In this document: in pieces, positions 1-48,368 of the stretch
How positions within the stretch are numbered: position 1 is the first letter of the stretch
How the letters are laid out: every line of letters starts with the position of its first letter
Source of the DNA: Minisyncoccota bacterium
GTDB taxonomy: Bacteria > Patescibacteriota > Minisyncoccia > Phycocordibacterales > UBA9973
Direction of reading: 5' to 3'
Length of the DNA stretch: 48,368 nt
Assembly (NCBI GenBank): GCA_017992305.1
Contig: JAGOOX010000001.1
Location: forward strand, 1 to 48,368
Position numbers and translations under genes: made by a program
Notes under the pieces: model-generated
The model's database searches: none
What the model was told of the DNA's origin: nothing
What the model saw: only the letters and a program-made list of their open reading frames with translations

Positions 1-103
1 AGGTTGGTTAGATTAAAAAATAGAAGCTTTGCTGTAATTTATAGCAAGGCTTTTATTTTTTACCTTGATAAAGTTCCACTCTAACGATACAATATACATA
101 TAT

Positions 104-2314
104 ATGCAACTAAAAAGCTTAGAGCTAAGCGGTTTTAAATCATTTGCGAAAAAGCATTCGCTTGATTTTCGTTCGCCTGTTACTGCGGTTGTTGGACCCA
201 ATGGTTCGGGTAAATCTAATGTTGTCGAAGCTATTCGCTTTGTTTTGGGCGAACAGTCAAACAAATCTATGCGGTCAAAGGCTGGCGCTGATTTAATATT
301 CAAGGGCTCAAAAAATTTAGAACAGTTGAATCGCGCCAAGGTTGAAATTGTTTTTGACAATACTGACCGCAAATTAACTTTTCAAAATTCATCTGATATC
401 AAGGTTGATTTAAACTTTGACGAAGTACGCATTTCGCGCGAAGTCTTTCGCGACGGGGCCAATAAATACTTAATCAATGGTAGCGAGGTACGGTTAAAAG
501 ACGTCACTGAGTTATTGGCAAGTGTTCATATTGGCGCATCGGGCCACCACATTATTTCGCAAGGCGAGGCTGATAAAATACTGTCAGCAACTCCGCGGGA
601 CAGAAAGAACATGATCGAAGACGCCCTGGGGTTAAGGATATATCAACTAAGAATGAAAGACGCCGAGAAAAAGCTTGAAAAAGCCAAGGCTAATTTAAAA
701 GAAGTAGGGTCACTTCGTCGCGAATTGGCACCGCACTTAACTTTTTTAAAGCGCCAGGTTGAAAAAATTGAAAAGGCCGAAAGCGTGCGTACTGAACTAG
801 AGGCCCGAACAGTTGAATTTTATAGTAATGAAAAGGCCCTGTTGTTATTAGACCGTCAAACCATTGAACAAGAACTAATTTTAAACAAGAATTTACTTGA
901 AAATATAAAGTCTGAAATTACCGGTACTGACAATGTTGAACGGGCAAATATTGATACAACTGAATTAAATAATTTGAAAAGGTCATTGCACGATAAGCAA
1001 TCGGCTCGGCAAAATATTGGTCAATCAATTGCGCGTATTGATGGTATGATATCAATGCTAGGTAGCTATGGCAAAGACTCGGCCGGCACTATATCGCTAA
1101 GTGTTTTAAAGGAAGAATTTAGAGTTGTTGCTTCGGTTTTGGATTTGGTTTTAAATTCAAGGCCTGACGAAATCAAAAACCATATTGAGCGTATTAAAAG
1201 TATTTTACATAAATTAGTTACCAGCGAGGCTGACATTAAGCAGGCTGAAAATCAATCAAAACTGATTGAGCTTGAGGTTGAAAAAAACAAATTGTTGGCC
1301 GAAATGCAAATTGCCGATGCTGAAGTTGTTGAATTAAACGGCAAGGTTAACGAAATTGAAAGTTCTATTCAATCTGCTAATCGAAATATTCAAAACAAAG
1401 AATTTGCTTTGCGCAGTATTTTAGAACGTGAAGGTGAAGTCAAAACAAAAATCGCCCTACTTGAACGCGACATGCAAAATTTGGGTGAGCGCGAAAATTT
1501 TATCCCCGCATTCGAAGAGGAGATGGCAATGCTATTAGGCCCAGCGATAATTCACAAAGCTCGTGGTGCAGAGGTAGTTAATGTACCTAGTAAAGAAGCC
1601 CATACTGAGTCTCGTCGCATACTAGAGCGCCTTAAAATAAAACTTGAAGAGCTTGGCGGTATTGGAGGAGGCGAGGTAGTCAAAGAATTTAATGAAACCG
1701 CCGAACGTGACCAGTTTTTAGAGAAGGAGGTTAATGATATAGAGGGTAGTATTGAAAACCTATCTAATTTGGTCGTTGATTTACGCGAAGAAATGAATAA
1801 GTTGTTCAATGAGGGCATATTAAACATTAACAATGTGTTTAAAGACTTTTTTGCATCAATGTTTGGTGGTGGTAATGCATTTTTGAGTGTTGTAACCGAA
1901 CATAAACGCAAAGACGATGATGATGTGGCCGACAACAAAGAAGGTGACTTTGTGGTTGAACAGGGTATAGACATTAATGTGTCATTGCCTCATAAAAAGG
2001 TTAAAGACCTGCACATGCTATCAGGTGGCGAAAGGTCACTAACATCTATTGCACTACTATTTTCAATGAGTCAGGTTACACCACCACCGTTTTTGGTATT
2101 AGATGAAACTGACGCCGCACTCGATGAAGCAAATTCGCGCCGTTACGGTGACATGATCGAACGCCTTTCAAAACTATCACAACTAGTGGTTGTAACCCAC
2201 AACCGCGAGACCATGTCACGCGCTGGGGTATTGTACGGGGTAACTATTGGGGCCGACGGCTCGTCTAAACTGCTATCAGTCAAATTCGACGAGGCTACGC
2301 AGTACGCTAAATAG
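104..2314 (+). CDS. smc: SMC-family chromosome-condensation ATPase, unusually short (736 aa), no recognisable hinge
   Basis: ORF 65..2314 with start moved to ATG 104 (MQLKSLELSGFKSFAKK...). Motifs: Walker A GPNGSGKS, ABC signature LSGGERSLTSIALLF, Walker B FLVLDETDAALD, coiled-coil-like middle. Promoter TTGATA(65-70)-17 nt-TACAAT(88-93) lies just upstream. Confidence 0.8.
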   Translation: MQLKSLELSGFKSFAKKHSLDFRSPVTAVVGPNGSGKSNVVEAIRFVLGEQSNKSMRSKAGADLIFKGSKNLEQLNRAKVEIVFDNTDRKLTFQNSSDIKVDLNFDEVRISREVFRDGANKYLINGSEVRLKDVTELLASVHIGASGHHIISQGEADKILSATPRDRKNMIEDALGLRIYQLRMKDAEKKLEKAKANLKEVGSLRRELAPHLTFLKRQVEKIEKAESVRTELEARTVEFYSNEKALLLLDRQTIEQELILNKNLLENIKSEITGTDNVERANIDTTELNNLKRSLHDKQSARQNIGQSIARIDGMISMLGSYGKDSAGTISLSVLKEEFRVVASVLDLVLNSRPDEIKNHIERIKSILHKLVTSEADIKQAENQSKLIELEVEKNKLLAEMQIADAEVVELNGKVNEIESSIQSANRNIQNKEFALRSILEREGEVKTKIALLERDMQNLGERENFIPAFEEEMAMLLGPAIIHKARGAEVVNVPSKEAHTESRRILERLKIKLEELGGIGGGEVVKEFNETAERDQFLEKEVNDIEGSIENLSNLVVDLREEMNKLFNEGILNINNVFKDFFASMFGGGNAFLSVVTEHKRKDDDDVADNKEGDFVVEQGIDINVSLPHKKVKDLHMLSGGERSLTSIALLFSMSQVTPPPFLVLDETDAALDEANSRRYGDMIERLSKLSQLVVVTHNRETMSRAGVLYGVTIGADGSSKLLSVKFDEATQYAK

Positions 2315-2353
2315 GTTAGAATACTCACTTTTCCACATAAAAACCACAAAAAC

Positions 2354-2382
2354 TTGACAAACAGAACATATCTTGCTATACT
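2354..2382 (+). promoter_or_regulatory. Near-consensus sigma70-type promoter (TTGACA-17 nt-TATACT, TGc extended -10) with no ORF downstream
   Basis: TTGACA 2354-2359, 17-nt spacer, TGCTATACT ending at 2382. The next ~900 nt are non-coding. Confidence 0.6.
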
Positions 2383-2388
2383 CTATTT

Positions 2389-2472
2389 GTGAGTTAAGAA
2401 CTCCAACCAGAAACGATTTATTGTAACTGGTTAAAGTCACAACATTACCGCCTTCGGGCGGTTTTGTTGTTT
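2389..2472 (+). ncRNA. Candidate small RNA (~80 nt) bounded by a promoter and an intrinsic terminator; identity unknown
   Basis: Predicted TSS lies ~7 nt after the -10 at 2382. Internal stem aaccag/ctggtt. Terminator CCGCCTTCGGGCGG (2448-2461) plus T-rich run to 2472. Confidence 0.35.
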
Positions 2473-2568
2473 AGATGAAGTTTGTAATTGCTTTGACGAG
2501 CTTGGTCTGGTTGAGCCCAGGATAGGGCGACCCGAGGACCCGAGGAGGAGCAATTACAAGCTTCATCT
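2473..2568 (+). ncRNA. 96-nt long-hairpin RNA candidate (20-bp closing stem, GC-rich apex); identity unknown
   Basis: agatgaagtttgtaattgct (2473-2492) pairs with agcaattacaagcttcatct (2549-2568). The only non-Watson-Crick pair is U2481.G2560, which would be A.C on the minus strand. The apex contains a tandem cccgagga repeat and GG-GCGA-CC. Confidence 0.35.
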
Positions 2569-2651
2569 ACGTGGCCTATTGCATTTAAATTTATATTTGT
2601 AATAATAAGGGTTCGGGGGCGTCATCTTAGTGTAGGCTCCATTTCGTATAT

Positions 2652-2745
2652 AAAAATTACCCCTTTCATGCAGGCATCGATTTCACTCACTTATTGACTT
2701 TGTGGAGTTTGACTCGTTACCTGCATCAAGAGGGTAATTTTTTTT
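2652..2745 (+). ncRNA. Large imperfect hairpin followed by a T-run (structured RNA 3' domain or terminator)
   Basis: aaaaattaccc..atgcagg (2652-2674) pairs with cctgcat..gggtaattttt (2720-2742), then a T-run. No ORF. Confidence 0.25.
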
Positions 2746-2770
2746 GTTTTATACCGTTTGATTTTTTGTA

Positions 2771-2936
2771 GAAAAATAAAAATAGCTTCTCACGCAGGGT
2801 ACGTATATTTTGTCGAGACAAAATTACTCAGTCTCGCGCCGACGCGCTGCGAAGCCCCTGCTTAGAGAACTATTTTATATTTTTCTTCCCCCTCCTTGTC
2901 AGCCTTGGCTGATGGGGAGGGGGTTAGGAGGTGGGG
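2771..2936 (+). repeat. Copy 1 of a ~165-nt GC-rich structured repeat (probable RNA element) ending in a G-rich tract
   Basis: Homologous to 16421-16583 in the same orientation. Termini are conserved and stems covary. 17-bp hairpin 2888-2923 has three G.U pairs. ORF 2810..2992 is an artefact of this element. Confidence 0.7.
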
Positions 2937-3235
2937 ATGTGACTAATTTTTTAATTTTGTTTTTATATTTTCTATATTTCGTTTGTAAATAATAGTTTAC
3001 ATATAGATAATTTTATTAAAAAAGCTATTTTATATATAAAAAATATAGAAAATTTATTATTTTTTATAAGTTTATGTAAATAATAATTTACGTATATACT
3101 TTTTTAACTTTTCCACACATACTAATGCTAAAAATATTGTTATTACATAACTATTAAACGATAATATATGTATAGCAACGAGATGGTTACCTGGTCGCAT
3201 CACGTTGCGCTTATAAATAATATGCATTAATGTTT

Positions 3236-3367
3236 ATGGCAGCAAAGAAAAGAAAGGCAGCTAAAAAAGCAGTTAAAAAAGTAGCAAAAAAGAAAGTTGC
3301 TAAAAAGACTGTAAAAAAAGCAGCTAAAAAAGCAGCAAAAAAGAAAACAGCTAAAAAGAAGAAATAA
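3236..3367 (+). CDS. 43-aa Lys/Ala-rich histone-H1-like (Hc1/HCT-like) basic protein
   Basis: ATG 3236 to TAA 3365-3367 encodes MAAKKRKAAKKAVKKVAKKKVAKKTVKKAAKKAAKKKTAKKKK. A strong terminator follows directly. Absent from the ORF track (<60 aa). Confidence 0.6.
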   Translation: MAAKKRKAAKKAVKKVAKKKVAKKTVKKAAKKAAKKKTAKKKK

Positions 3368-3390
3368 TATTTCTTAATACGCTTTTTAAG

Positions 3391-3428
3391 AAAACACTCC
3401 GTTCGATAGCCGGAGTGTTTTCTATTTT
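3391..3428 (+). terminator. Rho-independent terminator
   Basis: AAACACTCCG-loop-CGGAGTGTTT followed by TCTATTTT. Confidence 0.8.
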
Positions 3429-3481
3429 ATAAAGACCTGGTTATAGCAAAAAAGGCCTTTATTTGCTATAATGTCTACCTT

Positions 3482-5782
3482 ATGGGATTTTTCAATTTTG
3501 GAGGCGATATACGCGAAAAGACAAAGAAAAAATACACTCCTTTTGCGGAGCTTGTTAATAAGCACGAACCTGAATTGGCCAGCAAAAGTGCTGATGAATT
3601 AAAGGCTATTGTTGCTGATTTAAAAACAAGGGTTAGTGAAAAAGGTTTTGACGAATACGTCGAATCAATGGCTTTTGCGTTGGTGCGCGAGGCTTCAAAG
3701 CGCACGATTGGTCAACGTCATTACGACGAACAAATAATTGGTGGCAAAATCATTCACGAAGGCAACATTGCTGAAATGCGCACGGGTGAGGGTAAAACAT
3801 TGGTTGCAACATTACCTGCATTTTTAAATTCATTGTCAGGCAAGGGTGTGCACATTATTACTGTTAACGATTTCCTTGCACGTCGTGATGCTGGTTGGAT
3901 GGGGCAGGTATTTAATTACCTAGGTGTAAGTGTTTCGGTCATTGGTGGTCAAACTTCATTTATGTATGACCCTAGCGTTGTTGCACCCGAAGATACCAAT
4001 GATGAAGAAGTATTTCGTGTTGTCTATGAAAAACTGCGCCCTTGTACACGCCCCGAGGCTTACCAGGCCGATGTTACCTATGGTACCAATAGCGAATTTG
4101 GTTTTGACTATTTGCGAGACAATTTAATATATAGTTTAGATCAAAAAAACCAACGAGGTCACAACTATGCAATTATTGACGAAATAGACTCTATTTTAAT
4201 TGATGAAGCCCGAACACCATTAATTATTTCACAACCAGCCGAAGATAGTGATGAACTGTATGCAAAATTTGCAGGTATTGCCCGAAATTTGCACGAAACC
4301 GAAGACTACTCAATCGATGAAAAAATGAAGGCCATTCAGCTAACTGATAGTGGTATTTCAAAGACTGAAAATGAAATGGGTGTTGAAAATATTTATACCG
4401 AAAAGGGTATTCGTTATGTGCACCACCTTGAAAATGCAGTACGCGCCAAGGCACTGTACCTAAAAGACCGCGACTATGTTGTTAAAAATGGAGAAGTTAT
4501 AATCGTCGATCCTTTTACTGGCCGTATGCAACCAGGCCGCCGTTGGAGCGATGGATTGCACCAAGCTATTGAAGCCAAAGAGGGTGTTAAAGTCGAGCAA
4601 GAAACTAGAACTGTTGGTTCAATTACATACCAAAATTACTTTAGGTTCTACGATAAACTATCTGGTATGACAGGTACTGCCATGACTTCACGCGAAGAAT
4701 TTTATAAAGTTTACAAAATTGATGTTATACCTGTGCCTACACACCGTGCGATTAAACGTGTCGACCACAATGACCAAATCTTTCAAACTGAAAAAGGTAA
4801 ATTTGCCGCCGTTGCTAAAAAGGTTAAAGAGCTACAAAAAAATGGTCAACCTGTATTGATAGGTACTGTTTCAATTGAAAAAAGCGAATTGTTGTCGGCA
4901 TATTTAAATAGCGAGGGTGTAAAGCATACTGTTTTAAATGCTAAAAACCACGAAAAAGAGGGTGAAATAATTGCTCAAGCCGGCCGACGGGGTAGCGTAA
5001 TGGTTGCCACAAACATGGCAGGTCGCGGTATTGATATTATTTTGGGTGGTATGCCAGTTAATGTAGAAGATCAAGAGGCAATAAAGGCCATGGGTGGTTT
5101 ATACGTTATTGGTACTGAACGCCACGAGGCACGCCGAATTGATAACCAGTTGCGTGGCCGTGCTGGCCGTCAGGGTGACCCGGGCGAAACAGTGTTTTAC
5201 GTATCTCTTGAAGACGACCTAATGCGCATATTTGGTTCAGAGCGTATTAAAACTATGATGGGTCGTTTTGGTATACCCGAAGATCAGCCAATTGAAAACG
5301 GTATGATAACCAAAACTCTTGAAAACGCCCAGGCTAAAATTGAAGGCTTTCATTTTGATGCTCGTAAACACACTTTGGAATACGACGACGTGCTAAGCAC
5401 TCAACGAAACAGTATTTACGCTCGTAGAGCTAAATTGGTTGAAAGCGACAAAGCCCAACTTGATATAGTAATTGATCAAATACGTACAACCTTTACCGAT
5501 GTAGATGCGATTTTTGATGACAAGATAAAGGAGTTTGGCGAGGAGGCTTTTTATAATACCTTCAAGCAAATTTGTTTGTACACTAACGATTTATTATGGA
5601 TCGACCACCTAGAAACTATGGAATACATGCGAAATTCGGTTAATTTGCGTGCCTACGGCCAACGCGAACCACTAGTTGAGTATAAAAAAGAGGGCTTGGA
5701 ACGGTTCAGGGCAATGGAGGTCAACTTTTTGGCCGAATGCTTGAATTTGGTCAAGACTATGCAGGTTCAAAAGGGTCAATAA
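3482..5782 (+). CDS. secA: Preprotein translocase ATPase SecA (766 aa, short form)
   Basis: Motifs MRTGEGKT, DEIDSILIDEARTPLIIS, ATNMAGRGIDI, RIDNQLRGRAGRQGDPG. TGCTATAAT ends at 3472, 9 nt before the ATG. Confidence 0.95.
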   Translation: MGFFNFGGDIREKTKKKYTPFAELVNKHEPELASKSADELKAIVADLKTRVSEKGFDEYVESMAFALVREASKRTIGQRHYDEQIIGGKIIHEGNIAEMRTGEGKTLVATLPAFLNSLSGKGVHIITVNDFLARRDAGWMGQVFNYLGVSVSVIGGQTSFMYDPSVVAPEDTNDEEVFRVVYEKLRPCTRPEAYQADVTYGTNSEFGFDYLRDNLIYSLDQKNQRGHNYAIIDEIDSILIDEARTPLIISQPAEDSDELYAKFAGIARNLHETEDYSIDEKMKAIQLTDSGISKTENEMGVENIYTEKGIRYVHHLENAVRAKALYLKDRDYVVKNGEVIIVDPFTGRMQPGRRWSDGLHQAIEAKEGVKVEQETRTVGSITYQNYFRFYDKLSGMTGTAMTSREEFYKVYKIDVIPVPTHRAIKRVDHNDQIFQTEKGKFAAVAKKVKELQKNGQPVLIGTVSIEKSELLSAYLNSEGVKHTVLNAKNHEKEGEIIAQAGRRGSVMVATNMAGRGIDIILGGMPVNVEDQEAIKAMGGLYVIGTERHEARRIDNQLRGRAGRQGDPGETVFYVSLEDDLMRIFGSERIKTMMGRFGIPEDQPIENGMITKTLENAQAKIEGFHFDARKHTLEYDDVLSTQRNSIYARRAKLVESDKAQLDIVIDQIRTTFTDVDAIFDDKIKEFGEEAFYNTFKQICLYTNDLLWIDHLETMEYMRNSVNLRAYGQREPLVEYKKEGLERFRAMEVNFLAECLNLVKTMQVQKGQ

Positions 5783-5872
5783 AATATATAAAAACATGTG
5801 CAAAAGTCATAAAAAGCCTTATAAAATAAGGCTTTTTATGATACAAAACACCTAAAAGTCAAGTAAAATGAC

Positions 5873-5901
5873 TTGACTTTTAGGTTCGGTTTTGCTATAC
5901 T
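5873..5901 (+). promoter_or_regulatory. Promoter TTGACT-17 nt-TATACT (TGc extended -10)
   Basis: TTGACT 5873-5878, TATACT 5896-5901. It sits in the 3' arm of the second post-secA hairpin. Confidence 0.6.
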
Positions 5902-5988
5902 TGTACTAATCCCAAAACGTATTGGGATTTTGCTTTTAAAGGCAAGAAACATTCAGTCACGGGTTCCGCAGGTGCACAACTTGCAACT

Positions 5989-6528
5989 ATGTATAGTAAA
6001 ATAAAATTAACATTTTTCCAGTCGTTGATAGTAATGCCACTTATGGTAACGAATATCCTATCGGGTGTTCCGGTAAGTGCTACGATCACTACAGGCGAAA
6101 TGAACTCTACAAATTCGGCCGTAACTCCTGATGTTCGTGCTGAAAAGATCGACCAATACTTCAAGAGTAATAACATGCCTCTTGCTGGATATGGTCAACA
6201 AATGGTTGAAGTCGCCGATAAAAACGATATCGATTGGAGACTAATACCGGCGCTTGCCGTTATTGAGTCAACTGGAGGTAAGTTTGCGTGTAAAAGCGTA
6301 ACCTTTAGTGCCTTCGGTTGGGGATCATGTAAAATTGGTTTCAAATCATATGACCAGGCGATTGAATCTCTAGGTGAACACCTAGGTGGTAATAACCCGA
6401 ATACAAGTCGTTACTATAAAGGTAAAGACACAAAGGGTAAGCTTGCCAGATATAACTCGGTTATTCCCGATTATACAGCAAAAATAACGAAAGTTATGGA
6501 CACTATCGAGAATACTAAAGTTAAATAA
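5989..6528 (+). CDS. Secreted cell-wall hydrolase-like protein (glucosaminidase/lysozyme-like), tentative
   Basis: N-terminal hydrophobic signal-like segment. LIPALAVIESTGGKFA resembles the catalytic A-x-x-ES-G-x-G region of the FlgJ/LytD glucosaminidase fold. Terminator follows. Confidence 0.45.
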   Translation: MYSKIKLTFFQSLIVMPLMVTNILSGVPVSATITTGEMNSTNSAVTPDVRAEKIDQYFKSNNMPLAGYGQQMVEVADKNDIDWRLIPALAVIESTGGKFACKSVTFSAFGWGSCKIGFKSYDQAIESLGEHLGGNNPNTSRYYKGKDTKGKLARYNSVIPDYTAKITKVMDTIENTKVK

Positions 6529-6531
6529 AAC

Positions 6532-6565
6532 AAAACCCCGACATTGTCGGGGTTTTGTTTTATTC
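6532..6565 (+). terminator. Rho-independent terminator
   Basis: AAAACCCCGAC-attg-TCGGGGTTTT plus T-run. A second hairpin (6585-6612) with an A-run on plus serves the convergent minus-strand gene. Confidence 0.8.
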
Positions 6566-6621
6566 TTCTGTGTAAAAATAAAAAAAACCGGTCATTATAA
6601 CCGGCTTTTTAAGTAGATCTT

Positions 6622-7017
6622 TTAGTGGGACATAAAGGTTGGGTACTTATCGAACTCTCTCTTTATTTCAAGTGCCTCCCGCTCTTGTTTTGCTTTTTGA
6701 ATTGCAAACAATTCTTGTTGGATTTCAAAGTAAATCTCTCTTTCCTCATTTTTAACCTTGTTGAATTCTCGGCGCTTCTTGAGGTTTGGGGCAAGAAATG
6801 ACTTGAAGTCTTTGATATCATGAATATCCAAAGCTGGCATTTCGGGGGCAAATTTAGTGTAAACACTAGAACAGATGCGGTCAAAAGCTTCTTTTAATTG
6901 AGCTTTTTTAGCATTAGGGCGTGAATTTTTGAAGTTATTGTATCTGGTACAAAACTCTTCAACTACAAGTAGTCCTATTTCCATAGCTTTAATGATCTGT
7001 ATAGTCACATTATACAC
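6622..7017 (-). CDS. Hypothetical protein (131 aa from GTG 7017; alternative ATG at 6984)
   Basis: ORF with a charged helical C-terminal half and no recognisable motif. Start is uncertain because TATAAT overlaps the GTG codon region. Confidence 0.5.
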   Translation of the reverse strand: MYNVTIQIIKAMEIGLLVVEEFCTRYNNFKNSRPNAKKAQLKEAFDRICSSVYTKFAPEMPALDIHDIKDFKSFLAPNLKKRREFNKVKNEEREIYFEIQQELFAIQKAKQEREALEIKREFDKYPTFMSH

Positions 7018-7077
7018 TTATTATCTAAATTAGTCAAGTCTTTCATAGGCATAGAAATCATTGGCTAAATTAAGTGT

Positions 7078-10000
7078 CTAAAGCGCCTTTACTGCTTCGA
7101 TTATAATACTTTTTTCATCGTTGCGCAATGTAACCTTGCCGGCCAGGCCAATTGGCTCGCCTTTTTCGATAGCTGGGAAGAACTCTTTGAAGTTTTTAGG
7201 GAACACAACGGCCTCGATTGAACCTGTTTTGTCTTCAAGTTTTACAAAAGCCATTTGTTCGTTGTTTTTAGTAAAGATTTTGCGATAACCTATAGGTAAT
7301 ACAACTAACTTTATGACTGTATTTTTTTTAGTACTATCAATAATTTCTTTGATAGTTAGGCTTGATTTGCCGTCATATTTATCTAGTGGGTGACCCGAAA
7401 TGTATAAACCTAGCAACTCTTTCTCCCAGTCTAGTTTTTGTTTTTGGGTTGCAGGTTCGCACACCTCTAGTTGCATAGCACGAGACTCTAGGCCTAATGA
7501 AAATAGTGATGTTTGTTCGGTATTGGCCCCAATTGATTTACGATGCTCAAGTATTTTTTCAAGGCTTTGCATTAATTGGTTGCGTTCGCCAAAATCATCA
7601 AGCGCGCCTGATTGTATCAATGCCTCCATTGATTTTTTATTTAAATTTTTGTGTTGTATGCGCTCGATAAAATTATCAATAGTGGTAAATTTACCATTTG
7701 TTTTACGTTCGTTAATTATGGCTTTGCCAATTTCGTAGCCAAAGTTTTTAATACTTTTTAAACCAAAGCGAATTTTGTCGGTCACGACGCCGTCTTCAAC
7801 CACCGTGGTAAAGTCTGAGAATGATTCATTGACTGATGGGGGTAGTATTTTAAAGCCCATACGTTTAGCCTCGACAATCATTTCAGTTACTGTGTCTAGG
7901 TTGTCAGATTCGCAAGTCAGTACAGCCGTCATGTATTCAGACGGGTAGTGAGCCTTCATGTACGCTGTGCGATATGCGAGCAGTGCATACACGGCCGAGT
8001 GAGATTTGTTAAAACCATAGGCGGCAAATGTTTCGATCATGTCCCATAGTTCCTTGGCGGCGCGTGGGTGCATATCATTTTCAATACAGCCATCAATAAA
8101 GTGGTCTTTTTGTTTGGCCATTTCTTCGGGAATCTTTTTACCTACTGCTTTACGAAACTTGTCAGATTCACCACGTGTATAGCCGGCCAGGTCGGTGGCC
8201 ATTCTCATCACATCTTCTTGGTACACGATAATACCATATGTCGTTTTTAAAATTGGCTCCATGCGAGGGTCTAGGTATTTAATTTTGCTTGGGTTGTGTT
8301 TACGTTCAATATAGTCAGGTATAAAAGCCATCGGGCCTGGTCGGTAAAGTGATGCCATGGCGATTAGGTCTTCAAGTGTCGAAGGCTTTAGTTCTTTTAA
8401 CCATTTTTGCATACCACTAGAGCCGAATTGAAAAACGCTCATTGTTTCGCCACGGCCAAACAATTCGTAGGTTAGTTTGTCATCCATTGGTATATCTTCA
8501 AGTTTGATTTCAATATTGCGAATTTTTTTAACCCGTTCAATTGCCTCGGCAATAATTGAAAGGTTGCGCAAACCCAAGAAGTCGAATTTAGGTAAATTAA
8601 TAATACCTTCGCGGTCGCCCGTGTACATACTGTATTGGGTTATAACCTTAGTTTCGCCTTTGGGGTCAAACTGTACTGGTGAGAAGTCATCGATACGACC
8701 AGTGGGTGATATAACAACGCCGGCGGCATGCACCGAAATGTGGCGCACGTTACCTTCGATTTTTTTAGCCATGTCAATAATTGTTTTGACATCGCGTTCT
8801 GTTTCATATGCTTCGGCCAGTTCAGGGGTTAATTCAAGTGCGCGTTTAATTGTCATAGGGAAGCCTTGTGAGCCCATAGGTACTAATTTTGAAATACGGT
8901 CACCGGTTGAATACGGGTAACCCAATGCACGCGCCACGTCTTTGACCGAACCACGGGCCGCCATAGTACCAAATGTACCAATTTGGGCCACTGCATCAGC
9001 CCCATATTTACCTCGGGCATAGTCAATAATTTCATCGCGTCTAGTGTCGGCAAAGTCCATGTCGATATCGGGCAATGATGGCCGGTCAGGGTTTAGAAAA
9101 CGCTCAAAGAGTAGGCCGTACTTCATTGGGTTAATGTTTGAAATACCAATTAAATATGAAACCATTGAACCAGCGGCCGATCCACGTGTTTGGTTAAATA
9201 TGCCCATGCGTGTTGCATTTTTCATAAAGTCAGACACACACAAAAAATATGATGAATAGCCTTTGTCTTGAATAACTTTTAATTCAAAATTTACACGTTC
9301 AACTATTTCAGGCGTTTTTTCAATTTTGCGATCAATGTAGCCTTGTTCAACTAATTGCAACAATTCGCTTTCAAATGTTGTGCCAGCAGGTATTGGGAAG
9401 GTGGGGAAGAACCATGAACTGGTGTCGATATCAATATCAACTAAATCGGCCACCATCATTGTGTTCTCTACTGCCCCTGGAACATCGCTAAATTCTTCGT
9501 AGGCTGTATTTTGGTCAATGAACGACCAGTTGCCATCCATTTTAAAATTATCACTGTTGGTGTTGATTTTAAGTAATGTGTCGTGGGCCTCGTTATCGTC
9601 GGCGCATAAATAGTGCGAATCCCAAGTACCAACCATGGGTATATTTAATTCCTCTGAAATCTTTTTAATTTCAGGGATGACTTGTTTGTACCATTCGTTG
9701 TAAAAATCAGTTTCTTTGTGGCACATGACCTCTAAAAAGACATCGTCAAAACATTCGGTATAAAACTTTATCAATTCGCGAGCCTCTTTGTAATTTTTAT
9801 TGCGAAGTAGTTGTATAAATTCACTGCCTGGGCAACCCGATAGGCAAATAATACCGGCACCATATTGTTTTAATAGGTCTTTGTCCATGCGGGGTTTGTA
9901 GTAAAAGCCCTCTAGGTTTGCCAGTGAAACCATTTTCATTAAATGTTTATAGCCCTCTAGATTTTTAGCTAGTAGTGTTAGGTGGTAGCGTTTTGTGTCA

Positions 10001-10281
10001 ACACCGGCCTCTTTGTCGAACCGTGTGCGGTTGGCAATGTATGCCTCGACTCCAATGATTGGTTTAATGTCGGCTTTTTTGCAGGCCTTATAAAATTCGA
10101 TTGCGCCATACATTGCACCGTGATCGGTTAGTGCCAGTGCTGGCATATTAAACTCTTTGGCCTTTTTAACCAAATCAGTTACCTTTGATAATCCATCAAG
10201 TAGGGAATAATGCGAATGCACATGCAAATGCACGAAATTTTTAGCATCACCTGTATTAGTCTGTGTCACTTTTTCATCCAT
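7078..10281 (-). CDS. dnaE: DNA polymerase III alpha subunit
   Basis: PHP motif [15 protein letters not shown], palm/fingers [18 protein letters not shown]. Start moved to ATG 10281 (MDEKV...); the ORF-track start 10299 is TTG. Confidence 0.95.
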
Positions 10282-10362
10282 GTTGGTTAAGTATACCAAG
10301 AGGGTGGCTTGTTTGACAAAGATTGCTTTTGTGATATTGTTTAGGTTGAAAAAGATCTTATT

Positions 10363-10794
10363 ATGAACAAAAAATTAAACAAATTTATCGAATTGGTACT
10401 TAAAAAAAGTGACCTTTTTGCATTAGGGGTTTTCTTGCCTGCAAGTATTGTGTTTATTATGGAAAGTATAAGAGTTAACCCTGCCATAGGTTATATTGCC
10501 TTTATTGTAGCTCTTTTTTTGTCAGCAATGGCATCTATGATTGTAAGATGTGTTTATGGCATTATGTCTAAAAATGTTTTTTATAGTTCTGGGGATTTAT
10601 TTTTCCCAATTATTATGTTTATTTTTAGCTCAGTTACTTCTTTGTATTATGTCAATCTATTGCATAGTAGTATTTTAATTTTTTTAATTATTAATTTAAT
10701 TACTGTTGCTGTACCTATACTAATTCCATATATTGCCCACAGGTTTTATGGTATTGAGTATAAACTAGAAGAGGTTAGTTGTGATTCAAAATAA
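10363..10794 (+). CDS. Integral membrane protein (4 predicted TM), unknown function
   Basis: ORF with four hydrophobic stretches. Terminator directly downstream. Confidence 0.55.
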
Positions 10795-10811
10795 TTTTTA
10801 GAAAAGCTGGG

Positions 10812-10837
10812 GCCGAACCGCAAGGTTCGGCTTTTTT
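10812..10837 (+). terminator. Rho-independent terminator
   Basis: GCCGAACC-gcaa-GGTTCGGC plus TTTTTT. Confidence 0.8.
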
Positions 10838-10838
10838 G

Positions 10839-10847
10839 TGTTAAAAT
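10839..10847 (+). promoter_or_regulatory. Extended -10 (TGtTAAAAT) 6 nt upstream of the rnhB ATG; leaderless geometry
   Basis: TG 10839-10840, TAAAAT 10842-10847, ATG 10854. Confidence 0.5.
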
Positions 10848-10853
10848 TGTTTA

Positions 10854-11486
10854 ATGGATATGTTTACTATTGGTATTGACGAAGTTGGGCGGGGGCCGTT
10901 GGCGGGGCCCGTGGCCGTTTGTGCTTTTGGTTTTTGTGTTAGGCAAGACCTAACGCAGGATTTTAATATATTTATTGAAAATGCAAAAACAGAGCATAAG
11001 CTAAAATTGAAGGATTCAAAAAAACTTTCGGCCAAGCAACGCGAAAAATGGTTAGAGGTTATTTTGGATTGGCAAAAGCAGGGTGTATGTGATTTTGCAA
11101 TTACATACGTTTCAAACGAAAATATTGATAAATTTGGTATTGCGCCATGTATTAAAAAAGCTTTGGCTGAGTCGTTAAAAAAAATGCTAGAGCAAAATAA
11201 AATACAGCCTACTAACTGCAAAGTATTATTAGACGGGGGGTTAAAGGCGCCCGATGAATACATAAACCAAGAAACTTTTATAAAAGGCGACGAAGACTAC
11301 CCGCAAATTTCATTTGCATCAATTGTAGCCAAAGTCTCGCGCGACAAAATCATGGCAGATTACGCCAAAAAATACCCCCAATATGGGCTTGATACAAACA
11401 TGGGCTATGGCAGCGCCGCCCACATGCAGGCTCTTAAAACCCACGGCCTAACCCCAATCCACCGCAAAACCTTCACACATCTCTAA
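10854..11486 (+). CDS. rnhB: Ribonuclease HII
   Basis: N-terminal IGIDEVGRGPLAGPVAV; C-terminal region with the SKKLS motif and GYGSAAH. Confidence 0.9.
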   Translation: MDMFTIGIDEVGRGPLAGPVAVCAFGFCVRQDLTQDFNIFIENAKTEHKLKLKDSKKLSAKQREKWLEVILDWQKQGVCDFAITYVSNENIDKFGIAPCIKKALAESLKKMLEQNKIQPTNCKVLLDGGLKAPDEYINQETFIKGDEDYPQISFASIVAKVSRDKIMADYAKKYPQYGLDTNMGYGSAAHMQALKTHGLTPIHRKTFTHL

Positions 11487-11524
11487 AGTGCTAAAATACC
11501 CTTACGAAATAAGGGTATTTATAC

Positions 11525-11553
11525 TTGACTATTTCTATATAAGGTGATATAAT
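11525..11553 (+). promoter_or_regulatory. Promoter of cassette A (TTGACT-17 nt-TATAAT), inside a 60-nt repeat shared with 12258-12286
   Basis: TTGACT 11525-11530, TATAAT 11548-11553. Preceded by the perfect hairpin ATACCCTTA-cgaaa-TAAGGGTAT. Confidence 0.65.
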
Positions 11554-11625
11554 TTTAAGGAAGTCCATATTGGAGGCGGATTCTAGGAACGAACCTATTA
11601 CTGACCGAAGAGTGGCGTTAAAATT

Positions 11626-12165
11626 ATGCACATTTATTTAAGAAAAGACGAAGAATTAGAAAGTGTTATCACGCTTAAAAACACTGAAACAGTACCTCAA
11701 AAATTTTGTGGTCAAACCGTTTGGAACTATGACCTGGTTCCGTACATCGAAATCAATACCGATCTTGAAGCGTTAATGAAAAACGAAACACTTAGAAAAT
11801 TCTTCCTTAGGGCTACACTCATTACGTTTCCAGAGTATCAAAAGATTAATAATCCAAAAAGGAACGGTTGGATTACTCGAGAGTTTGGAGATTATAAATT
11901 GGGTAATGCGACTGCTCAACTTGCACCTGCCAAGTCGGCTGAAACAACTTATTTGCTAAAAGTTGAAACTGATTCATGGCAAGGACTCGTTGATATGGAA
12001 AAATTGCAAAAAAGATTATGGGCCGGTACGATTGCTCCTGTTATTTCTTACGAAAGACAACAGGATAAGCAACACCCACTTACTGTCTTGAAAGAAATTT
12101 TAGGACTGCACAAGTTAAGTGCTTTAAAAAGATTTATTCTTGCAATGAGGTTAACCCGGGCATAA
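11626..12165 (+). CDS. Hypothetical protein, cassette A (179 aa)
   Basis: ORF between the duplicated promoter and terminator. ~72-nt leader. C-terminal tail LHKLSALKRFILAMRLTRA. Confidence 0.6.
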   Translation: MHIYLRKDEELESVITLKNTETVPQKFCGQTVWNYDLVPYIEINTDLEALMKNETLRKFFLRATLITFPEYQKINNPKRNGWITREFGDYKLGNATAQLAPAKSAETTYLLKVETDSWQGLVDMEKLQKRLWAGTIAPVISYERQQDKQHPLTVLKEILGLHKLSALKRFILAMRLTRA

Positions 12166-12184
12166 AGCCTACTTAAGATAATTT

Positions 12185-12216
12185 AAAACCGCTGAAATTA
12201 AGTAAGCGGTTTTTTT
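12185..12216 (+). terminator. Terminator T1 (identical to 12929-12960)
   Basis: AAAACCGCT-gaaattaagta-AGCGGTTTTTTT. Confidence 0.8.
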
Positions 12217-12257
12217 ATTTTTAGCAAAATTACCTTACAAAATAAGGGTATTTATAC

Positions 12258-12286
12258 TTGACAATTTCTATATAAGGTGCTATAAT
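12258..12286 (+). promoter_or_regulatory. Promoter of cassette B (TTGACA-17 nt-TATAAT, TGc extended -10)
   Basis: TTGACA 12258-12263, TATAAT 12281-12286. The 60-nt context is near-identical to 11493-11553. Confidence 0.65.
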
Positions 12287-12366
12287 TACATAGTAAGTTA
12301 TTTTCAAACAGTGACCTAGTAAGCAATGCTGTCGCAAAGTAAATTAGGTACATAAAAAACAAAAAA

Positions 12367-12906
12367 ATGAAACAGGAAACACCTAAAGCAAGTTTGAAGT
12401 TTTTCATTCCCAGTGGGATTGTTGACTCAAGAGAATTTAAAGAAAAAAAGGGTACCTATCATGGCGGTTGTGGCGAATGGTCACCAACAGGAGCCGGATT
12501 TATTCAGTACTCTCATGAATTTTTACACCTACAGCCATCATCCTTTATTTCAGACGATCTCTTACGGTATTTAAATGAAAATGCAACAAGAGTCGTTTTG
12601 CAAATACCGGCGGTACCAAACGAAAAAGTTATTAAAGGTTTAAGGCCTAAAGATAGCACTATTCAAGCAAACCAGGAGAAAGAATTTTCTATTCAGTTAG
12701 GTAAAAGAAGAATCTCAGGTATGAATTGTCAAATACAAAGTTCCTCGTTTGATCTTATCTTTGAAGGTAAATCTTCAAAAGATGTTTTTGAGACATTTCA
12801 CAGTTTTGCACCAGGCTATTTTCCTCAATCTTCTTTTATTCCAATTACTCATTTTTTGAGTGGAATGAATTTTTTTAGAAGGTTGCGTTTAGTTTTTGGT
12901 AAATAA
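12367..12906 (+). CDS. Hypothetical protein, cassette B (179 aa)
   Basis: Same length as cassette A with the same flanks. C-terminal tail THFLSGMNFFRRLRLVFGK aligns with the cassette A tail (H-x-L-S-x4-F). Confidence 0.6.
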   Translation: MKQETPKASLKFFIPSGIVDSREFKEKKGTYHGGCGEWSPTGAGFIQYSHEFLHLQPSSFISDDLLRYLNENATRVVLQIPAVPNEKVIKGLRPKDSTIQANQEKEFSIQLGKRRISGMNCQIQSSSFDLIFEGKSSKDVFETFHSFAPGYFPQSSFIPITHFLSGMNFFRRLRLVFGK

Positions 12907-12928
12907 GCACAAAACAAAATTTTTATCA

Positions 12929-12960
12929 AAACCGCTGAAATTAAGTAAGCGGTTTTTTTA
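12929..12960 (+). terminator. Terminator T2 (identical to T1; bidirectional, also downstream of fmt)
   Basis: Same 32-nt sequence as 12185-12216. Confidence 0.8.
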
Positions 12961-12976
12961 TTTCTAGATAATTTTT

Positions 12977-13834
12977 TTAGTGCAAATAATTTTTTTGAAA
13001 TTCAGTAAATGAAATTGGTTTTTTGCCTTCGGGGGTTACTGTTGTGGGGGTGAAGGTTTCGTTAATGAATTCAGCTTCATTGATTTTTACATGCATAGGA
13101 ATGCCCGCGTGTTCGATTTCAAAATAAAGCCCTGGCCATGGGTAATGGGCGCGCCACTTGGCCCACAATGTTTTTGCATCGTCAGTTAGACTTATTTTAG
13201 CGTCTAGTTTTTTAGTTTTGTGTGTAAATGTGGCCAGGTCATGTTTTTGGTCAATTGAATTTGTTTCGCCCGCTAACCATTTAGGTATAACATCGGCTAA
13301 CATTTCGCCACCAACTTTAAATAAATTTATTGCCATATCGTGGGCAAATTCATTGCCACCTAGGTGCACCAAGTGTTGGGCTAGTATTGGCCCATGGTCA
13401 ACCATAGGGTCTAGTAATATTATAGTTACACCAGTTTTGTCATCACCATTTAGTATAGGGCCAATTTCGGGCGCAGGGCCACGGTATAATGGCAATAGTG
13501 ATGGGTGCACATTTAAAAATCCGTATGGTACCGCATCTAACAAATTAGCCGGCAAGATTTTGCCATAGGCGGCCACAACTGCATATTGTGGTTCGTATTT
13601 TAAAATTTCATCGATGGCTGACTGGTCAATTTTGGCGGGTTGCAATACGGGTATATTGTTTGCTATGGCAAAGTCTTTGGCTGGTGGGGCAGTTAGTATT
13701 TGTTTGCGGCCAACACGCGCATCGGGCGAACAAACAATTAGTCTTGGCAAAAAACCAGAATTTTTCAATGACTCTAATGCATGTACCGCGTATTCAGGTG
13801 TGCCAAAAAATACAAATTTATTATTTTCGCTCAT
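12977..13834 (-). CDS. fmt: Methionyl-tRNA formyltransferase (short, 285 aa)
   Basis: FFGTPEYAV N-terminus, LNVHPSLLPLYRGPAP motif. Immediately downstream of def. Confidence 0.9.
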   Translation of the reverse strand: MSENNKFVFFGTPEYAVHALESLKNSGFLPRLIVCSPDARVGRKQILTAPPAKDFAIANNIPVLQPAKIDQSAIDEILKYEPQYAVVAAYGKILPANLLDAVPYGFLNVHPSLLPLYRGPAPEIGPILNGDDKTGVTIILLDPMVDHGPILAQHLVHLGGNEFAHDMAINLFKVGGEMLADVIPKWLAGETNSIDQKHDLATFTHKTKKLDAKISLTDDAKTLWAKWRAHYPWPGLYFEIEHAGIPMHVKINEAEFINETFTPTTVTPEGKKPISFTEFQKNYLH

Positions 13835-14440
13835 TTATTTTGTCTCTAGTTCTTCGGGTAAAATCTCTTCGACGTCGATGGCTTTATCAATAAATAAAAC
13901 TCCGTTTAGGTGGTCAATTTCATGTTGAAAAATGTGGGCCAATAATCCACCCGCACCACGTACATGTAATTTGGCTGTATGGTCATGGTATTTAATGGTT
14001 ACGTTTGTGTGGCGTTTAACCTTGCCGTATAACCATCGTACTGATAGGCAACCTTCGCCTTCTTTTAAAACTAATTTTTTTGAAGCCTTTATAATTTCAG
14101 GGTTTATGTAAACTTGGTTTGGGGTAGGGGTTTTTGGTGGGTTTTTTTCATCATCAAATACTTTGCCCGACACCATAAATACACGTAGGTTTATACCTAT
14201 TTGCGGTGCGGCAATAGCTACGCCATCACTTTGTGAATCAAGTGATGCTGACATATCGGCAAGCATTGATTTAAATTTTGGACTAGTTATATCAGCTAGC
14301 TTTACGTCTTTACTGATTTTACGCAGTCGGGCGTCGCCATTGGTAATTATTTTATCTACCACTTTTTTAGCAGAGGTTTTAGCTAGGCCAACCGATTTTT
14401 TTATAGTTTTTTTAGCAATGTTTTTATCCATACGGATCAC
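13835..14440 (-). CDS. def: Peptide deformylase with a Lys-rich N-terminal extension
   Basis: Motifs GVAIAAPQIG, EGCLS, HEIDHLNG. GTG start at 14440 overlaps the hisS stop by 1 nt; alternative ATG at 14431. Confidence 0.9.
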   Translation of the reverse strand: MIRMDKNIAKKTIKKSVGLAKTSAKKVVDKIITNGDARLRKISKDVKLADITSPKFKSMLADMSASLDSQSDGVAIAAPQIGINLRVFMVSGKVFDDEKNPPKTPTPNQVYINPEIIKASKKLVLKEGEGCLSVRWLYGKVKRHTNVTIKYHDHTAKLHVRGAGGLLAHIFQHEIDHLNGVLFIDKAIDVEEILPEELETK

Positions 14441-15750
14441 TATTTAAGCTTTTTAAGGTATTCAGCTAGGGCGCTTAGTTTAATAGTTTCTTGTTTACGA
14501 TTGTGCATGTCGCGTACAATAACAGTGCTGTCGATGGCTTCTTTGTGGCCAAAAATTAGAGCATAGGGTACACCTGATTTTTCGGCAATGGCTAGTTGTG
14601 TGCCCAGTGTGTCTTTTGAAATTGATTGCATTATTGGAATATGAGCCAAGCGTAATTGTTCAACAACGTTCAAACTTTTTAATTTAGCTTCAAGGCCAAG
14701 TTGAATAAAGTAAACTTTTGGTTTTTTCATTATACGAGGTTCAAGCTTTTTGTACCAAGATGATTCAATAACACGGTCTACACCAAAAGCCATACCCATA
14801 GCAGGTAGTTCTTTTTTAGCGCCTAGTGTTTTGGCTAAATAGTCGTAACGTCCTCCACCACCTAGTGTTAGTGGGGCTTCGGTGCCATCGCCCATTTCAA
14901 TAATTTCAAAAACGGTGTGGGTGTAATATGACAAACCGCGTACCAGGTTTTTGTTAATGCGGTATGAAATATTCATTTCATCTAAATATTCTAGTACTTG
15001 TTTAAAGTGTTTTTTGCCACTTGCTGACAGGCTTGCCACTGAATCAGGCGCACCTTCGTTGATTTTAATTGTTTTAGGGTCTTTTGAATCAAGTATACGC
15101 AACGGGTTTGTTTTCAAACGTTCGCGATCAATAGGTGGAAGGTCAGATAGGTGTTTTTTGTAGTAATTGGTTAGTTCTTTAATATAACCCGGGCGAGATT
15201 CTTTGTCACCAATTGAGTTAATGTCTACGATTATTTCTTTGGCACCGGCTTCTTCTAGTATACAAACAGCAGTTTTAATAATTAGTGCGTCGGCAATGCT
15301 TTTTTCAGTACCAAGTATTTCTAAATTAAATTGTCGAATTTCGCGGTAGCGACCATTTTGTGGGTTATCGTGACGGTAAACTGGGCCATAACTATATAGC
15401 ATAACTGGTTGAGGCATTGATTGCATACCGTTTTCAAAATACGCACGCATGATTGATGCAGTGTATTCGGGTCGCAATGCTAATTTATCGCCACCTTTGG
15501 TTTTAAGGGTGTACATTTCTTTGTCGACGATGTCGGTGCCTTCACCTACACCACTGACCCACAAAGATTCTTGCTCCATTACAGGTGTTTCAATTGGTTT
15601 AAAACCATAGTACATGGCTATTTCTTGGGCCTTTTCAAAAAAACCTTGGTAGTGGTAATATTTTTCATTCAAAATGTCACGCATACCACGAACTGATTGG
15701 GCAATTTCCTTCTTAGGTTCTTTATTCTGATTTGTTTTTTTATCTGGCAT
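14440..15750 (-). CDS. hisS: Histidyl-tRNA synthetase
   Basis: Class II motifs: RGMRDIL, LRPEYTASIMR, YRHDNPQNGRYREIRQF, GGGGRYD. Confidence 0.95.
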   Translation of the reverse strand: MPDKKTNQNKEPKKEIAQSVRGMRDILNEKYYHYQGFFEKAQEIAMYYGFKPIETPVMEQESLWVSGVGEGTDIVDKEMYTLKTKGGDKLALRPEYTASIMRAYFENGMQSMPQPVMLYSYGPVYRHDNPQNGRYREIRQFNLEILGTEKSIADALIIKTAVCILEEAGAKEIIVDINSIGDKESRPGYIKELTNYYKKHLSDLPPIDRERLKTNPLRILDSKDPKTIKINEGAPDSVASLSASGKKHFKQVLEYLDEMNISYRINKNLVRGLSYYTHTVFEIIEMGDGTEAPLTLGGGGRYDYLAKTLGAKKELPAMGMAFGVDRVIESSWYKKLEPRIMKKPKVYFIQLGLEAKLKSLNVVEQLRLAHIPIMQSISKDTLGTQLAIAEKSGVPYALIFGHKEAIDSTVIVRDMHNRKQETIKLSALAEYLKKLK

Positions 15751-15764
15751 ATTTTTATAAAATA

Positions 15765-16358
15765 TTATTTATTAAGCAGGTCTGTTTCACCGGGTAGGTA
15801 ACTAATTCGGTTTAGGGGCCATAGGCGCAGGTATACTCGGCCGACTAGTTTCTTCTCATCAAGTAAGCCCCACGCGCGTGAATCATAACTAACCGGTCGG
15901 TTGTCACCTAGTACAAAAGCTTTTCCATCGGGTATGGTTATAGTTAAACTGTCGCCATCATGATTTTGTAAATAGGCTTCGTAAATTGTAAAGCCTTCTG
16001 GATGTTCTGTATTTTTTATTGTTATTTTACCGTCAGTTGTTAGGGTAATCGTATCGCCTGGCAAACCAATAAGCCTTTTAACCAAATACTTTTGATTTTC
16101 ATTAGGGAAGTGGAAAACAACAACATCGCCCCTATGAATTTTGTTTAAATTATAGGTTAATTTGTCGACAATTAGATATTCTTTGTCATGAAAAGTTGGG
16201 TCCATAGAAGTGCCCGATACAACAAAAGGTTGCATTATAAAATACCGAATAGGTATAACAATAATTGCTGCAATTATTAAAAACCTAAACAGTTCCTTGA
16301 TATCATCAACGTAATTGCCTTTTTTGCCATCAACTGATGGATTAATTTGTTCATTCAT
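15765..16358 (-). CDS. lepB: Signal peptidase I
   Basis: Motifs SGTSMDPTF, KRLIGLPGD, GDNRPVSYDSR. Start moved to ATG 16358 (MNEQINP...); the ORF-track extension to 16517 reads through the GC-rich repeat. Confidence 0.85.
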   Translation of the reverse strand: MNEQINPSVDGKKGNYVDDIKELFRFLIIAAIIVIPIRYFIMQPFVVSGTSMDPTFHDKEYLIVDKLTYNLNKIHRGDVVVFHFPNENQKYLVKRLIGLPGDTITLTTDGKITIKNTEHPEGFTIYEAYLQNHDGDSLTITIPDGKAFVLGDNRPVSYDSRAWGLLDEKKLVGRVYLRLWPLNRISYLPGETDLLNK

Positions 16359-16420
16359 CTGTGTTAGTATACACTTTTTTAAATATTGACACAAATAGGG
16401 TTTTTGTGTGGTAGGTGCGA

Positions 16421-16583
16421 GAAAAATAAAAATAGCTTCTTGCGCAAGGACCGCATATTTTCCTGAGCGAAAATTGCTCTGGCTCGGCTCGCCAGCCTGC
16501 GCGCGCCCTTGCCACAAGAACTATTTTTATTCCCCCCCCCTCCTTGTTGCCTTGGCCAATGGGGAGGGGGTTAGGGGGTGGGG
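16421..16583 (+). repeat. Copy 2 of the GC-rich structured repeat; ends in the canonical G-quadruplex motif GGGGAGGGGGTTAGGGGGTGGGG
   Basis: Homologous to 2771-2936. Hairpin 16536-16570. G4 motif 16561-16583. Lies in the lepB/pth divergent intergenic region. Confidence 0.7.
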
Positions 16584-16588
16584 TTTTG

Positions 16589-16597
16589 TGTTATAAT
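16589..16597 (+). promoter_or_regulatory. Extended -10 (TGtTATAAT) 6 nt upstream of the pth ATG; leaderless geometry
   Basis: TG 16589-16590, TATAAT 16592-16597, ATG 16604. Confidence 0.55.
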
Positions 16598-16603
16598 CTA
16601 TTC

Positions 16604-17143
16604 ATGTATATTTTCGCACTTGGTAACCCTGGTAAAAAATATGAAAACACTCCGCACAATGCGGGCCAAATTGTACTGCGTGATTTGGCCCCAAGTGGCG
16701 CCCAAATAATTTATCCCGATACTTTTATGAACGAATCGGGCAAGTTTATTAAAAAGTTTCTAGACTATAAAAACATAAACAATACTGAATATAAAAATAT
16801 TGTTATAGTGTATGACGACATTGATTTGCCAATTGGTGAATTTAAACTTGCTTTTGGCCGTGGCGATGGGGGGCACAATGGTTTAATTTCAGTCATTAAC
16901 GAATTAGGTACCCGCGATTTTATACGACTACGCATTGGTATTTGCCCAACTGACAGTAATGGTAATGCGCGCAAACCTAAAAACATATTTGGTCAAAACA
17001 CAACGCACAAATACGTATTACGAAATTTGTCACCTAACGAAACTACTAAACTAACTGCCAATCGCTCAAAAATCAAAAATATTTTAGAATCACTATACAT
17101 AAACGGTTACGAAAAAACCGCTAGTTTTATGGGGGTTTTGTAA
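16604..17143 (+). CDS. pth: Peptidyl-tRNA hydrolase
   Basis: MYIFALGNPGKKYENTPHNAGQ N-terminus, GRGDGGHNGL motif. The ORF-track start 16544 lies inside the repeat. Confidence 0.85.
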   Translation: MYIFALGNPGKKYENTPHNAGQIVLRDLAPSGAQIIYPDTFMNESGKFIKKFLDYKNINNTEYKNIVIVYDDIDLPIGEFKLAFGRGDGGHNGLISVINELGTRDFIRLRIGICPTDSNGNARKPKNIFGQNTTHKYVLRNLSPNETTKLTANRSKIKNILESLYINGYEKTASFMGVL

Positions 17144-17429
17144 AAACCTTTAAATTAGGTTTAATTCTAAATCTGTGTCATAAAACAATTTAACTTGATT
17201 TTTGTCAAATATTATTATATAGTTATTATATCGCAAGGGTCTCTAAGTTGGCTGTGCATAGTAAACTCCTTAAATCCCGGTCGCCTGAAGTGTAAGATTA
17301 AACATTTTCAGCGGAGGTTATCTAGTTGTGTGTATTTTAGAAATCGCTTTTCTTTGGATGGTTATTAAGCCCGATGAAAGAAAATGCAAATTCGGTACGA
17401 AACTATTATTCTTAAAAACAAATAAATAT

Positions 17430-18086
17430 ATGACTAATACTCAAAAAATCTCAAAGGCATTTGCTTTTGGTGCGACTACTTTGGCCTTAGCTATGCTAAT
17501 TGCGCCTTCAATCTCAAGTGCGTTAACACTAACTCGTCAATTACAAGTTGGTAAATCAGGTGCTGACGTTACGGCTTTACAAACATTCTTGGCCCAAGAC
17601 CGTGTTATTTACCCACAAGGTAAAGTTACTGGCTACTTTGGTTTTTTAACTAAATCTGCAGTTTCAAACTTCCAATCTCGTAATGGTTTAACTGCTGACG
17701 GTATTTCAGGTGCACGAACTAATGCCATAATAAACTTTCAAATGTCAAACGGTATGGGGAACGCTAATGGATTAGACGTTGATGCTGCAATTATTTCTAG
17801 TACTGGAGTAAATGTTACTACAAACACTGCAAATGTTGCTTGGTATACAAATGAAAATACAACTGGTGTAGTTTACTACAGCACTAGCCCGATAATGCTT
17901 ACAGAAGGTGATTACAGTGCAACCGTTACTGGTCAAACTGCAATGACTGACAACATGATGCATACTAGTCAAAATGTTGCCCTACAAGGTTTACAATCAA
18001 ATACAACTTACTACTACTCAATATACACAACTGATGCAAAGGGTAATGTAACAATTACATGGCCTGCAACATTTCGAACTAACTAG
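17430..18086 (+). CDS. Secreted protein with a peptidoglycan-binding (PG_binding_1-like) domain plus an FN3-like domain
   Basis: Signal peptide MTNTQKISKAFAFGATTLALAMLIAPSISSA. GADVTALQTFL...GYFGFLTKSAVSNFQSRNGLTADG. C-terminal WYTNENTTGVVYY...LQSNTTYYYSIY. Confidence 0.7.
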   Translation: MTNTQKISKAFAFGATTLALAMLIAPSISSALTLTRQLQVGKSGADVTALQTFLAQDRVIYPQGKVTGYFGFLTKSAVSNFQSRNGLTADGISGARTNAIINFQMSNGMGNANGLDVDAAIISSTGVNVTTNTANVAWYTNENTTGVVYYSTSPIMLTEGDYSATVTGQTAMTDNMMHTSQNVALQGLQSNTTYYYSIYTTDAKGNVTITWPATFRTN

Positions 18087-18123
18087 TAGTCGAATACTAG
18101 AAGGTTAAAAAATTCGGAGACTT

Positions 18124-18157
18124 AAAAAACACCCCTCGGTAGAAGGGGTGTTTTTTA
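18124..18157 (+). terminator. Rho-independent terminator
   Basis: AAAAAACACCCCT-cggtaga-AGGGGTGTTTTTT. Confidence 0.8.
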
Positions 18158-18225
18158 TTGTCCTGTTTTTCGTCATTTACAATGACCCTAAAAGGGTGTA
18201 TTGTTGTGGAGGAAATCATCTTTAT

Positions 18226-18492
18226 ATGAAAAACTTTAAATGGTATTACGTACGTGAATTTTTATTGAAATTTGGCTTTATTGGCAGATTAGTTGTTAAG
18301 GGTATAATCTTTACATGGCTAAAGCTGATAATTGCCGGCTTTATCAAGGTTGATAAAAATCATCCTATTTTGCAAACAGTTATAGAAATTGACCCATTTG
18401 TACACAAAATTGGCTGTATTGATAGGTTTTTTGGTAAAAAGGGTTTGTATCAACCCTTACTAACTAAAGCAATAAGATTAACTCCGTGTTAA
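18226..18492 (+). CDS. Hypothetical small protein (88 aa), weak call
   Basis: ATG 18226 preceded by GGAGGA. The ORF-track start 18148 lies inside the upstream terminator. Confidence 0.35.
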   Translation: MKNFKWYYVREFLLKFGFIGRLVVKGIIFTWLKLIIAGFIKVDKNHPILQTVIEIDPFVHKIGCIDRFFGKKGLYQPLLTKAIRLTPC

Positions 18493-18542
18493 TTACTAAA
18501 AAACTCCGCCCCAGGTTTGGGACGGAGTTTTTATTTTTTACA

Positions 18543-19682
18543 TTATTCAGCGTCAGTTTTTACTTCTTCTGATTTTTCTTCTACTACTTCTTTAGTTTCA
18601 TTAGTTTCAACTTTTTCTAATTTCTTGTCTGGGTCCATGAATACCAATGTCATACGTTGGTCTTTTGGTTCAAACAATGTAACTTGGAAGTCATATGTTT
18701 TACCTAGTGTTAGTTTTTCGCGAAGTCTTTGTTCGCCACCGATTGATGAGTTGTGTATCAAACCTGCAACGCCTTCTTTGATCGAAACTAATGCACCGTG
18801 TTTGTTGTATTTAATAACAACACCTTGTACGATGTCACCCTTTTTCAGTGAGTTTTCAAAATCTTTCCATGGGTTTTCACGCAATGCTTTGATAGAAAGT
18901 GAAACTTTACCATCTTTGATTTCAATAATCTTGGCTTTAACTTTGTCACCAATTTTAAATCGTGAACGTGTGTCGTCAACTAGACCCCAGTCAATTTCTG
19001 AGATGTGAACTAGGCCTTCTAGGCGGTCTTCAAGCTTTAGAAATACTCCAAAGTCTACGATACCGGCAACAGTTGTTTCAACTTCATCCCCAACATTGTA
19101 TTTGATTAGCATTTCACCACGGCCTGCGTCTTCACCTGTTTTTTCAGAGAAGATTAGTTTGCCTTCCTTTGGTAGTGCTGAAATCATAGTTAGGTTTAGT
19201 TTTTGACCAACTAATTTTTTCAACTCAGTGTGAATTTTGTCTTTGTCTGAATCGGCAACACGAGGGTAATTTTCAGCTGATAGTTGTGACGCTGGCAAGA
19301 AGCCCATAATACCTTGCCATTCAATGATCAAACCACCCTTGTTAGCATCCTTCACGGTAACCTCAATAGGGGTTTTAGCTTTGATCAATTTGTCAGCCTC
19401 GCTCCAAATTAGGGCTTGCTTAGCTTCTTTTAGAGACAATTCAACATAACCGTCTTCGTTTTCAATATCAACAACTTTGGCCTTGATTGAATCACCAACG
19501 GCAACTTTCTTGATAATGTCACGAGCTACCATGAATTCACGACCATAAATGATACCTGTGCTAGATGGGCCTAGGTTAACATAAACGGCGTTTTTGGTAA
19601 TCGAAATAACTGGTCCTTCAACCAATGCCTCGATTAACGGCTTGTCGCTAGTCTTGTCTAATAGTTCTGTTTTTGTGTTCAT
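18543..19682 (-). CDS. rpsA: S1 RNA-binding repeat protein (ribosomal protein S1-like, four S1 domains)
   Basis: Repeated S1/OB motifs (GxVxxVxxFGxFVxL...GLVHISE-like), acidic C-terminal tail. Confidence 0.8.
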   Translation of the reverse strand: MNTKTELLDKTSDKPLIEALVEGPVISITKNAVYVNLGPSSTGIIYGREFMVARDIIKKVAVGDSIKAKVVDIENEDGYVELSLKEAKQALIWSEADKLIKAKTPIEVTVKDANKGGLIIEWQGIMGFLPASQLSAENYPRVADSDKDKIHTELKKLVGQKLNLTMISALPKEGKLIFSEKTGEDAGRGEMLIKYNVGDEVETTVAGIVDFGVFLKLEDRLEGLVHISEIDWGLVDDTRSRFKIGDKVKAKIIEIKDGKVSLSIKALRENPWKDFENSLKKGDIVQGVVIKYNKHGALVSIKEGVAGLIHNSSIGGEQRLREKLTLGKTYDFQVTLFEPKDQRMTLVFMDPDKKLEKVETNETKEVVEEKSEEVKTDAE

Positions 19683-19902
19683 ATAAATATAAAATCCGCA
19701 TTAATGCGGAGACCTCAAGTGTTCCTGCTCATCCAAAGTCTTGTGATGGACGAACAGGGGTTACATCTTGTGGTATACGTCTAAGGTATTCCCTAGACCT
19801 CCTAATAATATTTAATACTCATACCTTACTATAAAACCAACCTTTTTGCAAGGTATGTAAACATATAAACAAAGACCTGAAAGTGCGCAAATTTTTTGAA
19901 TA

Positions 19903-19911
19903 TGTTATAAT
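19903..19911 (+). promoter_or_regulatory. Extended -10 (TGtTATAAT) 7 nt upstream of ATG 19919; leaderless geometry
   Basis: TG 19903-19904, TATAAT 19906-19911. Confidence 0.5.
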
Positions 19912-19918
19912 AGACGGT

Positions 19919-20569
19919 ATGATAATTTCTTATTTAGGCAAGGAGTGTTTTAAGATTTCTCAGGGCGATTTTACTTTGGTGGTAAATCCTCCAAATAAAG
20001 ACTCAAAGTGGTCAAAGGGTATATCTCGTTTTGGTTCAAATGTAGCTATTTCAACCACCCTAGAAGATGATTTTTCAGGGACTGATTTATTCTCATATGG
20101 CGAAACTGTACCTTTTGAAATTCGCGGTGCCGGTCGCTATGAAATGAAGGGTATAGATGTAACTGGTGCATCTTTTTATATACAAAGACAAGTTGGAAAA
20201 GAGATAAAGAAGGTTTTAAATACTGTTTATACAATTACAATTGATGATATCGACATTGCCTTTTTGGGCCCAGTAACTACAACTGAAATAACTGGCGAGG
20301 CCCGCGAGGTGTTGGGTAGCCCACACATATTATTTATACCTATTGGTGGCGCAGATGTTATCGACCCCAAAGCCGCGGCCAAAATTGCTGTTATGTTAGA
20401 TGCACACATAACTATACCGATGGACTATGGCGACGACCAAAAACCTGACGCCCTAAAGACTTTTTTGAAGGAAATGGGTGCCGAAAACGTTAAAGCCGAG
20501 GATAAACTAACGCTAAAGCGTCGAGACATCGAATCAAAAGAAGGCGAGGTAATGGTTCTGTCGTATTAG
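19919..20569 (+). CDS. Metallo-beta-lactamase-fold (UPF0173-like) hydrolase homologue, tentative
   Basis: MIISYLGKECFKISQGDFTLVVNPP resembles the N-terminus of the MBL-fold UPF0173 family. Start chosen from the promoter geometry (the ORF-track start is GTG 19883). Confidence 0.5.
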   Translation: MIISYLGKECFKISQGDFTLVVNPPNKDSKWSKGISRFGSNVAISTTLEDDFSGTDLFSYGETVPFEIRGAGRYEMKGIDVTGASFYIQRQVGKEIKKVLNTVYTITIDDIDIAFLGPVTTTEITGEAREVLGSPHILFIPIGGADVIDPKAAAKIAVMLDAHITIPMDYGDDQKPDALKTFLKEMGAENVKAEDKLTLKRRDIESKEGEVMVLSY

Positions 20570-20597
20570 TCATTCTACAAATAATTCATTTTAATTT

Positions 20598-20870
20598 ATG
20601 GAAGAAGGTAAAAATATTATTGATAAAAAAAGGGAAAACAAGGTTATTGATGCCAAAAATAACATCAAGGCTGGCTTTTATACTTTAATAATTTTTGCTA
20701 TAGTTGTTGCCATATGGGTTTACACAAATCCTTTTTTTAATAAACCGCAAATTATAATTGATAGTTTTCAGGCCCAGCCCGAAACCGTTGCAAAAGTTAA
20801 CACGATTAACCAAAGCTTTAAAACCATGTGGTCAGATATTGCAGAAGGTTTTTCAAGTCTAAAAAAATAA
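20598..20870 (+). CDS. Small single-pass membrane protein
   Basis: One TM segment ([16 protein letters not shown]). Just upstream of gyrA. Confidence 0.5.
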
Positions 20871-20889
20871 AATAATTTTAAATAACAAA

Positions 20890-23412
20890 ATGCCAAAATC
20901 AAAAAAAGAAGTTAATAATGATTCTCATGAATTTGACCCATCAAAAAACAATGGTGGTGTTAATAATACTGGCATAAATGTAGCTGGCTTTAAAAGCATA
21001 CTACCCGTTTCAATAGTGGACGAAATGAAAAGTTCGTATTTAGACTATGCCATGAGTGTTATTACGTCTCGTGCGCTACCTGATGTTCGTGATGGTTTGA
21101 AACCTGTGCATCGCCGAATACTATTTTCAATGTATGAAAATGGTCTAACCGCTAGTGCTAAATTTAAAAAATCAGCCTTTATTGTGGGTGACGTGTTGGG
21201 TAAATATCACCCGCACGGTGATGCTTCAGTTTATGATGCCATGGTTAACTTGGCACAACCTTTCTCGACCCGCTACCCACTAGTCTTTGGTCAAGGTAAC
21301 TTTGGTTCAATTGATGGTGATAGCCAGGCTGCTATGCGTTATACCGAGGCTCGTATGTCTAAAATCGCCATGGAAATGATGCGCGACATTAATAAAGAAA
21401 CTGTTAATTTCGCCCCAAACTATGATGGTACTCGCAAAGAACCAACTGTTATGCCAACTGTTGTGCCACAACTACTATTAAATGGTACTTTGGGTATTGC
21501 CGTGGGTATGGCTACAAATATGGCGCCACACAATTTGCGCGAGGTGGTAGACGCAACCGTTCACATGATCGACAACCCCGATGCTACAACCGAAGATTTA
21601 ATGGATTATGTTCAAGGGCCCGACTTTCCAATTGGAGGTATTGCTTATAACAAGGCCGACATTTTACGTGCATATTCAACCGGCCGCGGTGGTGTTGTAA
21701 CACGAGGCGAGGCTGAAATTGTCGAAACAAAAAGCGGTCAATTTAATATAATAATTTCATCAATCCCATACCGCGTTGTTAAACAAAACATGGTTACCGC
21801 TATTGCTGAACTAGTGCACGAGAAAAAACTTGAAGGTATCAAAGACATGCGCGACGAATCAACCGACGAAATTCGTGTTGTTATTGAACTTAAAAATGGT
21901 GTTGCGCCAGAGAGGGTACTAAACTATTTATATAAACACACACAACTTGAACAAACCTTCCATTTCAACATGGTTGCGTTGGTTGACGGCGTACCACAAA
22001 CACTATCACTATCATCATTAATTAGTAATTTTATATTACACCGCGAAACAGTTGTACGACTACGTACCGAATACGATTTGCGCAAAGCTCGCGAACGCGA
22101 ACATATATTGTTGGGTTTGAAAAAAGCCCTTGATCACATTGATCGTGTTATTACAATAATTCGCGAATCAAAAGACGCGGCATTGGCCAAAGTTAACTTG
22201 ATGAAAGAATTCAAATTCTCTGATTTGCAAACTACTGCAATATTGGAAATGCGTTTGCAAAAATTGGCAGGCTTGGAACGTAAGGCTGTTGAATTAGAAC
22301 TAAAAGACATTCAAGATTTTATCAAAGAATGCGAATCAATTTTGGCATCACGACCAAAAATGCTTGCAATCATCAAAGACGAATTAAATGAGATCAAAGA
22401 AAAATACGGTGACGATCGCCGTACAAAAATTGTCAAAGGTGGCTTGAAATCAGTTAGTGATGAAGACCTAATACCGAACAAAGAAAACGTTTTGGTTTAT
22501 ACCAAGGGTGGTTATGTTAAACGTACTGACCCGTCTGAATATCGCGCGCAAAAGCGTGGCGGTGTAGGTGTAATTGATATTGAAACCAAAGACGAAGATT
22601 TTGTTACAATGTTAGTTTCAGCCAATACGCATGCTGACTTGCTATTTTTCACAAACTTGGGTAAAGCTTACCAAATTAAAATGTATGATATACCCGAGGG
22701 CAAAAAGGCCACAAAGGGTAAATCAATCATGAATTTCTTGTCGATTACTCAAAATGAATCAATCACATCGATTTTGCCAATTTCGAAGGAAAACAAAGAC
22801 AGTGTAAAAGCTTTGGTTTTGGTTACCAAAAACGGCGATGCTAAAAAGGTTTCAGCAAGTAGTTTCAAAGACGTACGTCGCAGTGGTATTATTTCAATCA
22901 AATTAGCGGCAGGTGACGAACTAGTTTCAGTACTACCTGTAACTGATACTGATGAGGTTGTAATTGTTTCAACCGAGGGTCAATCAATACGATTCAAAGA
23001 ATCAGACATTCGCGAAATGGGCCGTAGTGCTGGTGGTGTGCGCGCTATGAAGTTAGATAAAACTGATTTTGTGGTAGGTGTTGATGTTATTAAAAAGGGC
23101 CAAGATAAAGGCGCAGGTAAATTGTTAACCATGAGTGCTAATGGTTTGGGTAAACAAACTGAACTTTCTGAATACAAGGTGCAAAAGCGTGGCGGTAGCG
23201 GTATTAAAACCGCCAAGGTCACCCAAAAAACTGGTAATATTATAATTGCCAAGGTTATAACCGAACAAGAAGAACTAATTGCCGTATCACAAAAAGGCCA
23301 AATCATTCGCACTAGTATTGAATCAGTGCCAACATTGGGTCGCGATACCCAGGGCGTGACTGTTATGAAACTTCGCGCAGGGGACACAATCGCTTCGTTT
23401 ACTTGTTTGTAG
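20890..23412 (+). CDS. gyrA: DNA gyrase subunit A
   Basis: Motifs [28 protein letters not shown], plus C-terminal beta-pinwheel repeats. Confidence 0.95.
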
Positions 23413-23492
23413 AATTTTTTGTAATTTAAATCCCATACCTAGTATGGGAAAATAAAAAAGCCTCGTGTGTATAAAAACCACGAGGCTTTTTG

Positions 23493-24233
23493 CTAATTAA
23501 ATGTAATTTCAGCCATTTTTTGCCAAAAATTACCAAATACTTTGGTTGATTTTTTTACTGATTTAAAAATCTGGTCTAACCTTTCAGGAGTATTACCTAC
23601 CAGAGTAATTAAACTTTGGCTGTCATCAGCGTGAGTCTTCTCAAGCTTTTCATGTAGTTTAAAGTAGATCAAGTCCTCACCTTTTAATATGTCATGGCCG
23701 GGTTGGTATAAACTTTTTTCGAACGCCTTACCAATCGTTAAAATGTTGCTAGCAGTATATTCGACTACCAACAATTTACCGAAACCGTACTCAACAGAAG
23801 TTCTATTACTGAAGCTCTGATCCAAACTTTGTATAAGCATCTTAGTTTCGTGTTCGATTTCTTCGACAAAGCCAAGTTTTTTGGGAATTCTTTCAAAAAG
23901 TTTAAAATGAATAATTTTATGATCATTAGTGTCATCAACTTTTTTAATACCCAAGCCCCAATCGTTGCCCAAGATTTTTAATACTTCTTGTGTAAGTTTT
24001 TCAAGCCTAAATAATTCTTTCTCGTCATTTGTCAGTTCTTGTTGTTCAGTCAGCTGGCTTACCAGTCTTGGTAGACTTCTGGCAAAATGTCGTGTGACGG
24101 CATGCCAATTAGTGGCTAATTTTTGTAACTCTGATGAAGGGAAGCTGACAGGGCAGCGAAGTGATTTCTCAAAGCACGGGTTCCAAAAGGCCTGACTTTG
24201 TTGAATGTAGTTAATTATTTCTTCTTTTTCCAT
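23493..24233 (-). CDS. Hypothetical helical protein (246 aa); possibly a haem-oxygenase-like/iron-containing redox enzyme fold
   Basis: Clean ORF with its own bidirectional terminator (23454-23491). IYFKLHEKLEKTHADDS resembles the H-x3-E/D-x2-H motif of that fold. Sits between duplicated gyrA 3' ends. Confidence 0.45.
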   Translation of the reverse strand: MEKEEIINYIQQSQAFWNPCFEKSLRCPVSFPSSELQKLATNWHAVTRHFARSLPRLVSQLTEQQELTNDEKELFRLEKLTQEVLKILGNDWGLGIKKVDDTNDHKIIHFKLFERIPKKLGFVEEIEHETKMLIQSLDQSFSNRTSVEYGFGKLLVVEYTASNILTIGKAFEKSLYQPGHDILKGEDLIYFKLHEKLEKTHADDSQSLITLVGNTPERLDQIFKSVKKSTKVFGNFWQKMAEITFN

Positions 24234-24320
24234 AATTTAAAAGTTCAATTTATACAATCTTGCCGAATTTTAATCAAAATGTCAATATCGGAAGGTCTTG
24301 CCCTCCAATAGGCCATTGAA

Positions 24321-24380
24321 GGCGCTACCGTAATGAAACTTCGCGCAGGGGACACAATCGCTTCGTTTACTTGCCTGTAA
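24321..24380 (+). pseudogene. Displaced relic of the gyrA 3' end (encodes [19 protein letters not shown])
   Basis: 24333-24373 is identical to 23365-23405 (41 nt). Frame and stop are preserved. Followed by its own terminator (24404-24432). Confidence 0.8.
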
Positions 24381-24490
24381 GACTCTATAAATAAAAACCC
24401 ATAAAAAGCCTTAGTTTCTAAGGCTTTTTAACTTTTTATGTCTATTGACAAATAGGGTATAAAGGTGCTATAGTTACAGAGGTAAAAAAT

Positions 24491-24841
24491 ATGGAAAAGA
24501 AAAATATATGGATTAGCGCAATAAGCGCAATGTTCGCTGTACACATAATTGGTTGTACAGGTTTGATGAATGTACATGTTGCGATTTTAGTAATATTACA
24601 CATCATTTTGGGTTTAATTTTTGGCTTTTTGGTCAATTTCTATTATTCAGAAAAGAACCAGCTTTGGTTTTTTATCAGCTCTGTATTATTGATTGTGCTT
24701 ACGGTGGCCGGCTTTAGTGGCGACTCATTGCTATTGAATAAGGTCTTAAAAGACTACGCAGTACTTATTGCGCCAAGTACATTAACCTTTTTTTGTTTTG
24801 TAGGTCACTATATAGACAAAATAAAGTTGCTTAGGGCTTAA
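24491..24841 (+). CDS. Integral membrane protein (4 TM), unknown function
   Basis: Promoter TTGACA...TATAGT and GAGG Shine-Dalgarno upstream; terminator downstream. Confidence 0.6.
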   Translation: MEKKNIWISAISAMFAVHIIGCTGLMNVHVAILVILHIILGLIFGFLVNFYYSEKNQLWFFISSVLLIVLTVAGFSGDSLLLNKVLKDYAVLIAPSTLTFFCFVGHYIDKIKLLRA

Positions 24842-24905
24842 ATCAGGCCCTTCAAATCTTAAACACCTCAAAAGGGTGTTTTTCTTTTAGATAATACATA
24901 ATGTT

Positions 24906-24914
24906 TGATATACT
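24906..24914 (+). promoter_or_regulatory. Extended -10 (TGaTATACT) 6 nt upstream of ATG 24921; leaderless geometry
   Basis: TG 24906-24907, TATACT 24909-24914. Confidence 0.5.
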
Positions 24915-24920
24915 ATATAT

Positions 24921-25433
24921 ATGATTGATGCACCGCATAAAATTTTGGCACAATTAGTTATTCACGACGGTTCGTGTGTGATTGATTTTGGTGCAGGGTT
25001 TGGGACTTATTCATTACTGCTGTCAGACTTGGTCGGGCAGGGAGGTAGTGTTTTTGCAGTTGATGTACAAAGACATTTGATAGACAAAATTAAACGCGAA
25101 GCTAATGAAACTGGCAAAAAAAATATTTACCCAATGTATGCTGATGTTGAAAAATTGGGTGGTGTACCGCTACAGACTGCGGTGGCAGACTATATTTTTA
25201 TTGTAAATGTTTTAAACGAGGTAGATGATAAGCGAATCGTTTTTGAAGAAGCAAAAAGACTATTAAAAATGGGTGGCCGTTTAGTGGTGGTTGACCACGA
25301 AGACACGCCATTGCCGGGGGTAAAACATTTCAAACTTGTTGATTGCGAACTAGTGGCAAAAAATGCCGGCTTTCATAAAGTTGAAAAAATTGATGCAGGC
25401 GAATTTGCATATGGTATAATATATCAGTCATAA
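24921..25433 (+). CDS. Class I SAM-dependent methyltransferase
   Basis: Motif I VIDFGAGFGTYS, motif II-like VFAVD, GGRLVVVD. Confidence 0.8.
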   Translation: MIDAPHKILAQLVIHDGSCVIDFGAGFGTYSLLLSDLVGQGGSVFAVDVQRHLIDKIKREANETGKKNIYPMYADVEKLGGVPLQTAVADYIFIVNVLNEVDDKRIVFEEAKRLLKMGGRLVVVDHEDTPLPGVKHFKLVDCELVAKNAGFHKVEKIDAGEFAYGIIYQS

Positions 25434-25488
25434 GTTTTGTGACTTTTTAAAAAAGAAATTAAAATAAAAATTACGAAACTTTAATTAT

Positions 25489-26811
25489 ATGGATGAAGTA
25501 AAAAGTAAAAATCGGTTTGGTATAATATTGGCTCTTGTTGGGGCTGGCCTTTTGATTTTAGGGGTTTTGTTTTTCTCGGGCAAGTTGGGTGGTAAAAATT
25601 CAACTAGTACAGCCGAACCCGAGGGCATGGTTGTCGTTTGGGGTACTTTGCCACAGGTTGAATTTAACCAGGCCCTACAGTTTATTATGGCTAGGCAAAG
25701 TAAAATTGGCATATCATATACACAGGTTGCCCCAAACGAACTAAGGCCCAAGTTAATAGAGGCAATTGCTGCTGACATTGCCCCTGACATGGTTGTAACT
25801 GATATTTCAAACTTTTATTCAATCAAGTTTTACACCCAAGAAATACCGTATGCTATATACCCCGAGGCTGGGTTTAAACAAGCTTTTTCAGGTGTAACTC
25901 ATGACCTGCTAACCCAAACGGGTGTTTTGGGTATACCAATTGGTATTGACCCAATTATGATGTTCTTTAACCGCGAAATTTTGGCTCAGTCAGGCTATGC
26001 AACACCACCTCTAACATGGAATGACGTTTATTTAATGGCGCCTGATATTATAAAAATCGAAAAAGGACAATTAATTCGCCAAGAATTATTACCTTTTGGT
26101 CAATATAAAAATGTTAATAACGCTTGGGCTATTATTTCAACATTGTTTGCGCAGTCTCGTGTACCAATTGTTAGAACTGACCCAGTTATTGGTAAATTCG
26201 TTAACCTAGCTAATTCAGACATTGCCGGTATTGAAGGTGCGGGGCAACGAGTTATAGAATTTTATACACAGTTTTCTGACCCTAAAAGTCAATTTTACAC
26301 ATGGAATCGTTCAATGCTTGATTCAAAAAAAGAGTTTTTAGAGGGTAGGTTGGCTTTTTTGCCAAGCTTTGCATCTGAAGCCAAGGACCTGCGCGACCGT
26401 AACCCAAACTTAAACTTTGGTGTTGCCCAAATACCTCAGTTAAATACCGATGCTCAATATCAGGCGACTTTTGCAAATGTATATGTCGCAGGTATGCTAA
26501 AAAAATCAACTAACCCGACCGCTACAAATGTTGTGTTGTTCGAAATGGCGGGCACTGACTTTCAAAAGGCTTTTTCGCAAATACTAATGATGGCGCCAGC
26601 CCTAAGTTCATTGCTAATGTTGCCACCAGAAACGACTTATTTACCAACTGTATATCGTAGTGCCCTAATTGCTAAATCTTGGTACAATGATGATATGGTA
26701 AAAACTGAACAGGCATTTAGTCAAATGGTTGAATCGGTTATTTCGGGTAAGCAAAATGTGCAACAAGCAATTTATCAAGCTGAAAGGATTTTGAACAATA
26801 CAAACTTTTAG
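25489..26811 (+). CDS. Membrane-anchored extracellular solute-binding-protein-like protein (SBP family 1-like), orphan
   Basis: N-terminal TM. VVVWGT...APDMVV...PIGIDPIMMFFNREILAQSGYATPPLTWNDV matches the SBP_bac_1 pattern. No permease or ATPase genes adjacent. Confidence 0.6.
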   Translation: MDEVKSKNRFGIILALVGAGLLILGVLFFSGKLGGKNSTSTAEPEGMVVVWGTLPQVEFNQALQFIMARQSKIGISYTQVAPNELRPKLIEAIAADIAPDMVVTDISNFYSIKFYTQEIPYAIYPEAGFKQAFSGVTHDLLTQTGVLGIPIGIDPIMMFFNREILAQSGYATPPLTWNDVYLMAPDIIKIEKGQLIRQELLPFGQYKNVNNAWAIISTLFAQSRVPIVRTDPVIGKFVNLANSDIAGIEGAGQRVIEFYTQFSDPKSQFYTWNRSMLDSKKEFLEGRLAFLPSFASEAKDLRDRNPNLNFGVAQIPQLNTDAQYQATFANVYVAGMLKKSTNPTATNVVLFEMAGTDFQKAFSQILMMAPALSSLLMLPPETTYLPTVYRSALIAKSWYNDDMVKTEQAFSQMVESVISGKQNVQQAIYQAERILNNTNF

Positions 26812-26845
26812 ACAAATTTATACTAATTTCTAACCTAATTAAAAG

Positions 26846-27253
26846 ATGATCAAGCAACAAATTATAAAACTTTATAAAAATACAAATAATAGAATTTTGT
26901 TTTTTATAGCTTTATTAATGACAAGCTTTGTTCAACCAGTTCGCGCTGCTGGACTAGTGCCTTGCGAGGGTGTTGATGATTGTAATTTTGGCAAACTTGT
27001 TGAGCTGTTAAATAATATTGCCAGTTTTGTAATGTTTAGATTGCCAATATTGCTATTGGTAATTGTTTTTGCATGGAACGGGGTAATGCTAATTTATAAA
27101 AGCGACCGCGCGGGTACATTAAAAACTATTAAAAAAAATATGCTAAACGTTTTATGGGGTTATTTACTAGTGGTTGGTGCATATATAATTGTTAAAACAT
27201 TTATTATGCTGATTGCTGGTCAAGAGTTATCATTTAAGGTATTCTTTAATTAA
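26846..27253 (+). CDS. TrbC/VirB2-like 'T4SS pilin' family small membrane protein, paralogue 1
   Basis: Signal peptide ending VRA-AG, GLVPCEGVDDCNF motif, then two hydrophobic helices separated by a charged loop (KSDRAGTLKTIKK). Confidence 0.55.
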   Translation: MIKQQIIKLYKNTNNRILFFIALLMTSFVQPVRAAGLVPCEGVDDCNFGKLVELLNNIASFVMFRLPILLLVIVFAWNGVMLIYKSDRAGTLKTIKKNMLNVLWGYLLVVGAYIIVKTFIMLIAGQELSFKVFFN

Positions 27254-27254
27254 G

Positions 27255-27803
27255 ATGAAAAAAATATTCAATAAAAATTTAAAATTTGTAACTATTTTTA
27301 GCATAGTTTTTTTGGCTTTGTTTGTGTTTGGCGGGCATCGTGTTTTAGCTCAATTTAATACTGCAAACGACCCCTTTTTTGACCCGCTCAATGATACAAA
27401 AAAACCGGTAGACCTAAAACTTACAAACACCAATACTCCACCTACAGGGGGTAACCCTACTGGGGGCGCAGGGGGTAACCCGGCCCAAGGTGGTGCAGGT
27501 GGTCCCGGGACTGAAAAAAGTGGTCTACAAATAACCTTAACAAATCCCTTAAAATCAAATAGTTTAGAGGATTTTATACAAATAGTTTTAGGTGTTATTT
27601 TAAAGTTTTTAATACCTATTTTGGCTATATTATTTATGTACACTGGCTTTAAGTTAATTATAGCCAAAGGCGAGCCGGCGGCTTTGAAGGCAGCAAAGCA
27701 AGACTTTTTAAACCTAGTTATTGGTTCAGTATTAATACTGGGCGCATGGACGTTTGGTAACATTATTATGAACACATTAAAAGAAGTGGGTATTTTAAAT
27801 TAA
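27255..27803 (+). CDS. TrbC/VirB2-like 'T4SS pilin' family protein, paralogue 2, with a Gly/Pro-rich linker
   Basis: Start ATG 27255 (MKKIFNK...), signal peptide ...VLA-Q, PPTGGNPTGGAGGNPAQGGAGGPG linker, then LTNPLKSNSLEDFI...two TM helices with the loop AKGEPAALKAAKQD. Confidence 0.6.
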   Translation: MKKIFNKNLKFVTIFSIVFLALFVFGGHRVLAQFNTANDPFFDPLNDTKKPVDLKLTNTNTPPTGGNPTGGAGGNPAQGGAGGPGTEKSGLQITLTNPLKSNSLEDFIQIVLGVILKFLIPILAILFMYTGFKLIIAKGEPAALKAAKQDFLNLVIGSVLILGAWTFGNIIMNTLKEVGILN

Positions 27804-27829
27804 ATAGTTAAATAACTAATTGCATTAAT

Positions 27830-28216
27830 ATGAAAAATATAACAAATAAAATTTTAACAATTGTTGCCCTGGCGTTTGCGCCTCTTTCGGTTTTTGCTCA
27901 AAATAGAAGCGCTTCGTTGTGTGGGCCTATTAAATATTCACAATCATTGCAAAGCTATTTGTGCGAGGCATACAGGCTAGTTGGTTATTATTTAATACCT
28001 TTATTGACACTGGCTGCACTGGGTTGGTTTATGTGGAACGCAATAATGTTAATTAAAAATGCAAATGTTGAAAAACTTCGCGGTGAATACAAAATTGCCA
28101 TGATGTGGGGCTTGGTAGCACTGTTTGTTATGGTTTCGGTTTGGGGTATTGTGGGCATAATGGGTGGTATTGTTGGTACTAATACATCGGTTATTCCACA
28201 AATTCGTTACAAATAG
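27830..28216 (+). CDS. TrbC/VirB2-like pilin family protein, paralogue 3
   Basis: Signal peptide ...SVFA-Q, two TM helices, loop KNANVEKLRGEYK. Confidence 0.55.
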   Translation: MKNITNKILTIVALAFAPLSVFAQNRSASLCGPIKYSQSLQSYLCEAYRLVGYYLIPLLTLAALGWFMWNAIMLIKNANVEKLRGEYKIAMMWGLVALFVMVSVWGIVGIMGGIVGTNTSVIPQIRYK

Positions 28217-28291
28217 TTGACTTTTTATATTAAATATATGGTACAATATGTTTATAAAAGGTTTTAATTTTTTATTAGTAATTAATTGTTT

Positions 28292-28690
28292 ATGAAAAAA
28301 GTATTATTGATTTTAGTTTCAGCTCTAACCCCATTGGTTGCATCTGCCCAATTTATAAATTTGGGTGGTGCGCCTAATTTTGGTTACGTTAGTAGCGGTG
28401 TTGACCAATTGTTTCGTATTGCGACAACGTATGTTATACCTACGTTAACTCTATTAGCATCAGCCTTCTTTATTTGGGGTGTTATTGGTTACATTAGAGC
28501 TGACACCAAAGAAAACAAAGAAAAGTCAAGACACGCCCTAGTACAAGGCATTATTGCGCTAGCTGTTATTGTGTCAGCTTGGGGTATTGTTAGATTGCTA
28601 CAAAACGTAGCTGGTGTTACGCCTTCGACTACAACAAACACAATTTGTCCACCTGGATACACACCTGTTGGAGCTATTTGTAGGCCTTAA
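28292..28690 (+). CDS. TrbC/VirB2-like pilin family protein, paralogue 4
   Basis: Start ATG 28292 (MKKVLLIL...), signal peptide ...VASA-Q, two TM helices, loop RADTKENKEKSRH, Cys-containing tail. Confidence 0.55.
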   Translation: MKKVLLILVSALTPLVASAQFINLGGAPNFGYVSSGVDQLFRIATTYVIPTLTLLASAFFIWGVIGYIRADTKENKEKSRHALVQGIIALAVIVSAWGIVRLLQNVAGVTPSTTTNTICPPGYTPVGAICRP

Positions 28691-28694
28691 ACAT

Positions 28695-29006
28695 ATGTTT
28701 ACAATTGCCTATGCAGCTGAAACCGGCGAAATAGTTAACGCTGTTTTTACAAAAATTGTTGACCCTGTTGTAATTTTCGGTTTCGTTGTTGCCTTTTTCT
28801 ACTTTATGTGGGGGATAGTGGCATTCATTCGTAATGCCGACAACTCAGCCAAACGCGACATTGGCAAACAGCATATTGGTTGGGGTTTAGTAGGATTGTT
28901 GGTAATGTTTAGTTGTTATACAATATTACAAATTATTGTTAATACACTAGATTTGCAATCACCCCCTAACGGGCCTGATTATCGAACAATCAATCAGCGC
29001 CAGTAA
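28695..29006 (+). CDS. TrbC/VirB2-like pilin family protein, paralogue 5 (short leader)
   Basis: Start ATG 28695, 4 nt after the previous stop. Two TM helices, loop RNADNSAKRDIGKQ. Confidence 0.5.
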   Translation: MFTIAYAAETGEIVNAVFTKIVDPVVIFGFVVAFFYFMWGIVAFIRNADNSAKRDIGKQHIGWGLVGLLVMFSCYTILQIIVNTLDLQSPPNGPDYRTINQRQ

Positions 29007-29010
29007 TAAT

Positions 29011-29042
29011 AAAACCCCGACTTAATTAATAGTCGGGGTTTT
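29011..29042. terminator. Bidirectional rho-independent terminator
   Basis: AAAACCCCGACT-taattaat-AGTCGGGGTTTT between convergent genes. Confidence 0.8.
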
Positions 29043-29047
29043 GATTT

Positions 29048-29677
29048 CTAGAAAAATCTTTTTAGAATCGGCCTACTGTAACCCTTTGTGTGTGTAAACA
29101 CAATTCTTTCGCCAGCTTTGAATTGTTCACCCGGTGTCAATAATAAAGGTATTATCTCGACATTCCCCAATGAGTCAGTTCTTTGTACTTGTTTCAGCCT
29201 AAGACCGTCTTCACCGGTACCAGAAACAATGACTTCTTCATTTGGGCCCAAGCCATCAATTCTATACTGCTGATAAGGTTCAAGGTGGGTAATAAGTCGA
29301 CCACCATTAAATTCAGTATAAGTAGTGTCGGATCGTGTTTGCACAACGTCTCTACTTGCAGTTACTGGATCTCTGTTTAGGTCACTACCTAATAGTTTTT
29401 TAGGTACGAAAATAAGAGAAGGTAAAAGTGCTATTACAAGCAATATTTTACCTCGCAAACTTCTACCCATTTGAAACGCCAGTATTGCTATAAGTAAGGT
29501 AGTGATCGTGAACCAGAAATACCATGTCCATGCCCAAACTTCCCAAACTGAAGGAAAGCTCAGCTTTAGGGCCATTACGGATAAAACAATAATCGCTAGA
29601 CTGGATGTAATTTTAAACTTCCAGTTAGATCCTAAGATATTTTGAATGAAACTCGCTATTAATATAAATGTTCTCAT
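29048..29677 (-). CDS. Membrane protein (3-4 TM) with a beta-rich C-terminal domain; possible NfeD-like partner of the upstream SPFH gene
   Basis: Start moved to ATG 29677 (MRTFILIAS...). Trp-rich TM region, soluble C-terminal ~110 aa. Confidence 0.5.
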   Translation of the reverse strand: MRTFILIASFIQNILGSNWKFKITSSLAIIVLSVMALKLSFPSVWEVWAWTWYFWFTITTLLIAILAFQMGRSLRGKILLVIALLPSLIFVPKKLLGSDLNRDPVTASRDVVQTRSDTTYTEFNGGRLITHLEPYQQYRIDGLGPNEEVIVSGTGEDGLRLKQVQRTDSLGNVEIIPLLLTPGEQFKAGERIVFTHTKGYSRPILKRFF

Positions 29678-29781
29678 GATTTTTATTTCTAACTTAATTA
29701 TAGCATATACTACGAAAAAAGTCAAATAAAAAAGCCCTATTTGATTAGTATCAAATAGGGCTACTCTGGGGGATTTTAGTT

Positions 29782-31299
29782 TTACGGTCTGTTTTTCATT
29801 GCTTCGGCAACCTCTTTTAGGGCTTGAACAATTAATACTGTTGATACGGAATTGTCTGCAGGTCCTGAATTACCAGGCGCTGCTACATTATTATTATTAT
29901 CTTTAATAATAACAGTTCCTTTAGCGCCAGCATACTGCTTGGCTACCTCAAGAGCATATTCTGCATCAATAATAATTTGTGCATCAACGCCATTTGCCTT
30001 GGCCGTCTTTAAGAGATTACTTAAGGCTTTTACTTCAACTACATTCATTTCTTTGGCGCCTTTGGCTTTAGCTAAGAGGTCCATTTTGGTGAGCATTGCC
30101 GCGGCCTTGTTCAAAAGAGTGTTCTTGCCAGCCTCTTCTTTACCCTTAACTTTTATGTTGTAGGCTTCACCTTCAGATACTCTTTTACTAGTATAAAGGT
30201 CTTTATCAGCGTCTATTGCCTCCTTTTCTTTTTTGGCTTTAGCAATTGAAATATTGATTTGAGCTTCATGCATATCTTTAGGTGCATGCAGGGCTGAAAC
30301 TGATGAAGTACGAATATTTAAACCAAGTTCCTGGCTTTCATTAAGCTTGCTTACTTTTTTTAATAATTCATAAGACATTGCGCCAACGCGTAATAATGCT
30401 GCCAATTTACCATAAGGGAACTTTTTAAAAATTTCGTTTAGTACAGCCTTTGTATTAGCAACCATTTGACTGATTATGTACTCGCGTCTTTTTTCTTCGG
30501 TTTGACCCTCAACGTTTTTCCAAAACAGTTCAATGTTGTGCTGCCATTTAGTATCATCTTGAATGTCAATATCTATTACCAAGTTAACTTCGGGGAACAG
30601 GGTTGTTTGAGTATGCATAACAGCATCCTTTTCCTCTTGTTCCCATACTTTTTTTGCTATTTCAATCTCGGTATTGTTTGGCTGGGCATCCTCGTACGCA
30701 CCTCTAGTTATACCAGCTAAGACTTCTCTTTTTCTAGCAATAGCAACAGAATACATTTCAATAAAATCTTTTTTGTAGGATTTTGATTGGTCAGCGGTCG
30801 ATGTTCCGATTGCAAAATCAGGATTTGCACCACCGGTTTTGTTAAATAAAATCTCTATGTTTTTATTACTTCGAGATTCTACTGTAAAGATGGGGTTATG
30901 AATATATGGACCACCTCTTCTAAAGTGGCCAACTATTTTACCCTCAACTGTTAGTATTCCTACGTGGTCAACTGGAACTTCCCGTATCTCTTGTTTGAAT
31001 AACGTAAGGAACAAAGCAATTTTTGATGTCGTATAATAAATGTTTTTATAATAGTCATCGATAAACACAAACGGTATGAAACCGTCGTCAGATTGATTTA
31101 TTGTTTGATTCTTCTGCACTGGATTGTAAATAACTCCCTGGCTTGCCAGTATCATCCAAATTAGAATCGGGATGAAAATTGCAAGAGTGCAGCCAACAAT
31201 TACGAGCTCTGTTTTTTCTATGAATGTTAGGGAACAGATCACCCCAGCTATGATTACTATCAATACGATAACAAGCATGTTTTTCGTTTTTATCCTCAT
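29782..31299 (-). CDS. SPFH/band-7 (flotillin-like) membrane protein, 505 aa
   Basis: Two N-terminal TM helices. VPVDHVGILTVEGKIVGHFRRGGPYIHNPIF matches the start of the SPFH domain. LGLNIRTSSVSALHAPKDMHEAQ...EGEA plus an Ala/Lys-rich coiled-coil tail. Confidence 0.55.
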   Translation of the reverse strand: MRIKTKNMLVIVLIVIIAGVICSLTFIEKTELVIVGCTLAIFIPILIWMILASQGVIYNPVQKNQTINQSDDGFIPFVFIDDYYKNIYYTTSKIALFLTLFKQEIREVPVDHVGILTVEGKIVGHFRRGGPYIHNPIFTVESRSNKNIEILFNKTGGANPDFAIGTSTADQSKSYKKDFIEMYSVAIARKREVLAGITRGAYEDAQPNNTEIEIAKKVWEQEEKDAVMHTQTTLFPEVNLVIDIDIQDDTKWQHNIELFWKNVEGQTEEKRREYIISQMVANTKAVLNEIFKKFPYGKLAALLRVGAMSYELLKKVSKLNESQELGLNIRTSSVSALHAPKDMHEAQINISIAKAKKEKEAIDADKDLYTSKRVSEGEAYNIKVKGKEEAGKNTLLNKAAAMLTKMDLLAKAKGAKEMNVVEVKALSNLLKTAKANGVDAQIIIDAEYALEVAKQYAGAKGTVIIKDNNNNVAAPGNSGPADNSVSTVLIVQALKEVAEAMKNRP

Positions 31300-31325
31300 T
31301 TTTAATGTTCTATATTTCAGTCTAC

Positions 31326-31354
31326 ATTATAGCAAACTTTATATAAAAAGTCAA
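31326..31354 (-). promoter_or_regulatory. Promoter (minus strand) TTGACT-17 nt-TATAAT for the SPFH gene, directly after a terminator hairpin
   Basis: Plus-strand agtcaa 31349-31354 and attata 31326-31331. Hairpin aaaaaccctt..aagggattttt lies just upstream on the minus strand. Confidence 0.65.
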
Positions 31355-31436
31355 GTTAAAAATCCCTTATAAACAAGGGTTTTTTATACAAAAACAGCCC
31401 CTTTTTTAAGGGGCTGTAGTATGCGTAAAGAACTTT

Positions 31437-32645
31437 TTAGCTAGATGTGCTTGAACTGTTGTTGCTAGTCTGCTGCATGCGTCTTCTGATGTCAGCGGCT
31501 CTTTCGTTGGAGTTCTGAATCAGTTGTACATGCTCTATGGCTCTTTCAAAAACGAATGAATCGCTTTTTGAGAAGAACTTTAACAATACAGGTATCGCCT
31601 CAATGAAGAAAAACATAAAGAACACTGCCCAAATGATTGGGTTTCTGCCAGCGATGTCGTTTAACACGTCTAACATAAATGCCAAACCATTTACCGGCCT
31701 TGCTAATACTTTTTCAATCAGGACTTGTTCGGCTGTGTCAATATCGGCCAGGTCAGCTTTTGCTTTTACTCGGGCTTTTTCAAGCTCTTTGGTGTAAACA
31801 TCAACTGATTGAGCTGCAACAGATTCTGTTTTGGCAGCATTTCTTTCAGCTATGAGGTTCTCCTTCAGTGCTTCGTAGCGCGAAATTGTTTCGCGAATAC
31901 CTTTTGCAACAGATCCATCACCAGCTCGGCCAGATACTCCACCTGGGCCTTTGATCTCGTAGGGGAGTTTTGAACTCCAAAACTTGATTGAGTCATCGGT
32001 TGCAGTGATCTTTTCCTCGTAGCTTTGAGCTAGAGTAGCCAGGTCAGCTTGCATTTTTCCAAGGGCGTCCTCAGCCTTTTTTACAGTGTTTACTACTGAG
32101 TCTTTTTGATGTTTGAGTGAATCAGATATGGCAGCGGTTTCGCTGTCCTGACGTATCTTAATTTCAGCCGTTATTTCCGGCTTAAACATAATCACCCTGA
32201 TCATCTCACTGTTAAAATAACAGATGAAGAAAATCATTACAAAACGAAGTAATAGCCAACCAAAGCCGGCACTGGAATTCTTTTCGATGTGTTCATGATC
32301 GAAAGTTCCTTCCTTCATGGCTTTGGCTACTTTTCGAACTGAGATCACATCCATCTGCTGTAGAATTGATCGTTCAAGCATTAGCATAATCATGAACCAA
32401 AATGGTCCCACGAGGTAACCCCATGGACCCATTGGTATGAACCAGGCTACTGATGCAAGCACTGCTGATACTAATGCAACCACGAATACTACAATACCTG
32501 CAGTAATACGTTTTTGCTTGTCATCGGGTAAGGTTTTTTTGAAAGCGGCAAGGGTGCTTCCACCACATGCTGCAAAAAACAGGCTGATAGGGCTCGAGTG
32601 ATGAGCCTCTAAAGAGTTGAGGTATTGGTTATCTGTGTTGTTCAT
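31437..32645 (-). CDS. DUF4407-like membrane protein (TM pairs flanking a long coiled coil)
   Basis: N-terminal FFAACGGSTLAAFKKTLPDDKQKRITAGIVVF...ERSILQQMD pattern, central coiled coil, C-terminal TM (IIWAVFFMFFFIEAIPVLLKF). Confidence 0.55.
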   Translation of the reverse strand: MNNTDNQYLNSLEAHHSSPISLFFAACGGSTLAAFKKTLPDDKQKRITAGIVVFVVALVSAVLASVAWFIPMGPWGYLVGPFWFMIMLMLERSILQQMDVISVRKVAKAMKEGTFDHEHIEKNSSAGFGWLLLRFVMIFFICYFNSEMIRVIMFKPEITAEIKIRQDSETAAISDSLKHQKDSVVNTVKKAEDALGKMQADLATLAQSYEEKITATDDSIKFWSSKLPYEIKGPGGVSGRAGDGSVAKGIRETISRYEALKENLIAERNAAKTESVAAQSVDVYTKELEKARVKAKADLADIDTAEQVLIEKVLARPVNGLAFMLDVLNDIAGRNPIIWAVFFMFFFIEAIPVLLKFFSKSDSFVFERAIEHVQLIQNSNERAADIRRRMQQTSNNSSSTSS

Positions 32646-32674
32646 CTTTTTTGTGTTTTTTAAATCCTGCTATA

Positions 32675-32703
32675 ATGATAGCATATAATAAATAAAAAGT
32701 CAA
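32675..32703 (-). promoter_or_regulatory. Promoter (minus strand) TTGACT-17 nt-TATCAT for the DUF4407-like gene
   Basis: Plus-strand agtcaa 32698-32703 and atgata 32675-32680. Preceded on the minus strand by the hairpin aaaagctctt..aagggcttttt. Confidence 0.6.
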
Positions 32704-32784
32704 GCTAAAAAGCCCTTATCTATAAGAGCTTTTTGGGCAAAAGAAAAGGGTTTTTGTACAAAAAATGCAACAAAACCCCTTGTA

Positions 32785-32994
32785 TTAAATAGTAACTTTA
32801 AATATGAGCGAAAGTATTTTAATTATTGCCCATATTAAATATGCACTACTGACCCATATGACTAAGGCAAAAACCATTTCTTTTTTTTTGCCTTTGCCTA
32901 GTAATAGGCCAATTGTTCCGACTTTGAACATTTCAAATTTATTTTTTTTATTCTCGATAAAGTCGCTATCTAGAATAATTTCTTTATCTTTCAT
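32785..32994 (-). CDS. Small membrane protein (69 aa)
   Basis: Strong dedicated promoter. C-terminal TM FALVIWVSSAYLIWAIIKILSLIF. Confidence 0.5.
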   Translation of the reverse strand: MKDKEIILDSDFIENKKNKFEMFKVGTIGLLLGKGKKKEMVFALVIWVSSAYLIWAIIKILSLIFKVTI

Positions 32995-33015
32995 CTCTGA
33001 CTAATTACGTATTAC

Positions 33016-33044
33016 ATATTAGCATACTAAATAGCCTTTGTCAA
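33016..33044 (-). promoter_or_regulatory. Promoter (minus strand) TTGACA-17 nt-TAATAT (TGc extended)
   Basis: Plus-strand tgtcaa 33039-33044 and atatta 33016-33021. Confidence 0.6.
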
Positions 33045-33107
33045 TATCTGTAATAAGTCAAAAACTGAATTTATAGTTTGTTTAGTTAATGTTTATAAAA
33101 CGTTTTA

Positions 33108-33116
33108 TGTTATAAT
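33108..33116 (+). promoter_or_regulatory. Extended -10 (TGtTATAAT) 6 nt upstream of ATG 33123; leaderless geometry
   Basis: TG 33108-33109, TATAAT 33111-33116. Confidence 0.55.
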
Positions 33117-33122
33117 ATTTTT

Positions 33123-35009
33123 ATGGAAAGTTTTAACCCTAATGAGTCTGATAATAATTTAGACAATTACTTAGATAAAAAATTAAATTCTGAAAAAAGC
33201 CCAGAACATGAGCCCGAAGTTCTTTTTAAAGATAAAAATTTTTTAGGTAAAACTAGAGAAATTATTTCATCTATTGGTGAGGCTTTTGGTGATATGCCAG
33301 TGCTTATGAAGGCGACCCTTATATCTACCGTCGCTTTTTTTACGGCACTTCCTGTTGTTGAACAGGGGAAACGTATGTATGCTGATAATGAGTATGATAA
33401 AGCCAAAGAGATGTTGCATGAATATGTAATAAACAACACTCCTGAAACTCCAACCCCATTTCAGGTTGATCAAGAAAAATACGACAAAGCAGTAGAGATG
33501 TTTGGTCAGGATAATTTATGGTGGCTTGAAGAAGCCGAGACCGATAATACAGATAAGGAAAATTTCGACTATGACACTGCAAGTATAAACAGGGGGATAA
33601 AACATTATGAAACAAAGAGGGGTGTTTTTGACTATGTATTCAAATCATCATATTCAATACCTAGGTTTTTTAGTGAAAACCACTATCTTCAAGACGCAAA
33701 AGACATTCAGGATCGAATAAACAAATTACCTAAGTATTCAGAAAACCAAACAGGTAAAAGTCTTGATTCAACAACCATTTCGTATGACTCTGATGCTGTT
33801 GTAGGGTTTAGGGACCGAGAAAATAAAAACAAATTTGATACGTTACGAAAAGAAACTTTTAAAAAGATAATTTATGAAACGTACCCCAAGAATTGGTTTA
33901 ATGGAGACATTAGTAGTATTGTTATGCATAATACCGGTGATCCAGATACCTCATATAATTACGGCAGTCCAGTTGTTGCCGCGGCACAAATGTCTAGAAA
34001 TAATCAAAAGATGGAGTTTTTTGATTATATGAATGAATTTGAAAATAATCCAGAATGGATGTTTAGTGTTCTGTCTCATGAGTCAGCTCACGCCAATGAC
34101 TGGGGCGCAATTGAGGGGCTAAATAAAAACGAGCGTCTTGATTTTTTAACATCTTTATCTGAAAGAATTTATGCACCTGATCGTTTTATAAGTTCTTATG
34201 TTGAAGATAAAATTGTAAATGAAAATTTAAAAGATAGATTATATAATAGGTCTGTTGAGTATTGGGCTGAAATTTGTGGCGAGTATTTTGCTAATGGTAA
34301 GGGCAACCTTTCGCCAAAAGACGTCAAAATTATTGATAAAATTATCAAAATAAAGGACACTGATTTCAGTATTGACGAAGCGTTGTCTAGGCGATTTGAA
34401 ATTATTCACAAAGATATTTATAAGGTTGGGCCCGAAAAAATGAAGTTACTTGATGACTTTAAGGCTATAATTAAATTACAAAAATTATCTAATGATTTTA
34501 GTCAAAAGTTTTATGATTTTATAAAAAAGAATAAAAATGTCGATAACGGAATAAATTATATTTTTAATGAAAAAAGTAAAAGGTATGAGTTGATAGAAGG
34601 CAATTCTGATACTGTTCTTGCGCAGGAGTGTATTGATGCAATAAATGCCAATCACGAACTATTTAAAAATAAAAAAATTGAATATGTGTTTGACCCCATT
34701 TCTAAACAGTTTAACCGTACTGGTGATAGTTTAAGTTTGGCCAAGTTTAAACAGTATGAGACTTTCATGACAGAACATGAAGACGTAATTCGTGATCTTC
34801 AATATTACATAGACGAAATCACTGATACATATGTTTTAAAGGGTCCAACCATAAATATGGCTTTGGCTAAAGAATATCTGCGATTAAGAAATGCTGAACA
34901 AGAATCATGGCAAAGAATCGTAAATAAGGTTAAAAAATTTAACATAAAAAACAAAGGATCTTCTGAGCTTAAACCATACAGAGGCTATGGTATGTATTCA
35001 AAATATTAA
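33123..35009 (+). CDS. Membrane-anchored HExxH zinc-metalloprotease-like protein (628 aa)
   Basis: TM MKATLISTVAFFTALPVV. HExxH in VLSHESAHANDW. Downstream VEYWAEICGEYFA (gluzincin-type third ligand, as in the anthrax-LF-like/MtfA-like families). Asn/Lys-rich C-terminal third. Confidence 0.6.
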   Translation: MESFNPNESDNNLDNYLDKKLNSEKSPEHEPEVLFKDKNFLGKTREIISSIGEAFGDMPVLMKATLISTVAFFTALPVVEQGKRMYADNEYDKAKEMLHEYVINNTPETPTPFQVDQEKYDKAVEMFGQDNLWWLEEAETDNTDKENFDYDTASINRGIKHYETKRGVFDYVFKSSYSIPRFFSENHYLQDAKDIQDRINKLPKYSENQTGKSLDSTTISYDSDAVVGFRDRENKNKFDTLRKETFKKIIYETYPKNWFNGDISSIVMHNTGDPDTSYNYGSPVVAAAQMSRNNQKMEFFDYMNEFENNPEWMFSVLSHESAHANDWGAIEGLNKNERLDFLTSLSERIYAPDRFISSYVEDKIVNENLKDRLYNRSVEYWAEICGEYFANGKGNLSPKDVKIIDKIIKIKDTDFSIDEALSRRFEIIHKDIYKVGPEKMKLLDDFKAIIKLQKLSNDFSQKFYDFIKKNKNVDNGINYIFNEKSKRYELIEGNSDTVLAQECIDAINANHELFKNKKIEYVFDPISKQFNRTGDSLSLAKFKQYETFMTEHEDVIRDLQYYIDEITDTYVLKGPTINMALAKEYLRLRNAEQESWQRIVNKVKKFNIKNKGSSELKPYRGYGMYSKY

Positions 35010-35010
35010 T

Positions 35011-35391
35011 ATGCAGATAATTGAATTTGTAAAACAACAAAATGAAAAGTTTACCTTTTACCAAGAAGGGGAGGTTTGGGTTTTAAAATTTAAAAATAAA
35101 GAAAAACAAAAACAAGCTGATGAATTTTTTATTAATTTACTTCAGGACTTAAAATTGCGGTCAATATATAAATACGTGCCAGTATTTAATGAATCTGAAG
35201 TTTCTGCCTTTATGGCTTATTTAAAAAAACAAGGTTTTACTATTAGGTGTCGTGATACTGAATTAGAAGAAAAACTTAAACATGCTTTGGTAATAATTAC
35301 CAAAAACAACCCACAAGATATTTCAGATCTGGTTAATGAAATGACTTATCACGATCAATTATTGATCGCCGATAAAATCGCTAAAGCGTAA
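35011..35391 (+). CDS. Hypothetical 126-aa protein, tightly coupled to the metalloprotease gene
   Basis: ATG 35011 lies one nucleotide after the upstream TAA (35007-35009). No motif recognised. Confidence 0.55.
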   Translation: MQIIEFVKQQNEKFTFYQEGEVWVLKFKNKEKQKQADEFFINLLQDLKLRSIYKYVPVFNESEVSAFMAYLKKQGFTIRCRDTELEEKLKHALVIITKNNPQDISDLVNEMTYHDQLLIADKIAKA

Positions 35392-35401
35392 ACCTAAATT
35401 G

Positions 35402-35474
35402 TCCGCCCGGTTGGATTCGAACCAACGACCCTCCGCTTAAGAGGCGGGTGCTCTACCAACTGAGCTACGGGCGG
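35402..35474 (-). tRNA. tRNA-Lys (anticodon CTT)
   Basis: The reverse complement folds as a cloverleaf: acceptor CCGCCCG/CGGGCGG, D-arm GCTCAGTTGGTAGAGC, anticodon loop CTCTTAA, T-arm GTTGGTTCGAATCCAAC. Confidence 0.9.
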
Positions 35475-35507
35475 TTTTTGTTTACCGCCAAAATCGTTGG
35501 CGGTTTG

Positions 35508-35589
35508 TGCCCCGGGCGAGACTCGAACTCGCACGGCCTACGGCCTGGGGATTTTAAGTCCCCTATGTCTACCATTCCATCACCAGGGC
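35508..35589 (-). tRNA. tRNA-Leu (anticodon TAA), long variable arm
   Basis: Acceptor GCCCTGG/CCGGGGC (one G.U), anticodon stem-loop GGGGA-CTTAAAA-TCCCC, variable arm GGCCGTAGGCC, T-arm GCGAGTTCGAGTCTCGC. Confidence 0.9.
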
Positions 35590-35625
35590 ATGTCGTATTA
35601 ATTTAAAACCGCCAATGCGGTCATG

Positions 35626-35697
35626 AGGTCTAGGGCGGAATCGGACCGCCGTATAAAGGTTTTGCAGACCTTTGCCTTACCACTTGGCGACTAGACC
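35626..35697 (-). tRNA. tRNA-Cys (anticodon GCA) with the non-canonical T-loop TCCGATT
   Basis: Acceptor GGTCTAG/CTAGACC, anticodon stem-loop AAGGT-CTGCAAA-ACCTT, T-arm GGCGG-TCCGATT-CCGCC. Confidence 0.85.
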
Positions 35698-35712
35698 GTC
35701 GTAGTACCTTTG

Positions 35713-35794
35713 TGCCCAGGAAAGGACTTGAACCTTCACGGATTACTCCACTAGTTCCTAAGACTAGCGCGGCTACCAATTACGCCACCTGGGC
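35713..35794 (-). tRNA. tRNA-Leu (anticodon TAG), long variable arm
   Basis: Acceptor GCCCAGG/CCTGGGC, anticodon stem-loop CTAGT-CTTAGGA-ACTAG, T-arm GAAGGTTCAAGTCCTTT. ORF 35712..35930 is an artefact over this gene. Confidence 0.9.
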
Positions 35795-35862
35795 TTATTT
35801 ATTTTTTAACCTACAAATAGCATTCTACACGAAAAAAATATTTTTTCAATACCTCGCGCGTG

Positions 35863-36195
35863 CTATTTATCAGCGTCGCGAAGTAGGCCATTTATGTGGC
35901 GAAAGTTTTTCTCGCCGTCGTCAATCATAACATCTAAATAGGGTATAGTGTGGGTTTTAATACGGCTTTGGCAAAACTCACGAATACCTGATAGGCTACG
36001 TTTTAAAAATCCAAAAGCGGCGTTCTCCTTGTCCTCGGGTATGCAAGTATAAAAAATCATAGCTTTGCGGCCCTTTTCATCCAATTGTACACGGGTAATT
36101 GTTATCATTGATGTTGTGCCACCTTCGCGCGCAACATATAAACCTGCGGCTTCGCGAATGGCTTCTTCTATTCTGTTGTGTTTTATGTTGTTCAT
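35863..36195 (-). CDS. rbfA: Ribosome-binding factor A
   Basis: 110-aa protein immediately downstream of infB (conserved infB-rbfA order). RbfA-like pattern R..R....I.E......VT.V..... Confidence 0.75.
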   Translation of the reverse strand: MNNIKHNRIEEAIREAAGLYVAREGGTTSMITITRVQLDEKGRKAMIFYTCIPEDKENAAFGFLKRSLSGIREFCQSRIKTHTIPYLDVMIDDGEKNFRHINGLLRDADK

Positions 36196-36204
36196 ATTTT
36201 TATG

Positions 36205-37722
36205 CTATTTACTAACTACCTTAAAAGCTTCTAAATGGTCTCCGTGTTCAATCACTACTTTTGATTCAACCGTTAGGCCACATTCATTACCTTCATTTAA
36301 TTCTTTAACCTTAATTTTTTGGCTTTGAATTTCAATAATTGTGCCAGTACCTAGCTCCTCACCAGCGCGAATAATTGCAACTTGGTTGTGTACGTTAATG
36401 TGTCCAGTATCAATACGGGCGCCAACAACTTGTTTGTCTTTCATGTTGCTGAAAAACTTTAATACTTTCATTGTGCCTAGTGTTTCGCGAATTTCTTGGC
36501 GGGGGCGTAGATTTTCAATGTATTCTTCTAGCCACTCGGTTAGTTTGTAGATAATGTCAAATATTTCAACACGAACACCTGCTTGTTCGTTAATGTCGCG
36601 GGCAATGTTATCGATTTTTACATTAAAGCCAATAATGACTGCGTCTTTGTCGCCAGTAGCTAGTTTTATGTCGCCTTCGCTAATGTTACCAACGCCGGCT
36701 GAAATGATTTTATAGCTAATACATTCTTTTTTAATTTTACCAATTTCACGCAAAATTGCCTCGTTTGTACCAGCAACGTCAGTTTTAATAATTATTGGTA
36801 TTATTTTGTCACCCTCTGCGCATACGTTTTCATCAAGCAGGCTTTTGCCTTGTTTGTATTCTGCACACAGCGCCTCGGCTTCTTTTTTAGTTTTAACGGT
36901 CTCAAATATTTCGCCAACTTTTGGCACCATATTAAAACCAGTCAATGTTATTGGTTGTGAAGGTCCAGCCGTGTCAATGCTTTTACCAAAATAATTTTCA
37001 AGCATGCGGGTACCTACAAAGCTTTGACCAGCAACAATAAATTCACCTTTTTTAACAACACCGTCTAGTATTACAAGGGTTGCCTTTGAGCCTGTTTTTG
37101 AATCAATGTGTGATTCTATAACTAAACCTGTGGCTCCATTTTTATAATCGCCCTTAAGTTCGTTCATGTCGGCAACTAATAATACTGTTTCTAGTAGGTC
37201 ATCAATACCTGTACCTTTGGTTGCCGAAATTGGCACAAATGGTATGTCGCCACCTAGACCCTCTAGGTAAACTTCGTATTCAAGTAGTTCATATTTAACT
37301 TTTTCAATATTTGCATTTGGTTTATCAATTTTATTGATTGCTACAACATATGGCATGTTGGTTTTTTTAATCAATTCAATAACTTCTTTGGTTTGGGCTT
37401 TAATACCGTCTTCGGCTGAAATAACTAGTATGGCAATATCAGCAACAGTTGCACCACGTGAACGCATACCGGTAAAAGCCTCGTGACCTGGTGTGTCAAG
37501 AAATGTAATGCGACGCATATTTTTCTCGCGGTCTGTATGTTCAACTTCATATGCTGAAAGATGCTGTGTTATACCACCAGCTTCGCGGTCTACAATGTTT
37601 GTTTTACGAATGTAATCAAGTAGGGTTGATTTGCCGTGGTCGACATGGCCCATGACAACAACGATTGGTGGGCGTGAGGCAACATTACTCTCTTTATTAG
37701 AAATGGTATTTTTAGCGTTCAT
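36205..37722 (-). CDS. infB: Translation initiation factor IF-2 (505 aa, lacks the long N-terminal region)
   Basis: G-domain VVVMGHVDHGKSTLLD, DTPGHEAF, NKID, plus C-terminal IF-2 domains. Confidence 0.95.
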   Translation of the reverse strand: MNAKNTISNKESNVASRPPIVVVMGHVDHGKSTLLDYIRKTNIVDREAGGITQHLSAYEVEHTDREKNMRRITFLDTPGHEAFTGMRSRGATVADIAILVISAEDGIKAQTKEVIELIKKTNMPYVVAINKIDKPNANIEKVKYELLEYEVYLEGLGGDIPFVPISATKGTGIDDLLETVLLVADMNELKGDYKNGATGLVIESHIDSKTGSKATLVILDGVVKKGEFIVAGQSFVGTRMLENYFGKSIDTAGPSQPITLTGFNMVPKVGEIFETVKTKKEAEALCAEYKQGKSLLDENVCAEGDKIIPIIIKTDVAGTNEAILREIGKIKKECISYKIISAGVGNISEGDIKLATGDKDAVIIGFNVKIDNIARDINEQAGVRVEIFDIIYKLTEWLEEYIENLRPRQEIRETLGTMKVLKFFSNMKDKQVVGARIDTGHINVHNQVAIIRAGEELGTGTIIEIQSQKIKVKELNEGNECGLTVESKVVIEHGDHLEAFKVVSK

Positions 37723-38170
37723 TGAGTAATTCTTTTTCTTCGTCTGATAATTCTTGTTCGGCTGACCAGTTAGTTATTGGTTTAGCAAAAATAGATGTTT
37801 TTTCGCGAGCATAAAGTGTTGACATAATAACACCATTGCCTTCTTCGTCGGTTATTTTTGTTGTAAAGCTTTGTGCGCCCGACATGTCACCCCAGGCATT
37901 GAATCTAATTGTTTTAGGTGTCTTTACTGATTTTTTAATACGGTTTTCGTGATTATCGATTGTCTCCTTGGTTTTATCAAGGCTTTCATAGATGTCTTCT
38001 ATGGCAACACGATAGGCAACTAGTATGTCGTCAATGTTTTGGGCTTTGCCTCCTTTTAAAAGCTTCTTTAGGCGGGTGTATAAAACTAAATGTAGAACCA
38101 GGGTAAAAACCGATACTATACCAATAGCTACGATTGCAATAATTTCAGCTTTAAGTGCGCCGCCCAACAT
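37712..38170 (-). CDS. DUF4446-like membrane-anchored protein
   Basis: N-terminal TM, then RFNAWGDMSGAQSFTTKITDEEGNGVIMSTLYAREKTSIFAKP, typical of DUF4446. Overlaps the infB start by 11 nt. Confidence 0.6.
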   Translation of the reverse strand: MLGGALKAEIIAIVAIGIVSVFTLVLHLVLYTRLKKLLKGGKAQNIDDILVAYRVAIEDIYESLDKTKETIDNHENRIKKSVKTPKTIRFNAWGDMSGAQSFTTKITDEEGNGVIMSTLYAREKTSIFAKPITNWSAEQELSDEEKELLNER

Positions 38171-38214
38171 AAATCGCAGTTTACCACAAAATCATTGTCT
38201 TTTCAATGGTTTTT

Positions 38215-38223
38215 TGCTTAAAT
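38215..38223 (+). promoter_or_regulatory. Extended -10 (TGcTTAAAT) 6 nt upstream of ATG 38230; leaderless geometry
   Basis: TG 38215-38216, TTAAAT 38218-38223. Confidence 0.45.
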
Positions 38224-38229
38224 CAATAG

Positions 38230-39474
38230 ATGTGGAATAATCTTGTGAATAAGTGGGGTTTTATGGCAAATAGGTATCGAAATCTATACCTAGACACAGC
38301 CTCGGCAACCGAAACTGACAAGTCGGTTGTTTTGGCCATGCACCATGCCGAAGGCCTGTTTGCCAATCCTTCAAGTTTGCATAAATTGGGTGTTTTGGCT
38401 CGTAATAAAATCGAATCTAGCCGCGCGACTGTCGCTAAATTTATAAGCGCACATACTGACGAAATTATTTTTACGGGTAGTGGTACCGAGGGTGACAACT
38501 TGGTAATTTTGGGTGTAATAAAATTTGCAAAATTAAAAGGTATTAAAATACCGCATGTAATTGTTTCAAGTATTGAACATTCGGCTGTGATTGGTTTGGT
38601 TGAAAAACTAGAATCACAAAACGAAATTAGCGCTAGTTACTTACCAGTTGATGAAAACGGTGTAGTTGATTTAAAAGTTTTACCTGAATTGATTAATGAG
38701 AACACTGTTTTAATTTCAATACATTTGGTTAACAATGAATTGGGTACTATCGAGCCAGTTAGGGAGGTTGCAAAAATTATAAATAATTACAAAAAACAAA
38801 ATCAATTAACGTACCCACTGGTTCATACTGACGCTTGTCAGGCGAGTGCACTAATTAAAATTAACGTAAACCAATTAGGTGTCGATCTACTAACCATAAA
38901 TGGGCAAAAAATGTATGGGCCAAAAGGGGTGGGTGCATTGTTTGTAAAAAGATGCACACCTATCGAACCTGTTTTCGTTGGGGGCGATCAGGAATTTGGT
39001 TTTAGGCCCGGCACCGAATCATTACCACAAATTGTTGGTCTTGCTTGTGCTTGCGAGATTACGTCAAAACGCCAAGAAAGTGATTTTATAGCACTTACTT
39101 ATTTGCGAAACTATTTTGTAGCCCAGCTTGAAAAAATCCCTAACACAATCATTAACGCTAAAAACGTACCAGTGAGCCCCCATATTATAAATGTTGAGTT
39201 TGCTAATATTTCTAGCGAAACATTGATTTTATACCTAGATGCCCGAGGTATTTATGCTAGCAGTAAAAGTGCCTGCAAGATGGATGACCCCAATGAGTCA
39301 TACGTGCTAAAGGCCATAAAACATGCTAAAATAGATGAACAAGAGGGGAAAGTAGATGATTTTGGCAGCATTCGTTTTTCACTAGGTCGAGATACTAATA
39401 AAAATGACATTGACTATGTTATTAAAAATCTTAAAGAAATTCTAGATATTTTAAAATATGATTCCATCATTTAA
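38230..39474 (+). CDS. Cysteine desulfurase (class V aminotransferase, NifS/IscS-like)
   Basis: YLDTASAT, HTDACQA, PLP-lysine region NGQKMYGPKGVGALFV, active-site loop SSKSACK. Alternative start ATG 38263. Confidence 0.85.
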   Translation: MWNNLVNKWGFMANRYRNLYLDTASATETDKSVVLAMHHAEGLFANPSSLHKLGVLARNKIESSRATVAKFISAHTDEIIFTGSGTEGDNLVILGVIKFAKLKGIKIPHVIVSSIEHSAVIGLVEKLESQNEISASYLPVDENGVVDLKVLPELINENTVLISIHLVNNELGTIEPVREVAKIINNYKKQNQLTYPLVHTDACQASALIKINVNQLGVDLLTINGQKMYGPKGVGALFVKRCTPIEPVFVGGDQEFGFRPGTESLPQIVGLACACEITSKRQESDFIALTYLRNYFVAQLEKIPNTIINAKNVPVSPHIINVEFANISSETLILYLDARGIYASSKSACKMDDPNESYVLKAIKHAKIDEQEGKVDDFGSIRFSLGRDTNKNDIDYVIKNLKEILDILKYDSII

Positions 39475-42181
39475 TCAATTTACAACCAAAGCCAAAGAGG
39501 CTATCAAACGAGCTCATGAATTTGCAATTGAACGTGGTCAAAATCACGTCAACTCTTTGCACTTGCTAGCAGCACTTATATTCCAAGAAGAGGGAATTGT
39601 TTTTTCAATGCTTGAATCTATGAACATTGATGTATTACTACTATCTGACAATGTTGTTGATTCGCTAGAAGAACCGACCAATCAAAGTGTTTTGTCGCAA
39701 TCATACCAAATGTATTTGGCTCAAGATTTGGCAAGCATATTAGAAATCTCACCAAACATTGCTAAATCAACTAGTGACGAATTTGTTTCAACTGAACATT
39801 TGTTTTTAACTATGCTTGAAGTCGAATCACCAGCTTTGGAGTTATTAAAAAAGTTTGAAGTTGACCCAGCTAGTGTTCGTAAATTTATTGTTGAAAATAA
39901 AAATAATAAAAACCCAGGCGCTAGTGCTGAAAAGAAGAATCGTAATTTGTCAAAATATACTCGCAACCTAACCGACCTAGCACGCGCCGACAAACTTGAC
40001 CCAGTCATTGGGCGAGATACTGAAATAATGCGTGTTATGCAAATACTTTCACGCCGTACAAAAAATAATCCAATTTTAATTGGCGAACCAGGCACTGGTA
40101 AAACCGCTATTGTCGAGGGTTTGGCTGTTCGTATATCAAAAGGCGACGTGCCTGAATCACTAAAAGACAAAGAGGTTGTGTCATTAGATATTGGTCTATT
40201 GCTTGCAGGTACAAAATACCGTGGCGAATTTGAAGATCGTTTGCGTAACATAATCAAAGAAGTTGAAAAATCTGACGGTAAAATAGTTTTATTTATTGAT
40301 GAAGTGCACAGTATTGTTGGCGCAGGTAATACCGAAGGTGGTGTTGATATGGCCAATATGTTAAAACCAGCGCTTGCCCGTGGCGAATTAAAGGCAGTGG
40401 GCGCTACAACCCTAAAAGAGTATCAAAAATATATTGAACGTGACCCGGCACTTGCCCGACGTTTTCAGCCTGTTTATATTGACGAACCAAGTGTCGAAGA
40501 TTCAATTGCAATTTTACGAGGATTGAAAGATAAATATGAACTATTCCATGGCGTGCGTATAACTGACGATGCGATTGTGTCAGCAGTTGAATTATCATCA
40601 CGGTACATTACAAGTCGATTTTTGCCTGACAAGGCAGTTGATTTGATCGACGAGGCATCATCGACATTGAAAATGTCACTTGAAAATAAACCGGCCGTGC
40701 TAGAAGAAGCCGAGCGCAAAATTATGCGTTTAGAAATTGAACGTCAAGCGTTAAACAATGAACTATCACTTGAAAGTTTGACTCCAAAACAGATCAAAGA
40801 CATTAAATCTCGCATAAAAGAGGTTGAAATTAACATTGCCGATATTGGTGAGAAAACTAACGAAATTAGCGTGCGTTGGAAGAACGAAAAAAGCACTTTA
40901 GTTGATATGCGTGCGATGAAAAAAGAGCTTGAACAATTGCGTATCGAGGCCGAGAATGCCGAAATGCAAAGTGATCTAGGTTTAGCCGCCGAAATTCGTT
41001 ATGGCAAGATCCCAAATATTGAAAAAAATATAGAACAAAAGCTTGATAAACTACGCAAACTACAAAAATCTCGTCGCATTTTAAAAGAAGAGATTAATAC
41101 CGAAGACATTGCTAATGTCGTGTCTCGTTGGACAGGTATACCATTATCGCGCATGCTTGAAGAGGAGCGCGCAAAATTAATACGCATGGAGGCCGAGCTT
41201 GCAAAACGGGTCAAAGGCCAAAGTGAAGCAATTGAAAAAATTGCTAGCGTGATTCGTCGCAATCGTGCCGGTATTTCAGACCCAAACAAACCAATTGGTT
41301 CATTTATATTCTTGGGCCCAACCGGTGTTGGTAAAACCGAATTAACTAAAACATTGGCTGAATTTTTGTTTGACGATGAAAAGGCCCTAATACGTGTAGA
41401 TATGAGCGAATACATGGACAGACACAGTACCTCAAAATTAGTTGGTTCGCCACCTGGTTATGTTGGTTATGACGAGGCAGGGCAGTTGACCGAGGCCGTA
41501 CGCCATCGCCCATATTCAGTTGTATTGTTTGATGAGGTTGAAAAAGCTCACCCCGAGGTTTTTAATATGTTATTGCAAGTATTAGACGAAGGTATGTTGA
41601 CCGATTCAAAGGGCCGCAAGGTTAACTTTAAAAATACTGTTATTGTGTTGACCTCAAACATTGGTTCGCAACATATTCAAAAGATGGAAAGTTTAGGTTT
41701 TGGCAATAATGACCAATCACAGGTTTACACTCAAACCAAAGAGAAAGTATTGGAGTCATTAAAAGACCACTTTAGGCCTGAATTTTTAAATCGAATTGAT
41801 GAAACAATCGTGTTTGATATTTTAACACCTGAAATTGTTCGTGAAATTGTCGATGTTCGTATTGCCGAAATTCGCGAACGTTTGGGTATAAAAGGTATTA
41901 ACTTAATTGTTAGCGGTAATGCGATTGATTTGATGGCTAAAATTGGTTACGACCCAGCATATGGCGCGCGCCCATTAAACCGATTAATACAAACTAAAAT
42001 ATTAAACCCAGTCGCTAATCACATAATTGCCGATGGTGTAACTGCGGGTGAGAGCGTGCTAGTTGATGCCCTAAATGACGAACTAATAGTTGAAACTAAA
42101 AAGAAAAACAAAAAAACTGTTTCAAATATTATGAACGAAACCGGTGTTAAAAAACCTAAAAATTCAAAAAGCAAGAAATAA
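39458..42181 (+). CDS. clpB: AAA+ disaggregase ClpB
   Basis: Clp N-domain, two Walker A sites ([16 protein letters not shown]), long middle coiled coil, [10 protein letters not shown]. Overlaps the upstream gene by 17 nt. Confidence 0.95.
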
Positions 42182-42228
42182 TTATAAAAGCCCACATAAA
42201 TTGTGGGCTTTTATACATGCACGGCCGC

Positions 42229-42474
42229 CTACATGTATGTTTTTACTTTCTCAAGCATCAGCGTATATGTTTCTTTACCTAGTACGCTTTTGCTACCTTC
42301 AATAAGTTTTTCGGAACTTCTTAAATGAGCTCGGCCGGTACTTGAAACCTTGCCTTCAAAATGTGACATTAGCTGATTAACTTTTTCGCGGCTGCTTGCT
42401 TTTGCTGATTCAATGATTTTTTGGATGATCTCGGTTAGAGTCATTTGTTCGGGGGTTGTTGTTTTTTGTGCCAT
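42229..42474 (-). CDS. Hypothetical small protein (81 aa)
   Basis: ORF convergent with clpB, sharing the bidirectional terminator at 42187-42215. Confidence 0.45.
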   Translation of the reverse strand: MAQKTTTPEQMTLTEIIQKIIESAKASSREKVNQLMSHFEGKVSSTGRAHLRSSEKLIEGSKSVLGKETYTLMLEKVKTYM

Positions 42475-42532
42475 ACTTATTACTATTTAAATATAGATTA
42501 CGCCTGTCATATGTCCTTGTCAAATAAGGGCA

Positions 42533-42561
42533 TTGAAAGACATGGGCTTTTGTGCTATACT
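42533..42561 (+). promoter_or_regulatory. Promoter TTGAAA-17 nt-TATACT (TGc extended) for tRNA-Tyr
   Basis: TTGAAA 42533-42538, TATACT 42556-42561. Confidence 0.6.
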
Positions 42562-42589
42562 GTTTTTCTATATATAAATAGAAATGTAT

Positions 42590-42672
42590 GCGTCGATGGC
42601 GGAGTGGTCAATCGCATTTGACTGTAAATCAAACGACTTATGTCTACGCAGGTTCGAATCCTGCTCGGCGCA
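42590..42672 (+). tRNA. tRNA-Tyr (anticodon GTA), long variable arm
   Basis: Acceptor GCGTCGA/TCGGCGC, anticodon stem-loop TTGA-CTGTAAA-TCAA, T-arm GCAGGTTCGAATCCTGC. Confidence 0.9.
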
Positions 42673-42953
42673 CAAATAATAAAAACCGAAGGCAACGGCC
42701 TAAGGTTTTTATTTTATGTGGCAGAGAGGTTCGAACCGTAGGCGCACATTTTATAATGCGCGTTTCGACCGTAGGAAGAGGCGAATCCTGCTCGGCGCAC
42801 AAATGATAAAAACCTAGGTTATAACGGCCTAAGGTTTTTATTTTTTGTGGCAGAGAGGTTCGAACCGCAGGCGCCAATTTTTAAGAAATAAAAACTGTGC
42901 GTCTCGACTGAAAGGAGAGGCGAATCCTGCTCGGCGCACAAATGATAAAAACC
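42655..42953 (+). repeat. Three direct copies of the tRNA-Tyr 3' end plus flank (33 nt), within a ~127/139-nt tandem repeat
   Basis: cgaatcctgctcggcgcacaaat(a/g)ataaaaacc at 42655-42687, 42782-42814 and 42921-42953. aacggcctaaggtttttatttt.tgtggcagagaggttcgaaccg is also duplicated (about 42694-42738 and 42823-42867). Confidence 0.85.
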
Positions 42954-42974
42954 CTTTTAAAGCAAAGGGTTTTT
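42947..42974 (+). terminator. Rho-independent terminator after the third repeat copy
   Basis: AAAAACCCTTT-taaagc-AAAGGGTTTTT. Confidence 0.75.
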
Positions 42975-42978
42975 ATCA

Positions 42979-43007
42979 TTGACAAATAATCTTTTATCTG
43001 CTATAAT
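42979..43007 (+). promoter_or_regulatory. Promoter TTGACA-17 nt-TATAAT (TGc extended)
   Basis: TTGACA 42979-42984, TATAAT 43002-43007. Confidence 0.65.
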
Positions 43008-43027
43008 ATACAAGACTGATCAGCACC

Positions 43028-43495
43028 ATGAAAAAAGAAAAATATAGAAAAATAATCGTAGCACTTTTAATGTGCTTTGTTGCTAATATTGCTTTAGCAC
43101 AGAACAATGTTGGAATTATTCGTTTCCCAAAAAACACCAAAATAACAACAACGGGTCATTTTGTGACCGTGTGTACAGATTCACTAATAAAAATTAAAGG
43201 TTATTGTGTTAGGCAAGAAAAAGCGGTTTACACTAATGCAAAAACACAAAACAACTCTAATGGTCCCTCAACAAGAGGCTTTACAATATATCATTTGCCA
43301 GGCGAGGACACTCTCAATTACCGTGACTATATATATTTTGATAACATTTACATAATGTATCAAGGGGAAAAAAGTATATTGGTCATGCCGTTTTTATCTA
43401 ATTTCGAACAATTAGATTTAGGTCTGATTAAAATATATGAGACATACCTAGCAATAGTTCGAGACTCTAACCAAAACATTTACCAAGCAGAATAA
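43028..43495 (+). CDS. Secreted hypothetical protein (signal peptide ...IALA-QNN)
   Basis: MKKEKYRKIIVALLMCFVANIALAQ signal. No recognisable domain. Confidence 0.55.
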   Translation: MKKEKYRKIIVALLMCFVANIALAQNNVGIIRFPKNTKITTTGHFVTVCTDSLIKIKGYCVRQEKAVYTNAKTQNNSNGPSTRGFTIYHLPGEDTLNYRDYIYFDNIYIMYQGEKSILVMPFLSNFEQLDLGLIKIYETYLAIVRDSNQNIYQAE

Positions 43496-43539
43496 TTTTC
43501 TGTAAACGATACTAAAAGGCATGCTCCAAAAGCATGCCT

Positions 43540-44181
43540 TTATTTTTTTACAAAAACATTAATACGTCTTTCGCCCCACAATTTGTATTTATTTTTATTT
43601 AAAAATAGCTCTAGTTTATGCAAATTTTTCTTGGGCAACATTACATCTTTGAAGTCATCGATCGATTCAAACTTCCATTCGGTTTCGCCCCAAAATTCGC
43701 TAATCATTTTCATTTTTGATTCGTTCATTATTGTTTCGTAGGCTTTGGCTTTTTGTTTAGTTTCATCGCCATCGAAACAATCAAAGTTTATTTCGGCTTC
43801 GTACAAGGTGCCATTTGTGCCTGGTTCAATTACTACAATCGTGCCCCTGTTTTTTAAAACTCGGCATGCCTCGGTCAGTGCCTTTTTACCGCTATTAATG
43901 TGGTGCATTGATAATGTAAAAATAACAATGTCAAAAGTTTTTTCGCTAAATGGCAAACTTTCAGCCTGGGCTACGGTATAGTTTATGTCGTCATCGTAAT
44001 TGTTTTCCTTGGCATAGGCAATACTTTGTTTGTCGGGGTCAATTGCCTCGATTTTAACACCGCGAATATGCCCAAATTGCTGGGTTCTAAATCCATTACC
44101 ACAGCCAATTTCAAGCACGTATTGGCCCTTTAGTTCGACTTTTTTAAATAGGTTTTTCATGAAGTGGTCTTTGACAATCAT
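43540..44181 (-). CDS. Class I SAM-dependent methyltransferase
   Basis: Motif I VLEIGCGNGFRT; post-I AIDPD; FDIVIFTLSMHH; GTIVVIEP. Confidence 0.8.
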   Translation of the reverse strand: MIVKDHFMKNLFKKVELKGQYVLEIGCGNGFRTQQFGHIRGVKIEAIDPDKQSIAYAKENNYDDDINYTVAQAESLPFSEKTFDIVIFTLSMHHINSGKKALTEACRVLKNRGTIVVIEPGTNGTLYEAEINFDCFDGDETKQKAKAYETIMNESKMKMISEFWGETEWKFESIDDFKDVMLPKKNLHKLELFLNKNKYKLWGERRINVFVKK

Positions 44182-44278
44182 TTGGTTATTCTAGCACAAA
44201 AGGGCTTTTTTGGCTTGGTAAATTGGTCCACAGCGGGTCGCTTGTTTATTTTACGATTTATGCTAGAATGGACGGATT

Positions 44279-44440
44279 ATGGCATGGTATAAAGACAAGC
44301 TTGTAAAGCTAATAAACAAAGACACCAAAGAGGTGATTTTTACGCGTAAAAACAAAAAGCAAGTTCAACGCAAATTAGAGATGAAAAAGTTCTCAAAGAA
44401 ATTGCAAAAACGTGTTGTTTTCAAAGAGGCTAAAAAGTAA
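44279..44440 (+). CDS. rpmG: 50S ribosomal protein L33
   Basis: 53 aa: MAWYKDKLVKLINKDTKEVIFTRKNKKQVQRKLEMKKFSKKLQKRVVFKEAKK matches the L33 C-terminal consensus (...K.L.L.KF.P....H..FKE.K). Missing from the ORF track (<60 aa). Terminator at 44460-44497. Confidence 0.8.
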   Translation: MAWYKDKLVKLINKDTKEVIFTRKNKKQVQRKLEMKKFSKKLQKRVVFKEAKK

Positions 44441-44539
44441 AATATCACAAAAAAACAAAAAAATCTCAAATAATTTGAGATTTTTTTGTTTTAAAATAGC
44501 TTAACTTTTATTAAAAAATCTGTTAGAATGCGTGGGCAT

Positions 44540-44610
44540 GGGTCTATAGTTCAGTGGTAGAATTCTCGTCTCCAAAACGAGCGACCGAAGTTCGAATCTT
44601 CGTGGGCCCG
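44540..44610 (+). tRNA. tRNA-Trp (anticodon CCA)
   Basis: Acceptor GGGTCTA/TGGGCCC (two G.U), anticodon stem-loop CTCGT-CTCCAAA-ACGAG, T-arm CGAAGTTCGAATCTTCG. Confidence 0.85.
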
Positions 44611-44616
44611 CAAATT

Positions 44617-45159
44617 TTAAGCTTTATTTTTAAGAGAGTCTTGATATTTTCTAAAATCAATAGCCAGTGAATAATCTTTTATGTGTGATAAATCTTCAGG
44701 CTCTGCTGGGGGTATTTTTTCTGCAAAATCGTCCCAAAAAGTTTTCCAATCTTCTAGAGTAACAGTGTCTTGAGTTGTTGGAGCCACACTTAGTGTTGAT
44801 CTATCCTCAAAAGATTCTACTGAGACATTAAAACCCTTGTCTTTGAAATAATTAATCATTGACTCTGGTATTGTAAAATTTTTATTGTACATATCTACAA
44901 ACTGGTTGCGTAGTTTGGTTTCGTGAAAACCTGATTGAAAAGTTTTGTAGCCTTTTTCGTTTAGTAAAAACACTGCGTCTCGAACCTGGTACTCTAGGCC
45001 TTCTTTGTAGATACCTAATTGGTATTCAGTTTCAGTAGCTATCGGATTTTCGGCTATTCGTTTTTTTATTCTATCGTTCCATCCTAAACGCTCGGCTTCT
45101 CTTTGTGTCTGCTCAAGTTCGTGTATTACTTCATTATTATTTTGTGTAAATTCTTCCAT
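44617..45159 (-). CDS. Hypothetical acidic protein (180 aa)
   Basis: Clean ORF with no motif recognised. Its stop is 7 nt from the tRNA-Trp 3' end. Confidence 0.55.
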   Translation of the reverse strand: MEEFTQNNNEVIHELEQTQREAERLGWNDRIKKRIAENPIATETEYQLGIYKEGLEYQVRDAVFLLNEKGYKTFQSGFHETKLRNQFVDMYNKNFTIPESMINYFKDKGFNVSVESFEDRSTLSVAPTTQDTVTLEDWKTFWDDFAEKIPPAEPEDLSHIKDYSLAIDFRKYQDSLKNKA

Positions 45160-45445
45160 TAGTTTATTTTAGTTTAAATTTTTTAATAAATAAAGGCCAA
45201 AATTTAATAAAGTTTATTGTAAACTTAAATTTACTAAAAATATTTTAGTTTTTTCGGTTAGTAATTCTTCAAAAAGCTTTATTTATAAAGCTCAAAACAA
45301 AAATACAATAAAAAACAAATAAAAACTGTGGATAATGGGTGGGTAACTTTTGGTTTTGAATTTTAAAGCTTAAAAAGCCTTTAAACATAAGACTTTTGTG
45401 TTTTATCTAAAAAGTTTACGAATTCCTAAAAAAGCCTTATTTTTA

Positions 45446-45474
45446 TTGAGAAAGGCCCCTAAAAATTATATAAT
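45446..45474 (+). promoter_or_regulatory. Promoter TTGAGA-17 nt-TATAAT upstream of the fibre-like gene
   Basis: TTGAGA 45446-45451, TATAAT 45469-45474. AAGGAGG at 45486-45492 is too far from ATG 45557 to serve as its Shine-Dalgarno. Confidence 0.55.
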
Positions 45475-45556
45475 ACAAGGGTAACAAGGAGGCACCGCAT
45501 AGGTCAAGTTTTTTGTCTATGTGTTTGCAAATTAATTTGTATTTAATTTAGGCTAA

Positions 45557-48368
45557 ATGAGAAGATTTTTAACAAAAATAAAAAATATTCTAAGCAATTT
45601 CAATGGTAAAAAATCATTTACTTTTGGCTTGTTTTTTATAGTTGTTATTGGGCTTGTTTTGCCTCCGGTTCAATCTATTTATTCGGCGACTGGTTCGCCA
45701 AAAATGATCCACCATCAGGGCCGCCTACTAGATACGTCAGGTAATTTACTGGGTGGTTCATCGGGTACAAACTACTGTTTTCGTTTTTCTTTGTGGGATG
45801 TAGCTTCAGCTGGTAGCGCAAACCCAAACCAATTGTGGCCAAGTGGTTTTGCAACACCGTCAACAATGACAATCAACGTTAAAAACGGTGTTATGAACGC
45901 CCGTGTTGGTGATGTTTCAGCTGGTGGTGATTTACTTGATTTTGACTTCAACTCAACTGACACCGTTTATCTACATATCGATGTTGCGGCACAAGTAGCA
46001 GGTTCTTGCGCGGGTGTTACTTTTGAAAGCCTAACCCCGTACCAACGTATTAGCGCTGCGCCATATGCGTTAAACTCAAACACTGTTGGTGGGTTTGCAC
46101 CATCACAAAATCCAACTGGTTCAAATATTCCTGTTTTAAATTCAGGTAATCTAGATCTAGCTGGTGCCGTAAATGCTGGTGGTTTAACATTGGGTACTGC
46201 ATCAAGTGTTACTGGTGCAATTAATTTTAAAAACTCTACAAACAGTAATACTGCTACAATTCAATCAGGTGTCAGCACTGGTTCTTATACTTTAACTTTG
46301 CCAGTTGACGATGGTGCGCCGAATCAATTTTTACAAACAGATGGAACAGGTGCTTTGAGCTGGACAACGATTGGTGGAGGTGGTGATGCATTAATTGCTA
46401 ATCCTCTTTCGCAATTTTCGGCAACTACATCGGCACAACTAGCAGGTGTCATAACTAATGAAACCGGTAGTGGTGGTTTGGTTTTTGCAACTGCGCCAAC
46501 TTTTGATACAACAATCACTTTAACAACATCACCAACAGCAAGTGCGGGTGGTTATGAAATTTTAACTCGTAATACAACAAGTGGCGTTATTGAAAAAGTT
46601 TCATCGGGTACATTTTTAACAGGTAACCAAACAATCACTCTTTCTGGAGATGTAACAGGCTCAGGTGCAACAGGTATTACAGCAACAATTGGTGCCGATG
46701 CTGTGGCATTAGGTACTGATACAACAGGTAATTACGTAGCGACAATCGCTGATGCTGGATCTGGACGAATTACAGTTACTGGTTCAGGTTCTGAGAATGC
46801 AGGGGTTACGCTAGATATTGCCGATGATGCGGTAACCTTTGCAAAAATTCAAAATATTACCGATGCTCGTTTGATTGGTCGTAGTGCAGGTTCATCAGGT
46901 GATGCGCAAGAAATTACAGTTGGTACAGGTTTGTCACTTGCTGGTGGCGCACTAACTTCAACTATTACTCAATACACAAACGAAGACGCCCAAGACGCGG
47001 TTGGTGGTGCATTAACTAGTGAATTTACATACAATGATGGTGGTAACAGTATTGCAATCAATTCTATTAATTGGTCAAAACTTACAAGTACTCCAACAAC
47101 ACTTTCAGGTTATGGAATTACTGATAGCTTAAGCTCGACACTAGCTGACGGTACAATTTTAATTGGTAATGGTTCAAATGTAGCAACAGCTGTTACACCG
47201 TCAGGTGATGTTACATTTTCAAATGCGGGGGTTGCTACGGTTGCAAACAATTCAGTTGATGGCACAGATATTGCATTAGGCTCTGATGCCCAAGGTGACA
47301 TTATGTATTACGATGGTACTGACTGGGTACGATTGGGTGCTGGAACTTCAGGTCAATTTCTAAAAACTCAAGGTACTAGCGCCAATCCAACTTGGGCTAC
47401 TGTTGCATCAGGTTTAACTGTTGGTACTACAGCAATTACAAGTGGTACTGGCGGTAATATTTTATATAATAATGCTGGCGTATTAGGTGAAATGACGACT
47501 ACTGGTAGTGGTACTGTTATTGCTTTGGCAACTTCGCCTGTTTTTACAACACCTAATTTGGGTACACCGTCAGTTGTAACACTTACAAATGCAACTGGTT
47601 TACCACTAACTACTGGTGTTACTGGCACGCTACCAGTTGCCAATGGTGGTACTGGTGCAACAACACTTGCTGATTTAATTGCACTTGGCACAAATACTAC
47701 AGGCAACTATGTTGCAAGCATTACTGCGGGTACTGGTTTAACCGGTACAGTTGCAAGCGAAGGCTCTACGCCAACACTTGCTGTTGTTTCAGGCAACGGT
47801 GCGATAGTCGCAAATGCTGACGACATTACTTTAACAGTTGCCCCAAGTGCTAACGCCTTGTCATCAACTACATCAAGTGGTTCTGGTATGGAAGTTCTAT
47901 CAACTGGCCTTGCTTTAATACAAGGCTGTAGTGATACTCAAATATTAAAATGGAATGAAACAACTGATACTTGGGATTGTTCTACTGATGTTTCAGGAGG
48001 TGGAGGCGGCGCAACAACTGCACTTGATAATTTGGCCGGAGTTGCAATTAATACATCACTTATTTCTGACACTGATAATACAGATGCTCTTGGATCTGCA
48101 ACAATTGGTTGGTCTGACCTATTCTTGGGTAATGGTGCAGTTATAAATTTTAATAATGGAAACTTTACTGCAACTCATTCATCAGGTGCCCTTACTTTCT
48201 CAGGTACCATTTCAGCGTCTAACTTCTCTGGTTCTTCAAGTGGCACCAACACAGGAGACCAAACAAGCGTTACAGGCAACGCCGGCACCGTCACATTTGC
48301 CGATGCTGGAGGTGACACTACAACATTCATTGCACTTGGTACTGATGCAACCGGTGCACTATCACCTG
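45557..48368 (+). CDS. Large secreted/anchored fibre-like surface protein (at least 937 aa, 3'-truncated by the window edge), with phage-tail-fibre-like Gly/Thr/Ser-rich repeats
   Basis: Manual translation from ATG 45557 is stop-free to 48368. N-terminal TM/signal FTFGLFFIVVIGLVLPPV. Recurrent motifs LGT(D/N)TTGNYVA(T/S)I (x2), LPVANGGTGATTLADL, QGDIMYYDGTDWVRLGAGTSGQFLKTQG. Not in the ORF track because it has no stop in the window. Confidence 0.85.
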   Translation, partial: MRRFLTKIKNILSNFNGKKSFTFGLFFIVVIGLVLPPVQSIYSATGSPKMIHHQGRLLDTSGNLLGGSSGTNYCFRFSLWDVASAGSANPNQLWPSGFATPSTMTINVKNGVMNARVGDVSAGGDLLDFDFNSTDTVYLHIDVAAQVAGSCAGVTFESLTPYQRISAAPYALNSNTVGGFAPSQNPTGSNIPVLNSGNLDLAGAVNAGGLTLGTASSVTGAINFKNSTNSNTATIQSGVSTGSYTLTLPVDDGAPNQFLQTDGTGALSWTTIGGGGDALIANPLSQFSATTSAQLAGVITNETGSGGLVFATAPTFDTTITLTTSPTASAGGYEILTRNTTSGVIEKVSSGTFLTGNQTITLSGDVTGSGATGITATIGADAVALGTDTTGNYVATIADAGSGRITVTGSGSENAGVTLDIADDAVTFAKIQNITDARLIGRSAGSSGDAQEITVGTGLSLAGGALTSTITQYTNEDAQDAVGGALTSEFTYNDGGNSIAINSINWSKLTSTPTTLSGYGITDSLSSTLADGTILIGNGSNVATAVTPSGDVTFSNAGVATVANNSVDGTDIALGSDAQGDIMYYDGTDWVRLGAGTSGQFLKTQGTSANPTWATVASGLTVGTTAITSGTGGNILYNNAGVLGEMTTTGSGTVIALATSPVFTTPNLGTPSVVTLTNATGLPLTTGVTGTLPVANGGTGATTLADLIALGTNTTGNYVASITAGTGLTGTVASEGSTPTLAVVSGNGAIVANADDITLTVAPSANALSSTTSSGSGMEVLSTGLALIQGCSDTQILKWNETTDTWDCSTDVSGGGGGATTALDNLAGVAINTSLISDTDNTDALGSATIGWSDLFLGNGAVINFNNGNFTATHSSGALTFSGTISASNFSGSSSGTNTGDQTSVTGNAGTVTFADAGGDTTTFIALGTDATGALSP

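Follow-up and report, generated by a model that had tools for sequence, protein, structure and literature searches.

The element at positions 2770-2936 raises the question of what a repeated, G+C-rich and strongly folding sequence between housekeeping genes represents: one structured RNA of about 165 nt encoded on the plus strand, as the sequence-only reading had proposed, or something else. The window analysed here, i.e. the whole stretch of DNA of 48,368 bp, has a G+C content of 37.7% and forms a complete contig of a MAG labelled Candidatus Pacebacteria/Paceibacterota. It carries housekeeping genes, among them those for SMC (65-2314), SecA (3482-5782), DnaE (7078-10299, minus strand), HisS (14440-15750, minus strand), LepB (15765-16361, minus strand) and Pth (16604-17143, plus strand).

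Other repeated sequences were observed elsewhere in the window. Two tandem ORFs of 179 aa (11626-12165 and 12367-12906) are each preceded by a promoter-like block (92% identity between the two) and followed by a terminator block (91% identity), so that a whole transcription unit appears to have been duplicated recently in the region 11493-12974. Downstream of a tRNA-Tyr gene (42590-42673), its 3' end (...GAATCCTGCTCGGCGCACA) is present in part twice more (42757-42814 and 42896-42953), interleaved with a 59-nt unit that is repeated twice (42694-42752 and 42823-42881). This array (42590-42974) possibly consists of integration scars or pseudo-tRNA repeats.

The two copies and their surroundings

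The direct repeat was confirmed, with copy 1 at 2770-2936 and copy 2 at 16420-16583, both on the plus strand. Their alignment contains three small indels and has a mean column identity of 85% (200 columns including flanks). The core pattern derived from the two copies matches the window twice, compared with 0.00 expected matches in 100 shuffles, and a profile search of the window revealed no third copy. The G+C contents of the copies (49% and 55%) exceed those of the window and of the spacer around copy 1 (34%; 2315-3229), and both strands of the copies fold far better than shuffled sequence.

Copy 1 begins with a 117-nt imperfect palindrome, H1 (2770-2886), which is assigned to the minus strand, the strand favoured by the wobble pairs of its family. 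Its outer stem AGAAAAATAAAAATAG / CTATTTTATATTTTTCT is followed inward by P2 (TTCTC/GAGAA) and P3 (GCAGGG/CCCTGC), and the cap is a three-way junction. The earlier statement that the element has no terminal inverted repeats is wrong for H1: AGAAAAATAAAAATAGCTTCT (2770-2790) and AGAACTATTTTATATTTTTCT (2866-2886) are inverted complements of each other. The three-way-junction core (2801-2854, minus strand) belongs to variant V3 and comprises P4 (2804-2812 with 2819-2826), P5 (GCGC 2836-2839 with GCGC 2844-2847) and the junction strands CTCAGTCTCG and CTGCGAAG. A second hairpin, H2 (2888-2923, plus strand), has the form CCCCCTCCTTGTCAGC-CTTG-GCTGATGGGGAGGGGG; three G.U pairs on the plus strand were found as described before, and folding gave 16 bp instead of 17. 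The G-rich block GGGGAGGGGGTTAGGAGGTGGGG (2914-2936, plus strand) provides with its first 10 nt the 3' arm of H2, while the remainder forms a single-stranded tail.

In copy 2, H1 is an imperfect palindrome of 112 nt (16420-16531, minus strand) with a core of variant V1 (16451-16507, minus strand), in which P4 is formed by 16454-16462 with 16469-16476 and P5 by GGCT (16486-16489) with AGCC (16494-16497). In its H2 hairpin (16532-16570, plus strand), a run of nine C followed by TCCTTG... pairs with ...GGGGAGGGGG, and the G-rich block GGGGAGGGGGTTAGGGGGTGGGG (16561-16583, plus strand) contains four G-tracts of at least 4 nt with the loops A, TTA and T.

The four paired substitutions reported between the copies are all present (TTCTC/GAGAA versus TTCTT/AAGAA, GCAGGG/CCCTGC versus GCAAGG/CCTTGC, ATTTTG/CAAAAT versus ATTTTC/GAAAAT, and TCAG/CTGA versus TTG/CAA), although several of the positions given for them were off by 1 or 10. 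TTCTC is located at 2787-2791, GAGAA at 2865-2869 (not 2875-2879), CCCTGC at 2856-2861 (not 2866-2871) and TTCTT at 16437-16441. Despite the same outer termini and H2 modules, the copies carry cores of different subfamilies, V3 and V1; therefore, part of their compensatory difference reflects old subfamily divergence and not recent drift.

Copy 1 lies in a 915-nt spacer (2315-3229) between SMC and an ORF of 45 aa upstream of SecA. This ORF (3230-3367) is rich in Lys and Ala (KKAAKKAVKK...), shows a 12-nt periodic repeat, has no Pfam match and is conserved in L047, a close relative. Upstream of copy 1, the spacer contains a predicted terminator with a T-run (2447-2462) and then a long hairpin with a T-run (2652-2750). 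In the interval 2354-2470, a near-consensus promoter TTGACA-17-TATACT (upstream TG, 11/12) is present just past the SMC stop codon, with an intrinsic terminator, ACCGCC-TTCG-GGCGGT plus T-run, about 65 nt downstream that is identical in L047. Promoter and terminator could delimit a transcription unit of about 80 nt, possibly a small RNA or peptide gene. Another hairpin module, H0 (2476-2575), is built like H1, with a variable stem and a conserved core: arms of 19 bp (AGATGAAGTTTGTAATTGC / GCAATTACAAGCTTCATCT) enclose a G+C-rich core of 57 nt. The orthologous spacer of L047 lacks H0, and the H0 core was found in L104 (10100-10167, 90%) and L015/L016 (10836-10900, 83%). The hairpin at 2652-2750, directly upstream of H1, has 29-nt arms (83% complementary) followed by T8 and is almost identical in L047; this hairpin could be a structured RNA that includes a terminator.

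Copy 2 is located between the divergent genes lepB (minus strand) and pth (plus strand), directly upstream of the extended -10 box of pth (TGTTATAAT, 16589-16597, plus strand), which abuts the copy, lies outside the element and is placed 6 nt before the ATG at 16604. The -10 boxes of both lepB (TATACT; 16361-16376) and pth (16589-16606) are found 6-7 nt before the start codon, and neither gene has a Shine-Dalgarno sequence. This arrangement is kept in distant relatives (seen in L013, L015, L066 and L125) and suggests that the lepB and pth mRNAs are leaderless. Gene models become too long here because of repeat copy 2: mechanical over-extension of lepB creates a spurious ORF of 250 aa (15765-16517, minus strand) that crosses the copy, and the mechanical call for pth (16544-17143, plus strand) comprises 199 aa and runs into the repeat, compared with 194 aa in the database entry.

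Two separable modules

The element had been described as a single unit of 165 nt; in relatives, each of its two modules, H1 and H2 with the G-rich tail, was found without the other. The lepB|pth regions of relatives were retrieved via Pth homologs. At this site, L010 (Pth 92% identical) lacks both H1 and the 5' arm of H2 and keeps the G-rich string alone, and in L013 (Pth 87%) and L015 (Pth 73%) H1 is inverted and H2 is missing. Conversely, H2 with its tail occurs without H1 in L010 (after pth), in L011 (after gyrA) and also in L094. In the SMC-SecA spacer of L047 (about 90% identical), H1 is kept as the ortholog of copy 1, with two double substitutions from T-A to C-G in the outer stem, and the H2-like module is strongly diverged and located 16 nt further off. 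The wobble pairs of H1 and H2 lie on opposite strands, which is further evidence that the modules are independent. By sequence comparison, the 165-nt repeat evidently consists of two dispersed repeat modules that are unrelated to each other and became fused in this lineage. Since near-identical composites of H1, H2 and tail occupy at least four loci (window copy 2, L031=L033, L140 and L027=L114) and a composite of the copy 1 type was found at a second locus (L069), the fused unit itself has been dispersed in this lineage.

The second repeat, H2 with its tail, is independent of H1 and combines a hairpin of C-rich and G-rich arms with a tail of G-tracts. Its wobble pairs, CCUU/GGGG and CUCUCC/GGAGGG, are on the plus strand. 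In five GC-rich IMG/VR contigs (L001-L005, 48-64% G+C), GGGGAGGGGGTTAGGNGGTGGGG is preceded by its own CCCCCTCC arm. Such H2-like hairpins with G-tract tail occur two to three times per viral contig, on one strand throughout in L003/L005 and as an inverted pair about 60 nt apart in L004, and they are preceded by CTTACT(C/T) in L001 and L003/L005. The block AAAAATAAAAATAGCTTCT at the 5' side was also tried as a link to viral contigs and rejected, as its four matches are chance matches with no likeness past the block.

In this lineage, H2 with its tail usually appears to lie just upstream of an extended -10 promoter box. TGnTATAAT follows within a few bases in copy 2, L069 and L140, and copy 1 has the degenerate form TGTGACTAAT. 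The tail of copy 2 (G4-A-G5-TTA-G5-T-G4) has the four G-tracts of at least 3 nt with short loops that define a G-quadruplex motif, while the third tract of copy 1 is GGAGG. The sequence thereby permits a predicted G-quadruplex, which would compete with the hairpin, two of the tracts being paired in H2.

The AGGAGGT, 5-nt spacer and ATG-TGA that had been noted as a minimal start-stop unit are indeed present in copy 1, where ATG-TGA (2937-2942, plus strand) overlaps the -10-like TGTGACTAAT box. They do not recur: the start-stop unit is absent from copy 2, from the L047 ortholog of copy 1 and from the other composite copies, and is conserved in no other copy. Small ORFs or a type I toxin within the element were considered as well and rejected, as the stem sequence is not conserved and no conserved start codon exists.

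The H1 family, its fold and its selected strand

Further copies of H1 were found in CPR MAGs and in metagenomes. Genome scans yielded four near-identical copies in Candidatus Nomurabacteria MFUC01, one in Paceibacterota DASZPN01 and two composite copies in CAZQAX01. A metagenome scan with a pattern for the core only (ATATTTT-N6-8-AAAATT-N-CT-NN-G-N12-16-CTGCG) gave at least 120 loci, and a profile search of the listed loci gave at least 137 non-overlapping matches, with up to six in 14 kb (L144). Among the matches listed, the contigs with H1 cores span 29-51% G+C; L060 (50% G+C) has a Yonathbacteria-like host. In MFUC01 (L018, L022, L028 and L029), a third repeat module of about 45 nt, GCCTACATACAGATACTTCAGACAGCCACAG, adjoins H1 in either orientation, and the intergenic regions of this genome are BIME-like mosaics of several repeat modules.

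Members of the family are long hairpins of 90 to about 170 nt (about 115 nt for the window type). The conserved part is the tip, a three-way junction of about 55 nt, and the closing stem is always present with variable sequence and length. On the strand equivalent to the plus strand of the window, the core reads (G)CACG-N-AUAUUUUUC-UGCU-GAAAAAUU-N'-CUCUGCUCG-[P5]-CUGCGCAAGG, where AUAUUUUUC/GAAAAAUU form P4, P5 is a covarying G+C helix of 4-5 bp and the junction strands are near-invariant. Two architectures were distinguished: type A, to which the window copies belong, with stems ...AUAG(C)UUCU... / ...AGAACUAU..., and type B, a rod of about 150-170 nt whose outer helix contains as many as 20 perfect pairs and which has an additional conserved internal loop (6x6, YUUUCUY / YKCRACGA). 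The three core variants (V1 87, V2 8 and V3 14 of 109 sequences) coexist in many contigs.

H1 is apparently a widespread family in Parcubacteria/Paceibacteria that has not been described previously. The view that the element belongs to no named RNA family held: Rfam 15 at gathering thresholds gave no match on either strand of the window, and with E-values up to 10 both copies matched only microRNA- or lncRNA-type models, by chance and far below threshold. Six consensus-like H1 copies from L144 also had no Rfam match, so that none of the 4227 models fits H1. Measured against what we take to be their sequence and architecture, resemblances to hammerhead, twister, hairpin, group II domain 5 and K-turn motifs and to SRP, 6S, Y RNA, attC, retron and bridge RNA were rejected, and the Rfam models for most of these candidates likewise gave no match. 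The strings of H2 and the core returned nothing in the searchable literature, which also contained nothing relevant on CPR structured RNA or on Patescibacteria MITEs or ncRNA. A BLAST search with copy 2 found no match in collections of annotated phages and plasmids.

An alignment of 109 sequences (A2) was used for analysis of covariation. Here, 79.8% of cells are paired compared with 62.7% in shuffles, and the covariation score of 0.429 exceeds both the 0.154 of shuffled alignments, none of 500 reaching the observed value, and the maximum of 0.211 obtained when partners were slid. P4 is paired to 98%, with both sides changing in seven of its nine pairs; its closing pair occurs as C-G (52), A-U (29), G-C (10) and U-A (6), and P5 pairs switch among G-C, C-G and A-U. 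Mutual information calculated without a given structure recovered only Watson-Crick partners, namely P4, P5, the closing stem and one isolated junction pair, which covaries as well (CG 66, AU 14, UA 3, GC 2). H1 thus shows the compensatory helix changes beyond controls that are expected of a functional RNA. Of the proposed new structured RNA family, the conserved and covarying secondary structure of H1 stands; the description as a single plus-strand RNA with a start-stop unit does not.

The strand on which H1 is selected was derived from fold stability and wobble pairs. The complement of the ATATTTT...CTGCG strand is the more stable one in 110 of 113 copies (mean -40.8 versus -34.9 kcal/mol), and closing stems contain 167 G.U pairs on the complement strand versus 26 on the other before de-replication. 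After de-replication to 77 copies, 95 versus 22 G.U pairs were counted, with the complement favoured in 49 stems and the other strand in eight (p = 2.7e-8). These counts are based on folds and tolerate bulges; they replaced an ungapped, position-by-position count of G.T versus A.C near the core, which gave 46 versus 48 and no asymmetry. For H1, the minus strand of the window is therefore the single strand under selection, and a strand-specific ssDNA hairpin predicts the same G.U tolerance as an RNA. The plus strand, previously suggested as the probable functional form of the whole element, is favoured by the H2 hairpin alone.

Explanations for H1 and comparison with known systems

What has to be explained is the established modularity of the repeat and the H1 family with its structure, covariation, strand asymmetry and distribution. 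The reading that we consider best, and hold tentatively at a little below an even chance, is that H1 is a non-autonomous, structure-dependent mobile or replicative repeat, copied through a single-stranded intermediate and recognised by its tip. It is preferred because H1 has a defined active strand, random gene orientation and no promoter of its own. The minus-equivalent strand, as RNA or ssDNA, would be the copying intermediate, and a trans-acting protein would read the conserved tip; the stem sequence changes freely as long as pairing is kept, the tip is conserved, and H1 is multi-copy, occurs in any intergenic context, is gained, lost or flipped between close relatives and is fused to other repeat modules. 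The separation of the modules at lepB|pth, the near-identical composites at several loci, and the strong covariation together with the strand asymmetry and the missing Rfam match argue for such a repeat, as do three Logan contigs that begin within H1. Orientation and gene context also show no preference: among the loci listed, 75 classified copies are distributed relative to the flanking ORFs as 22 divergent, 22 and 15 co-directional in the two orientations, and 16 convergent.

Several results speak against mobility. Across the flanks of at least 10 copies no target-site duplication was found (TA is present on both sides in L013 only), no flanking tetranucleotide is conserved, and the two ends of the composite share no sequence. 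No transposase, reverse transcriptase or HUH gene recurs among the 445 ORFs within 2.5 kb of copies; the clustered neighbours are housekeeping proteins (HisS, LepB, Pth, S1/PNPase, FtsK, ABC ATPases) and one winged-helix protein. Whole-contig metagenome matches are not enriched at contig ends (7 versus 8.6 expected), and the G.U asymmetry defines a strand and cannot separate RNA from ssDNA. The core is kept across genera, and the same sites are used in distant lineages: the lepB|pth spacer is also occupied in L066 and L125, whose Pth is just 31-33% identical to that of the window, and H1 lies downstream of rpoD in L055, L077 and L131 and downstream of def in L038 and L068. Such recurrence is more typical of a host-functional element or needs a strong insertion-site preference. 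Since close relatives vary at lepB|pth (H1 absent, forward or inverted), we infer that this position is an insertion hot spot and not a case of ancient retention.

The winged-helix protein was observed as a neighbour in its own right. It has 260-300 aa with a C-terminal winged helix (weak DeoR-like match), adjoins ftsK and was located in L074 (6897-7685), L144 (12182-13018), L150 (37-855), L044 (2748-3647) and L086 (694-1473). H1 cores lie 20-300 nt from its gene in seven loci of three lineages, sometimes on both sides. The protein may be a binding partner of H1; alternatively, its gene only marks a conserved insertion site.

Site recurrence would follow directly if H1 were a host-functional structured RNA made from the G.U-favoured strand, e.g. 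a protein-binding or catalytic RNA, a processing or stability element or a multi-copy small RNA, with copies and positions determined by function. We regard this as the less likely reading but as a serious competitor, with much in its favour: the near-invariant junction with its covarying isolated pair, the covariation of the helices, the strand-specific wobble pairs, the second conserved loop of type B, the coexistence of three core variants in many different contigs, and positions shared by distant lineages. On the other hand, orientation relative to neighbouring genes is random, many copies lie between divergent promoters, and close relatives lack H1 at a shared site or carry it inverted there. 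Downstream of rpoD, the favoured strand is antisense to the mRNA. Neither a consistent gene orientation or position nor an own promoter plus terminator was found: no -10 box or T-run occurs at constant distance on either strand (with crude hairpin boundaries, median 233 nt), and neither was predicted adjacent to the window copies. A dedicated cis-regulator or small-RNA gene is therefore not indicated.

Distinctly less probable is that the hairpins are quasi-palindromes at the DNA level, whose arms are matched by template switching or intra-hairpin repair and which have no function as single strands. The outer stems, unique to each copy, commonly show perfect pairing over 16-24 bp, concerted double changes separate orthologs that are just about 10% diverged, and these genomes contain other hairpin modules of like construction (H0; 2652-2742). 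Templated repair, however, predicts no strand asymmetry, and G.U-compatible mismatches are about four to six times more common on one strand; the near-invariant unpaired junction bases across genera would also be left without explanation. It is even less credible that the hairpins serve to terminate transcription in both directions or to insulate neighbouring genes. Many copies are bordered by A-rich and T-rich outer arms, many are positioned 0-50 nt past stop codons, and orientation would be irrelevant for such a role, but 22 of the 75 classified copies lie between divergent starts, where there is nothing to terminate, and neither the conserved three-way-junction tip nor the strand asymmetry is accounted for. 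A terminator scan called neither H1 nor H2, H2 is followed by UUAGG... (TTAGG in the DNA) and not by a U-tract, and several copies precede an ordinary terminator. Least credible of all is the original proposal of one plus-strand RNA of about 165 nt, possibly a cis-regulator with a Shine-Dalgarno sequence and a start-stop mini-ORF at its end, for although the plus strand folds well (z = -5.3 for copy 1), H2 has its G.U pairs there and copy 1 carries AGGAGGT-N5-ATG-TGA, the modules are separable, H1 favours the other strand, the start-stop unit is unique to copy 1, copy 2 is upstream of the -10 box and hence outside the pth transcript, and copy 1 is downstream of the predicted terminator and the hairpin with T-run.

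A bolder possibility, which we consider doubtful, is that the H1 core, together with the 6x6 loop of type B, is a phylum-wide, high-copy structured nucleic acid with its own biochemical activity, either a ribozyme of a new kind or the module by which a novel mobile element of CPR is recognised, an element mediated by RNA or ssDNA that replicates independently of classical transposases. If this were true, an active class of H1 elements would shape the intergenic space of minimal CPR genomes. To our knowledge, CPR/Patescibacteria have very small, streamlined genomes whose non-coding part has hardly been explored. With more than 100 copies and no Rfam entry, H1 would be among the first abundant non-coding elements described for CPR. 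It raises the questions of how a repeat spreads in genomes largely without classical insertion sequences, which protein reads the tip, and whether promoters or structures are donated to neighbouring housekeeping genes. In practice, such repeats can break assemblies and pass for genes.

Returning to the preferred reading of H1 as a mobile or replicative repeat, known systems offer partial parallels. Like classical MITEs, H1 is multi-copy, shorter than 300 bp, non-coding and polymorphic for presence and absence. Conserved terminal repeats in common with an autonomous IS were not found, the ends of H1 being variable and its interior conserved, and no IS was detected in the flanks of copies, which agrees with the earlier view that the element is not a classical transposase-type MITE. 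ERIC/IRU, Correia (NEMIS), BOX, RUP and bcr1-type repeats or MITEs are likewise imperfect palindromes of 100-170 nt in either orientation, with lineage subfamilies, modular structure (BOX A-B-C), predicted folding when transcribed and promoter boxes carried or abutted. They are restricted to genera or families and have conserved terminal repeats, often with TA duplication, whereas H1 occurs in several candidate orders, has variable ends and showed no duplication. IS200/IS605-derived PATEs resemble the composite in the lack of terminal inverted repeats and duplication, in the hairpins near both ends and in strand-specific ssDNA chemistry; unlike in PATEs, the end hairpins H1 and H2 are unrelated, the left junction has no cleavage tetranucleotide, no TnpA or TnpB gene is nearby, and the IS605-orfB models of Rfam gave no match.

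Orphan structured ncRNA motifs (Weinberg/Breaker-type Rfam candidates) share with H1 the conserved multi-stem junction, invariant junction bases, covarying helices and a variable closing stem comparable to P1 of a riboswitch. H1 differs from them by the lack of gene orientation, many copies per genome and closing stems of 20-40 bp. REP/BIME and REPIN sequences of proteobacteria, which are mobilised by RAYT, a Y1 HUH transposase, are like H1 short, non-coding, multi-copy intergenic hairpins that form mosaics with other motifs, and they share compensatory hairpin upkeep, one active DNA strand and the lack of transposase-type terminal repeats and target duplication. No GTAG-type motif with inverted doublets was found in H1, and no RAYT-like gene was seen in 1.1 Mb of flanks or among the 445 ORFs within 2.5 kb of copies. 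REPs avoid promoter regions and H1 elements do not, and the hosts of H1 are CPR, a different phylum. In construction, the two are opposites: REPs have a conserved stem and a variable tip, and H1 has a variable stem and a conserved, asymmetric tip, the 55-nt three-way junction.

Follow-up and report, generated by a model that had tools for sequence, protein, structure and literature searches.

The gap between rnhB and fmt in this Minisyncoccota genome raises the question of how two genes with dissimilar products came to lie in tandem behind nearly the same promoter and before the same terminator. The genome is of the CPR type, with an assembly of 609 kb (about 0.6 Mb) in 52 contigs that is 87.6% complete, and the window is the whole stretch of 48,368 nt that was analysed. 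The neighbouring genes are a dnaE/polC-type polymerase, rnhB, fmt, def and hisS. The gap itself holds two tandem single-gene units, ORF1 and then ORF2, both on the forward strand. The answer that we favour, at a probability of roughly 60%, is that the gap is a turnover spot with two independent monocistronic units for unrelated orphan proteins, and that the promoter (P) and terminator (T) modules serve as recombination handles. The features are as follows.

10854–11486, forward strand: rnhB (RNase HII), the core gene bordering the variable interval upstream, with orthologues of 53–89% identity in all six congeners.
11493–11524, forward strand: hairpin AAAATACCCTTAC-GAAA-TAAGGGTATTT, 5′ part of module P1; putative intrinsic terminator of rnhB, of the bidirectional type.
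11525–11553, forward strand: putative promoter P1; TTGACT, 17-nt spacer, TG-n-TATAAT; 11/12 consensus with an extended −10.
11560–11625, forward strand: leader 1, the family-specific structured 5′ UTR of ORF1; nested hairpin at about 11563–11616, inner stem 11575–11606.
11626–12165, forward strand: ORF1, a basic orphan protein of 179 residues, with neither signal peptide nor transmembrane segment.
12185–12220, forward strand: terminator T1; stem AAAACCGCU/AGCGGUUUU, 11-nt loop, U-run; −11.0 kcal/mol.
12226–12257, forward strand: degraded hairpin copy with which module P2 opens; ATTACC replaces ATACCC.
12258–12286, forward strand: putative promoter P2; TTGACA, 17-nt spacer, TG-n-TATAAT; 12/12 consensus with an extended −10.
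12293–12366, forward strand: leader 2, the family-specific structured 5′ UTR of ORF2; hairpin 12311–12351, then an A-rich tract that lacks a Shine-Dalgarno sequence.
12367–12906, forward strand: ORF2, a basic orphan protein of 179 residues, with an invariant Cys35, an HLQ motif and a PG-FP motif.
12928–12963, forward strand: terminator T2, identical to T1 over 36 nt.
12977–13834, reverse strand: fmt (methionyl-tRNA formyltransferase), the convergent core gene at the other border; the orthologues in the loci L004 and L027 contain a Formyl_trans_N domain.

The architecture given in the original prediction was largely confirmed. The promoter modules, described as near-identical over about 60 nt, form a direct repeat (D1) of 62 nt at 92% identity (11493–11554 and 12226–12287) that comprises hairpin and promoter and differs at 5 positions. 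The terminators form a second direct repeat (D2) of 47 nt at 91% identity (12185–12231 and 12928–12974). Its first 36 nt are identical, where 32 nt had been claimed for the terminators, and the second copy had been placed one base too far along (12928–12959, not 12929–12960). The sequences flanking T1 and T2 differ. Neither D1 nor D2 was matched by chance (0/100 shuffles in each case). Both ORFs do have exactly 179 codons, and the −10 box ends 72 nt before the ATG in unit 1 and 80 nt before it in unit 2, exactly the range stated for the leaders. P1 and P2 are the two top promoter matches in the region and, to judge from their sequence, are presumably strong.

One of the checks that had been suggested was to look for further copies; fuzzy matching across the complete 609-kb assembly placed the full 62-nt promoter module and the full terminator module at these two units and nowhere else. 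The objection that such flanks might be generic is therefore half right: the hairpin type and the hairpin-promoter design are family-wide, whereas the exact copies of 62 nt and 36–47 nt are unique. Related A-tract/CCCTTA hairpins with compensatory variants number more than 15 in this genome and are present in 74 of the 150 family genomes, and hairpin copies elsewhere in the genome match as closely as P1 matches P2. Looser versions of the hairpin-promoter module, alike in design, also stand upstream of other orphan ORFs (for example at 42945–43028 of the window and at C41:8569), and the promoter cores at C41:2832 and C3:4394 reach 26/29 and 25/29 similarity, compared with 27/29 between P1 and P2. 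Part of the likeness of P1 to P2 is common consensus. The terminator module shows no conservation in the bacterial family beyond a generic likeness to terminators, and an exact 20-mer from the P module gave a single match in the JGI metagenomes, which was unrelated.

The hairpin in front of the −35 box of P1 folds at −12.4 kcal/mol (z = −4.6). The same hairpin follows the rnhB stop codon in the metagenome relative L027, and its left arm is retained at the empty site of the congener G101. By these features it appears to be the terminator of rnhB, of a type that is generic in the family. An alternative is that the palindrome ACCCTTA-N5-TAAGGGT is not a terminator but the operator of a transcription factor, and that ORF1 and ORF2 are co-regulated within a family-wide regulon; we consider this unlikely, and equally so the attendant idea that in relatives the regulon has as its core target a secreted cell-wall enzyme of glucosaminidase-like type. 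It has some appeal, in that the half-site is 88–97% conserved in the 74 of 150 family genomes while the spacer of 4–5 nt varies freely and is even flipped, and that at 17 of the 19 loci examined a TTGAC −35 box stands 8–11 nt (mostly 8–9) from the end of the stem, on one side or, in some cases, on both. The same palindrome is also found 5′ of at least seven non-orthologous genes. However, the family-wide matches belong mostly to one orthologous locus, and the more than 15 related A-tract/T-tract hairpins of this genome have compensatory stems (AGCCTTA/TAAGGCT, ACCCTTT/AAAGGGT, ACCCTG/CAGGGT), many of them with no adjoining promoter, as bidirectional terminators predict. Furthermore, the copy in P2, which has T1 upstream of it, has lost its pairing (−6.1 kcal/mol compared with −12.4 in P1) while its promoter is still perfect, and a distant relative of ORF2 has a hairpin of different sequence in the same position.

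Homologues of ORF1 in metagenomes are 44–49% identical, and its family comprises 55 clusters at 50% identity in a search of 1.84 billion representative proteins; no donor more than 50% identical was present in any database searched. Homologues of ORF2 fall at 60–81% identity, followed by a tier at 30–46%. Neither protein has a family match, the searches of Pfam, NCBIfam, PHROGs, PADLOC and PDB sequence profiles giving nothing above noise. AlphaFold2 (AF2) models, built on shallow alignments, have a pLDDT of 72 for ORF1 and of 68 for ORF2 (pTM 0.69). With Foldseek, nothing was found at E < 1e-3 in PDB for ORF1 or in PDB and BFVD for ORF2, and all TM scores were below 0.4. Both proteins are basic and, as far as can be judged, cytoplasmic, and they are probably abundant. 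Their C-terminal tails have hydrophobic moments of 0.54–0.66, not above those of the internal helices; it is conceivable that a basic amphipathic C-terminal helix could tether each protein at the membrane.

As had been noted, ORF1 and ORF2 are not obviously alignable (BLASTP finds no similarity, E = 3.3). The profile comparison proposed as a check for remote paralogy gave no homology either: with hhalign, the probabilities of relatedness were 0.4% and 0.1%, using shallow profiles (7 against 9 sequences) and deeper ones (42 against 14), and the ORF1-family HMM retrieved zero members of the ORF2 family from the 1.84 billion proteins. The H-x-L-S-x4-F tail is indeed shared by these two proteins, but the H and the S are conserved neither in the ORF2 family nor in the wider ORF1 family, and the likeness is probably due to chance. 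The equal length is weak evidence of kinship at best; the family ranges overlap (about 158–232 and 165–195 residues) and each spans 179.

The picture of conserved flanks around fast-diverging payloads has to be given up. On sequence comparison, these are two separate, normally conserved orphan families, each of which appears to evolve at an ordinary rate: an ORF2 identity of 80% goes with 87% for RnhB, and an ORF1 identity of 47% with 38% for Fmt. Distant homologues of both sit behind other promoters and before other terminators. It is correspondingly improbable that ORF1 and ORF2 are ancient tandem paralogues of a polymorphic effector or immunity type, whose coding regions diverged while flanks and length were preserved. 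The promoters and terminators of homologues elsewhere are unrelated, so the shared flanks are recent, and the two genes have leaders unrelated to each other. The hhalign and HMM results and the ordinary conservation within each family outweigh the common length of 179 residues, the basic amphipathic helix at the end of both proteins and a similar predicted order of elements (three strands, helices, four strands, helix, C-terminal helix), and neither AF2 model matches a common PDB fold; in addition, the close relative L027 carries ORF2 alone. Membership among tandem paralogues or effector-immunity cassettes was rejected for want of homology between the payloads at the sequence level, by the BLASTP, hhalign and HMM results above.

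The distribution of the genes is sporadic. Both are absent from 150 genomes of the same family, six of the same genus included, and among 400 genomes of the same order, 12 carry a member of the ORF1 family and none a member of the ORF2 family. The description of self-contained, cassette-like accessory genes amid core genes is supported. A pattern scan of GTDB species representatives gave no relatives, and IMG/VR contains none of either protein. Comparison of the rnhB-fmt interval, which had also been recommended, shows that its content differs between congeners: it is empty in G101 apart from the hairpin remnant, and in G028 it has an unrelated 221-residue ORF. In L027 it holds the ORF2 unit alone, with the same P and T modules. 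L004 has a homologue of ORF1 and no ORF2 partner within 10 kb. The gap is a spot of gene turnover within the genus. Two further repeats were examined and rejected. An att-like 18-nt repeat of the tmRNA 3′ end adjoins the ORF2 homologue in the locus L007 without bracketing the gene. The sequence AGTGC(T)AAAT, present close to either end of the array, was dismissed as a chance flanking repeat because its right-hand copy falls within the coding end of fmt.

This distribution also bears on whether selection joined ORF1 and ORF2 as a functional pair (toxin and antitoxin, effector and immunity protein, or other antagonists), which we regard as very improbable. The genes are adjacent and in the same orientation, and near-identical promoters would match their expression. 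Nevertheless a strong terminator stands between the units, so ORF1 and ORF2 should not be co-transcribed, and each gene has its own promoter and terminator. The partners are apart in every relative examined (ORF2 only in L027, the ORF1 homologue only in L004, 12/400 against 0/400 in the order), and PADLOC gave no match. The suggestion of paired antagonists accordingly gains no support, and assignment to the toxin-antitoxin or two-gene antagonist modules was rejected, the expected co-transcription and co-occurrence both being lacking. Finally, it is barely credible that the tandem is an assembly artefact fusing the strain alleles rnhB-P-ORF1-T-fmt and rnhB-P-ORF2-T-fmt via their common modules, for while the assembly is in 52 contigs and 87.6% complete and the repeats, at 62 and 47 nt, have the length of a k-mer, 5 positions distinguish P1 from P2, the T flanks are also unlike, and the T1-to-P2 junction (12217–12230) is present in neither supposed allele and beyond an assembler's invention, so the tandem should not be an assembly collapse.

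The preferred reading, turnover of independent units through their modules, draws support from L027. In this single comparison, the tandem differs from the L027 arrangement by exactly one [leader 1-ORF1-T-P] block. This is the product expected of a crossover, which argues that the modules are handles for recombination rather than remnants of gene duplication. The P module of L027 is P1-like on the left (ATACCC, TTGACT) and P2-like on the right (GGTGC, then leader 2), and a crossover between P1 and P2 would give just such a mosaic, which here rests on three informative sites. The L027 terminator is T2 minus one loop base. The ancestral state would be a single unit of hairpin-promoter, leader 2, ORF2 and terminator, retained in L027, and one homologous crossover within the promoter module would then yield the tandem, a circular or alien partner resulting in gain. 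In the alternative direction, P1 and P2 would have crossed over in the relative, with loss of the ORF1 unit; neither an ORF1-only allele nor a circular intermediate was seen. Most likely, recombination through the duplicated modules either brought the ORF1 unit into this genome or removed it from the relative, and the direction of the event, be it gain or loss, is something that we infer.

In operation, the hairpin upstream of each promoter would block incoming transcription. For unit 1 the rnhB terminator would do so, while for unit 2 T1 would stop incoming transcription and the copied hairpin would now be decaying. Each transcript would start at a sigma-70 promoter that is close to consensus and has an extended −10, its first 65–75 nt would fold into a family-specific leader, and after the 179-residue ORF a strong intrinsic terminator would close it.

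The closest known counterpart is the PeSL (promoter-early stem-loop) cassettes of T4-type phages, which undergo modular shuffling with formation of mini-circles (Arbiol et al., 2010, PMC2839356). There, too, compact intergenic modules, each a terminator stem-loop with a strong sigma-70-type promoter, border single genes without a known function in variable regions. The sequence here has the same combination, a −12.4 kcal/mol hairpin before a promoter of 11/12 or 12/12 consensus. In both systems close relatives are distinguished by insertions, deletions or replacements whose breakpoints lie inside the modules, as observed here in the one comparison with L027, and a crossover between modules would free a small circle, predicted from the present sequence to be of about 733 bp and to carry ORF1. 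In contrast to the hyperplastic region of a phage, the present units are on a CPR-type chromosome between core genes, and there are two near-identical copies as against about 50 in the phages (PMC2839356). The units here also add long gene-specific leaders and a separate 3′ terminator. A search of the literature found no description of module-mediated turnover in CPR bacteria; it is known from T4-type phages.

Two other systems are comparable in part. Phage morons are autonomous promoter-gene-terminator units between two prophage genes, and like them each unit is a single gene with its own promoter and terminator, between unrelated neighbours and absent from relatives. The units were not classed as morons, since the location is not in a phage or prophage: the neighbours are the core genes listed above, there are no phage genes nearby, and neither a PHROG match, an IMG/VR relative nor (for ORF2) a BFVD fold match was obtained. 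Integron cassettes are promoterless, end in attC and are recombined by an adjacent IntI integrase. They resemble the present locus as tandem single-gene units, which could come or go as circles; here, however, each ORF is preceded by a consensus promoter of its own, what is repeated is ordinary promoter and terminator sequence, and there is no integrase-like ORF at 9500–15000, all of which speaks against an integron cassette.

The leaders are the most novel part of the locus. Leader 1 is about 79% identical in nucleotides to the leader of L004, although the Fmt of L004 is only 38% identical, and distant members of the ORF1 family also carry structured leaders. Leader 2 is kept at every locus with an ORF2 homologue, whatever the context, and its single-sequence fold has z = −2.3. 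Altogether, the leaders accompany their genes in at least six genomic contexts. In small alignments of 5–7 sequences per leader, leader 1 has four compensatory pairs with 97.8% of cells paired, a level reached by 3/500 shuffles, and leader 2 has seven compensatory pairs, reached by 0/500. Against Rfam 15, no covariance model matched either leader above its gathering score, the best matches being terminator look-alikes far below it. Autoregulatory mRNA leaders (for example those of ribosomal proteins) and riboswitches share with them a folded 5′ UTR, covarying stems, conserved unpaired bases and a tie to one protein family; the difference is that leaders 1 and 2 match no Rfam family and are known here from 5–7 sequences each. 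The leaders may govern translation or mRNA stability, and could act, for instance, by means of the protein binding its own mRNA.

CPR/Patescibacteria have tiny genomes that are rich in orphan genes, and how they gain genes and control them is poorly understood. The present locus is a clean, small case of single-gene turnover between core genes, in which the copies of the modules mark the recombination joints. It alters no major question. The folded leaders that always accompany the two orphan families are candidates for new regulatory RNAs. A more far-reaching proposal, which we put forward tentatively and think rather doubtful, is that the leaders are undescribed cis-regulatory RNAs of Paceibacteria-type CPR orphan families, coupled with PeSL-like modules that move genes as small circles. 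If this were true, ready-to-express single genes would move between tiny genomes as small circles.

Between rnhB and fmt there are two genes in tandem, each enclosed by repeated flanks:

10854-11486, +, rnhB
11493-11554, promoter module P1, first copy of a 62-nt direct repeat
11626-12165, ORF1, 179 aa
12185-12231, first copy of a 47-nt direct repeat, with terminator T1 (12185-12220)
12226-12287, promoter module P2, second copy of the 62-nt repeat
12367-12906, ORF2, 179 aa
12928-12974, second copy of the 47-nt repeat, with terminator T2 (12928-12963)
12977-13834, -, fmt

The two copies of the 62-nt repeat are 92% identical and those of the 47-nt repeat 91%, the initial 36 nt of the latter being the same. 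Two matches to either pattern were never reached in shuffled sequence, and the repeats described in the original prediction are borne out, as is the rest of its description, except that its second terminator is one base off. That prediction proposed a search for further copies; a fuzzy search of the entire source assembly (52 contigs, 609,211 bp, 87.6% complete) found the full modules at these two sites only.

The 5′ part of the 62-nt module is a hairpin, AAAATACCCTTAC-GAAA-TAAGGGTATTT, and the 3′ part has TTGACT or TTGACA 8 bases after the hairpin, a 17-nt spacer and TG-n-TATAAT. P1 and P2 are the best two promoter matches of the region, at 11/12 and 12/12 consensus positions. The terminator (-11.0 kcal/mol) has a stem AAAACCGCU/AGCGGUUUU, a loop of 11 nt and a U-run. 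A unit of like design is found at 42945-43495 of the window: TTGACA-17-TG-n-TATAAT comes immediately after an A-tract/CCCTTT hairpin and leads, by way of a short leader, into an orphan ORF of 155 aa whose N-terminus resembles a signal peptide. Other contigs of the assembly have comparable units (C41:8569, with a 79-aa ORF, and C24:6516).

In the window, and in the metagenome contig L027, the hairpin lies immediately 3′ of the rnhB stop codon (-12.4 and -13.3 kcal/mol, respectively). Of 150 family genomes, 74 have hairpins of this type (A-tract, ACCCTTA, 4-5-nt loop, TAAGGGT, T-tract), mostly with a TTGAC box 8-9 nt off on one or both sides, and the gene most often downstream encodes a secreted glucosaminidase-like protein of ~190 aa. 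This pattern would suit a transcription-factor operator. Against this, over 15 related hairpins occur in the source genome, with compensatory changes in their stems, and many have no promoter next to them; the P2 hairpin, which now has T1 upstream, has half the stability (-6.1 kcal/mol) and yet the P2 promoter is perfect; and in a distant ORF2 relative a hairpin of other sequence takes the same place. An operator is thus unlikely, and because of the compensatory variants, the decay at P2 and the different hairpin in the distant relative we read the element as a probable bidirectional-type terminator or insulator abutting the next promoter.

Two further observations concern such palindromes. 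The loop of the L027 hairpin (L027:470-488) is the exact reverse complement of the loops of the window hairpins at 11498-11516 and 12231-12249 (TTTTG vs CAAAA/CGAAA), with unchanged stems, a small loop inversion ('flip') within the palindrome. The palindrome AAAATACCCTTA-N5-TAAGGGTATTTT is kept across many genera 5′ of one orthologous gene, whose product is secreted, glucosaminidase-like and about 190-215 aa long (L051, L055, L056, L058, L059, L061 and L064-L068, loci of same-family genomes, around position 1507-1540). It is often flanked by two outward-facing TTGAC boxes. Downstream of it are tandem promoters and a 5′ UTR of 140-180 nt that contains a further hairpin, and the whole could be a conserved regulatory region of a cell-wall hydrolase.

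Each gene family is accompanied by its own 5′ leader in every context seen. Leader 1 consists of GAAGUCCA-N-AUUGGAGGCG, a hairpin and CGACCGAAGA-N-UGGC, and is ~79% identical between the window and the ORF1-homologue locus L004, compared with 38% for Fmt and 47% for the ORF1 protein. RNAalifold predicts a nested hairpin, with four pairs preserved by double changes and 97.8% of cells paired; this covariation was reached by 3 of 500 shuffles, with slid controls at 28-41%. Leader 2 is a hairpin GUGACUUAAU ... AUUAAGCAC enclosing a small UGC-N4-GCA stem, followed by an A-rich tract without a Shine-Dalgarno sequence, and shows double changes at seven pairs, reached by 0 of 500 shuffles (5-7 sequences in each leader alignment, some of them close kin). 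Neither leader matches Rfam, and no second copy of either was found in the source genome. Both are good candidate regulatory RNAs. Distant ORF1-family genes in GTDB genomes have consensus promoters followed by leaders of about 100-130 nt, in which a rough alignment weakly suggests nested hairpins, a CCAGUAA loop that recurs and a ribosome-binding stretch rich in purines. rnhB itself fits a leaderless pattern, with TGTTAAAAT six bases 5′ of its ATG.

Leader 1 (window 11572-11616, and the leaders of L004, L022, L025 and L026) also has a conserved GGAGG ~50 nt from the ORF1 start, with an AUU/AUA codon (AUG in L026) 3-6 nt past it. The frame from this codon runs for 7 codons to a conserved UAA, and in the window for 14 codons, with its stop 7 nt ahead of the ORF1 AUG; it may encode a leader peptide.

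The proteins themselves are not alike. Pairwise comparison gave E = 3.3, and profile-profile comparison, run as a test of remote paralogy, gave a probability of relatedness of 0.4% (shallow profiles) and 0.1% (deeper profiles). ORF1 homologues are 181-184 aa long and 44-49% identical, the nearest in any database searched being ~49% identical. When 1.84 billion representative proteins were searched with an HMM of the ORF1 family, 55 clusters were returned (48 under 1e-10), none of them with ORF2-family members; motifs conserved in the family are FLKAT, R-x2-G-x-Y and W-A-G-T-I-x-P-x3-Y-x3-Q. ORF2 homologues are 60-81% identical, with a farther set at 30-46%, and share invariant Cys35, H-L-Q and P-G-x-F-P. 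Neither protein had a match above noise in Pfam, NCBIfam, PHROGs, PADLOC or PDB sequences. AlphaFold gave moderate-confidence models (ORF1, pLDDT 72, pTM 0.60; ORF2, pLDDT 68, pTM 0.69); neither matched a solved structure at E < 1e-3, and that of ORF2 matched no viral model. Predicted secondary-structure elements come in a similar order in both models, which might suggest an ancient structural kinship, but nothing else supports it, and the pairwise, profile and HMM results all speak against it. ORF1 and ORF2 are real genes and, from their sequences, belong to two unrelated families, rather than being the fast-diverging payloads that had been proposed. The suggestion of paired antagonists likewise finds no support: each gene has its own promoter and terminator, and the genes are found apart in relatives.

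Both proteins are basic (net charge +5 and +6) and lack a hydrophobic segment. Both have a basic amphipathic helix at the C-terminus, whose hydrophobic moment (0.54-0.66) is not above that of internal helices; the H-x-L-S-x4-F motif shared by the two tails is conserved in neither family. As a tentative guess, they are abundant cytoplasmic proteins, possibly membrane-associated via this helix. With a GC3 of 0.25, ORF2 is slightly atypical in composition; ORF1 has 0.31 and the neighbours 0.30-0.41. Far members of the ORF1 family ('MSVNVYLK...' type, 215-225 aa; L035, L040, L043 and L047, from GTDB genomes of the order) have an added C-terminal coiled-coil-like extension, and one genome (G153) has two copies of a distant ORF1-family gene.

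Neither ORF turned up in six-frame searches of 150 same-family genomes, six of them congeners. Of 400 genomes of the order searched with profiles, 12 have the ORF1 family, each from a different family, and none the ORF2 family; no relatives of either were found in IMG/VR or, by pattern scan, among GTDB representatives. ORF1 homologues are found immediately 3′ of tRNA-Asn (L004), next to a DNA-repair gene of methyltransferase type (L026) or amid small orphan ORFs. ORF2 homologues lie downstream of smpB and tmRNA (L007), 280 nt 3′ of tRNA-Gly (L029), beside an epimerase (L089), among housekeeping genes (L033) and between rnhB and fmt (L027). The neighbours are never in common, and the context therefore gives no clue to function.

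Two of these loci contain repeats of their own. In L007 (4273-4853) the ORF2 homologue is ~330 nt downstream of the tmRNA gene (Rfam, 114.9 bits; missed by ARAGORN). The final 18 nt of the tmRNA recur perfectly 184 nt further on, and an inverted copy lies between the two. The pair is an att-like scar of an integrating element since gone, and the ORF2 unit is outside it. In L004 a 53-nt intergenic direct repeat (5598-5650 vs 7531-7583, 83% identity) brackets two orphan genes (316 and 154 aa) downstream of the ORF1 homologue, another instance of orphan genes with repeated intergenic modules around them.

All six congeners have rnhB, and the interval after it was observed in four states:

G101 (genome; RnhB 78%), fmt after 63 nt, with the hairpin left arm and loop remaining
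G028 (genome, closest congener; RnhB 89%), a single unrelated 221-aa ORF with a hydrophobic segment at its N-terminus
L027 (RnhB 87%), hairpin-promoter, leader 2, ORF2 homologue (80%), terminator
Window, two units, ORF1 then ORF2

The G028 ORF (L012:811-1476, -) starts 21 nt past the rnhB stop, in an interval with no promoter or terminator module of the window kind. The interval is thus a turnover spot and the ORFs accessory genes rather than conserved core genes, in agreement with the prediction of cassette-type accessory genes, which the sparse distribution also supports.

L027 has the same promoter and terminator modules as the window, and exactly one block sets the two apart, which can be written as [leader 1-ORF1-T-P] or as [P-leader 1-ORF1-T]. 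In more remote homologues of either ORF the promoters and terminators are unrelated, so that the shared flanks are of recent, local origin and do not go back to an ancient duplication of a gene. T1 has the same sequence as T2, and the L027 terminator is one loop base shorter. The L027 promoter is P1-like on the left (ATACCC, TTGACT) and P2-like on the right (GGTGC, then leader 2), a pattern that a P1 × P2 crossover would yield, although there are only three informative sites. A single homologous crossover within the promoter (or terminator) module would insert or delete a 733-bp unit, and the simplest account of the difference is one such event, with the unit gained here or lost in L027. That the tandem is an assembly artefact is highly improbable, the T1-to-P2 junction sequence being unique.

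The closest known system is that of the promoter-early stem-loop (PeSL) cassettes, which flank ORFans in T4-type phages and whose shuffling has been shown experimentally, recombination between the modules giving indels, replacements and mini-circles (PMC2839356). The likeness is in module design and breakpoint pattern. The host here is a bacterial chromosome and the copy number differs; of the two systems, mini-circles have been observed in that of the phages. We hypothesise, with a probability of roughly 60%, that the locus consists of two autonomous single-gene units, encoding unrelated orphan proteins, that recombination through their promoter and terminator modules has stacked at a turnover spot.

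Follow-up and report, generated by a model that had tools for sequence, protein, structure and literature searches.

Between lepB and pth in a Saccharibacteria genome, a G-rich run that probably belongs to a BoxC-type triplex repeat joined to a palindromic, MITE-like element

The window, that is, the whole stretch of 48,368 nt of Saccharibacteria DNA analysed here, carries between the divergent genes lepB and pth an intergenic element of which another version (copy 1) lies elsewhere in the same stretch. The first-pass annotation treated the element next to pth (copy 2) as one structured unit. Its predicted fold was confirmed, its unity was not: it is a composite of two separable parts, here called module A (16420-16531) and module B (16536-16583). 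The features to which the text refers are the following:

15765-16358, minus strand: lepB, signal peptidase I, 197 aa, ATG at 16358 (PF10502 in relatives)
16366-16394, minus strand: lepB promoter, outside the element, read from the sequence and compared with relatives
16420-16531, plus strand: module A, copy 2, palindromic, MITE-like, about 112 nt, delimited by copy alignment
16536-16545, plus strand: module B, arm 1, C-rich, CCCCCTCCTT, given by the triplex-motif finder and as a hairpin arm in folds
16546-16560, plus strand: module B, loop 1, GTTGCCTTGGCCAAT, with a small nested stem inside (folds, triplex-motif finder)
16561-16570, plus strand: module B, arm 2, GGGGAGGGGG, which closes the hairpin on its 3' side and supplies G-tracts 1-2 of the G-quadruplex (G4) motif
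16571-16573, plus strand: module B, loop 2, TTA, matching the 'type A' loop of E. coli TMECO (PMC4666352)
16574-16583, plus strand: module B, arm 3, GGGGGTGGGG, which repeats arm 2 in mirror image and supplies G-tracts 3-4 of the G4 motif
16561-16583, plus strand: canonical G4 motif GGGGAGGGGGTTAGGGGGTGGGG, tracts of 4, 5, 5 and 4 G, loops of 1, 3 and 1 nt
16589-16597, plus strand: extended -10 of pth, TGtTATAAT, read from the sequence and compared with relatives
16604-17143, plus strand: pth, peptidyl-tRNA hydrolase, 179 aa (PF01195), leaderless start
2770-2887, plus strand: module A, copy 1, with a full right terminal repeat (...ATATTTTTCT), a covariance-model match
2888-2936, plus strand: module B, copy 1, CCCCCTCCTT / 16-nt loop / GGGGAGGGGG / TTA / GGAGGTGGGG

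On the minus strand, the lepB promoter consists of a -35 TTGTGT (16389-16394), 17 nt, a -10 TATACT (16366-16371) and 7 nt to the ATG, so a divergent lepB promoter does lie on the other side of the element, as had been noted. This stretch is kept in the relatives with an empty spacer, near-identical in the closer ones and diverged in L152, L155 and L163. On the plus strand, pth is read as leaderless, because its ATG at 16604 stands only 6 nt after the -10, and the arrangement TGnTATAAT (TGgTATAGT in L155), 6 nt and ATG occurs in every relative, whether or not the element is present. The promoter scan found no TTGACA-like hexamer 16-18 nt upstream of the pth -10, where GGTTAG or TTAGGG stands instead, and since the empty-site alleles are also without a -35, pth appears to rely on TGnTATAAT. 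The geometry described earlier is accurate: 5 nt separate the end of the G4 motif from the extended -10, and the motif includes the position that a -35 would take (16569-16574, GGTTAG). Promoters inside the element were rejected, none having appeared in the scan, and TTGACA at 16386-16391 is present in empty-site alleles too, without a usable -10. An intrinsic terminator in the element was likewise rejected, as there is no T-run on either strand.

A scan of both strands for four tracts of at least 3 G with loops of 1-7 nt returned a single canonical G4 motif in the 48-kb window, the one at 16561-16583, which bears out its earlier description as four tracts of at least 4 G with loops of 1-3 nt. 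That such a motif is improbable by chance was borne out as well: dinucleotide-preserving shuffles yielded 0.10 motifs with tracts of at least 3 G per window (one or more in 48 of 500 shuffles), and the version with at least 4 G arose in 0 of 500. The C-rich/G-rich hairpin proposed at first pass pairs CCCCCTCCTT (16536-16545) with G-tracts 1 and 2 (16561-16570) and, because hairpin arm and G4 share two tracts, the two structures exclude each other. Their competition is reproduced by ViennaRNA with RNA parameters, which, with G4s allowed, predicts that copy 2 switches from a hairpin of -31.0 kcal/mol to a G4 of -37.1 kcal/mol. Copy 1, which had been called a weaker version, carries GGGGAGGGGGTTAGGAGGTGGGG at 2914-2936, a sequence that falls outside the canonical G4 definition, and keeps its hairpin in the same folding.

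It is tempting to read these features as a regulatory switch between G4 and hairpin that tunes transcription of pth, perhaps also of lepB, a G4 on the non-template strand altering promoter opening or the access of RNA polymerase. Such a switch would be well placed, with a canonical motif at -21 to -43 relative to the pth start, and for copy 2 the G4 has a lower predicted free energy than the hairpin; moreover, L002 and L027 retain the tract version GGGGGTGGGGG, and E. coli members of the repeat family show ion-dependent CD signatures of G4 versus hairpin (PMC5100583). However, the comparison with relatives, which covered about 160 kb of Saccharibacteria DNA, argues against it. The lepB-pth spacer of L159, L160, L161 and L162 measures 77 nt (gtgtggtagg joined to gtgtgTGcTATAAT...ATG) and is devoid of the element, and that of L164 is near-empty; in L161, this empty spacer stands in DNA 95.4% identical to the window. 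The check that had been named for the switch combined absence of the element from close relatives with unchanged expression; its sequence half, the absence, is what was found, up to 95% DNA identity, and the core promoters of lepB and pth are both intact in the empty-spacer relatives. The element at the other locus tells against the switch too: the composite in L002, between rpmB and mscL, lies tail-on to a terminator and, in that orientation, not upstream of a gene.

The spacer is in fact highly variable. Module A is absent from L159-L162, L164 and L155, and it stands alone and inverted at the lepB-pth locus in L030/L029/L031, L028 and L152, while the spacers of other relatives contain module A fragments or different palindromes. 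Altogether, at least seven different states occur, and so many structural alleles of one housekeeping spacer among close relatives are a modestly new observation. In L027 and L158, module B occurs by itself 3' of the pth stop, a site that is empty in the window, so that filled and empty sites are available at two loci; L158 additionally has a module A fragment beside a different triplex unit. L159 and L002 derive from one MAG. Exact look-up of the HisRS of the window returned one 1.8-kb contig, and that of LepB none.

Module A is a small, non-coding element of 112-125 bp. In copy 2, an AT-rich terminal inverted repeat, AGAAAAATAAAAATAGCTTCTTG / CAAGAACTATTTTTATT, closes two small internal hairpins, and its right end is truncated by 6 nt relative to copy 1; these two copies in 48 kb score 127 bits (copy 2) and 130 bits (copy 1) with the covariance model. 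The terminal inverted repeats are perfect over 23 bp in L030 and imperfect over about 20-38 bp in the window copies. ERIC/IRU, Correia/NEMIS and RUP are MITEs and large palindromic intergenic repeats, and module A is like them in size, in its long terminal inverted repeats and in the hairpin formed by the whole element, a likeness of description with no sequence similarity established. It is also MITE-like in occurring in both orientations, in its strain polymorphism, in being non-coding without a transposase nearby, and in breaking assemblies (contigs L028, L029 and L031 terminate inside it). Neither transposase nor integrase genes were found in the 48-kb window, and DGR or retron parts were rejected because it has no reverse transcriptase. 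Comparison of filled with empty sites revealed no clear target-site duplication; a flanking TA is possible in L030 and to the left of copy 1, not in copy 2.

Unlike typical MITEs, module A has internal hairpins that covary, and no parent insertion sequence was found in the window. Compensatory changes occur at 12 pairs among only five copies, internal hairpins included, and this sequence covariation indicates selection on the fold, unlike a purely neutral insertion. Such selection fits mobility as folded single-stranded DNA, and it also fits an RNA function. Pattern searches beyond the Saccharibacteria were uninformative: a metagenome scan with a gap of 80-110 nt (the true gap being about 75) gave four chance AT-rich matches (L022-L025), and a degenerate closing-stem pattern gave more than 120 chance AT-rich matches in viral contigs, none with module A by BLAST or covariance model; a pattern for the interior of module A found none in viral contigs either. 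Protein database searches with a concatenated six-frame query and with a 62-aa ORF of the element had no match.

Whether A+B might instead be a small structured RNA gene, or a cis-acting RNA, has to be weighed at this point. The corresponding fold would have a long closing stem, a three-way junction, a 3' hairpin and a G-rich tail, and it draws support from strongly negative z-scores (-3.4 to -6.5 overall, with -3.4 to -4.9 for RNA and DNA folds of module A copy 2), from the 12 covarying pairs, from G.U pairs that lengthen the 3' hairpin on the plus strand only, and from the conservation of interior sequence between loci. On the other hand, the palindrome folds nearly equally on both strands, module A takes both orientations at one locus and is carried by some close relatives but missing from others, and assemblies break inside it, as is typical of repeats. 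Scanning revealed no promoter-like or terminator-like site belonging to A+B, and the three A+B copies all sit in spacers that appear to be untranscribed from the flanking genes. No Rfam 15 covariance model matched at the gathering threshold, and at E<=10 only chance-level matches to eukaryotic miRNA, snoRNA and lncRNA models turned up; a known RNA family or riboswitch was rejected on this ground. Taken with these points, an RNA function for the composite is quite unlikely.

Module B is preceded directly by four extra C (16532-16535). In both window copies, CCCCCTCCTT and GGGGAGGGGG form 8 Watson-Crick and 2 G.T pairs, and arm 3 then repeats arm 2 in mirror image. In copy 2, arm 3 has a T opposite A in the mirror and all 10 of 10 triads are of an allowed kind, only 8 being canonical because the two distal pairs are G.T; in copy 1, 9 of 10 triads are allowed, and a G replaced by A at position 3 of arm 3 abolishes the canonical G4. 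Over 200 shuffles the triplex finder gave 0.015 matches, compared with two in the window. Loop 1 of the window copies has 15-16 nt, that of L002 and L027 has 9 nt, and most instances from other phyla have 3-8 nt; loop 2 reads TTA in the two window copies, in L002 and L027, and in the majority of viral-contig instances.

For a broader view, a family of 35 distinct instances was assembled from Saccharibacteria, Anaerolineae and viral contigs. The genome scan with a strict module B pattern hit two loci only, L001 and L002, and BLAST of module B against plasmids and phages had no match. In the Saccharibacteria, every copy of such repeats is intergenic, on the minus strand in L027 and L158 and on the plus strand in the window; L028 has a doublet at 7467-7572, and the Anaerolineae unit L001 is nested between inverted repeats within a duplicated terminator hairpin. 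Across the family, the A of arm 2 shifts from place to place; of 60 such A, 58 have T or A at the mirror position in arm 3 and none has C, a statistic that is partly by construction, since the finder tolerates at most one mismatched triad. Positions left free by the search pattern nevertheless show GG with GG, AA with TT, and A with T. G4 potential, by comparison, is not conserved across homologous copies: the canonical motif is kept in only 20 of the 35 instances, and the 15 without it keep the mirror arm, as exemplified by units of the AGGAGGGGG/GGGGGTGGT type, which have perfect mirror triads without four tracts of at least 3 G. As far as the sequences tell, the conserved property would thus be mirror symmetry according to triplex rules, not the four G-tracts, and copy 1 together with these 15 instances weighs against a G4 switch. 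This covariation between mirror arms, which at the level of sequence supports a triplex fold over a G4 as what is conserved, is a modestly new finding.

Repeats of this kind are known from E. coli. Holder et al. (NAR 2015, PMC4666352) described BoxC/PIT/TMECO, studied earlier by Bachellier and by Hoyne/Maher as cited there, as intrastrand purine-motif triplex repeats, and NMR on E. coli oligonucleotides showed an intrastrand triplex and not a G4, with CD also supporting the triplex. The E. coli motif is found in 5414 of 5426 genomes, with a median of 18 copies, intergenic and unannotated. The window repeat has the same order of parts (C-arm, loop, complementary G-arm, a 3-nt TTA loop of 'type A' and a mirror G-arm) and the same triads, G.G:C, T.A:T and A.A:T; further likenesses are its intergenic, multicopy occurrence in both orientations, the inverted doublets, the variability between strains and the lack of a transposase nearby. 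The differences are equally clear. The strict published pattern, CCCTCNCCC N3-6 GGGNGAGGG N3 GGGNGAGGG (loop 1 of 1-6 in the ITxF search), is unmatched in the window, where the arm is GGGGAGGGGG in place of GGGNGAGGG; unlike TMECO, the window arms are 10 nt long with 8 Watson-Crick and 2 G.T pairs, and loop 1 has 9-16 nt with a small stem of its own, versus 3-6 nt in the published pattern. Unlike E. coli, the host is an AT-rich member of the Saccharibacteria (CPR), and the repeat is joined to a palindromic MITE-like module. Furthermore, the triplex, known by NMR and CD from E. coli oligonucleotides, is a predicted one in the window variant. Viral contig L011, however, contains an inverted doublet of one unit with the exact TMECO pattern and one unit of the window type, and since the exact pattern thus occurs as doublet partner, the window unit is to be seen as a sequence variant, not as strict TMECO.

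The same family has also been described from the G4 side. The HPG1/HPG2 'G-quadruplex-hairpin-duplex switch' motifs of E. coli (Kaplan et al., NAR 2016, PMC5100583) are the BoxC/TMECO repeats seen as G4; like the window motif, they have G-tracts, a TTA middle loop and a conserved C-rich 5' flank that can form a competing hairpin, but their tracts comprise 3 G (GGGAGAGGGTTAGGGTGAGGG) instead of 4-5. That study proposed a switch between hairpin and G4 (or triplex) with a possible regulatory role and demonstrated no such role. The idea of a switch has thus already been published for E. coli members, the NMR of which shows a triplex (PMC4666352). In addition, the E. coli repeats were found to be without promoter or terminator activity and without a link to gene classes (PMC4666352), which is a further argument against regulation of pth. 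What does count against the triplex reading is the preference for the G4, by about 6 kcal/mol, in ViennaRNA with RNA parameters, and by this model tracts of 4 G with loops of 1-3 nt may let a G4 compete better here than it does in the E. coli variant. With all this considered, a G4 switch tuning pth is very unlikely; the regulatory reading of the spacer, tempting as it was, is probably wrong and is now removed.

REP/REPIN elements, mobilised by RAYT transposases, are a further point of comparison: they share with module B a short G/C-rich hairpin, a conserved single-stranded flank, the occurrence as single units or inverted doublets and an intergenic location. Module B differs by having no GTAG head, with no RAYT gene seen, and by its flank, which repeats the hairpin arm in mirror image, a feature missing from REPs.

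We consider it likely, with a probability of roughly 0.8, that the G-rich run is the G-rich half of a BoxC-type triplex repeat joined to module A, and that the whole is a lineage-specific insertion between lepB and pth. The spacer is hypervariable, and A+B most likely represents non-B-DNA repeats inserted in a strain-specific manner. A dedicated role of the run in switching pth is unlikely, because the run forms the end of a selfish, structure-forming repeat of a known type and is missing in the closest relatives; the proposal of a structural switch for pth is therefore not supported, the run being part of a dispersed repeat that crosses phyla. According to this insertion model, module B would supply arm 2, the TTA loop and the mirror arm 3 of an intrastrand purine-motif triplex repeat, with the palindromic module A of about 115 nt attached at its 5' side. 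The composite would sit outside the conserved control region, in a spacer that is not transcribed and that separates the divergent, leaderless promoters of lepB and pth, and pth would tolerate the insertion without obvious harm, because its extended -10 promoter appears to be independent of a -35. Whenever the DNA becomes single-stranded (replication, supercoiling, transcription bubbles), the hairpin of C-arm and G-arm would take up the mirror G-arm as third strand, by analogy with the E. coli homologues, and the four G-tracts would be a by-product of two mirror-symmetric G-rich arms. The main consequence would presumably be local instability and turnover, which fits the many spacer alleles among relatives; these alleles also match the reported link of triplex motifs with local genome instability. 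A side-effect of the element on transcription of pth or lepB is possible.

How the repeats spread is a more speculative matter. In E. coli, repeat loci are more rearranged between strains, transposases are absent nearby, and the 2015 study did not identify the dispersal mechanism (PMC4666352). In our comparison, the A/B junction is identical at three loci, the B end of the composite has no inverted repeat there, L158 has its module A fragment and L001 its nested unit. The fixed junction, the fragment and the nested unit lead to the idea, unlikely though we hold it to be, that small palindromic MITE-like elements, moving in the form of folded single-stranded DNA, carry BoxC-type triplex repeats along or target them, and so disperse them. 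In a weaker variant, insertions in tiny CPR genomes could act as structural insulators or tuners between divergent, leaderless extended -10 promoters. Modestly new, in any case, are the physical joining of a triplex-type repeat to a palindromic MITE-like element and the occurrence of BoxC-type repeats in a Saccharibacteria (CPR) genome, an Anaerolineae MAG and many viral contigs.

Some minor features of the element resemble translation signals. A CCUCC/GGAGG hairpin, or AGGAGGUG followed by ATG-TGA, might be taken for an anti-SD/SD device or a start-stop mini-ORF, and copy 1 does carry TTAGGAGGTGGGGATGTGA, which is SD-like with a 4-nt spacer and an ATG-stop. The GGAGG of copy 1, however, amounts to the single G-to-A change in arm 3 and is absent in copy 2, L002 and L027, no ATG follows copy 2 at the right spacing, and the neighbouring genes are leaderless, which makes translation mimicry extremely improbable. 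Mimicry of the rRNA 3' end was also considered and rejected. Finally, as had been pointed out from the sequence at first pass, gene callers over-extend both neighbours: the 250-aa ORF of lepB enters the element, and the database version of pth has 194 aa and begins with MGRGLGGG, so repeats of this type can yield over-extended gene calls.

The structured element that occurs twice on the + strand of the window, at 2770-2936 (copy 1) and 16420-16583 (copy 2), with ~76% identity over the element (BLAST), is a composite of two separable modules: module A, a MITE-like palindrome, and module B, composed of a C-arm, loop 1, a G-arm (arm 2), loop 2 and a second G-arm (arm 3). With a probability of roughly 0.8, the G-run of copy 2 makes up the G-rich half of a BoxC-like triplex repeat; this repeat and the MITE-like palindrome to which it is joined would have been inserted lineage-specifically into a hypervariable, untranscribed spacer and tolerated there by -35-independent leaderless promoters.

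Features of the two copies and of the lepB-pth spacer
2770-2887, + strand: module A of copy 1, ~115-nt palindrome
16420-16531, + strand: module A of copy 2, ~115-nt palindrome
2888-2936, + strand: module B of copy 1, C-arm/G-arm hairpin, TTA, second G-arm
16536-16583, + strand: module B of copy 2, same layout
16561-16583, + strand: canonical G-quadruplex (G4) motif GGGGAGGGGGTTAGGGGGTGGGG
16589-16597, + strand: pth extended -10 TGtTATAAT, 5 nt after the end of the G4 motif
16604, + strand: pth ATG, 6 nt past the -10
16358, - strand: lepB ATG
16366-16371, - strand: lepB -10 TATACT, outside the element
16389-16394, - strand: lepB -35 TTGTGT, outside the element

Module A consists of a long AT-rich terminal inverted repeat enclosing two small hairpins, and folds strongly on either strand, as RNA or DNA (z-scores of -3.4 to -6.5). 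Compensatory changes at 12 pairs among five copies, internal hairpins included, imply that this fold is under selection, which fits selection for mobility as folded single-stranded DNA; an RNA role may also account for it. Within the window, the covariance model of module A detects these two copies and none besides; it has no match in the viral contigs. In syntenic contigs of relatives, module A stands alone and inverted in the lepB-pth spacer (L028 to L031, plus a degraded copy in L152), with 23-bp perfect terminal inverted repeats in L029 to L031, and three of the module A-bearing contigs terminate within it, as is expected of a repeat. Module B, in turn, stands alone on the opposite strand directly 3' of the pth stop codon in L027 and L158; unlike in these two relatives, this site is empty of module B in the window. 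No transposase or integrase genes are encoded in the window. In the Saccharibacteria MAG L002, the composite is flanked by the rpmB terminator and mscL, runs opposite to both genes, and adjoins the mscL extended -10 TGcTAAAAT with its module A end; contig L159, from the same MAG, has an empty lepB-pth spacer.

The first-pass annotation had described a G4 motif in copy 2 that competes with a hairpin, a weaker version in copy 1, and a possible structural switch at the pth promoter; its sequence-level statements are all correct. On both strands of the 48,368-nt window (G+C ~38%), GGGGAGGGGGTTAGGGGGTGGGG is the sole canonical G4 motif, defined as four tracts of G>=3 with loops of 1-7; in 500 shuffles that preserved dinucleotides, the G>=3 form averaged 0.10 per window and the G>=4 form was absent throughout. 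Tracts 1-2 (16561-16570) also form the 3' hairpin arm, paired with CCCCCTCCTT (16536-16545). If ViennaRNA (with RNA parameters) may fold G4s, module B of copy 2 passes from a hairpin at -31.0 to a G4 at -37.1 kcal/mol, whereas copy 1 remains a hairpin.

The idea of a hairpin/G4 switch is already published for E. coli repeats named HPG1/HPG2 "G-quadruplex-hairpin-duplex switch" motifs, in which a C-rich 5' flank is conserved (Kaplan et al. 2016, PMC5100583). The same repeats constitute the BoxC/PIT/"TMECO" intrastrand triplex motif, CCCTCNCCC N3-6 GGGNGAGGG N3 GGGNGAGGG, whose loop 2 is TTA ('type A') or CCG; it is exclusively intergenic, frequently found in inverted pairs, highly variable in copy number between strains, without transposases nearby and devoid of promoter or terminator activity, it folds by NMR into a triplex (18 imino signals) and not a G4, and its loci are more rearranged than control loci between E. 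coli strains (Holder et al. 2015, PMC4666352). Of 5426 complete E. coli genomes, 5414 contain this motif, at a median of 18 places; the one example inspected is intergenic, the listed matches carrying no annotation.

Arm 3 of copy 2 (GGGGGTGGGG) mirrors arm 2 (GGGGAGGGGG) exactly, T facing A, and all 10 of its 10 purine-motif triads are allowed; copy 1 has 9 of 10, one G-to-A substitution in its arm 3 accounting for the "SD-like" GGAGG. A triplex finder requiring C-arm, G-arm and mirror arm, with at most one mismatched triad, yielded two matches in the window, compared with 0.015 per shuffle. In a set of 35 distinct instances, the arm 2 A varies in position and faces T or A in 58 of 60 cases and C never, partly by construction since the finder tolerates at most one mismatch. 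At positions 9-10, left free by the original search pattern (which was constrained only at the arm 2 end, in the TTA loop and over bases 1-4 of arm 3), GG mirrors GG, AA mirrors TT and A mirrors T. Since the mirror arms are kept and four G>=3 tracts are present in only 20 of the 35 instances, the conserved property is mirror symmetry according to triplex rules, not G4 potential. The G4 motif is most likely a by-product of the two mirror-symmetric G-arms, although with tracts of 4-5 G it may be a better competitor in copy 2 than in the E. coli repeats.

Module B of the window departs from the strict TMECO sequence pattern, and its loop 1, which contains a small stem, is 15-16 nt long (9 nt in L002 and L027) as against 3-6 nt. 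An inverted doublet in the viral contig L011, which pairs a unit matching the TMECO pattern exactly with a unit of window type, ties the two variants together. Triplex formation, measured for E. coli oligonucleotides only, would by analogy extend to the window variant. The search pattern matched L001 (an Anaerolineae MAG) and L002 among species-representative genomes, and 19 stretches in viral contigs, mostly G+C-rich and mutually unrelated; a looser search gave several triplex-type units per viral contig, single or as inverted doublets. In L001 (3930-4100), a triplex unit lies between 13-nt imperfect inverted repeats (CATTGGCATCAAG / CTTGATGCCTATG), with a 20-nt terminator hairpin (AGGGAGCTAAATGGCTCCCT) duplicated on either side of the whole ~125-nt block; the arrangement looks like an insertion into the terminator that duplicated the hairpin. 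In L028 (7467-7572), 3' of gyrA, two triplex units stand head to head with a 19-nt hairpin between them; the second shares the long loop 1 of copy 1, and the contig ends within it.

The promoter geometry described earlier also holds: the G4 motif ends 5 nt from the extended -10 of pth, which is leaderless because its ATG lies only 6 nt past the -10, and the lepB promoter lies beyond the element. The database call of pth is over-extended, its start (MGRGLGGG) falling within the element. Relatives were gathered via Pth homologues and members of the same 90% cluster, and their syntenic contigs are 72-95% identical in DNA.

States of the lepB-pth spacer
Window: A(+)B(+)
L159, L160, L161, L162: empty, 77 nt (gtgtggtagg followed by gtgtgTGcTATAATtcacttATG)
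L164: near-empty
L155 (more distant relative): empty
L027: arm-3 remnant plus 22 nt
L030, L028: A(-) only
L152: degraded A(-) plus another palindrome
L158: 18-nt A fragment plus a different triplex unit (CCTCCCCCT/AGGGGGAGG/ctg/GGTAGGGGT)
L163: yet another palindrome

TGnTATAAT, 6 nt and ATG are kept for pth in every allele examined (L155 has the variant TGgTATAGT), and the lepB promoter stretch is also kept, near-identical in closer relatives and with greater divergence in L152, L155 and L163. In the empty allele, too, pth has no -35, which, with the -10 kept in all alleles, implies that pth is independent of the sequence replaced by the element. The structural part of the earlier interpretation stands, whereas the proposed regulatory switch is not supported, the element being missing from the same spacer in relatives up to 95.4% identical to the window (L161) with both promoters conserved. 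Instead, the composite would have inserted in the window lineage into a hypervariable, untranscribed spacer, where leaderless, -35-independent promoters would tolerate it; it is probably neutral for pth, and instability would be its main consequence. It is rather improbable that MITE-like palindromes carry or target triplex repeats; if they did, the spread of BoxC-type repeats would be explained.

More distant relatives hold unrelated small palindromes in this spacer (L152 5330-5392 and L163 4415-4535, with 17-bp and 15-bp inverted repeats), one abutting the pth ATG; palindromic elements in general seem to land or be retained in this spacer. Downstream of pth, ~250 non-coding nt 5' of a PG_binding_1 protein gene are conserved (window 17160-17430, L027 3020-3290, L158 4165-4440), the segment between them and the pth stop being variable; they have no Rfam match at E<=1 and may be a structured leader.

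Around copy 1, a long hairpin (TTACCCCTTTCATGCAGG...CCTGCATCAAGAGGGTAA) followed by T8 (2644-2751) lies immediately 5' of the element and matches the module A model weakly (28 bits, E ~0.005); it may represent either a degenerate relative or a different palindromic element. A ~97-nt hairpin (2473-2569), G-rich inside and closed by a 20-bp stem (AGATGAAGTTTGTAATTGCT/AGCAATTACAAGCTTCATCT), has no Rfam match at E<1, and an inverted copy (83% identical) 3' of gyrA in L152 (10836-10900) identifies it as a second family of palindromic intergenic repeats. Just past smc, a strong promoter-like TTGACA-17-TATACT preceded by TG (2354-2382, + strand, 11/12 match) is followed by a ~80-nt unit whose end, at 2447-2470, is a clean intrinsic terminator formed by ACCGCCTTCGGGCGGT and a T-run; the unit (2354-2470), without an Rfam match, may be a small RNA gene. 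On the other side of copy 1, ~290 very AT-rich nt separate it from a 45-aa Lys/Ala-rich ORF of histone-H1-like composition (MFMAAKKRKAAKKAVKKVAKKK..., 3230-3367) just 5' of secA.

Elsewhere, a bAvd-like gene stands together with a reverse transcriptase (RVT_1) in the relative L163 (8069-9402), in the region that corresponds by synteny to window ~19.7-19.9 kb; this combination, characteristic of a diversity-generating retroelement, is missing from the window. Finally, two neighbouring ORFs of exactly 179 aa each (11626-12165 and 12367-12906), neither with a Pfam match, may be tandem paralogues.

Follow-up and report, generated by a model that had tools for sequence, protein, structure and literature searches.

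The window, the whole 48,368-nt stretch of Minisyncoccota DNA analyzed here, carries gyrA on the plus strand at 20890–23412. The 840-aa open reading frame scored 1091 bits against the NCBIfam equivalog profile (cut-off 902), with the match reaching the profile end, and an exact-protein look-up of its GyrA sequence returned no record. The first-pass annotation had described an insertion at the 3′ end of this gene, bracketed by a 41-nt perfect direct repeat, and our results upheld both points. The window contains just two exact copies of the 41-mer ATGAAACTTCGCGCAGGGGACACAATCGCTTCGTTTACTTG, at 23365–23405 and 24333–24373; we found no further match there at up to 3 mismatches, and none of 100 shuffles gave any match. 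The recombined DNA amounts to ~0.97 kb and holds one gene. The second copy keeps frame and stop, as had been claimed, and reads in frame from a TAG at 24309–24311 to the stop at 24378–24380. The 41-nt core itself showed no notable dyad symmetry or structure.

Around the core lies a wider duplication of 59 nt (23353–23411 versus 24321–24379; 90% identity, spacing 968). The two copies differ at 7 positions, every one of them among the 18 flanking bases and outside the core, a placement expected by chance with a probability of C(18,7)/C(59,7) = 9.3e-5, and the first base outside the core differs between the flanks on both sides. The copies differ in every one of the six flanking codons, with synonymous changes in five, which indicates that two diverged gyrA tails met at this site and not that one tail was copied in place. 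The last 7 nt of gyrA (23406–23412, T TTG TAG) are insert-derived, and the resulting end, TGT TTG TAG, differs from every native allele (TGCCT[G/A]TAA) while still encoding Cys-Leu-stop. Since the codons are different and the encoded end is the same, we conclude that the insert brought a replacement 3′ end, that is, a mimic of the gyrA tail, as the first-pass annotation had proposed; by our own estimate, a random end would restore Cys-Leu-stop with a chance of about 0.002. The right flank of the mimic, which becomes the gene end, has kept its coding sense; in its left flank, which is untranslated after integration, similarity is gone within 14 nt. Upstream of the right-hand core no significant gyrA similarity extends beyond ~14 nt, and an impression by eye of longer homology there scored no better than shuffles.

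The left, attL-type junction (23353–23411, plus strand) passes from native gyrA through the core at 23365–23405 into the insert-borne tail. The right, attR-type junction (24319–24380, plus strand) consists of 14 nt of insert-borne gyrA-like sequence, the core at 24333–24373 and the native tail C CTG TAA. From them we reconstructed a putative empty site (attB) as gyrA…GACTGTT-core-CCTGTAA and a putative circular form (attP) as GCTACCGTA-core-TTTGTAG.

Between the repeats lies the single oppositely oriented gene of the earlier description, an intact minus-strand frame of 246 aa at 23493–24233 that we call X. Its tentative assignment as haem-oxygenase-like gained support from profile matches, invariant residues and structure, and we annotate it as a haem-oxygenase-like diiron oxidase (HDO). 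A profile built from 37 sequences matched PolF (3e-24), BesC (4e-10) and CADD (3e-9). Among these 37 relatives H109, E158, H194 and E198 are invariant and H201 is nearly so; the His/Glu positions of X are intact and are predicted to act as metal ligands. An AlphaFold2 model based on the 37 sequences reached a pLDDT of 93 (44 when only 4 sequences were used), and Foldseek matched it to PolF with TM 0.74–0.79 and to PolF, CADD and BesC with a probability of 1.00. Against Pfam Haem_oxygenas_2 (PF14518) X scored 20.8 bits, below the gathering score of 28.9; among its distant relatives, PF14518 was found in 15 of 37 and DUF6202 in 17 of 37. Compared with the HDOs PolF, BesC, CADD and UndA (PMC12614342, PMC13108848), X shares the helical fold and the conserved His/Glu positions but is only 12–17% identical to any solved member. 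Only three sequences among 5.8 billion proteins are at least 55% identical to it. X is a member of a rare HDO subfamily, with the fold given by the predicted model.

The three close homologues of X each adjoin a TrmB regulator gene and not gyrA, and one of these loci lies beside genes for a large serine recombinase, a methyltransferase and superinfection immunity. We found no direct repeats or conserved non-coding flanks around the homologues (L001, L004 and L005); a 9–12-nt resemblance between an insert hairpin and a repeat in L005 did not align. The composition of X is host-like (GC 0.358 and GC3 0.336, versus 0.387 ± 0.023 and 0.332 ± 0.042 for host genes), with no foreign signature in its base composition.

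The insert carries transcription signals of its own. Two strong hairpins lie within 23406–23495 (fold −21.2 kcal/mol, z = −7.8), consistent with the new terminator reported between the repeats. The first, at 23431–23449, is TCCCATAC-CTA-GTATGGGA. The second, at 23454–23491, has the layout of a two-way terminator (A-run, GCCTCGTG, loop, CACGAGGC, T-run) and would serve gyrA and the convergent cargo gene alike, so that with its own terminators the insert is self-sufficient. A promoter-like site of X was recognized by eye on the minus strand at 24249–24277 (TTGATT, 17 nt, TATAAA, 15 nt before the ATG); its role as the X promoter is an inference from sequence, and our consensus promoter scan passed over it because the rule demands a T as the sixth base of the −10 hexamer. 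The native gyrA terminator, a plus-strand hairpin with a 13-pair stem at 24402–24430, is now displaced 968 nt from the gene. An equivalent hairpin directly follows the gyrA stop in four relatives (L006, L086, L087 and L088), in agreement with the original terminator having been placed after the second copy. It is followed at 24445–24474 (plus strand) by the native promoter of a downstream gene for a 116-aa membrane protein (TTGACA-18-TATAGT, 11 of 12 matches, upstream TG), which is kept in relatives and marks the return of conserved gene order.

The comparison with relatives that had been proposed as a check gave a positive result. We identified empty sites in four contigs from two related lineages, L006, L086 and L087 (~88% nucleotide identity) and L088 (87%). 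Each has a single gyrA tail ending in TGCCT[G/A]TAA, with the terminator and the TTGACA promoter immediately behind it. The genes that come next in L006, L086 and L087 are the ones that lie beyond the second copy, on its right, in the window; in L088 the first gene differs. The L006 segment 4690–4750 aligns with both copies of the window. The DNA to the right of the right copy (CCTGTAAGACTCTA… with the hairpin and promoter) matches the relatives and is native, while that to the right of the left copy (TTTGTAGAATTTT) has no match in them and is foreign. Relatives with an uninterrupted single tail indicate that the insertion is real and specific to the lineage of the window, and the objection that all relatives might share the arrangement does not hold. 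In a tblastn search with the tail peptide across the 80 loci kept, a second copy of the tail within 6 kb turned up in the window alone.

Besides these empty sites, we looked for other copies of the element, a partner site and an integrase. The exact 41-mer, whose search elsewhere had also been suggested, had no match in the genome collection. A degenerate 41-mer encoding the same peptide matched only the empty sites (three metagenome contigs and one genome contig) and nothing in viral contigs. A pattern that singles out the insert-borne tail (…TGTTTGTAGAATT) had no hit in the genomes, and the C-terminal 100 aa of GyrA found no relative among viral contigs. Neither an attP form nor a further copy of the element was found in the genome, metagenome and viral collections. 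The reported lack of an integrase holds for the 27 open reading frames scanned across the window, none of which encodes a recombinase; the frames that matched a family are housekeeping genes, several had no match, and the sole frame inside the element encodes the HDO-fold enzyme. In the relatives, 68 of 77 have the same solute-binding-protein gene downstream, and the 26 non-syntenic frames downstream of gyrA in the 77 included no integrase family. A cognate integrase-bearing element at the same att site was thus absent from the 80 loci, the downstream frames of the 77 relatives and the viral contigs, a weak negative because the relatives' flanks reached at most 6 kb with one genome per species. 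Over this range gyrA does not appear as a visible hotspot.

Taken together, we consider it probable that the insert is an integrative element resembling a cis-mobilizable element (CIME), either decayed or mobilized in trans. A small foreign circle carrying X and a ~60-nt mimic of the gyrA 3′ end would have undergone one crossover with the chromosomal gyrA tail inside the 41 identical bases, as in Campbell-type integration. On the left, gyrA would then end in the last codons of the mimic (Cys-Leu-stop in another spelling) and use the insert's terminator; on the right, the original last 20 codons, the terminator and the downstream genes would have been shifted by 968 nt and would now follow 14 nt of the mimic's untranslated left flank. 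The catalyst was presumably a site-specific recombinase that is now absent. It may have been lost together with other parts of a larger element, of which a CIME-like remnant with both att sites and one expressed cargo gene survived, or it may be encoded elsewhere and act in trans. That the essential gene stays intact is the reason why elements that target gene ends carry such mimics. Here the target gene is kept intact by an element-supplied end, as in site-specific integrative elements, and attL and attR are kept while integration and transfer genes are absent, as in a CIME. Against an integrating element stand the lack of a recombinase frame, a hotspot and a partner site in the collections searched, a core with no notable dyad symmetry or structure, and the host-like composition of X.

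The 41 identical bases would also suffice for RecA, with no dedicated recombinase required. A RecA-dependent single crossover could have taken place at the longest identical block with a circle, or with circularized transforming DNA, from a related Patescibacteria strain that had a diverged gyrA tail beside X. A perfect 41-nt block with diverged flanks is the trace expected of recombination between similar but non-identical sequences; the failure to find an integrase in the window or downstream of gyrA in the 77 relatives, the singleton nature of the event, which is not a recurrent att site, and the host-like composition of X, consistent with a closely related donor, all fit. This route nevertheless leaves the presence of X beside a gyrA-tail copy in the donor unexplained and only moves the problem back one step. 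Moreover, the mimic is short (~62 nt), has coding sense only on the gene-end side and loses similarity abruptly in its left flank; it looks selected, as in dedicated attachment sites. We therefore judge the RecA route unlikely, though it deserves serious consideration.

The insert could instead be a working miniature integrative cassette, a 968-bp one-gene circle with the ~60-nt gyrA-tail mimic as its only signal, moved in trans by a recombinase of Patescibacteria or phage; we hold this to be a doubtful proposition. Elsewhere in the window, at 42656–42953, we observed tandem units of ~130 nt with copies of the tRNA-Tyr 3′ end at their borders; the process behind such a cassette could have produced these as well.

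We also weighed an assembly choice, in which an empty gyrA site and a separate 968-bp circle sharing the 41-mer, or two strain variants, were joined through the repeat. A graph built with k = 31 does not tell these two states apart. The k = 31 Logan assembly of SRR11088391, an independent assembly, contains the identical sequence, which speaks for the insertion. Its contigs end exactly 30 nt inside the core at either side: a 987-nt contig equals 23376–24362 of the window and the next contig starts at 24344. No second independent contig crosses either junction. If the window was assembled at k ≥ 43, real reads across each hybrid junction would presumably have been needed. Lacking a replication gene, a circle of 968 bp could not maintain itself as a replicon; it could be only an excision product, and so still a real integrating element. 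On balance, an assembly choice seems very improbable. Finally, the direct repeats around the insert would also follow from a transposon-like insertion with target duplication, or from a gyrA tail duplicated in place whose copies diverged afterwards. Either is hardly credible: the two copies of a target duplication would be the same over their whole length and would lack the diverged, codon-respecting flanks, no mismatch falls within the core (p = 9.3e-5), neither transposase nor terminal inverted repeats are present, and known target duplications are far shorter than 41–59 nt.

The insertion bears on the gain of genes by the tiny, host-dependent genomes of Patescibacteria, about which very little is known. 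The locus is a cleanly resolved case, with one accessory enzyme gene inserted at the end of an essential gene, intact junctions on both sides and an empty site documented in relatives. It suggests that gene-preserving integration targeted to 3′ ends operates in Patescibacteria and adds gyrA to the possible targets; if it were still mobile, the insert would rank with the smallest known integrative units.

Islands and IMEs that bring a replacement end to their target's 3′ end include SGI1 in trmE and SCCmec in rlmH. Another is GIsul2 in guaA (PMC9376610). The insert resembles these three in its last-codon target, its att-type direct repeats and a target gene that stays functional, but they are 10–100 kb long and have their own integrase beside one att site, whereas the insert has none. 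Our full-text literature search found no report of gyrA as an integration target. With integron cassettes the insert shares a single promoter-proximal cargo gene, a unit of ~1 kb and a possible small circle. Unlike them it has no attI, IntI or attC-type imperfect palindrome; its flanks hold simple terminator hairpins and the gyrA-tail repeat, its recombination site is a copy of the target gene end, and X has its own promoter-like site and terminators. One known location of CIMEs is the fda 3′ end in Streptococcus thermophilus. Such elements derive from ICEs or IMEs by decay, with attL and attR retained and the integration and transfer genes lost (PMC5704250). The insert is much smaller (0.97 kb, one gene), its host belongs to the Patescibacteria and no cognate integrase-bearing element is known for its site, but it is like them in its direct repeats at the 3′ end of a protein gene, its restored gene end, its lack of recombinase and transfer genes and its content of cargo only. 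We regard it as a clean and real, if ordinary, scar of an integrating element, a well-documented case in which the process is familiar and the mechanism not new.

The 41-nt sequence ATGAAACTTCGCGCAGGGGACACAATCGCTTCGTTTACTTG occurs in two exact copies, at 23365-23405 and 24333-24373; no further copy was found in the window with up to 3 mismatches allowed, and shuffled windows gave 0 matches. The repeat finder gave a longer match of 59 nt, with 23353-23411 and 24321-24379 sharing 90% identity at a spacing of 968. The left copy ends gyrA (20890-23412; NCBIfam equivalog, 1091 bits versus a cut-off of 902), whose alignment reaches the last positions of the profile, and the right copy follows a TAG (24309-24311) in the same frame and has its own stop at the end. 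Between them we located two strong predicted hairpins (23431-23449 and 23454-23491; the fold of 23406-23495 has -21.2 kcal/mol, z = -7.8) and a sole ORF, the intact minus-strand gene X (23493-24233, 246 aa), with a promoter-like TTGATT-17-TATAAA in the ~85 nt upstream, read by eye and absent from the consensus-scan list. This layout is the one described in the first-pass annotation: a direct repeat at the gyrA 3' end whose second copy keeps frame and stop, enclosing a new terminator and one oppositely oriented gene.

Using the C-terminal 250 aa of GyrA as query we kept 80 loci from Paceibacteria/Nomurabacteria-type Patescibacteria. In the closest, contig L006 (99% amino-acid and ~88% nucleotide identity), the gyrA stop leads directly into a terminator hairpin, followed by a TTGACA promoter and genes for a membrane protein (115 aa), a methyltransferase and a solute-binding protein (440 aa). 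The same features lie 3' of the right-hand copy in the window, including the hairpin already taken for the original gyrA terminator. BLAST aligned L006 1-4750 with window 18678-23411 and L006 4690-7593 with window 24319-27280, and the overlap means that a single 61-nt segment of L006 matches both copies. A degenerate core pattern recovered three additional metagenomic contigs with one tail each, two of the L006 lineage (L086 and L087) and one of a second lineage (L088, 87% identity). Compared with these empty sites, the window arrangement is evidently an insertion. Separately, in L009, L011, L015 and ~30 other gyrA loci the C-terminal 250 aa spans 1035-1041 nt versus 744-750 nt, which suggests a ~97-aa insertion in the GyrA C-terminal domain of some lineages.

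All native alleles end in TGC CT[G/A] TAA and continue with GACTCTA…/AAATCTA… into the hairpin. The right copy ends and continues likewise, and the left copy, attached to gyrA, reads TGT TTG TAG AATTTT, matched by no relative; the left junction is thus native-left/foreign-right and the right junction foreign-left/native-right. Such a pattern is apparently what remains once a circle with a gyrA-tail mimic has undergone one crossover with the chromosome. The reconstructed mimic, AAGGCGCTACCGTA-core-TTTGTAG, has a 14-nt left flank identical to the L006 allele at 12/14 positions, beyond which gyrA similarity ends, and a right flank that still encodes Cys-Leu-stop in codons unlike the native ones, as the proposed integration with a replacement 3' end would have it. 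All 7 mismatches between the copies fall in the 18 flanking bases and 0 in the 41-nt core (p = 9.3e-5), and 6/6 flanking codons differ, 5/6 of them synonymously; the comparison points to recombination between two diverged gyrA tails within a common identical block. We consider the insert to be probably a site-specific integrative element, either decayed or reliant on a recombinase whose gene lies elsewhere. The strongest alternative is a RecA-driven single-crossover insertion of a circle with a diverged gyrA tail, for which 41 identical bases suffice, but this route still requires an earlier event to bring X beside the gyrA tail and we regard it as unlikely.

The contig could also be an assembly artefact of an empty gyrA site and a separate 968-bp circle. 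Assembly of run SRR11088391 at k=31 yielded a contig of 987 nt, the exact sequence of window 23376-24362 (30 nt of core on either side of 927 nt unique to the insert), and a second contig, from 24344, with 0 mismatches over 5,498 nt; the repeat is therefore present in the reads of that run, as are its four flanks. The k=31 graph is identical for the integrated and circle states and fits both equally; however, the very first base beyond the core already differs between the flanks, and any assembler run at k ≥ 43 would therefore require real junction reads, which makes an artefact seem very improbable. Flank-only mismatches and synonymous codon changes rule out both a simple in-place duplication of the gyrA tail and a transposon target duplication.

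The first statement that no integrase is present holds for the 27 window ORFs scanned: 0 were recombinases, and each had either a housekeeping match (SMC, SecA, DnaE, HisRS, IF-2 and others) or no match to any family. A second gyrA-tail copy is peculiar to the window among the 80 loci kept; 68/77 relatives retain the solute-binding-protein gene ≤4.5 kb from gyrA, and the 77 relatives have 26 non-syntenic ORFs 3' of gyrA, none from an integrase family. The gyrA 3' end is thus no visible hotspot. Seven of these 26 ORFs are Y1 (IS200-like, Y1_Tnp) proteins; judged by position and size, they are probably the ~200-aa opposite-strand ORFs right after gyrA in the more distant Paceibacteria L038, L074, L079, L080 and L081. 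Searching for the 41-mer and tail elsewhere returned empty sites only, and no contig in the genome, metagenome and viral collections searched held a partner site or another element copy. If the favored integrative element has decayed, all that is left of it would be one cargo gene between two att sites, making it a cis-mobilizable element (CIME; definition of PMC5704250); if it relies instead on a recombinase whose gene lies elsewhere, that enzyme would move it.

The product of X matched Pfam Haem_oxygenas_2 weakly (20.8 bits, cut-off 28.9) and no NCBIfam model. Among 5.8 billion proteins it had three relatives only (55-63% identity), and an exhaustive profile search added 46 more distant ones. 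In a 37-sequence alignment all members have H109, E158, H194 and E198, and nearly all have H201. The profile of this alignment matched the solved structures of PolF (3e-24), BesC (4e-10) and CADD (3e-9), which are haem-oxygenase-like dimetal oxidases (PMC12614342, PMC13108848), and Foldseek grouped the AlphaFold2 model built from it (pLDDT 93) with PolF, CADD and BesC (TM 0.74-0.79 to PolF). Profile matches and predicted fold place X, as an intact putative enzyme, in this superfamily, in line with the haem-oxygenase likeness suspected earlier. Its base composition is indistinguishable from that of host genes.

On the contigs of all three homologues gyrA is not adjacent to X, and the study behind the window's closest relative also produced the Patescibacteria bin that holds one of the homologues. 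On L001-L004 X and a TrmB-family regulator gene are divergently oriented. On L004 the neighbours of this pair include a large serine recombinase, a DNA methyltransferase and a superinfection-immunity gene, and X may therefore be carried there by a mobile element. In this region (5669-8601) the recombinase (Resolvase, Recombinase and Zn_ribbon_recom) directly adjoins TrmB-X, the other two genes lie upstream, and the contig ends 229 nt past X. L005 (homologue P0004) has a ~100-nt structured repeat 3' of X, in four intergenic copies (1468-1571, 3979-4082, 4841-4944 and 5830-5890), whose outer stem, TTCGAACTTCAT…ATGAAGTTCGAA, is long and encloses an inner hairpin (folding z -3.5 to -5.4). The copies are reminiscent of a cassette array or miniature-repeat family but do not fit the attC core motif of integrons.

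Other repeats were also observed in the window. The 18 nt that end tRNA-Tyr (42590-42673) and the 14 nt after them, together GAATCCTGCTCGGCGCACAAAT[A/G]ATAAAAACC, recur at 42783-42814 and 42922-42953, and the two ~130-nt units between the tail copies are 90-93% alike. These att-like repeats (42590-42953) look like tandem scars at a tRNA 3' end, and thus a second 3'-end duplication in the window; viral contigs gave no match to the tail repeat. A G-rich hairpin, CCCCCTCC…GGGGAGGGGG, lies within a ~190-nt repeat (2770-2960 and 16420-16607, 70-74% identity) whose latter copy covers the divergent start region of signal-peptidase and peptidyl-tRNA-hydrolase genes. Tandem paralogous 179-aa genes without a Pfam match (11626-12165 and 12367-12906, within 11493-12974) have a promoter-like region and terminator duplicated with each, 91-92% identical. 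At 29048-35009 a run of large ORFs (225, 505 and 628 aa), also without a Pfam match, surrounds a DUF4407 protein, and this part of the window may be variable or encode a surface structure; small genes at 26846-29006 had type IV pilin-like and TrbC-like matches.

Both the earlier description and its interpretation as an integration footprint are supported: the scar is real, neatly resolved, located in gyrA and carries a rare diiron oxidase. The mobile DNA of the host phylum, Patescibacteria, is little studied, and a full-text literature search gave no report of gyrA as an integration target. The type of scar is already well known, namely an att-flanked insert at a gene 3' end from which the integrase is gone.

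Follow-up and report, generated by a model that had tools for sequence, protein, structure and literature searches.

Gene Content and Organization of the Locus

The window, i.e., the whole analyzed stretch of 48,368 nucleotides, contains a group of seven co-directional genes. It ends with five small genes for pilin-like proteins (p1 to p5). The features of the locus are:

24921..25433, + strand, small class I SAM-dependent methyltransferase, 170 aa (Pfam Methyltransf_31, 59.6 bits)
25489..26811, + strand, membrane-anchored MalE-type (SBP_bac_8) binding protein, 440 aa (Pfam SBP_bac_8, E 6e-13)
26846..27253, + strand, p1, pilin-like protein, 135 aa
27255..27803, + strand, p2, pilin-like protein, 182 aa, counted from the ATG
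27830..28216, + strand, p3, pilin-like protein, 128 aa
28217..28291, + strand, p3/p4 spacer with a promoter-like site (TTGACT at 28217-28222, a 19-nt spacer and TGgTACAAT at 28239-28247)
28292..28690, + strand, p4, pilin-like protein, 132 aa
28695..29006, + strand, p5, pilin-like protein, 103 aa
29011..29042, no strand assigned, G+C-rich palindromic hairpin with 12 pairs, 6 of them G-C (sequence and terminator scan)

The gaps between the five pilin-like genes are 1, 26, 75 and 4 nt, in agreement with the initial annotation, which had described five small consecutive genes 1-75 nt apart. The third gap is shortened to 69 nt if p4 starts at the TTG at position 28286, two codons 5′ of the ATG. This start is less likely, since the proteins of the relatives begin with MKK.

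The proteins are small and their Pfam scores lie near or under the cut-offs, as would also be the case for non-functional or mis-called ORFs, i.e., chance hydrophobic frames in AT-rich DNA. Such an origin is almost certainly wrong and already refuted by the conservation data. PF18895 was matched by all five proteins, and orthologues in the same order and with the same motifs were found in dozens of species, at about 100 related loci. A lineage HMM recovered p1 to p5 with E-values of 1e-25 to 5e-35 and only one further ORF in the whole genome. The tight spacing and a shared probable terminator argue in the same direction, as does the expression of homologues: in cultured Paceibacteria, T4SS pilin genes rank near the top in expression among the genes with signal peptides (PMC10936435).

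The p3/p4 spacer is the sole wide junction of the array. Among the five-gene arrays, this junction measures 69-126 nt in 12 of 13, and an extended −10 motif TGnTA(T/C)AAT is present in most. From its sequence the spacer is regarded as a putative promoter; the site was missed by the consensus scan because of its 19-nt spacing. The hairpin at 29011-29042 is located between p5 and a convergent gene for a 225-aa protein on the minus strand. It is probably a two-way terminator that marks the 3′ end of the operon.

Architecture of the Five Pilin-Like Proteins

A shared layout of signal peptide and two-helix hairpin had been assigned to all five proteins. It was found for p1 to p4, whereas p5 lacks the signal peptide. 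According to the hydropathy analysis, p1 to p4 consist of a basic N-terminal region, a hydrophobic signal and two transmembrane helices, which are joined by a loop of 9-13 residues containing Lys/Arg. The signals end with V-R-A, V-L-A, V-F-A or A-S-A. In the AF2 model of p1 (pLDDT 73.6), a signal helix is followed by a two-helix hairpin with helices at residues 48-84 and 89-124.

Apart from the hairpin, each protein has its own features. The signal of p1 ends with VRA followed by AG, and the protein carries an exposed Cys pair (GLVPCEG..DCNF) and a conserved C-terminus (SFKVFFN). In p2, the signal peptide is followed by a low-complexity linker of Gly, Pro, Asn and Thr and by the motif L-T-N-P-L in front of the hairpin. 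This linker, which corresponds to the Gly/Pro-rich insertion reported earlier for one of the proteins, varies between ~20 and ~240 aa among the orthologues. The signal peptide of p3 precedes an exposed Cys pair (LCGP...YLCE), the hairpin and the conserved C-terminal motif IPQIR. For p4, the signal end is ASA followed by QF, and a PNFGY motif, the hairpin and a C-terminal CPPGY...C loop were identified. This tail (ICPPGYTPVGAICRP) is kept across the genus and the family. The fifth protein begins with a short 7-residue leader, MFTIAYA followed by AE, which is not a Sec-type signal; the hairpin and a polar tail follow. The leader motif x-A-(Y/H)-A, followed by A, is kept across the family, and the upstream space is too small for a longer N-terminus.

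Two Cys-containing tails had been noted in the array; such a tail was found in p4 only. The Cys pairs of p1 and p3 belong to the N-terminal exposed segment, and the single Cys of p5 lies in the second helix. With the exception of the latter, the Cys residues were located in predicted outside segments only.

Assignment to the T4SS Pilin Family

All five proteins matched PF18895 (Pfam T4SS_pilin) with E-values of 5e-7 to 4e-3. The gathering cut-off of 26.6 bits was exceeded by p4 (30.1-30.8 bits) and, in the six-frame search, by p2 (27.4 bits; 25.2 bits as the protein starting at ATG). The score of p5 (26.4-26.9 bits) is level with the cut-off. The scores of p1 (17.7 bits, E 3.7e-3) and p3 (22.9-24.1 bits) are below it. 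Both are tied to the family indirectly, by the lineage HMM (E 2e-28 for p1 and 5e-35 for p3), by their place in one tree with the others and by the family members of the relatives, 64 of 74 of which match PF18895.

The TrbC profile PF04956 (cut-off 27.9 bits) was matched by p1 with 24.7 bits and by p2 with 22.7 bits, the E-value for p5 was 0.21, and none of the five reached the cut-off. Precomputed PF04956 matches exist on p1 orthologues, and 16 of the 74 family members from relatives match this profile (E ≤ 1e-3, best 6.7e-8). The NCBIfam profile NF045849 (cut-off 40 bits) was matched by p2 (31.8 bits, E 8e-8), p3 (25.8 bits), p4 (23.9 bits) and p5 (19.9 bits). All of these scores are below the cut-off, with E-values of 8e-8 to 4e-4, and p1 gave no match in this profile search.

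In the survey of Patescibacteria pilin arrays (Quinonero-Coronel et al., 2025; PMC12102498), an array requires at least two tandem pilin genes, each of which matches PF04956 or PF18895 with an i-Evalue < 0.001 and a profile coverage > 50%. The best matches of p1 to p5 lie within these limits (whole-protein E-values, one matched stretch each):

p1, TrbC positions 7-98 of 98, 2.7e-5
p2, PF18895 positions 5-71 of 71, 1.7e-5
p3, PF18895 positions 13-70 of 71, 8.9e-5
p4, PF18895 positions 20-71 of 71, 5.1e-7
p5, PF18895 positions 8-70 of 71, 7.2e-6

The proposed identity as TrbC/VirB2-like proteins of the Patescibacteria "T4SS pilin" type is thus supported by the Pfam profiles, by the NCBIfam family of Mycoplasma ICE pilin-like proteins and by the hairpin model. 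A Foldseek search with the p1 model against the PDB returned nothing below E 3, and a search of the PDB with the pilin sequence profile returned spurious matches to GPCRs and designed membrane proteins only; a short all-helix query is a poor test in both cases. Weak PF18895 matches from the six-frame search on two other contigs (C13 and C26) were not confirmed by the lineage HMM. A holin or bacteriocin reading of the array was rejected, as the array lies in neither a phage nor an immunity context and conservation of the operon spans the class.

Divergence and Orthology of the Array Genes

The identity of the other array proteins to p1 is 20-28% in the alignment, and pairs detected by BLAST (E < 1e-5) are 22-37% identical. 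These values agree with the array identities of the survey (mean ~25%, maximum 54%; PMC12102498). The best BLAST match of each protein was the gene at the same array position in nearly all family-level relatives. In the tree of 14 genomes, clades were obtained for p1 (support 99/97), p2 (99/97) and p5 (99/95). The p3 and p4 sequences were not cleanly separated in the tree; the p3 orthologues occupy position 3 in family-level relatives. The pilin domain is borne by only p1 to p5 and one fusion protein in the whole genome.

Low identity within the array would be expected if the five proteins formed a variation repertoire, i.e., five interchangeable alternative major pilins that are used singly or mixed; changes in the exposed surface would then serve host range or escape from phages or host defense. 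This reading was offered for Patescibacteria in the survey (PMC12102498). It is consistent with the fast evolution of the module, which is ~35% identical to that of a same-genus genome (the VirB4 of that genome is 78% identical), and with variability being highest in the exposed parts at both termini and in the linker of p2. However, the copies are not recent duplicates: the p1, p2 and p5 clades are common to several families of the order, the gene order is fixed and each line has its own conserved motifs. The copy number is stable with a mode of five, and neither repeats nor recombination cassettes nor silent copies occur. A variation repertoire is therefore considered quite unlikely. The sequences indicate five ancient, position-specific copies, which favors distinct subunits over interchangeable variants. 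Of the two possibilities raised initially, alternative or heteropolymeric subunits, the heteropolymeric one fits better, because the copies are old position-specific orthologue lines.

The Array Is Part of a Conserved Seven-Gene Operon

The array is the 3′ part of a chromosomal operon of seven genes in the order methyltransferase, binding protein and p1 to p5. Within the class Paceibacteria this operon is nearly universal. The first gene encodes the methyltransferase, which has neither a signal peptide nor a transmembrane segment. Among the NCBIfam models only generic ArsM/UbiE-like ones were matched, far under their cut-offs. A role of the enzyme in the operon is presumed. In 97 of 97 related loci its gene is co-directional and directly 5′ of the binding protein gene; the gap has a median of 6 nt, and overlaps of 4 or 8 nt are frequent.

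The binding protein is anchored by an N-terminal transmembrane segment (residues 8-35) and has no lipobox Cys. Its two-lobe MalE-type fold was found by Pfam, by a profile search against solved sugar-binding proteins (best match 4r9f, E 1.4e-24), by an AF2 model (pLDDT 89.4) and by Foldseek, which matched the model to sucrose- and maltodextrin-binding proteins (E ~1e-21, TM 0.6-0.8). Although the overall identity of the orthologues is only ~32%, 24 columns are invariant, and several of these hold Trp, Tyr, Asn or Asp. Searches for a MalFG-type permease (BPD_transp_1, PF00528) were negative for this genome and for two complete ones of relatives, G017 and G019; among the other relatives, a weak match occurs in G012 and one permease in G010.

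The initial annotation had regarded the solute-binding protein as an orphan neighbor, which does not hold: its gene is the conserved gene directly 5′ of the pilin genes. It is located immediately before the array in 18 of 20 loci of relatives, and at least four pilin genes follow directly in 59 of 63 species loci (exactly five in 41). Across the class, 273 of 301 sampled genomes encode the binding protein. No fusion of binding protein and pilin occurs among 99 binding protein ORFs in 100 loci, and no over-long binding protein frame among the 150 class-wide matches listed. Upstream of the operon, gyrA is conserved as well, so that the conserved gene order may in part reflect frozen synteny rather than functional coupling. 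The genes downstream of the array are not syntenic in the relatives, by which a trio of membrane protein genes (29048-32645) was ruled out as part of the module.

Secretion Machinery Elsewhere in the Genome

Genes for VirB4, VirD4 or VirB6 were not found within the window, as noted before. Genome-wide, the statement that secretion machinery is lacking nearby has to be amended, since PrgI/VirB3 and VirB4 are encoded on another contig (C28):

C28 1893-2306, PrgI/VirB3 (41.9 bits)
C28 3007-5073, VirB4 (P-loop_TraG 85 bits, AAA_10 45 bits)

A search with PF03135 gave no match for VirB4, which was found via AAA_10 and P-loop_TraG instead. The same contig encodes the sixth pilin-domain protein, a fusion protein of 744 aa (pilin domain E 1.6e-8). 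These genes lie beside dnaA (start at 12654) and dnaN. For a 212-aa gene between prgI and virB4, considered as TrsD-like, BLASTP against the VirB4 N-terminus gave an E-value of 0.14. VirD4 (PF02534) had no match in the genome and VirB6/TrbL (PF04610) only one with E 0.24 on an FtsX-like ORF, where the 87.6% completeness of the assembly leaves the absence of both unproven. This ORF was rejected as a VirB6 candidate, and an AAA_10 match on contig C34, a candidate coupling protein, proved to be FtsK.

In 1135 of 1948 assemblies, pilin genes were found within 20 coding sequences of virB4 (PMC12102498). Here, the array is outside this range, on a separate contig, and in closed relatives the distance between array and virB4 is >230 kb as a rule (233 kb in G012, ~246 kb in G019).

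In this taxonomic order, linkage of the array to the binding protein is constant, and linkage to virB4 does not occur. This, a binding protein without a MalFG-type permease and invariant columns that are compatible with a conserved ligand site would fit a membrane device that depends on the binding protein and involves no pilus. It also fits that no pilus has been demonstrated in Patescibacteria. Five hairpins, i.e., ten transmembrane helices, would then form a hetero-oligomeric membrane complex that cooperates directly with the MalE-type protein and is independent of VirB4. Such a complex might serve as an uptake channel or as a sensor for a host-derived sugar-like ligand, with the name "pilin" being a trace of ancestry. 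On the other hand, the homology points to pilins of conjugative systems, the VirB4 locus carries a sixth pilin-domain protein, the arrays of Saccharimonadia lie inside the T4SS cluster and come with no such binding protein, and the operon encodes no ATPase or other energy source. A membrane device of this kind is possible but rather unlikely.

Proposed Function of the Five Subunits

The proposed model builds on the homology and predicted topology of the proteins, on the order, orthology and operon conservation of their genes and on the VirB3/VirB4 genes elsewhere in the genome. In what is probably, though far from certainly, the best explanation, the five proteins are anciently diverged, distinct VirB2/TrbC-related subunits of one envelope structure, which are encoded in a seven-gene operon and work with an unlinked VirB3/VirB4 machine. 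According to this model, p1 to p4 would enter the membrane via Sec and be cleaved after the small-x-Ala site, and p5 would be inserted without a classical signal. Each protein is predicted to form a helical hairpin with both ends outside and the short Lys/Arg loop inside. The exposed ends would be position-specific, with Cys-pair loops in p1, p3 and p4 and the variable low-complexity linker in p2. Together, p1 to p5 may serve as non-redundant major and minor components of the structure. Its most likely form would be a fibre or conduit of pilus-like type, assembled by the VirB3/VirB4 machine on contig C28. The binding protein would be a dedicated partner of the pilin set and not the receptor of an ABC importer.

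Several observations count against this explanation. To our knowledge, a filament has not been seen in any Patescibacterium. A review treats pili in this group as a possibility only (PMC12857230). The individual profile scores are weak, neither the sequence profile nor Foldseek tied p1 to a solved VirB2/TraA pilin, and the array is distant from virB4. Furthermore, VirB6 or a dedicated coupling protein was not found, the synteny is possibly frozen, and p3 and p4 are not cleanly resolved from each other in the tree.

More tentatively, and with clearly less than even probability, the MalE-type protein and the five pilin-like proteins might act as one sugar-recognizing surface machine, with the binding protein located on or feeding the VirB2-type fibre or conduit and the methyltransferase perhaps modifying them. 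If true, recognition of a ligand or host glycan would be coupled to the T4SS on which these obligate symbionts depend. A solute-binding protein coupled to T4SS pilins was not described in the literature searched, nor was the partnership of binding protein and pilin array; the words solute, substrate-binding and SBP are absent from the survey (PMC12102498).

Comparison With Known Systems

The array itself is of a known kind, since tandem VirB2-like arrays with ~25% identity have already been published (Wang et al., 2023; Quinonero-Coronel et al., 2025). In Southlakia epibionticum ML1, an essential cluster of six pilin genes is located in the T4SS locus (Wang et al., 2023, PMC10633639; also PMC12857230). 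In the survey, 441 arrays were counted in 383 assemblies; they comprise 2-11 genes, their mean identity is 25%, and Microgenomatia and Saccharimonadia are named as array-rich classes (Quinonero-Coronel et al., 2025, PMC12102498). A further example is the "Sec-secreted array" of Nanosynbacter lyticus TM7x. Common to these arrays and the one described here are tandem small PF18895/PF04956 genes whose structurally alike products are ~25% identical, a monoderm host and an MPF-FATA-like VirB4 with PrgI/VirB3 near dnaA without relaxase context. Unlike the published arrays, the present one lies outside the T4SS cluster on another contig, is fixed behind the methyltransferase and the MalE-type binding protein and consists of position-specific orthologue lines. 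The location of the machinery on another contig, the old position-specific copies and the conserved seven-gene operon are what is added here.

Patescibacteria represent a large share of the uncultured bacteria. In the sole species that was genetically tested, the T4SS genes and the pilin array are essential for host-attached life. The Paceibacteria version adds constraints: the subunits are old and probably not interchangeable, their genes form a transcription unit separate from that of the motor, and they are tied to a soluble-domain protein of well-understood fold. Expression of this binding protein and a screen for its ligands are feasible and would be a practical way to learn what the whole apparatus does.

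The TrbC/VirB2/TraA pilins (PF04956) of diderm bacteria are likewise small proteins with a signal peptide and a two-helix hairpin with a short basic loop. In contrast to these, the host is monoderm here, there are five paralogues instead of one pilin, the scores are below the curated cut-off, and genes for VirB5, VirB6 and the outer-membrane core were not found. A gene of the TraF (cyclase) or TraX (acetylase) type is not adjacent; the SAM methyltransferase is found instead. Polymerization of the five proteins is predicted.

The Mbov_0395/MMCAP2_0565 family of Mycoplasma ICEs (NF045849) also comprises hairpin proteins of an MPF-FATA-type transfer system in monoderm bacteria, but there a single gene is located on a mobile element and here a set of five on the chromosome. 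Several divergent tandem copies of VirB2 are known from Bartonella and Anaplasma phagocytophilum, where the survey relates the paralogues to immune evasion through antigenic variation or to interaction with varied host surfaces (PMC12102498). The copies described here differ in being ancient, ordered and individually conserved, which points to a division of labor.

The neighboring binding protein shares the two-lobe fold with the MalE-type proteins of ABC importers (SBP_bac_1/8; CpMnBP1, 4r9f; Atu4361, 4qsd). It differs from them by its uncleaved transmembrane anchor, by the lack of a detected MalFG-type permease and by its partners, which are the methyltransferase and the five pilin-like proteins.

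Architecture of the five pilin-like genes

The five consecutive small genes, 1-75 nt apart, of the initial annotation were confirmed as co-directional ORFs spanning 26846-29006, with gaps of 1, 26, 75 and 4 nt. Coordinates are given with the most plausible start codons.

26846-27253, plus strand, g1, 135 aa
27255-27803, plus strand, g2, 182 aa
27830-28216, plus strand, g3, 128 aa
28292-28690, plus strand, g4, 132 aa
28695-29006, plus strand, g5, 103 aa
29011-29042, G+C-rich hairpin closing the array

According to the hydropathy analysis, g1 to g4 share an N-terminal basic stretch, a hydrophobic signal with a terminal small-x-Ala site and two transmembrane helices, which are joined by a Lys/Arg-containing loop of 9-13 residues. 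The shared signal peptide and helix pair assumed earlier for all five genes therefore apply to these four, whereas g5 has the helices but, in place of the signal, only a 7-residue leader (MFTIAYA|AE; likewise by hydropathy). Apart from a single Cys within the second helix of g5, all Cys of g1-g5 occur as pairs in segments predicted to face outward: g1 and g3 carry theirs behind the signal, g4 in the C-terminal tail. In place of the two Cys-containing tails reported before, there are thus one such tail (g4) and two N-terminal Cys loops (g1 and g3). The Gly/Pro-rich insertion noticed in one gene belongs to g2.

The leader of the fifth array position (p5; 28695-28720) is very short and conserved (M-F-x-I-A-Y-A|A). 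It looks like a signal-peptide cleavage region from which the hydrophobic core is missing.

Family assignment

The suspected membership in the T4SS pilin family was supported by HMM comparison: all five genes matched PF18895 (T4SS_pilin) with E-values of 5e-7 to 4e-3; g4 exceeded the curated cut-off, g2 and g5 were right at it and g1 and g3 stayed below. The TrbC/VirB2 family (PF04956) was matched as well, by g1 with 24.7 bits and g2 with 22.7 bits, both under the cut-off of 27.9. Among 74 aligned homologues from a public protein collection, PF18895 was detected in 64 and PF04956 in 16. The NCBIfam model NF045849, a "pilin-like conjugal transfer protein" of Mycoplasma ICEs, matched g2-g5 below its cut-off (E 8e-8 to 4e-4). 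In the AlphaFold2 model of g1 (pLDDT 73.6), a loop of 20 residues connects the signal helix to a hairpin, whose two helices span residues 48-84 and 89-124; neither Foldseek with this model nor a sequence profile linked g1 to solved pilins. Within the order, 30 of 31 genomes have PF18895 matches, mostly in tandem runs of four to nine. There is next to no chance that g1-g5 are fortuitous ORFs.

Position-specific paralogues

From same-order genomes, 20 tandem-run loci were extracted and a local HMM was built. In nearly all family-level relatives, the best match of each window gene was the gene at the same array position. The 70 proteins of 14 five-gene arrays were compared in a maximum-likelihood tree, in which the first (p1), second (p2) and fifth (p5) positions each formed a single clade (support 99/97, 99/97 and 99/95, respectively), and p3 and p4 were intermixed within a p3+p4+p5 superclade (100/99). 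Each position also carries its own hallmarks:

p1: C-x-G...C-(N/T)-F, with S-F-x-V-F-F-N at the C-terminus
p2: L-x-N-P-L, preceded by a 20-240-residue linker
p3: a Cys pair and I-P-Q-(I/V)-(R/K)
p4: P-(N/D)-F-G-Y, with C-P-P-G-Y...C at the C-terminus
p5: the short leader, x-A-(Y/H)-A|A in relatives

These position-specific clades, the order and the hallmarks argue for five non-redundant subunits. They speak against a recently amplified repertoire serving variation, which we regard as quite improbable.

Operon structure and conserved neighbours

Two genes precede the array:

24921-25433, plus strand, methyltransferase (170 aa, class I SAM)
25489-26811, plus strand, binding protein (440 aa, SBP_bac_8/MalE-type)

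The 440-aa neighbour had been described as membrane-anchored and solute-binding-like, and it is indeed a genuine MalE-type binding protein with a two-lobe fold on a transmembrane anchor. Its ectodomain comprises approximately residues 45-440, and 24 of its residues are invariant. It is no orphan, as its gene is located directly 5′ of the array in 18 of the 20 loci from relatives. A profile scan of species-representative genomes yielded at least 590 relatives of the binding protein; in the class Paceibacteria, 273 of the 301 genomes sampled contain it, mostly as a single copy. No fusion of the binding protein with a pilin was seen among 99 binding-protein ORFs in 100 loci. Named relatives of the operon belong to Candidatus Paceibacterota, Nomurabacteria and Kaiserbacteria. 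The downstream genes were counted in those 63 loci that have 2.5 kb or more of sequence 3′ of the binding protein; straight after it, at least four consecutive pilin-domain genes occur in 59 loci and exactly five in 41. The methyltransferase gene is co-directional and immediately upstream of the binding protein in all 97 loci compared, with a median gap of 6 nt and frequent overlaps. A MalFG-type permease was not found in the own genome or in two complete relatives. The genes 3′ of p5 are not conserved in relatives. Since gyrA is also conserved upstream of the operon, frozen synteny may account for part of the gene order.

Within the array, only the p3-p4 spacer (28217-28291) forms a wide junction. 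Among 13 five-gene arrays, 12 have a spacer of 69-126 nt at this position, and the majority carry an extended −10-like motif, TGnTA(T/C)AAT, which suggests that p4-p5 may be served by an internal promoter of their own, predicted here at 28217-28247.

The module of methyltransferase, binding protein and five pilins (24921-29006) is about 35% identical to its counterpart in the same-genus-labelled genome G003 (loci L022 and L042). The VirB4 of G003 is 78% identical, and GyrA about 68% across related loci. Judged by these identities, the entire module is evolving much faster than the VirB4 motor.

Secretion genes elsewhere in the genome

The assembly has 609 kb in 52 contigs (completeness 87.6%), and the window is the entire 48-kb contig C6. 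The other window genes are housekeeping genes (SMC, SecA, DnaE, GyrA, IF-2, ClpB, HisRS), and no T4SS ATPase was found in the 48 kb. The statement that secretion machinery is missing nearby thus holds for the window but not for the genome, in which PrgI/VirB3 and VirB4 are encoded on contig C28:

C28:1893-2306, PrgI/VirB3, first in the gene order
C28, between PrgI/VirB3 and VirB4, 212-aa gene, family unassigned
C28:3007-5073, VirB4 (P-loop_TraG, 85 bits)
C28:5076-5651, minus strand, type IV pilus-type pilin (prepilin-like, FTLLELLVV motif), immediately following virB4 in opposite orientation
C28:7025-9259, 744-aa secreted protein with a mid-protein pilin-type hairpin (residues 395-487, lineage HMM E 1.6e-8)

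The type IV pilus-type pilin is followed by two secreted proteins and, a few kb on, by dnaA and dnaN, a layout that agrees with a published description of the Patescibacteria T4SS as lying near the origin (PMC12102498). As this pilin adjoins virB4, the origin-proximal locus encodes two different pilin systems next to each other. When all ORFs of the genome were searched with the lineage-specific pilin HMM, g1-g5 and residues 395-487 of the 744-aa protein were the only matches, making the latter the sole pilin-domain gene beside virB4. Its hairpin is flanked by an N-terminal outer domain of about 390 aa and a C-terminal region of about 250 aa, in which a QRESRG motif is reminiscent of lytic transglycosylases; Pfam gave no confirmation of this. 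VirB6 and VirD4 were not recognised in this 87.6% complete assembly. In relatives, array and virB4 are separated by 233 kb in G012, a closed genome, and by about 246 kb in G019, and they are on separate contigs in G003, G010 and G017.

We consider it fairly probable that the array encodes five specialised VirB2-type subunits of one envelope structure. Here, Sec would insert p1-p4, and p5 would be inserted despite lacking a classical signal. All five would be built into the structure by the unlinked VirB3/VirB4 machine, and the binding protein would be their dedicated partner. A membrane device that works independently of VirB4 and relies on the binding protein appears unlikely.

Comparison with published arrays

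Tandem, sequence-divergent VirB2-like pilins have already been published for Patescibacteria. The Southlakia T4SS cluster contains an essential series of predicted pilins (PMC10633639), counted as six VirB2-like proteins in a recent review (PMC12857230), and a survey reported 441 arrays of 2-11 genes, whose identity averages 25% (PMC12102498). In cultured Paceibacteria, T4SS pilins rank among the signal-peptide genes with the highest expression (PMC10936435). By the survey's own array criteria, the window array qualifies and is therefore an ordinary example of this kind. It differs from the described arrays in being detached from virB4, in the fixed order of its five subunit lines and in forming one operon with the methyltransferase and binding protein. 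The terms "solute", "substrate-binding" and "SBP" do not occur in the survey (PMC12102498). The conserved partnership of the array with binding protein and methyltransferase is apparently unpublished and is open to experimental testing.

Genes flanking the operon

Just 3′ of the array, a membrane-protein trio is encoded:

29048-32645, minus strand, 225-aa protein, 505-aa protein and DUF4407 protein

It was ruled out as part of the module, because it occurs beside the array in only 0-2 of 100 relatives' loci. On the 5′ side, the methyltransferase gene of relatives follows gyrA with a median gap of 83 nt. In the window, this interval (23493-24841) holds a minus-strand 246-aa iron-oxidase-like gene and a gene for a 116-aa membrane protein. 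Both are nearly absent from related loci, with 0 and 1 hits, respectively, among 100.

Follow-up and report, generated by a model that had tools for sequence, protein, structure and literature searches.

A divergent SPFH-like protein and its conserved small membrane-protein neighbor, beside a strain-variable DUF4407 gene, in a Minisyncoccota bacterium

Introduction

Three consecutive minus-strand genes of a Minisyncoccota bacterium (assembly GCA_017992305.1) raise the question of whether their products act together. They encode a DUF4407 protein, a protein resembling the SPFH/band-7 proteins, and a 209-residue multi-pass membrane protein ending in a beta domain (hereafter g209). The tiny genomes of such bacteria keep few accessory membrane proteins. 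The initial annotation of the window, i.e., of the whole 48,368-nucleotide stretch of contig JAGOOX010000001.1 that was analyzed, grouped the three genes into a speculative membrane-integrity, stress or infection-response module, and considered g209 a possible divergent analogue of NfeD, the partner of many SPFH proteins. Our results indicate that the locus probably holds two unrelated things: a lineage-restricted pair consisting of the SPFH-like gene and g209, and a solo DUF4407 gene beside it.

Organization of the locus

The three membrane-protein ORFs were recovered as adjacent minus-strand genes. The DUF4407 gene (31437-32645, 402 aa) has its own promoter (32675-32703) and terminator (31394-31417). 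It is followed by the divergent SPFH/band-7 gene (29782-31299 in the ORF list, 505 aa) and by g209. The g209 ORF spans 29048-29725, and comparison with homologues indicates that the gene itself occupies 29048-29677, since an ATG at 29677 is the most likely start and yields 209 aa, matching homologue P0009. On the other side of the DUF4407 gene, a small membrane ORF of 69 aa (orf69, 32785-32994, minus strand) is preceded by its own promoter (33016-33044), and the ORF list places a 628-aa protein with an HExxH motif and an overlapping 134-aa partner on the plus strand (33123-35391). Family scans of the latter two proteins yielded no significant match. The first of four tRNA genes, tRNA-Lys (CTT), lies at 35401-35474 on the minus strand. 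An array of five VirB2/T4SS_pilin-like genes (26846-29006, plus strand) is convergent with g209. The view of this region as an accessory island is partly right; it does not apply to the pilin array, which lies in a block with family-wide synteny.

All genes with a near-identical counterpart are under purifying selection. The pN/pS ratios were 0.05-0.09 for the SPFH-like gene, 0.13 for g209, 0.13 for orf69 (compared with contig L047), and 0.45 for the DUF4407 gene, the last value being based on 13 changes only. The three membrane-protein genes are real, though they are not one module, as detailed below.

A terminator scan revealed 13 terminator-like sites, compared to 2.7 expected. The terminator-then-promoter units noticed initially upstream of the DUF4407 and SPFH-like genes are real, and similar units precede g209 and orf69. 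Their promoters are of the TTGACT-17-TATAAT-like, TG-extended type. Upstream of the SPFH-like gene (31326-31379, minus strand), a hairpin at 31364-31379 is followed by a promoter at 31326-31354. The element upstream of g209 (29697-29762, minus strand) is a copy of a ~68-nt terminator-promoter module, in which a terminator hairpin at 29733-29762 is followed by a TG-extended TTGACT-17-TATAAT promoter at 29697-29725. The common module was also considered as a mark of a regulon; this idea was dropped because the same promoter type is found before unrelated genes at 5873, 11525, and 12258.

DUF4407 as a solo gene in a strain-variable segment

The assignment of the 402-aa protein to DUF4407 was borne out by a Pfam match to PF14362 (E 7.7e-23, 81.7 bits against a cut-off of 31.3) that spans model positions 7-287 of 297. 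The match was confirmed on the genome, where the gene is present in a single copy. Matches above the cut-off were obtained in 9 of the 151 genomes of the bacterial family; the six further genomes from the genus gave none. A search of the literature for the function of DUF4407 gave passing mentions only, comparison of the DUF4407 profile with the PDB produced coiled-coil noise only, and tblastn against phage and plasmid collections found no match.

Comparison with a 98%-identical relative, L002, defined a 4.0-kb strain-variable segment (31387-35394) that is absent from L002, borders on the 3' end of tRNA-Lys, and contains the DUF4407 gene, orf69, and the genes for the HExxH protein and its 134-aa partner. 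The blastn break-points are at window position 31386, corresponding to L002 position 9299, and at window position 35395, corresponding to L002 position 9270. The hairpin and promoter of the SPFH-like gene are kept in L002, though everything from there to tRNA-Lys is missing. L001 and L007 likewise have no DUF4407 gene at this locus. Orthologues of DUF4407, which are 53-56% identical, are solo genes located among unrelated housekeeping genes at varying chromosomal sites.

The genes for the 628- and 134-aa proteins, which L002 lacks, have counterparts in L007 (92-93% identity) and in L001 (43-44% identity). In L007, orf69 is 90% identical, and is followed by a paralogue of the SPFH-like gene in place of DUF4407. 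Judged from these sequence comparisons, orf69 goes with the 628/134-aa gene pair, and not with DUF4407.

How do these data bear on the idea that DUF4407, the SPFH-like protein, and g209 constitute one membrane-integrity, stress or anti-phage module? The genes are adjacent, lie on the same strand, all encode membrane proteins, and have the same kind of strong promoter; the SPFH-like paralogue found in the DUF4407 slot of L007 might point to an interchange of roles. One further contig, L047, shows the same arrangement, but this contig is 98% identical and represents the same strain lineage, and among the genomes searched the adjacency of DUF4407 and the SPFH-like gene was seen nowhere else. It was co-occurrence across genomes that the initial annotation had proposed as the check on its module, and by this measure the module is refuted. 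Moreover, L002, despite 98% DNA identity, keeps the SPFH-like gene and g209 without DUF4407, each of the three genes is a separate transcription unit, and in one genome (G081) members of the DUF4407 and SPFH-like families are located on different contigs. No profile similarity between DUF4407 and the SPFH-like family was detected by hhalign. The suggested link to defense or mobile elements was likewise left unsupported by PADLOC, PHROG, phage, and plasmid searches, all of which were empty; in PADLOC-DB, no family was matched by any of the six locus proteins at E ≤ 1. We therefore regard a three-gene module as extremely improbable. DUF4407 is a solo, strain-variable accessory gene that landed beside the SPFH-like/g209 pair and is not a component of it, and a false lead, that of a DUF4407-SPFH system at this locus, is removed.

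The 505-residue protein is a highly divergent relative of SPFH proteins

Scans of the 505-aa protein alone against Pfam, NCBIfam, PADLOC, and PHROGs, as well as phmmer against PDB sequences, returned nothing significant. Its family is tiny, with 8 representatives among the 1.84 billion (1.84e9) proteins searched, and it was only through the profile of this family that the SPFH assignment was confirmed. When profile A2 was compared with PDB sequences, QmcA (E 9.2e-9), HflC (6.7e-7), and HflK (1.9e-6) were matched, with weaker matches to flotillin-1/2 and PH stomatin; every top match was an SPFH protein. A smaller profile, A1, matched HflC at E 0.001 and also retrieved canonical 292-aa Band_7 proteins of relatives, and hhalign of A2 against the canonical SPFH proteins of relatives gave E 3e-5. 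Weak matches to Band_7 (PF01145) were present in 4 of the 8 family members, and homologues L011 (489 aa) and L013 (367 aa) scored 24.8 and 25.0 bits, respectively, against a gathering cut-off of 23.6.

Among the SPFH proteins of bacteria, QmcA/YbbK, HflK/HflC, and the flotillin-like FloT/YqiK assemble into membrane cages. The likeness of the 505-aa protein to these proteins (PDB 8z5g for QmcA/YbbK and 7vhp for HflK/HflC) is confined to the C-terminal half of the SPFH domain and the first coiled coil, which follows it; sequence matches cover no more than this. The coiled coils of HflC, QmcA, and flotillin align with a stretch rich in Ala, Lys, and Glu (about 345-470). The overall build is also shared: like bacterial SPFH proteins, the 505-aa protein has N-terminal hydrophobic anchors (helices 9-27 and 39-57), a long helical region rich in these three residues, and a conserved 'KGTxI' strand near the C-terminus, and its length is near that of flotillin-like proteins. 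What sets it apart from known SPFH proteins are large inserts in the SPFH domain, the small size of its family, and the fact that, taken alone, it stays under every curated threshold. AF2 prediction from the single sequence reached a pLDDT of 35 and gave no confident model. From 0 to 5 TM helices are predicted per family member, and crude analysis of hydropathy and the positive-inside rule led to results that disagree between members; therefore, no topology is claimed.

Strong matches to the family (E ≤ 1e-8) were found in only 5 of the 151 genomes, and the family is restricted to a few genera within a single Patescibacteria family. Sequence comparison thus identifies the 505-aa protein as a highly divergent SPFH protein, and we classify its family as a putative new, previously unannotated SPFH subfamily in Patescibacteria, one that is not assignable to a known SPFH subfamily. 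Such an assignment would add a very divergent SPFH subfamily to bacteria with tiny genomes.

The g209 protein resembles NfeD in domain layout

NfeD proteins are operon partners of SPFH1/2/5 proteins (YbbJ, YuaF, YqiJ, PH0471/PH1510). In known cases, NfeD is a small membrane partner of SPFH proteins with three hydrophobic stretches and an all-beta domain (PMC2636767). The g209 protein starts with an N-terminal helix and three hydrophobic helices, one of which is Trp-rich (the stretch SVWEVWAWTWYFWF); a linker connects these to a C-terminal beta domain of some 80 residues. In the AF2 model, helices are found at 2-15, 19-40, 42-48, 52-69, and 73-97, followed by a low-confidence linker of about 30 residues (~98-128) and a C-terminal domain of 5-6 strands, which is poorly modeled (pLDDT 40-68). 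In common with NfeD (PF01957), g209 has several N-terminal hydrophobic helices, with 19-40, 52-69, and 73-97 falling within the NfeD-type count of two to four before the hydrophilic linker, a small all-beta C-terminal domain, and an SPFH gene as neighbor.

Could g209 be a true, extremely divergent NfeD with an OB-fold C-terminal domain, so that the pair would be a classical SPFH-NfeD system? The order of helices and strands in the model would fit, and a precedent exists: YuaF was assigned to NfeD by structure only, at 21% identity (PMC2636767). The 151 genomes of the class yielded no canonical NfeD; therefore, its replacement by a divergent form would make sense. Sequence comparisons give this reading no support. 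Direct scans of g209 (Pfam, NCBIfam, PADLOC, PHROGs) gave nothing significant, and PF01957 was matched neither by g209 nor by the 8 relatives scanned, at E ≤ 0.1-1. Homologues of g209 include P0009 (97% identity) and P0010 (51%). The profile of the g209 family alignment, A4, matched nothing among PDB sequences, and hhalign of A4 against an alignment of Patescibacteria NfeD proteins (A6) returned a probability of 0.3%. A Foldseek search of the g209 model against the PDB retrieved neither NfeD nor an OB fold (best E 0.19, with the beta domain poorly modeled). The g209 proteins are also larger (204-261 aa, with beta domains of about 80-100 aa) than typical NfeD proteins of 140-150 aa. Gene order differs as well. 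In other Patescibacteria, canonical NfeD-SPFH operons are tightly coupled, with NfeD directly upstream in one operon, whereas g209 lies downstream of its SPFH gene, with a terminator and a separate g209 promoter in between. We thus consider NfeD ancestry of g209 unlikely and, on the available comparisons, its likeness to NfeD appears to be one of domain layout only. Of the initial proposal of an NfeD analogue, the partnership with an SPFH gene is upheld by conserved adjacency, while homology to NfeD is not.

Conservation and possible role of the SPFH-like/g209 pair

The SPFH-like gene is immediately followed by a g209 homologue in L001, L002, L003, L005/L006, L011 (G004), L012 (G081), L013 (G017), and L047, that is, on the same strand at every locus long enough to show both genes, in at least three genera. 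The adjacency persists while identity of the SPFH-like proteins drops to 19-45%. The pair is contained in a 20-kb block (gyrA-to-ClpB) that is syntenic across the family, and conserved adjacency for this reason says less about functional coupling than it seems to. Three genomes of the genus (G101, G060, G084) have a g209-like gene after one whose protein is not recognizable as SPFH; SPFH likeness was sought in these upstream proteins and was not significant. SPFH homology, conserved adjacency, and purifying selection are established for this pair.

By analogy with known SPFH systems, oligomerization, physical interaction of the two proteins, and a membrane-organizing function may be expected. 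The 505-aa protein would be anchored in the membrane via its N-terminal hydrophobic helices, like other SPFH proteins, and would oligomerize via the coiled-coil region and the conserved C-terminal strand, forming a ring or cage around a patch of membrane that is thereby fenced off. The g209 protein would be a membrane partner or client of this assembly. A point against this picture is that the SPFH domain and the g209 beta domain may face opposite sides of the membrane. The proposed role of g209 would be analogous to that of NfeD with stomatin/flotillin, or of YdjG/YdjH with YdjI (SamGHI) in Bacillus subtilis. YdjG and YdjH are, like g209, small integral membrane proteins whose genes neighbor an SPFH gene, and YdjG/H serves as the membrane anchor of soluble YdjI (PMC8581546). 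One member of the 505-aa family, P0002, has no predicted TM helix, and would therefore need a YdjG/YdjH-like anchor. The B. subtilis system differs in that no PspA gene is found near the pair, and most members of the 505-aa family have TM helices of their own. Taken as a non-NfeD partner pair, the SPFH-like protein and g209 would make a small, testable system, whose practical value is mostly in better annotation.

The neighboring pilin array

At every locus seen, the pair is convergent with and abuts the VirB2-like pilin array, and both diverge far more rapidly than the housekeeping genes around them; in G101, for example, identity is 93% for gyrA, 49-67% for the pilins, and 25% for g209. The pair could thus be tied to the array, e.g., as a platform for pilin insertion or for type IV secretion in an epibiotic lifestyle. 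VirB2 arrays have been reported to be important in CPR bacteria (bioRxiv 10.1101/2025.01.22.634366), and the type IV and type VI secretion systems of Agrobacterium tumefaciens are reported to be located in detergent-resistant membranes (PMC8656257). Against such a tie, T4SS_pilin is found in 150 of the 151 genomes of the family, versus 5 of 151 for strong matches (E ≤ 1e-8) to the SPFH-like protein. The pair and the pilins are also encoded on different strands, and each set has promoters and terminators of its own. A functional tie to the pilins is accordingly very unlikely in our estimate. We assign a similarly low probability to a broader proposal, in which a Patescibacteria-specific, non-NfeD platform would serve the pilin array and thereby the epibiont-host interface, next to a hotspot that swaps DUF4407 or SPFH paralogues between strains. 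If true, the pair would be a membrane platform at that interface, and the neighboring slot a hotspot for interchangeable membrane coiled-coil genes. Adjacency of the pair and the pilins is inherited, because the gyrA-to-ClpB block is syntenic as a whole.

Neighborhood of the DUF4407 Gene

The best-supported reading of the locus has two parts: an SPFH scaffold restricted to this lineage, with a small membrane protein that represents a new partner type distinct from NfeD, and a solo DUF4407 gene, unrelated to the pair, in a strain-variable segment that adjoins a tRNA gene. Comparison of gene neighborhoods is the decisive evidence. The three minus-strand ORFs are present as described in the initial annotation: a 402-aa DUF4407 protein (31437–32645), a 505-aa protein (29782–31299), and a third ORF, g209 (29048–29725). 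The start of g209 is most likely the ATG at 29677, giving 209 aa, because a strong promoter fills 29697–29725 and P0009, a near-identical homologue, has this length. At the sequence level, the DUF4407 call was borne out and is unambiguous (PF14362, E = 7.7e-23, 81.7 bits, cut-off 31.3).

In L002, a relative's contig with 96–98% identity to the window DNA, the pilin array, g209, and the SPFH-like gene are followed directly by tRNA-Lys, and window positions 31387–35394 are swapped for 28 nt. The 4.0 kb absent from L002 comprises the DUF4407 gene, orf69 (a 69-aa small membrane ORF, 32785–32994), and the overlapping genes of a 628-aa HExxH-motif protein and a 134-aa partner (33123–35391), for which family searches gave no significant match. 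In L001, whose SPFH-like protein is 42% identical, both the 628-aa and the 134-aa protein have homologues (43–44% identity), without DUF4407. In L007 (genome G028, from the window's genus), the 628-aa, 134-aa, and orf69 genes are present with 90–93% protein identity (92–93% for the first two), and after them, in the exact position of DUF4407, lies the gene of a 618-aa five-TM SPFH-like paralogue (P0006, 27% identical). The window arrangement recurs only in L047, a 98%-identical contig. Among the genomes searched, the DUF4407–SPFH adjacency is therefore confined to what is essentially one genome, and the proposal that DUF4407, SPFH, and a divergent NfeD analogue form one membrane stress or infection-response module is not upheld.

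Of 151 genomes searched in the taxonomic family, nine carry DUF4407 above the cut-off; the six other members of the genus lack such a match. In G081, the DUF4407 and SPFH-like families are both present, on separate contigs. DUF4407 orthologues with 53–56% identity are single genes, located in the PriA–S21/YbeY interval, in the RNase R–SMC interval, and near enolase; further DUF4407 genes adjoin genes for small secreted proteins or lipoproteins. The suggested defense or stress role found no supporting evidence: PADLOC and PHROG scans gave no match, phage and plasmid collections gave no DUF4407 homologue, and the family hardly figures in the literature.

The interval that separates the SPFH-like gene from the tRNA-Lys/rbfA side is a cassette hotspot inside an otherwise syntenic 20-kb block; the comparison with close relatives (L001, L002, L007, and L047) showed four different gene contents there. 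Midway along the long coiled coil (residues ~228–246), relatives of the DUF4407 protein have in common a Gly-rich motif, YEVKGPGGxSGxxGDGPVAK, with several invariant glycines.

Conservation of the SPFH-Like/g209 Pair

Wherever a locus extends far enough to reveal it (L001, L002, L003, L005/L006, L047, G004, G081, and G017), the SPFH-like gene has a g209-type gene immediately downstream. This adjacency spans at least three genera, with SPFH identity across loci down to 19–45%. It is partly inherited, because the whole gyrA-to-ClpB block (gyrA, methyltransferase, SBP, five pilins, g209, a gene X, tRNAs/rbfA, IF-2, ClpB) keeps its synteny throughout the family. At greater distances, divergence of the pair far outpaces that of its neighbors; in G101, identities are 93% for gyrA, 79% for IF-2, 49–67% for the pilins, and 25% for g209. 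The pilin array (26846–29006) is independent of the pair: 150 of the family's 151 genomes carry T4SS_pilin (VirB2-like) genes, in most cases with 4–8 matches each, and the array here sits in the conserved gyrA–methyltransferase–SBP–pilin block, not in an accessory island.

The 505-aa Protein as a Divergent SPFH Member

Searched alone, the 505-aa protein matched no Pfam, NCBIfam, PADLOC, or PHROG model and no PDB sequence. Its family is tiny, with two relatives in an index of 5.8 billion proteins and eight representatives (HMMER, E ≤ 0.001) among 1.84 billion proteins. Four of the eight matched Band_7 weakly, and a profile built from all eight (A1) matched HflC with E = 0.001. A search of the 151 family genomes with A1 added three homologues, two of which, in L011 (489 aa) and L013 (367 aa), exceeded the Pfam Band_7 gathering score; canonical 292-aa Band_7 proteins of relatives (Band_7 E = 1.5e-29) were also retrieved. 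The enlarged, 10-sequence profile (A2) matched the solved SPFH proteins QmcA (E = 9.2e-9), HflC (6.7e-7), and HflK (1.9e-6), with flotillin-1/2 and PH stomatin weaker, and hhalign aligned it with canonical SPFH proteins of relatives at E = 3e-5. Every SPFH match covers the C-terminal half of the SPFH domain plus the first coiled-coil segment. A single-sequence AF2 model (pLDDT 35) was too low in confidence to judge the fold. We accept the SPFH call, with the 505-aa protein as a highly divergent member of the group.

In three genomes of the window's genus, the protein encoded upstream of the g209-like gene was not recognizable as SPFH: 443 aa in G101 (L039, 2256–3587), 330 aa in G060 (L040, 120–1112), and 460 aa in G084 (L041, 61–1443). 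They may be even more divergent SPFH proteins, or replacements. In the 330- and 460-aa proteins, hhalign found a colinear SPFH-end-like “G-x-I...P...A” motif (E = 0.02–0.07).

g209 and Its Relation to NfeD

The g209 family (alignment A4) is also tiny. An AF2 model made with A4 (pLDDT 63) has helices at 2–15, 19–40, 42–48, 52–69, and 73–97, a disordered linker, and 5–6 low-confidence strands at 139–206. All homology tests of g209 as a divergent NfeD were negative: PF01957 matched none of nine family members scanned, the family matched no PDB sequence, Foldseek returned nothing below E = 0.19, and hhalign gave a probability of 0.3% against five aligned bona fide NfeD sequences from elsewhere in Patescibacteria. 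Canonical NfeD is uncommon in the phylum, with 5 of 301 genomes positive, and none of the 151 genomes searched in the class had it. In all five NfeD loci (L059–L063), NfeD lies directly upstream of the SPFH-type gene, with a gap of 1–33 nt; NfeD is fused to ClpP in L059, and the protein encoded after it in L063 is flotillin-like. The window's arrangement differs.

NfeD (PMC2636767) and YdjG/H (PMC8581546) are precedents for small membrane partners of SPFH proteins. By analogy with these and with QmcA, HflK/C, and flotillins, the SPFH-like protein would oligomerize into a membrane-bound ring or cage, and g209 would be its partner or client.

Constraint and Promoters

The genome (0.61 Mb, 52 contigs, 88% complete) carries housekeeping genes in the rest of the window (SMC, SecA, DnaE, HisRS, S1, GyrA, IF-2, RbfA, and ClpB). 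The genes of the locus are real and constrained: pN/pS against L002 and L047 was 0.05–0.09 for the SPFH-like gene, 0.13 for g209, 0.13 for orf69, and 0.45 for DUF4407, with just 13 changes behind the last figure.

The terminator-then-promoter units reported for the DUF4407 and SPFH-like genes were confirmed; g209 and orf69 have their own. Each consists of a terminator hairpin and a TTGACT-17-TATAAT-like, TG-extended promoter. Three of the units (29671–29738, 31300–31367, and 32649–32716) are copies of one ~68-nt module, 69–76% identical, with the pattern TTGACTTTTT-N10-TGCTATAAT. A scan found 13 terminator-like sites (2.7 expected). The same promoter type, with six matches (0.06 expected), also precedes unrelated stand-alone genes at 5873, 11525, and 12258, which rules out the shared module as a regulon mark; the promoter is therefore the ordinary strong promoter of this genome.
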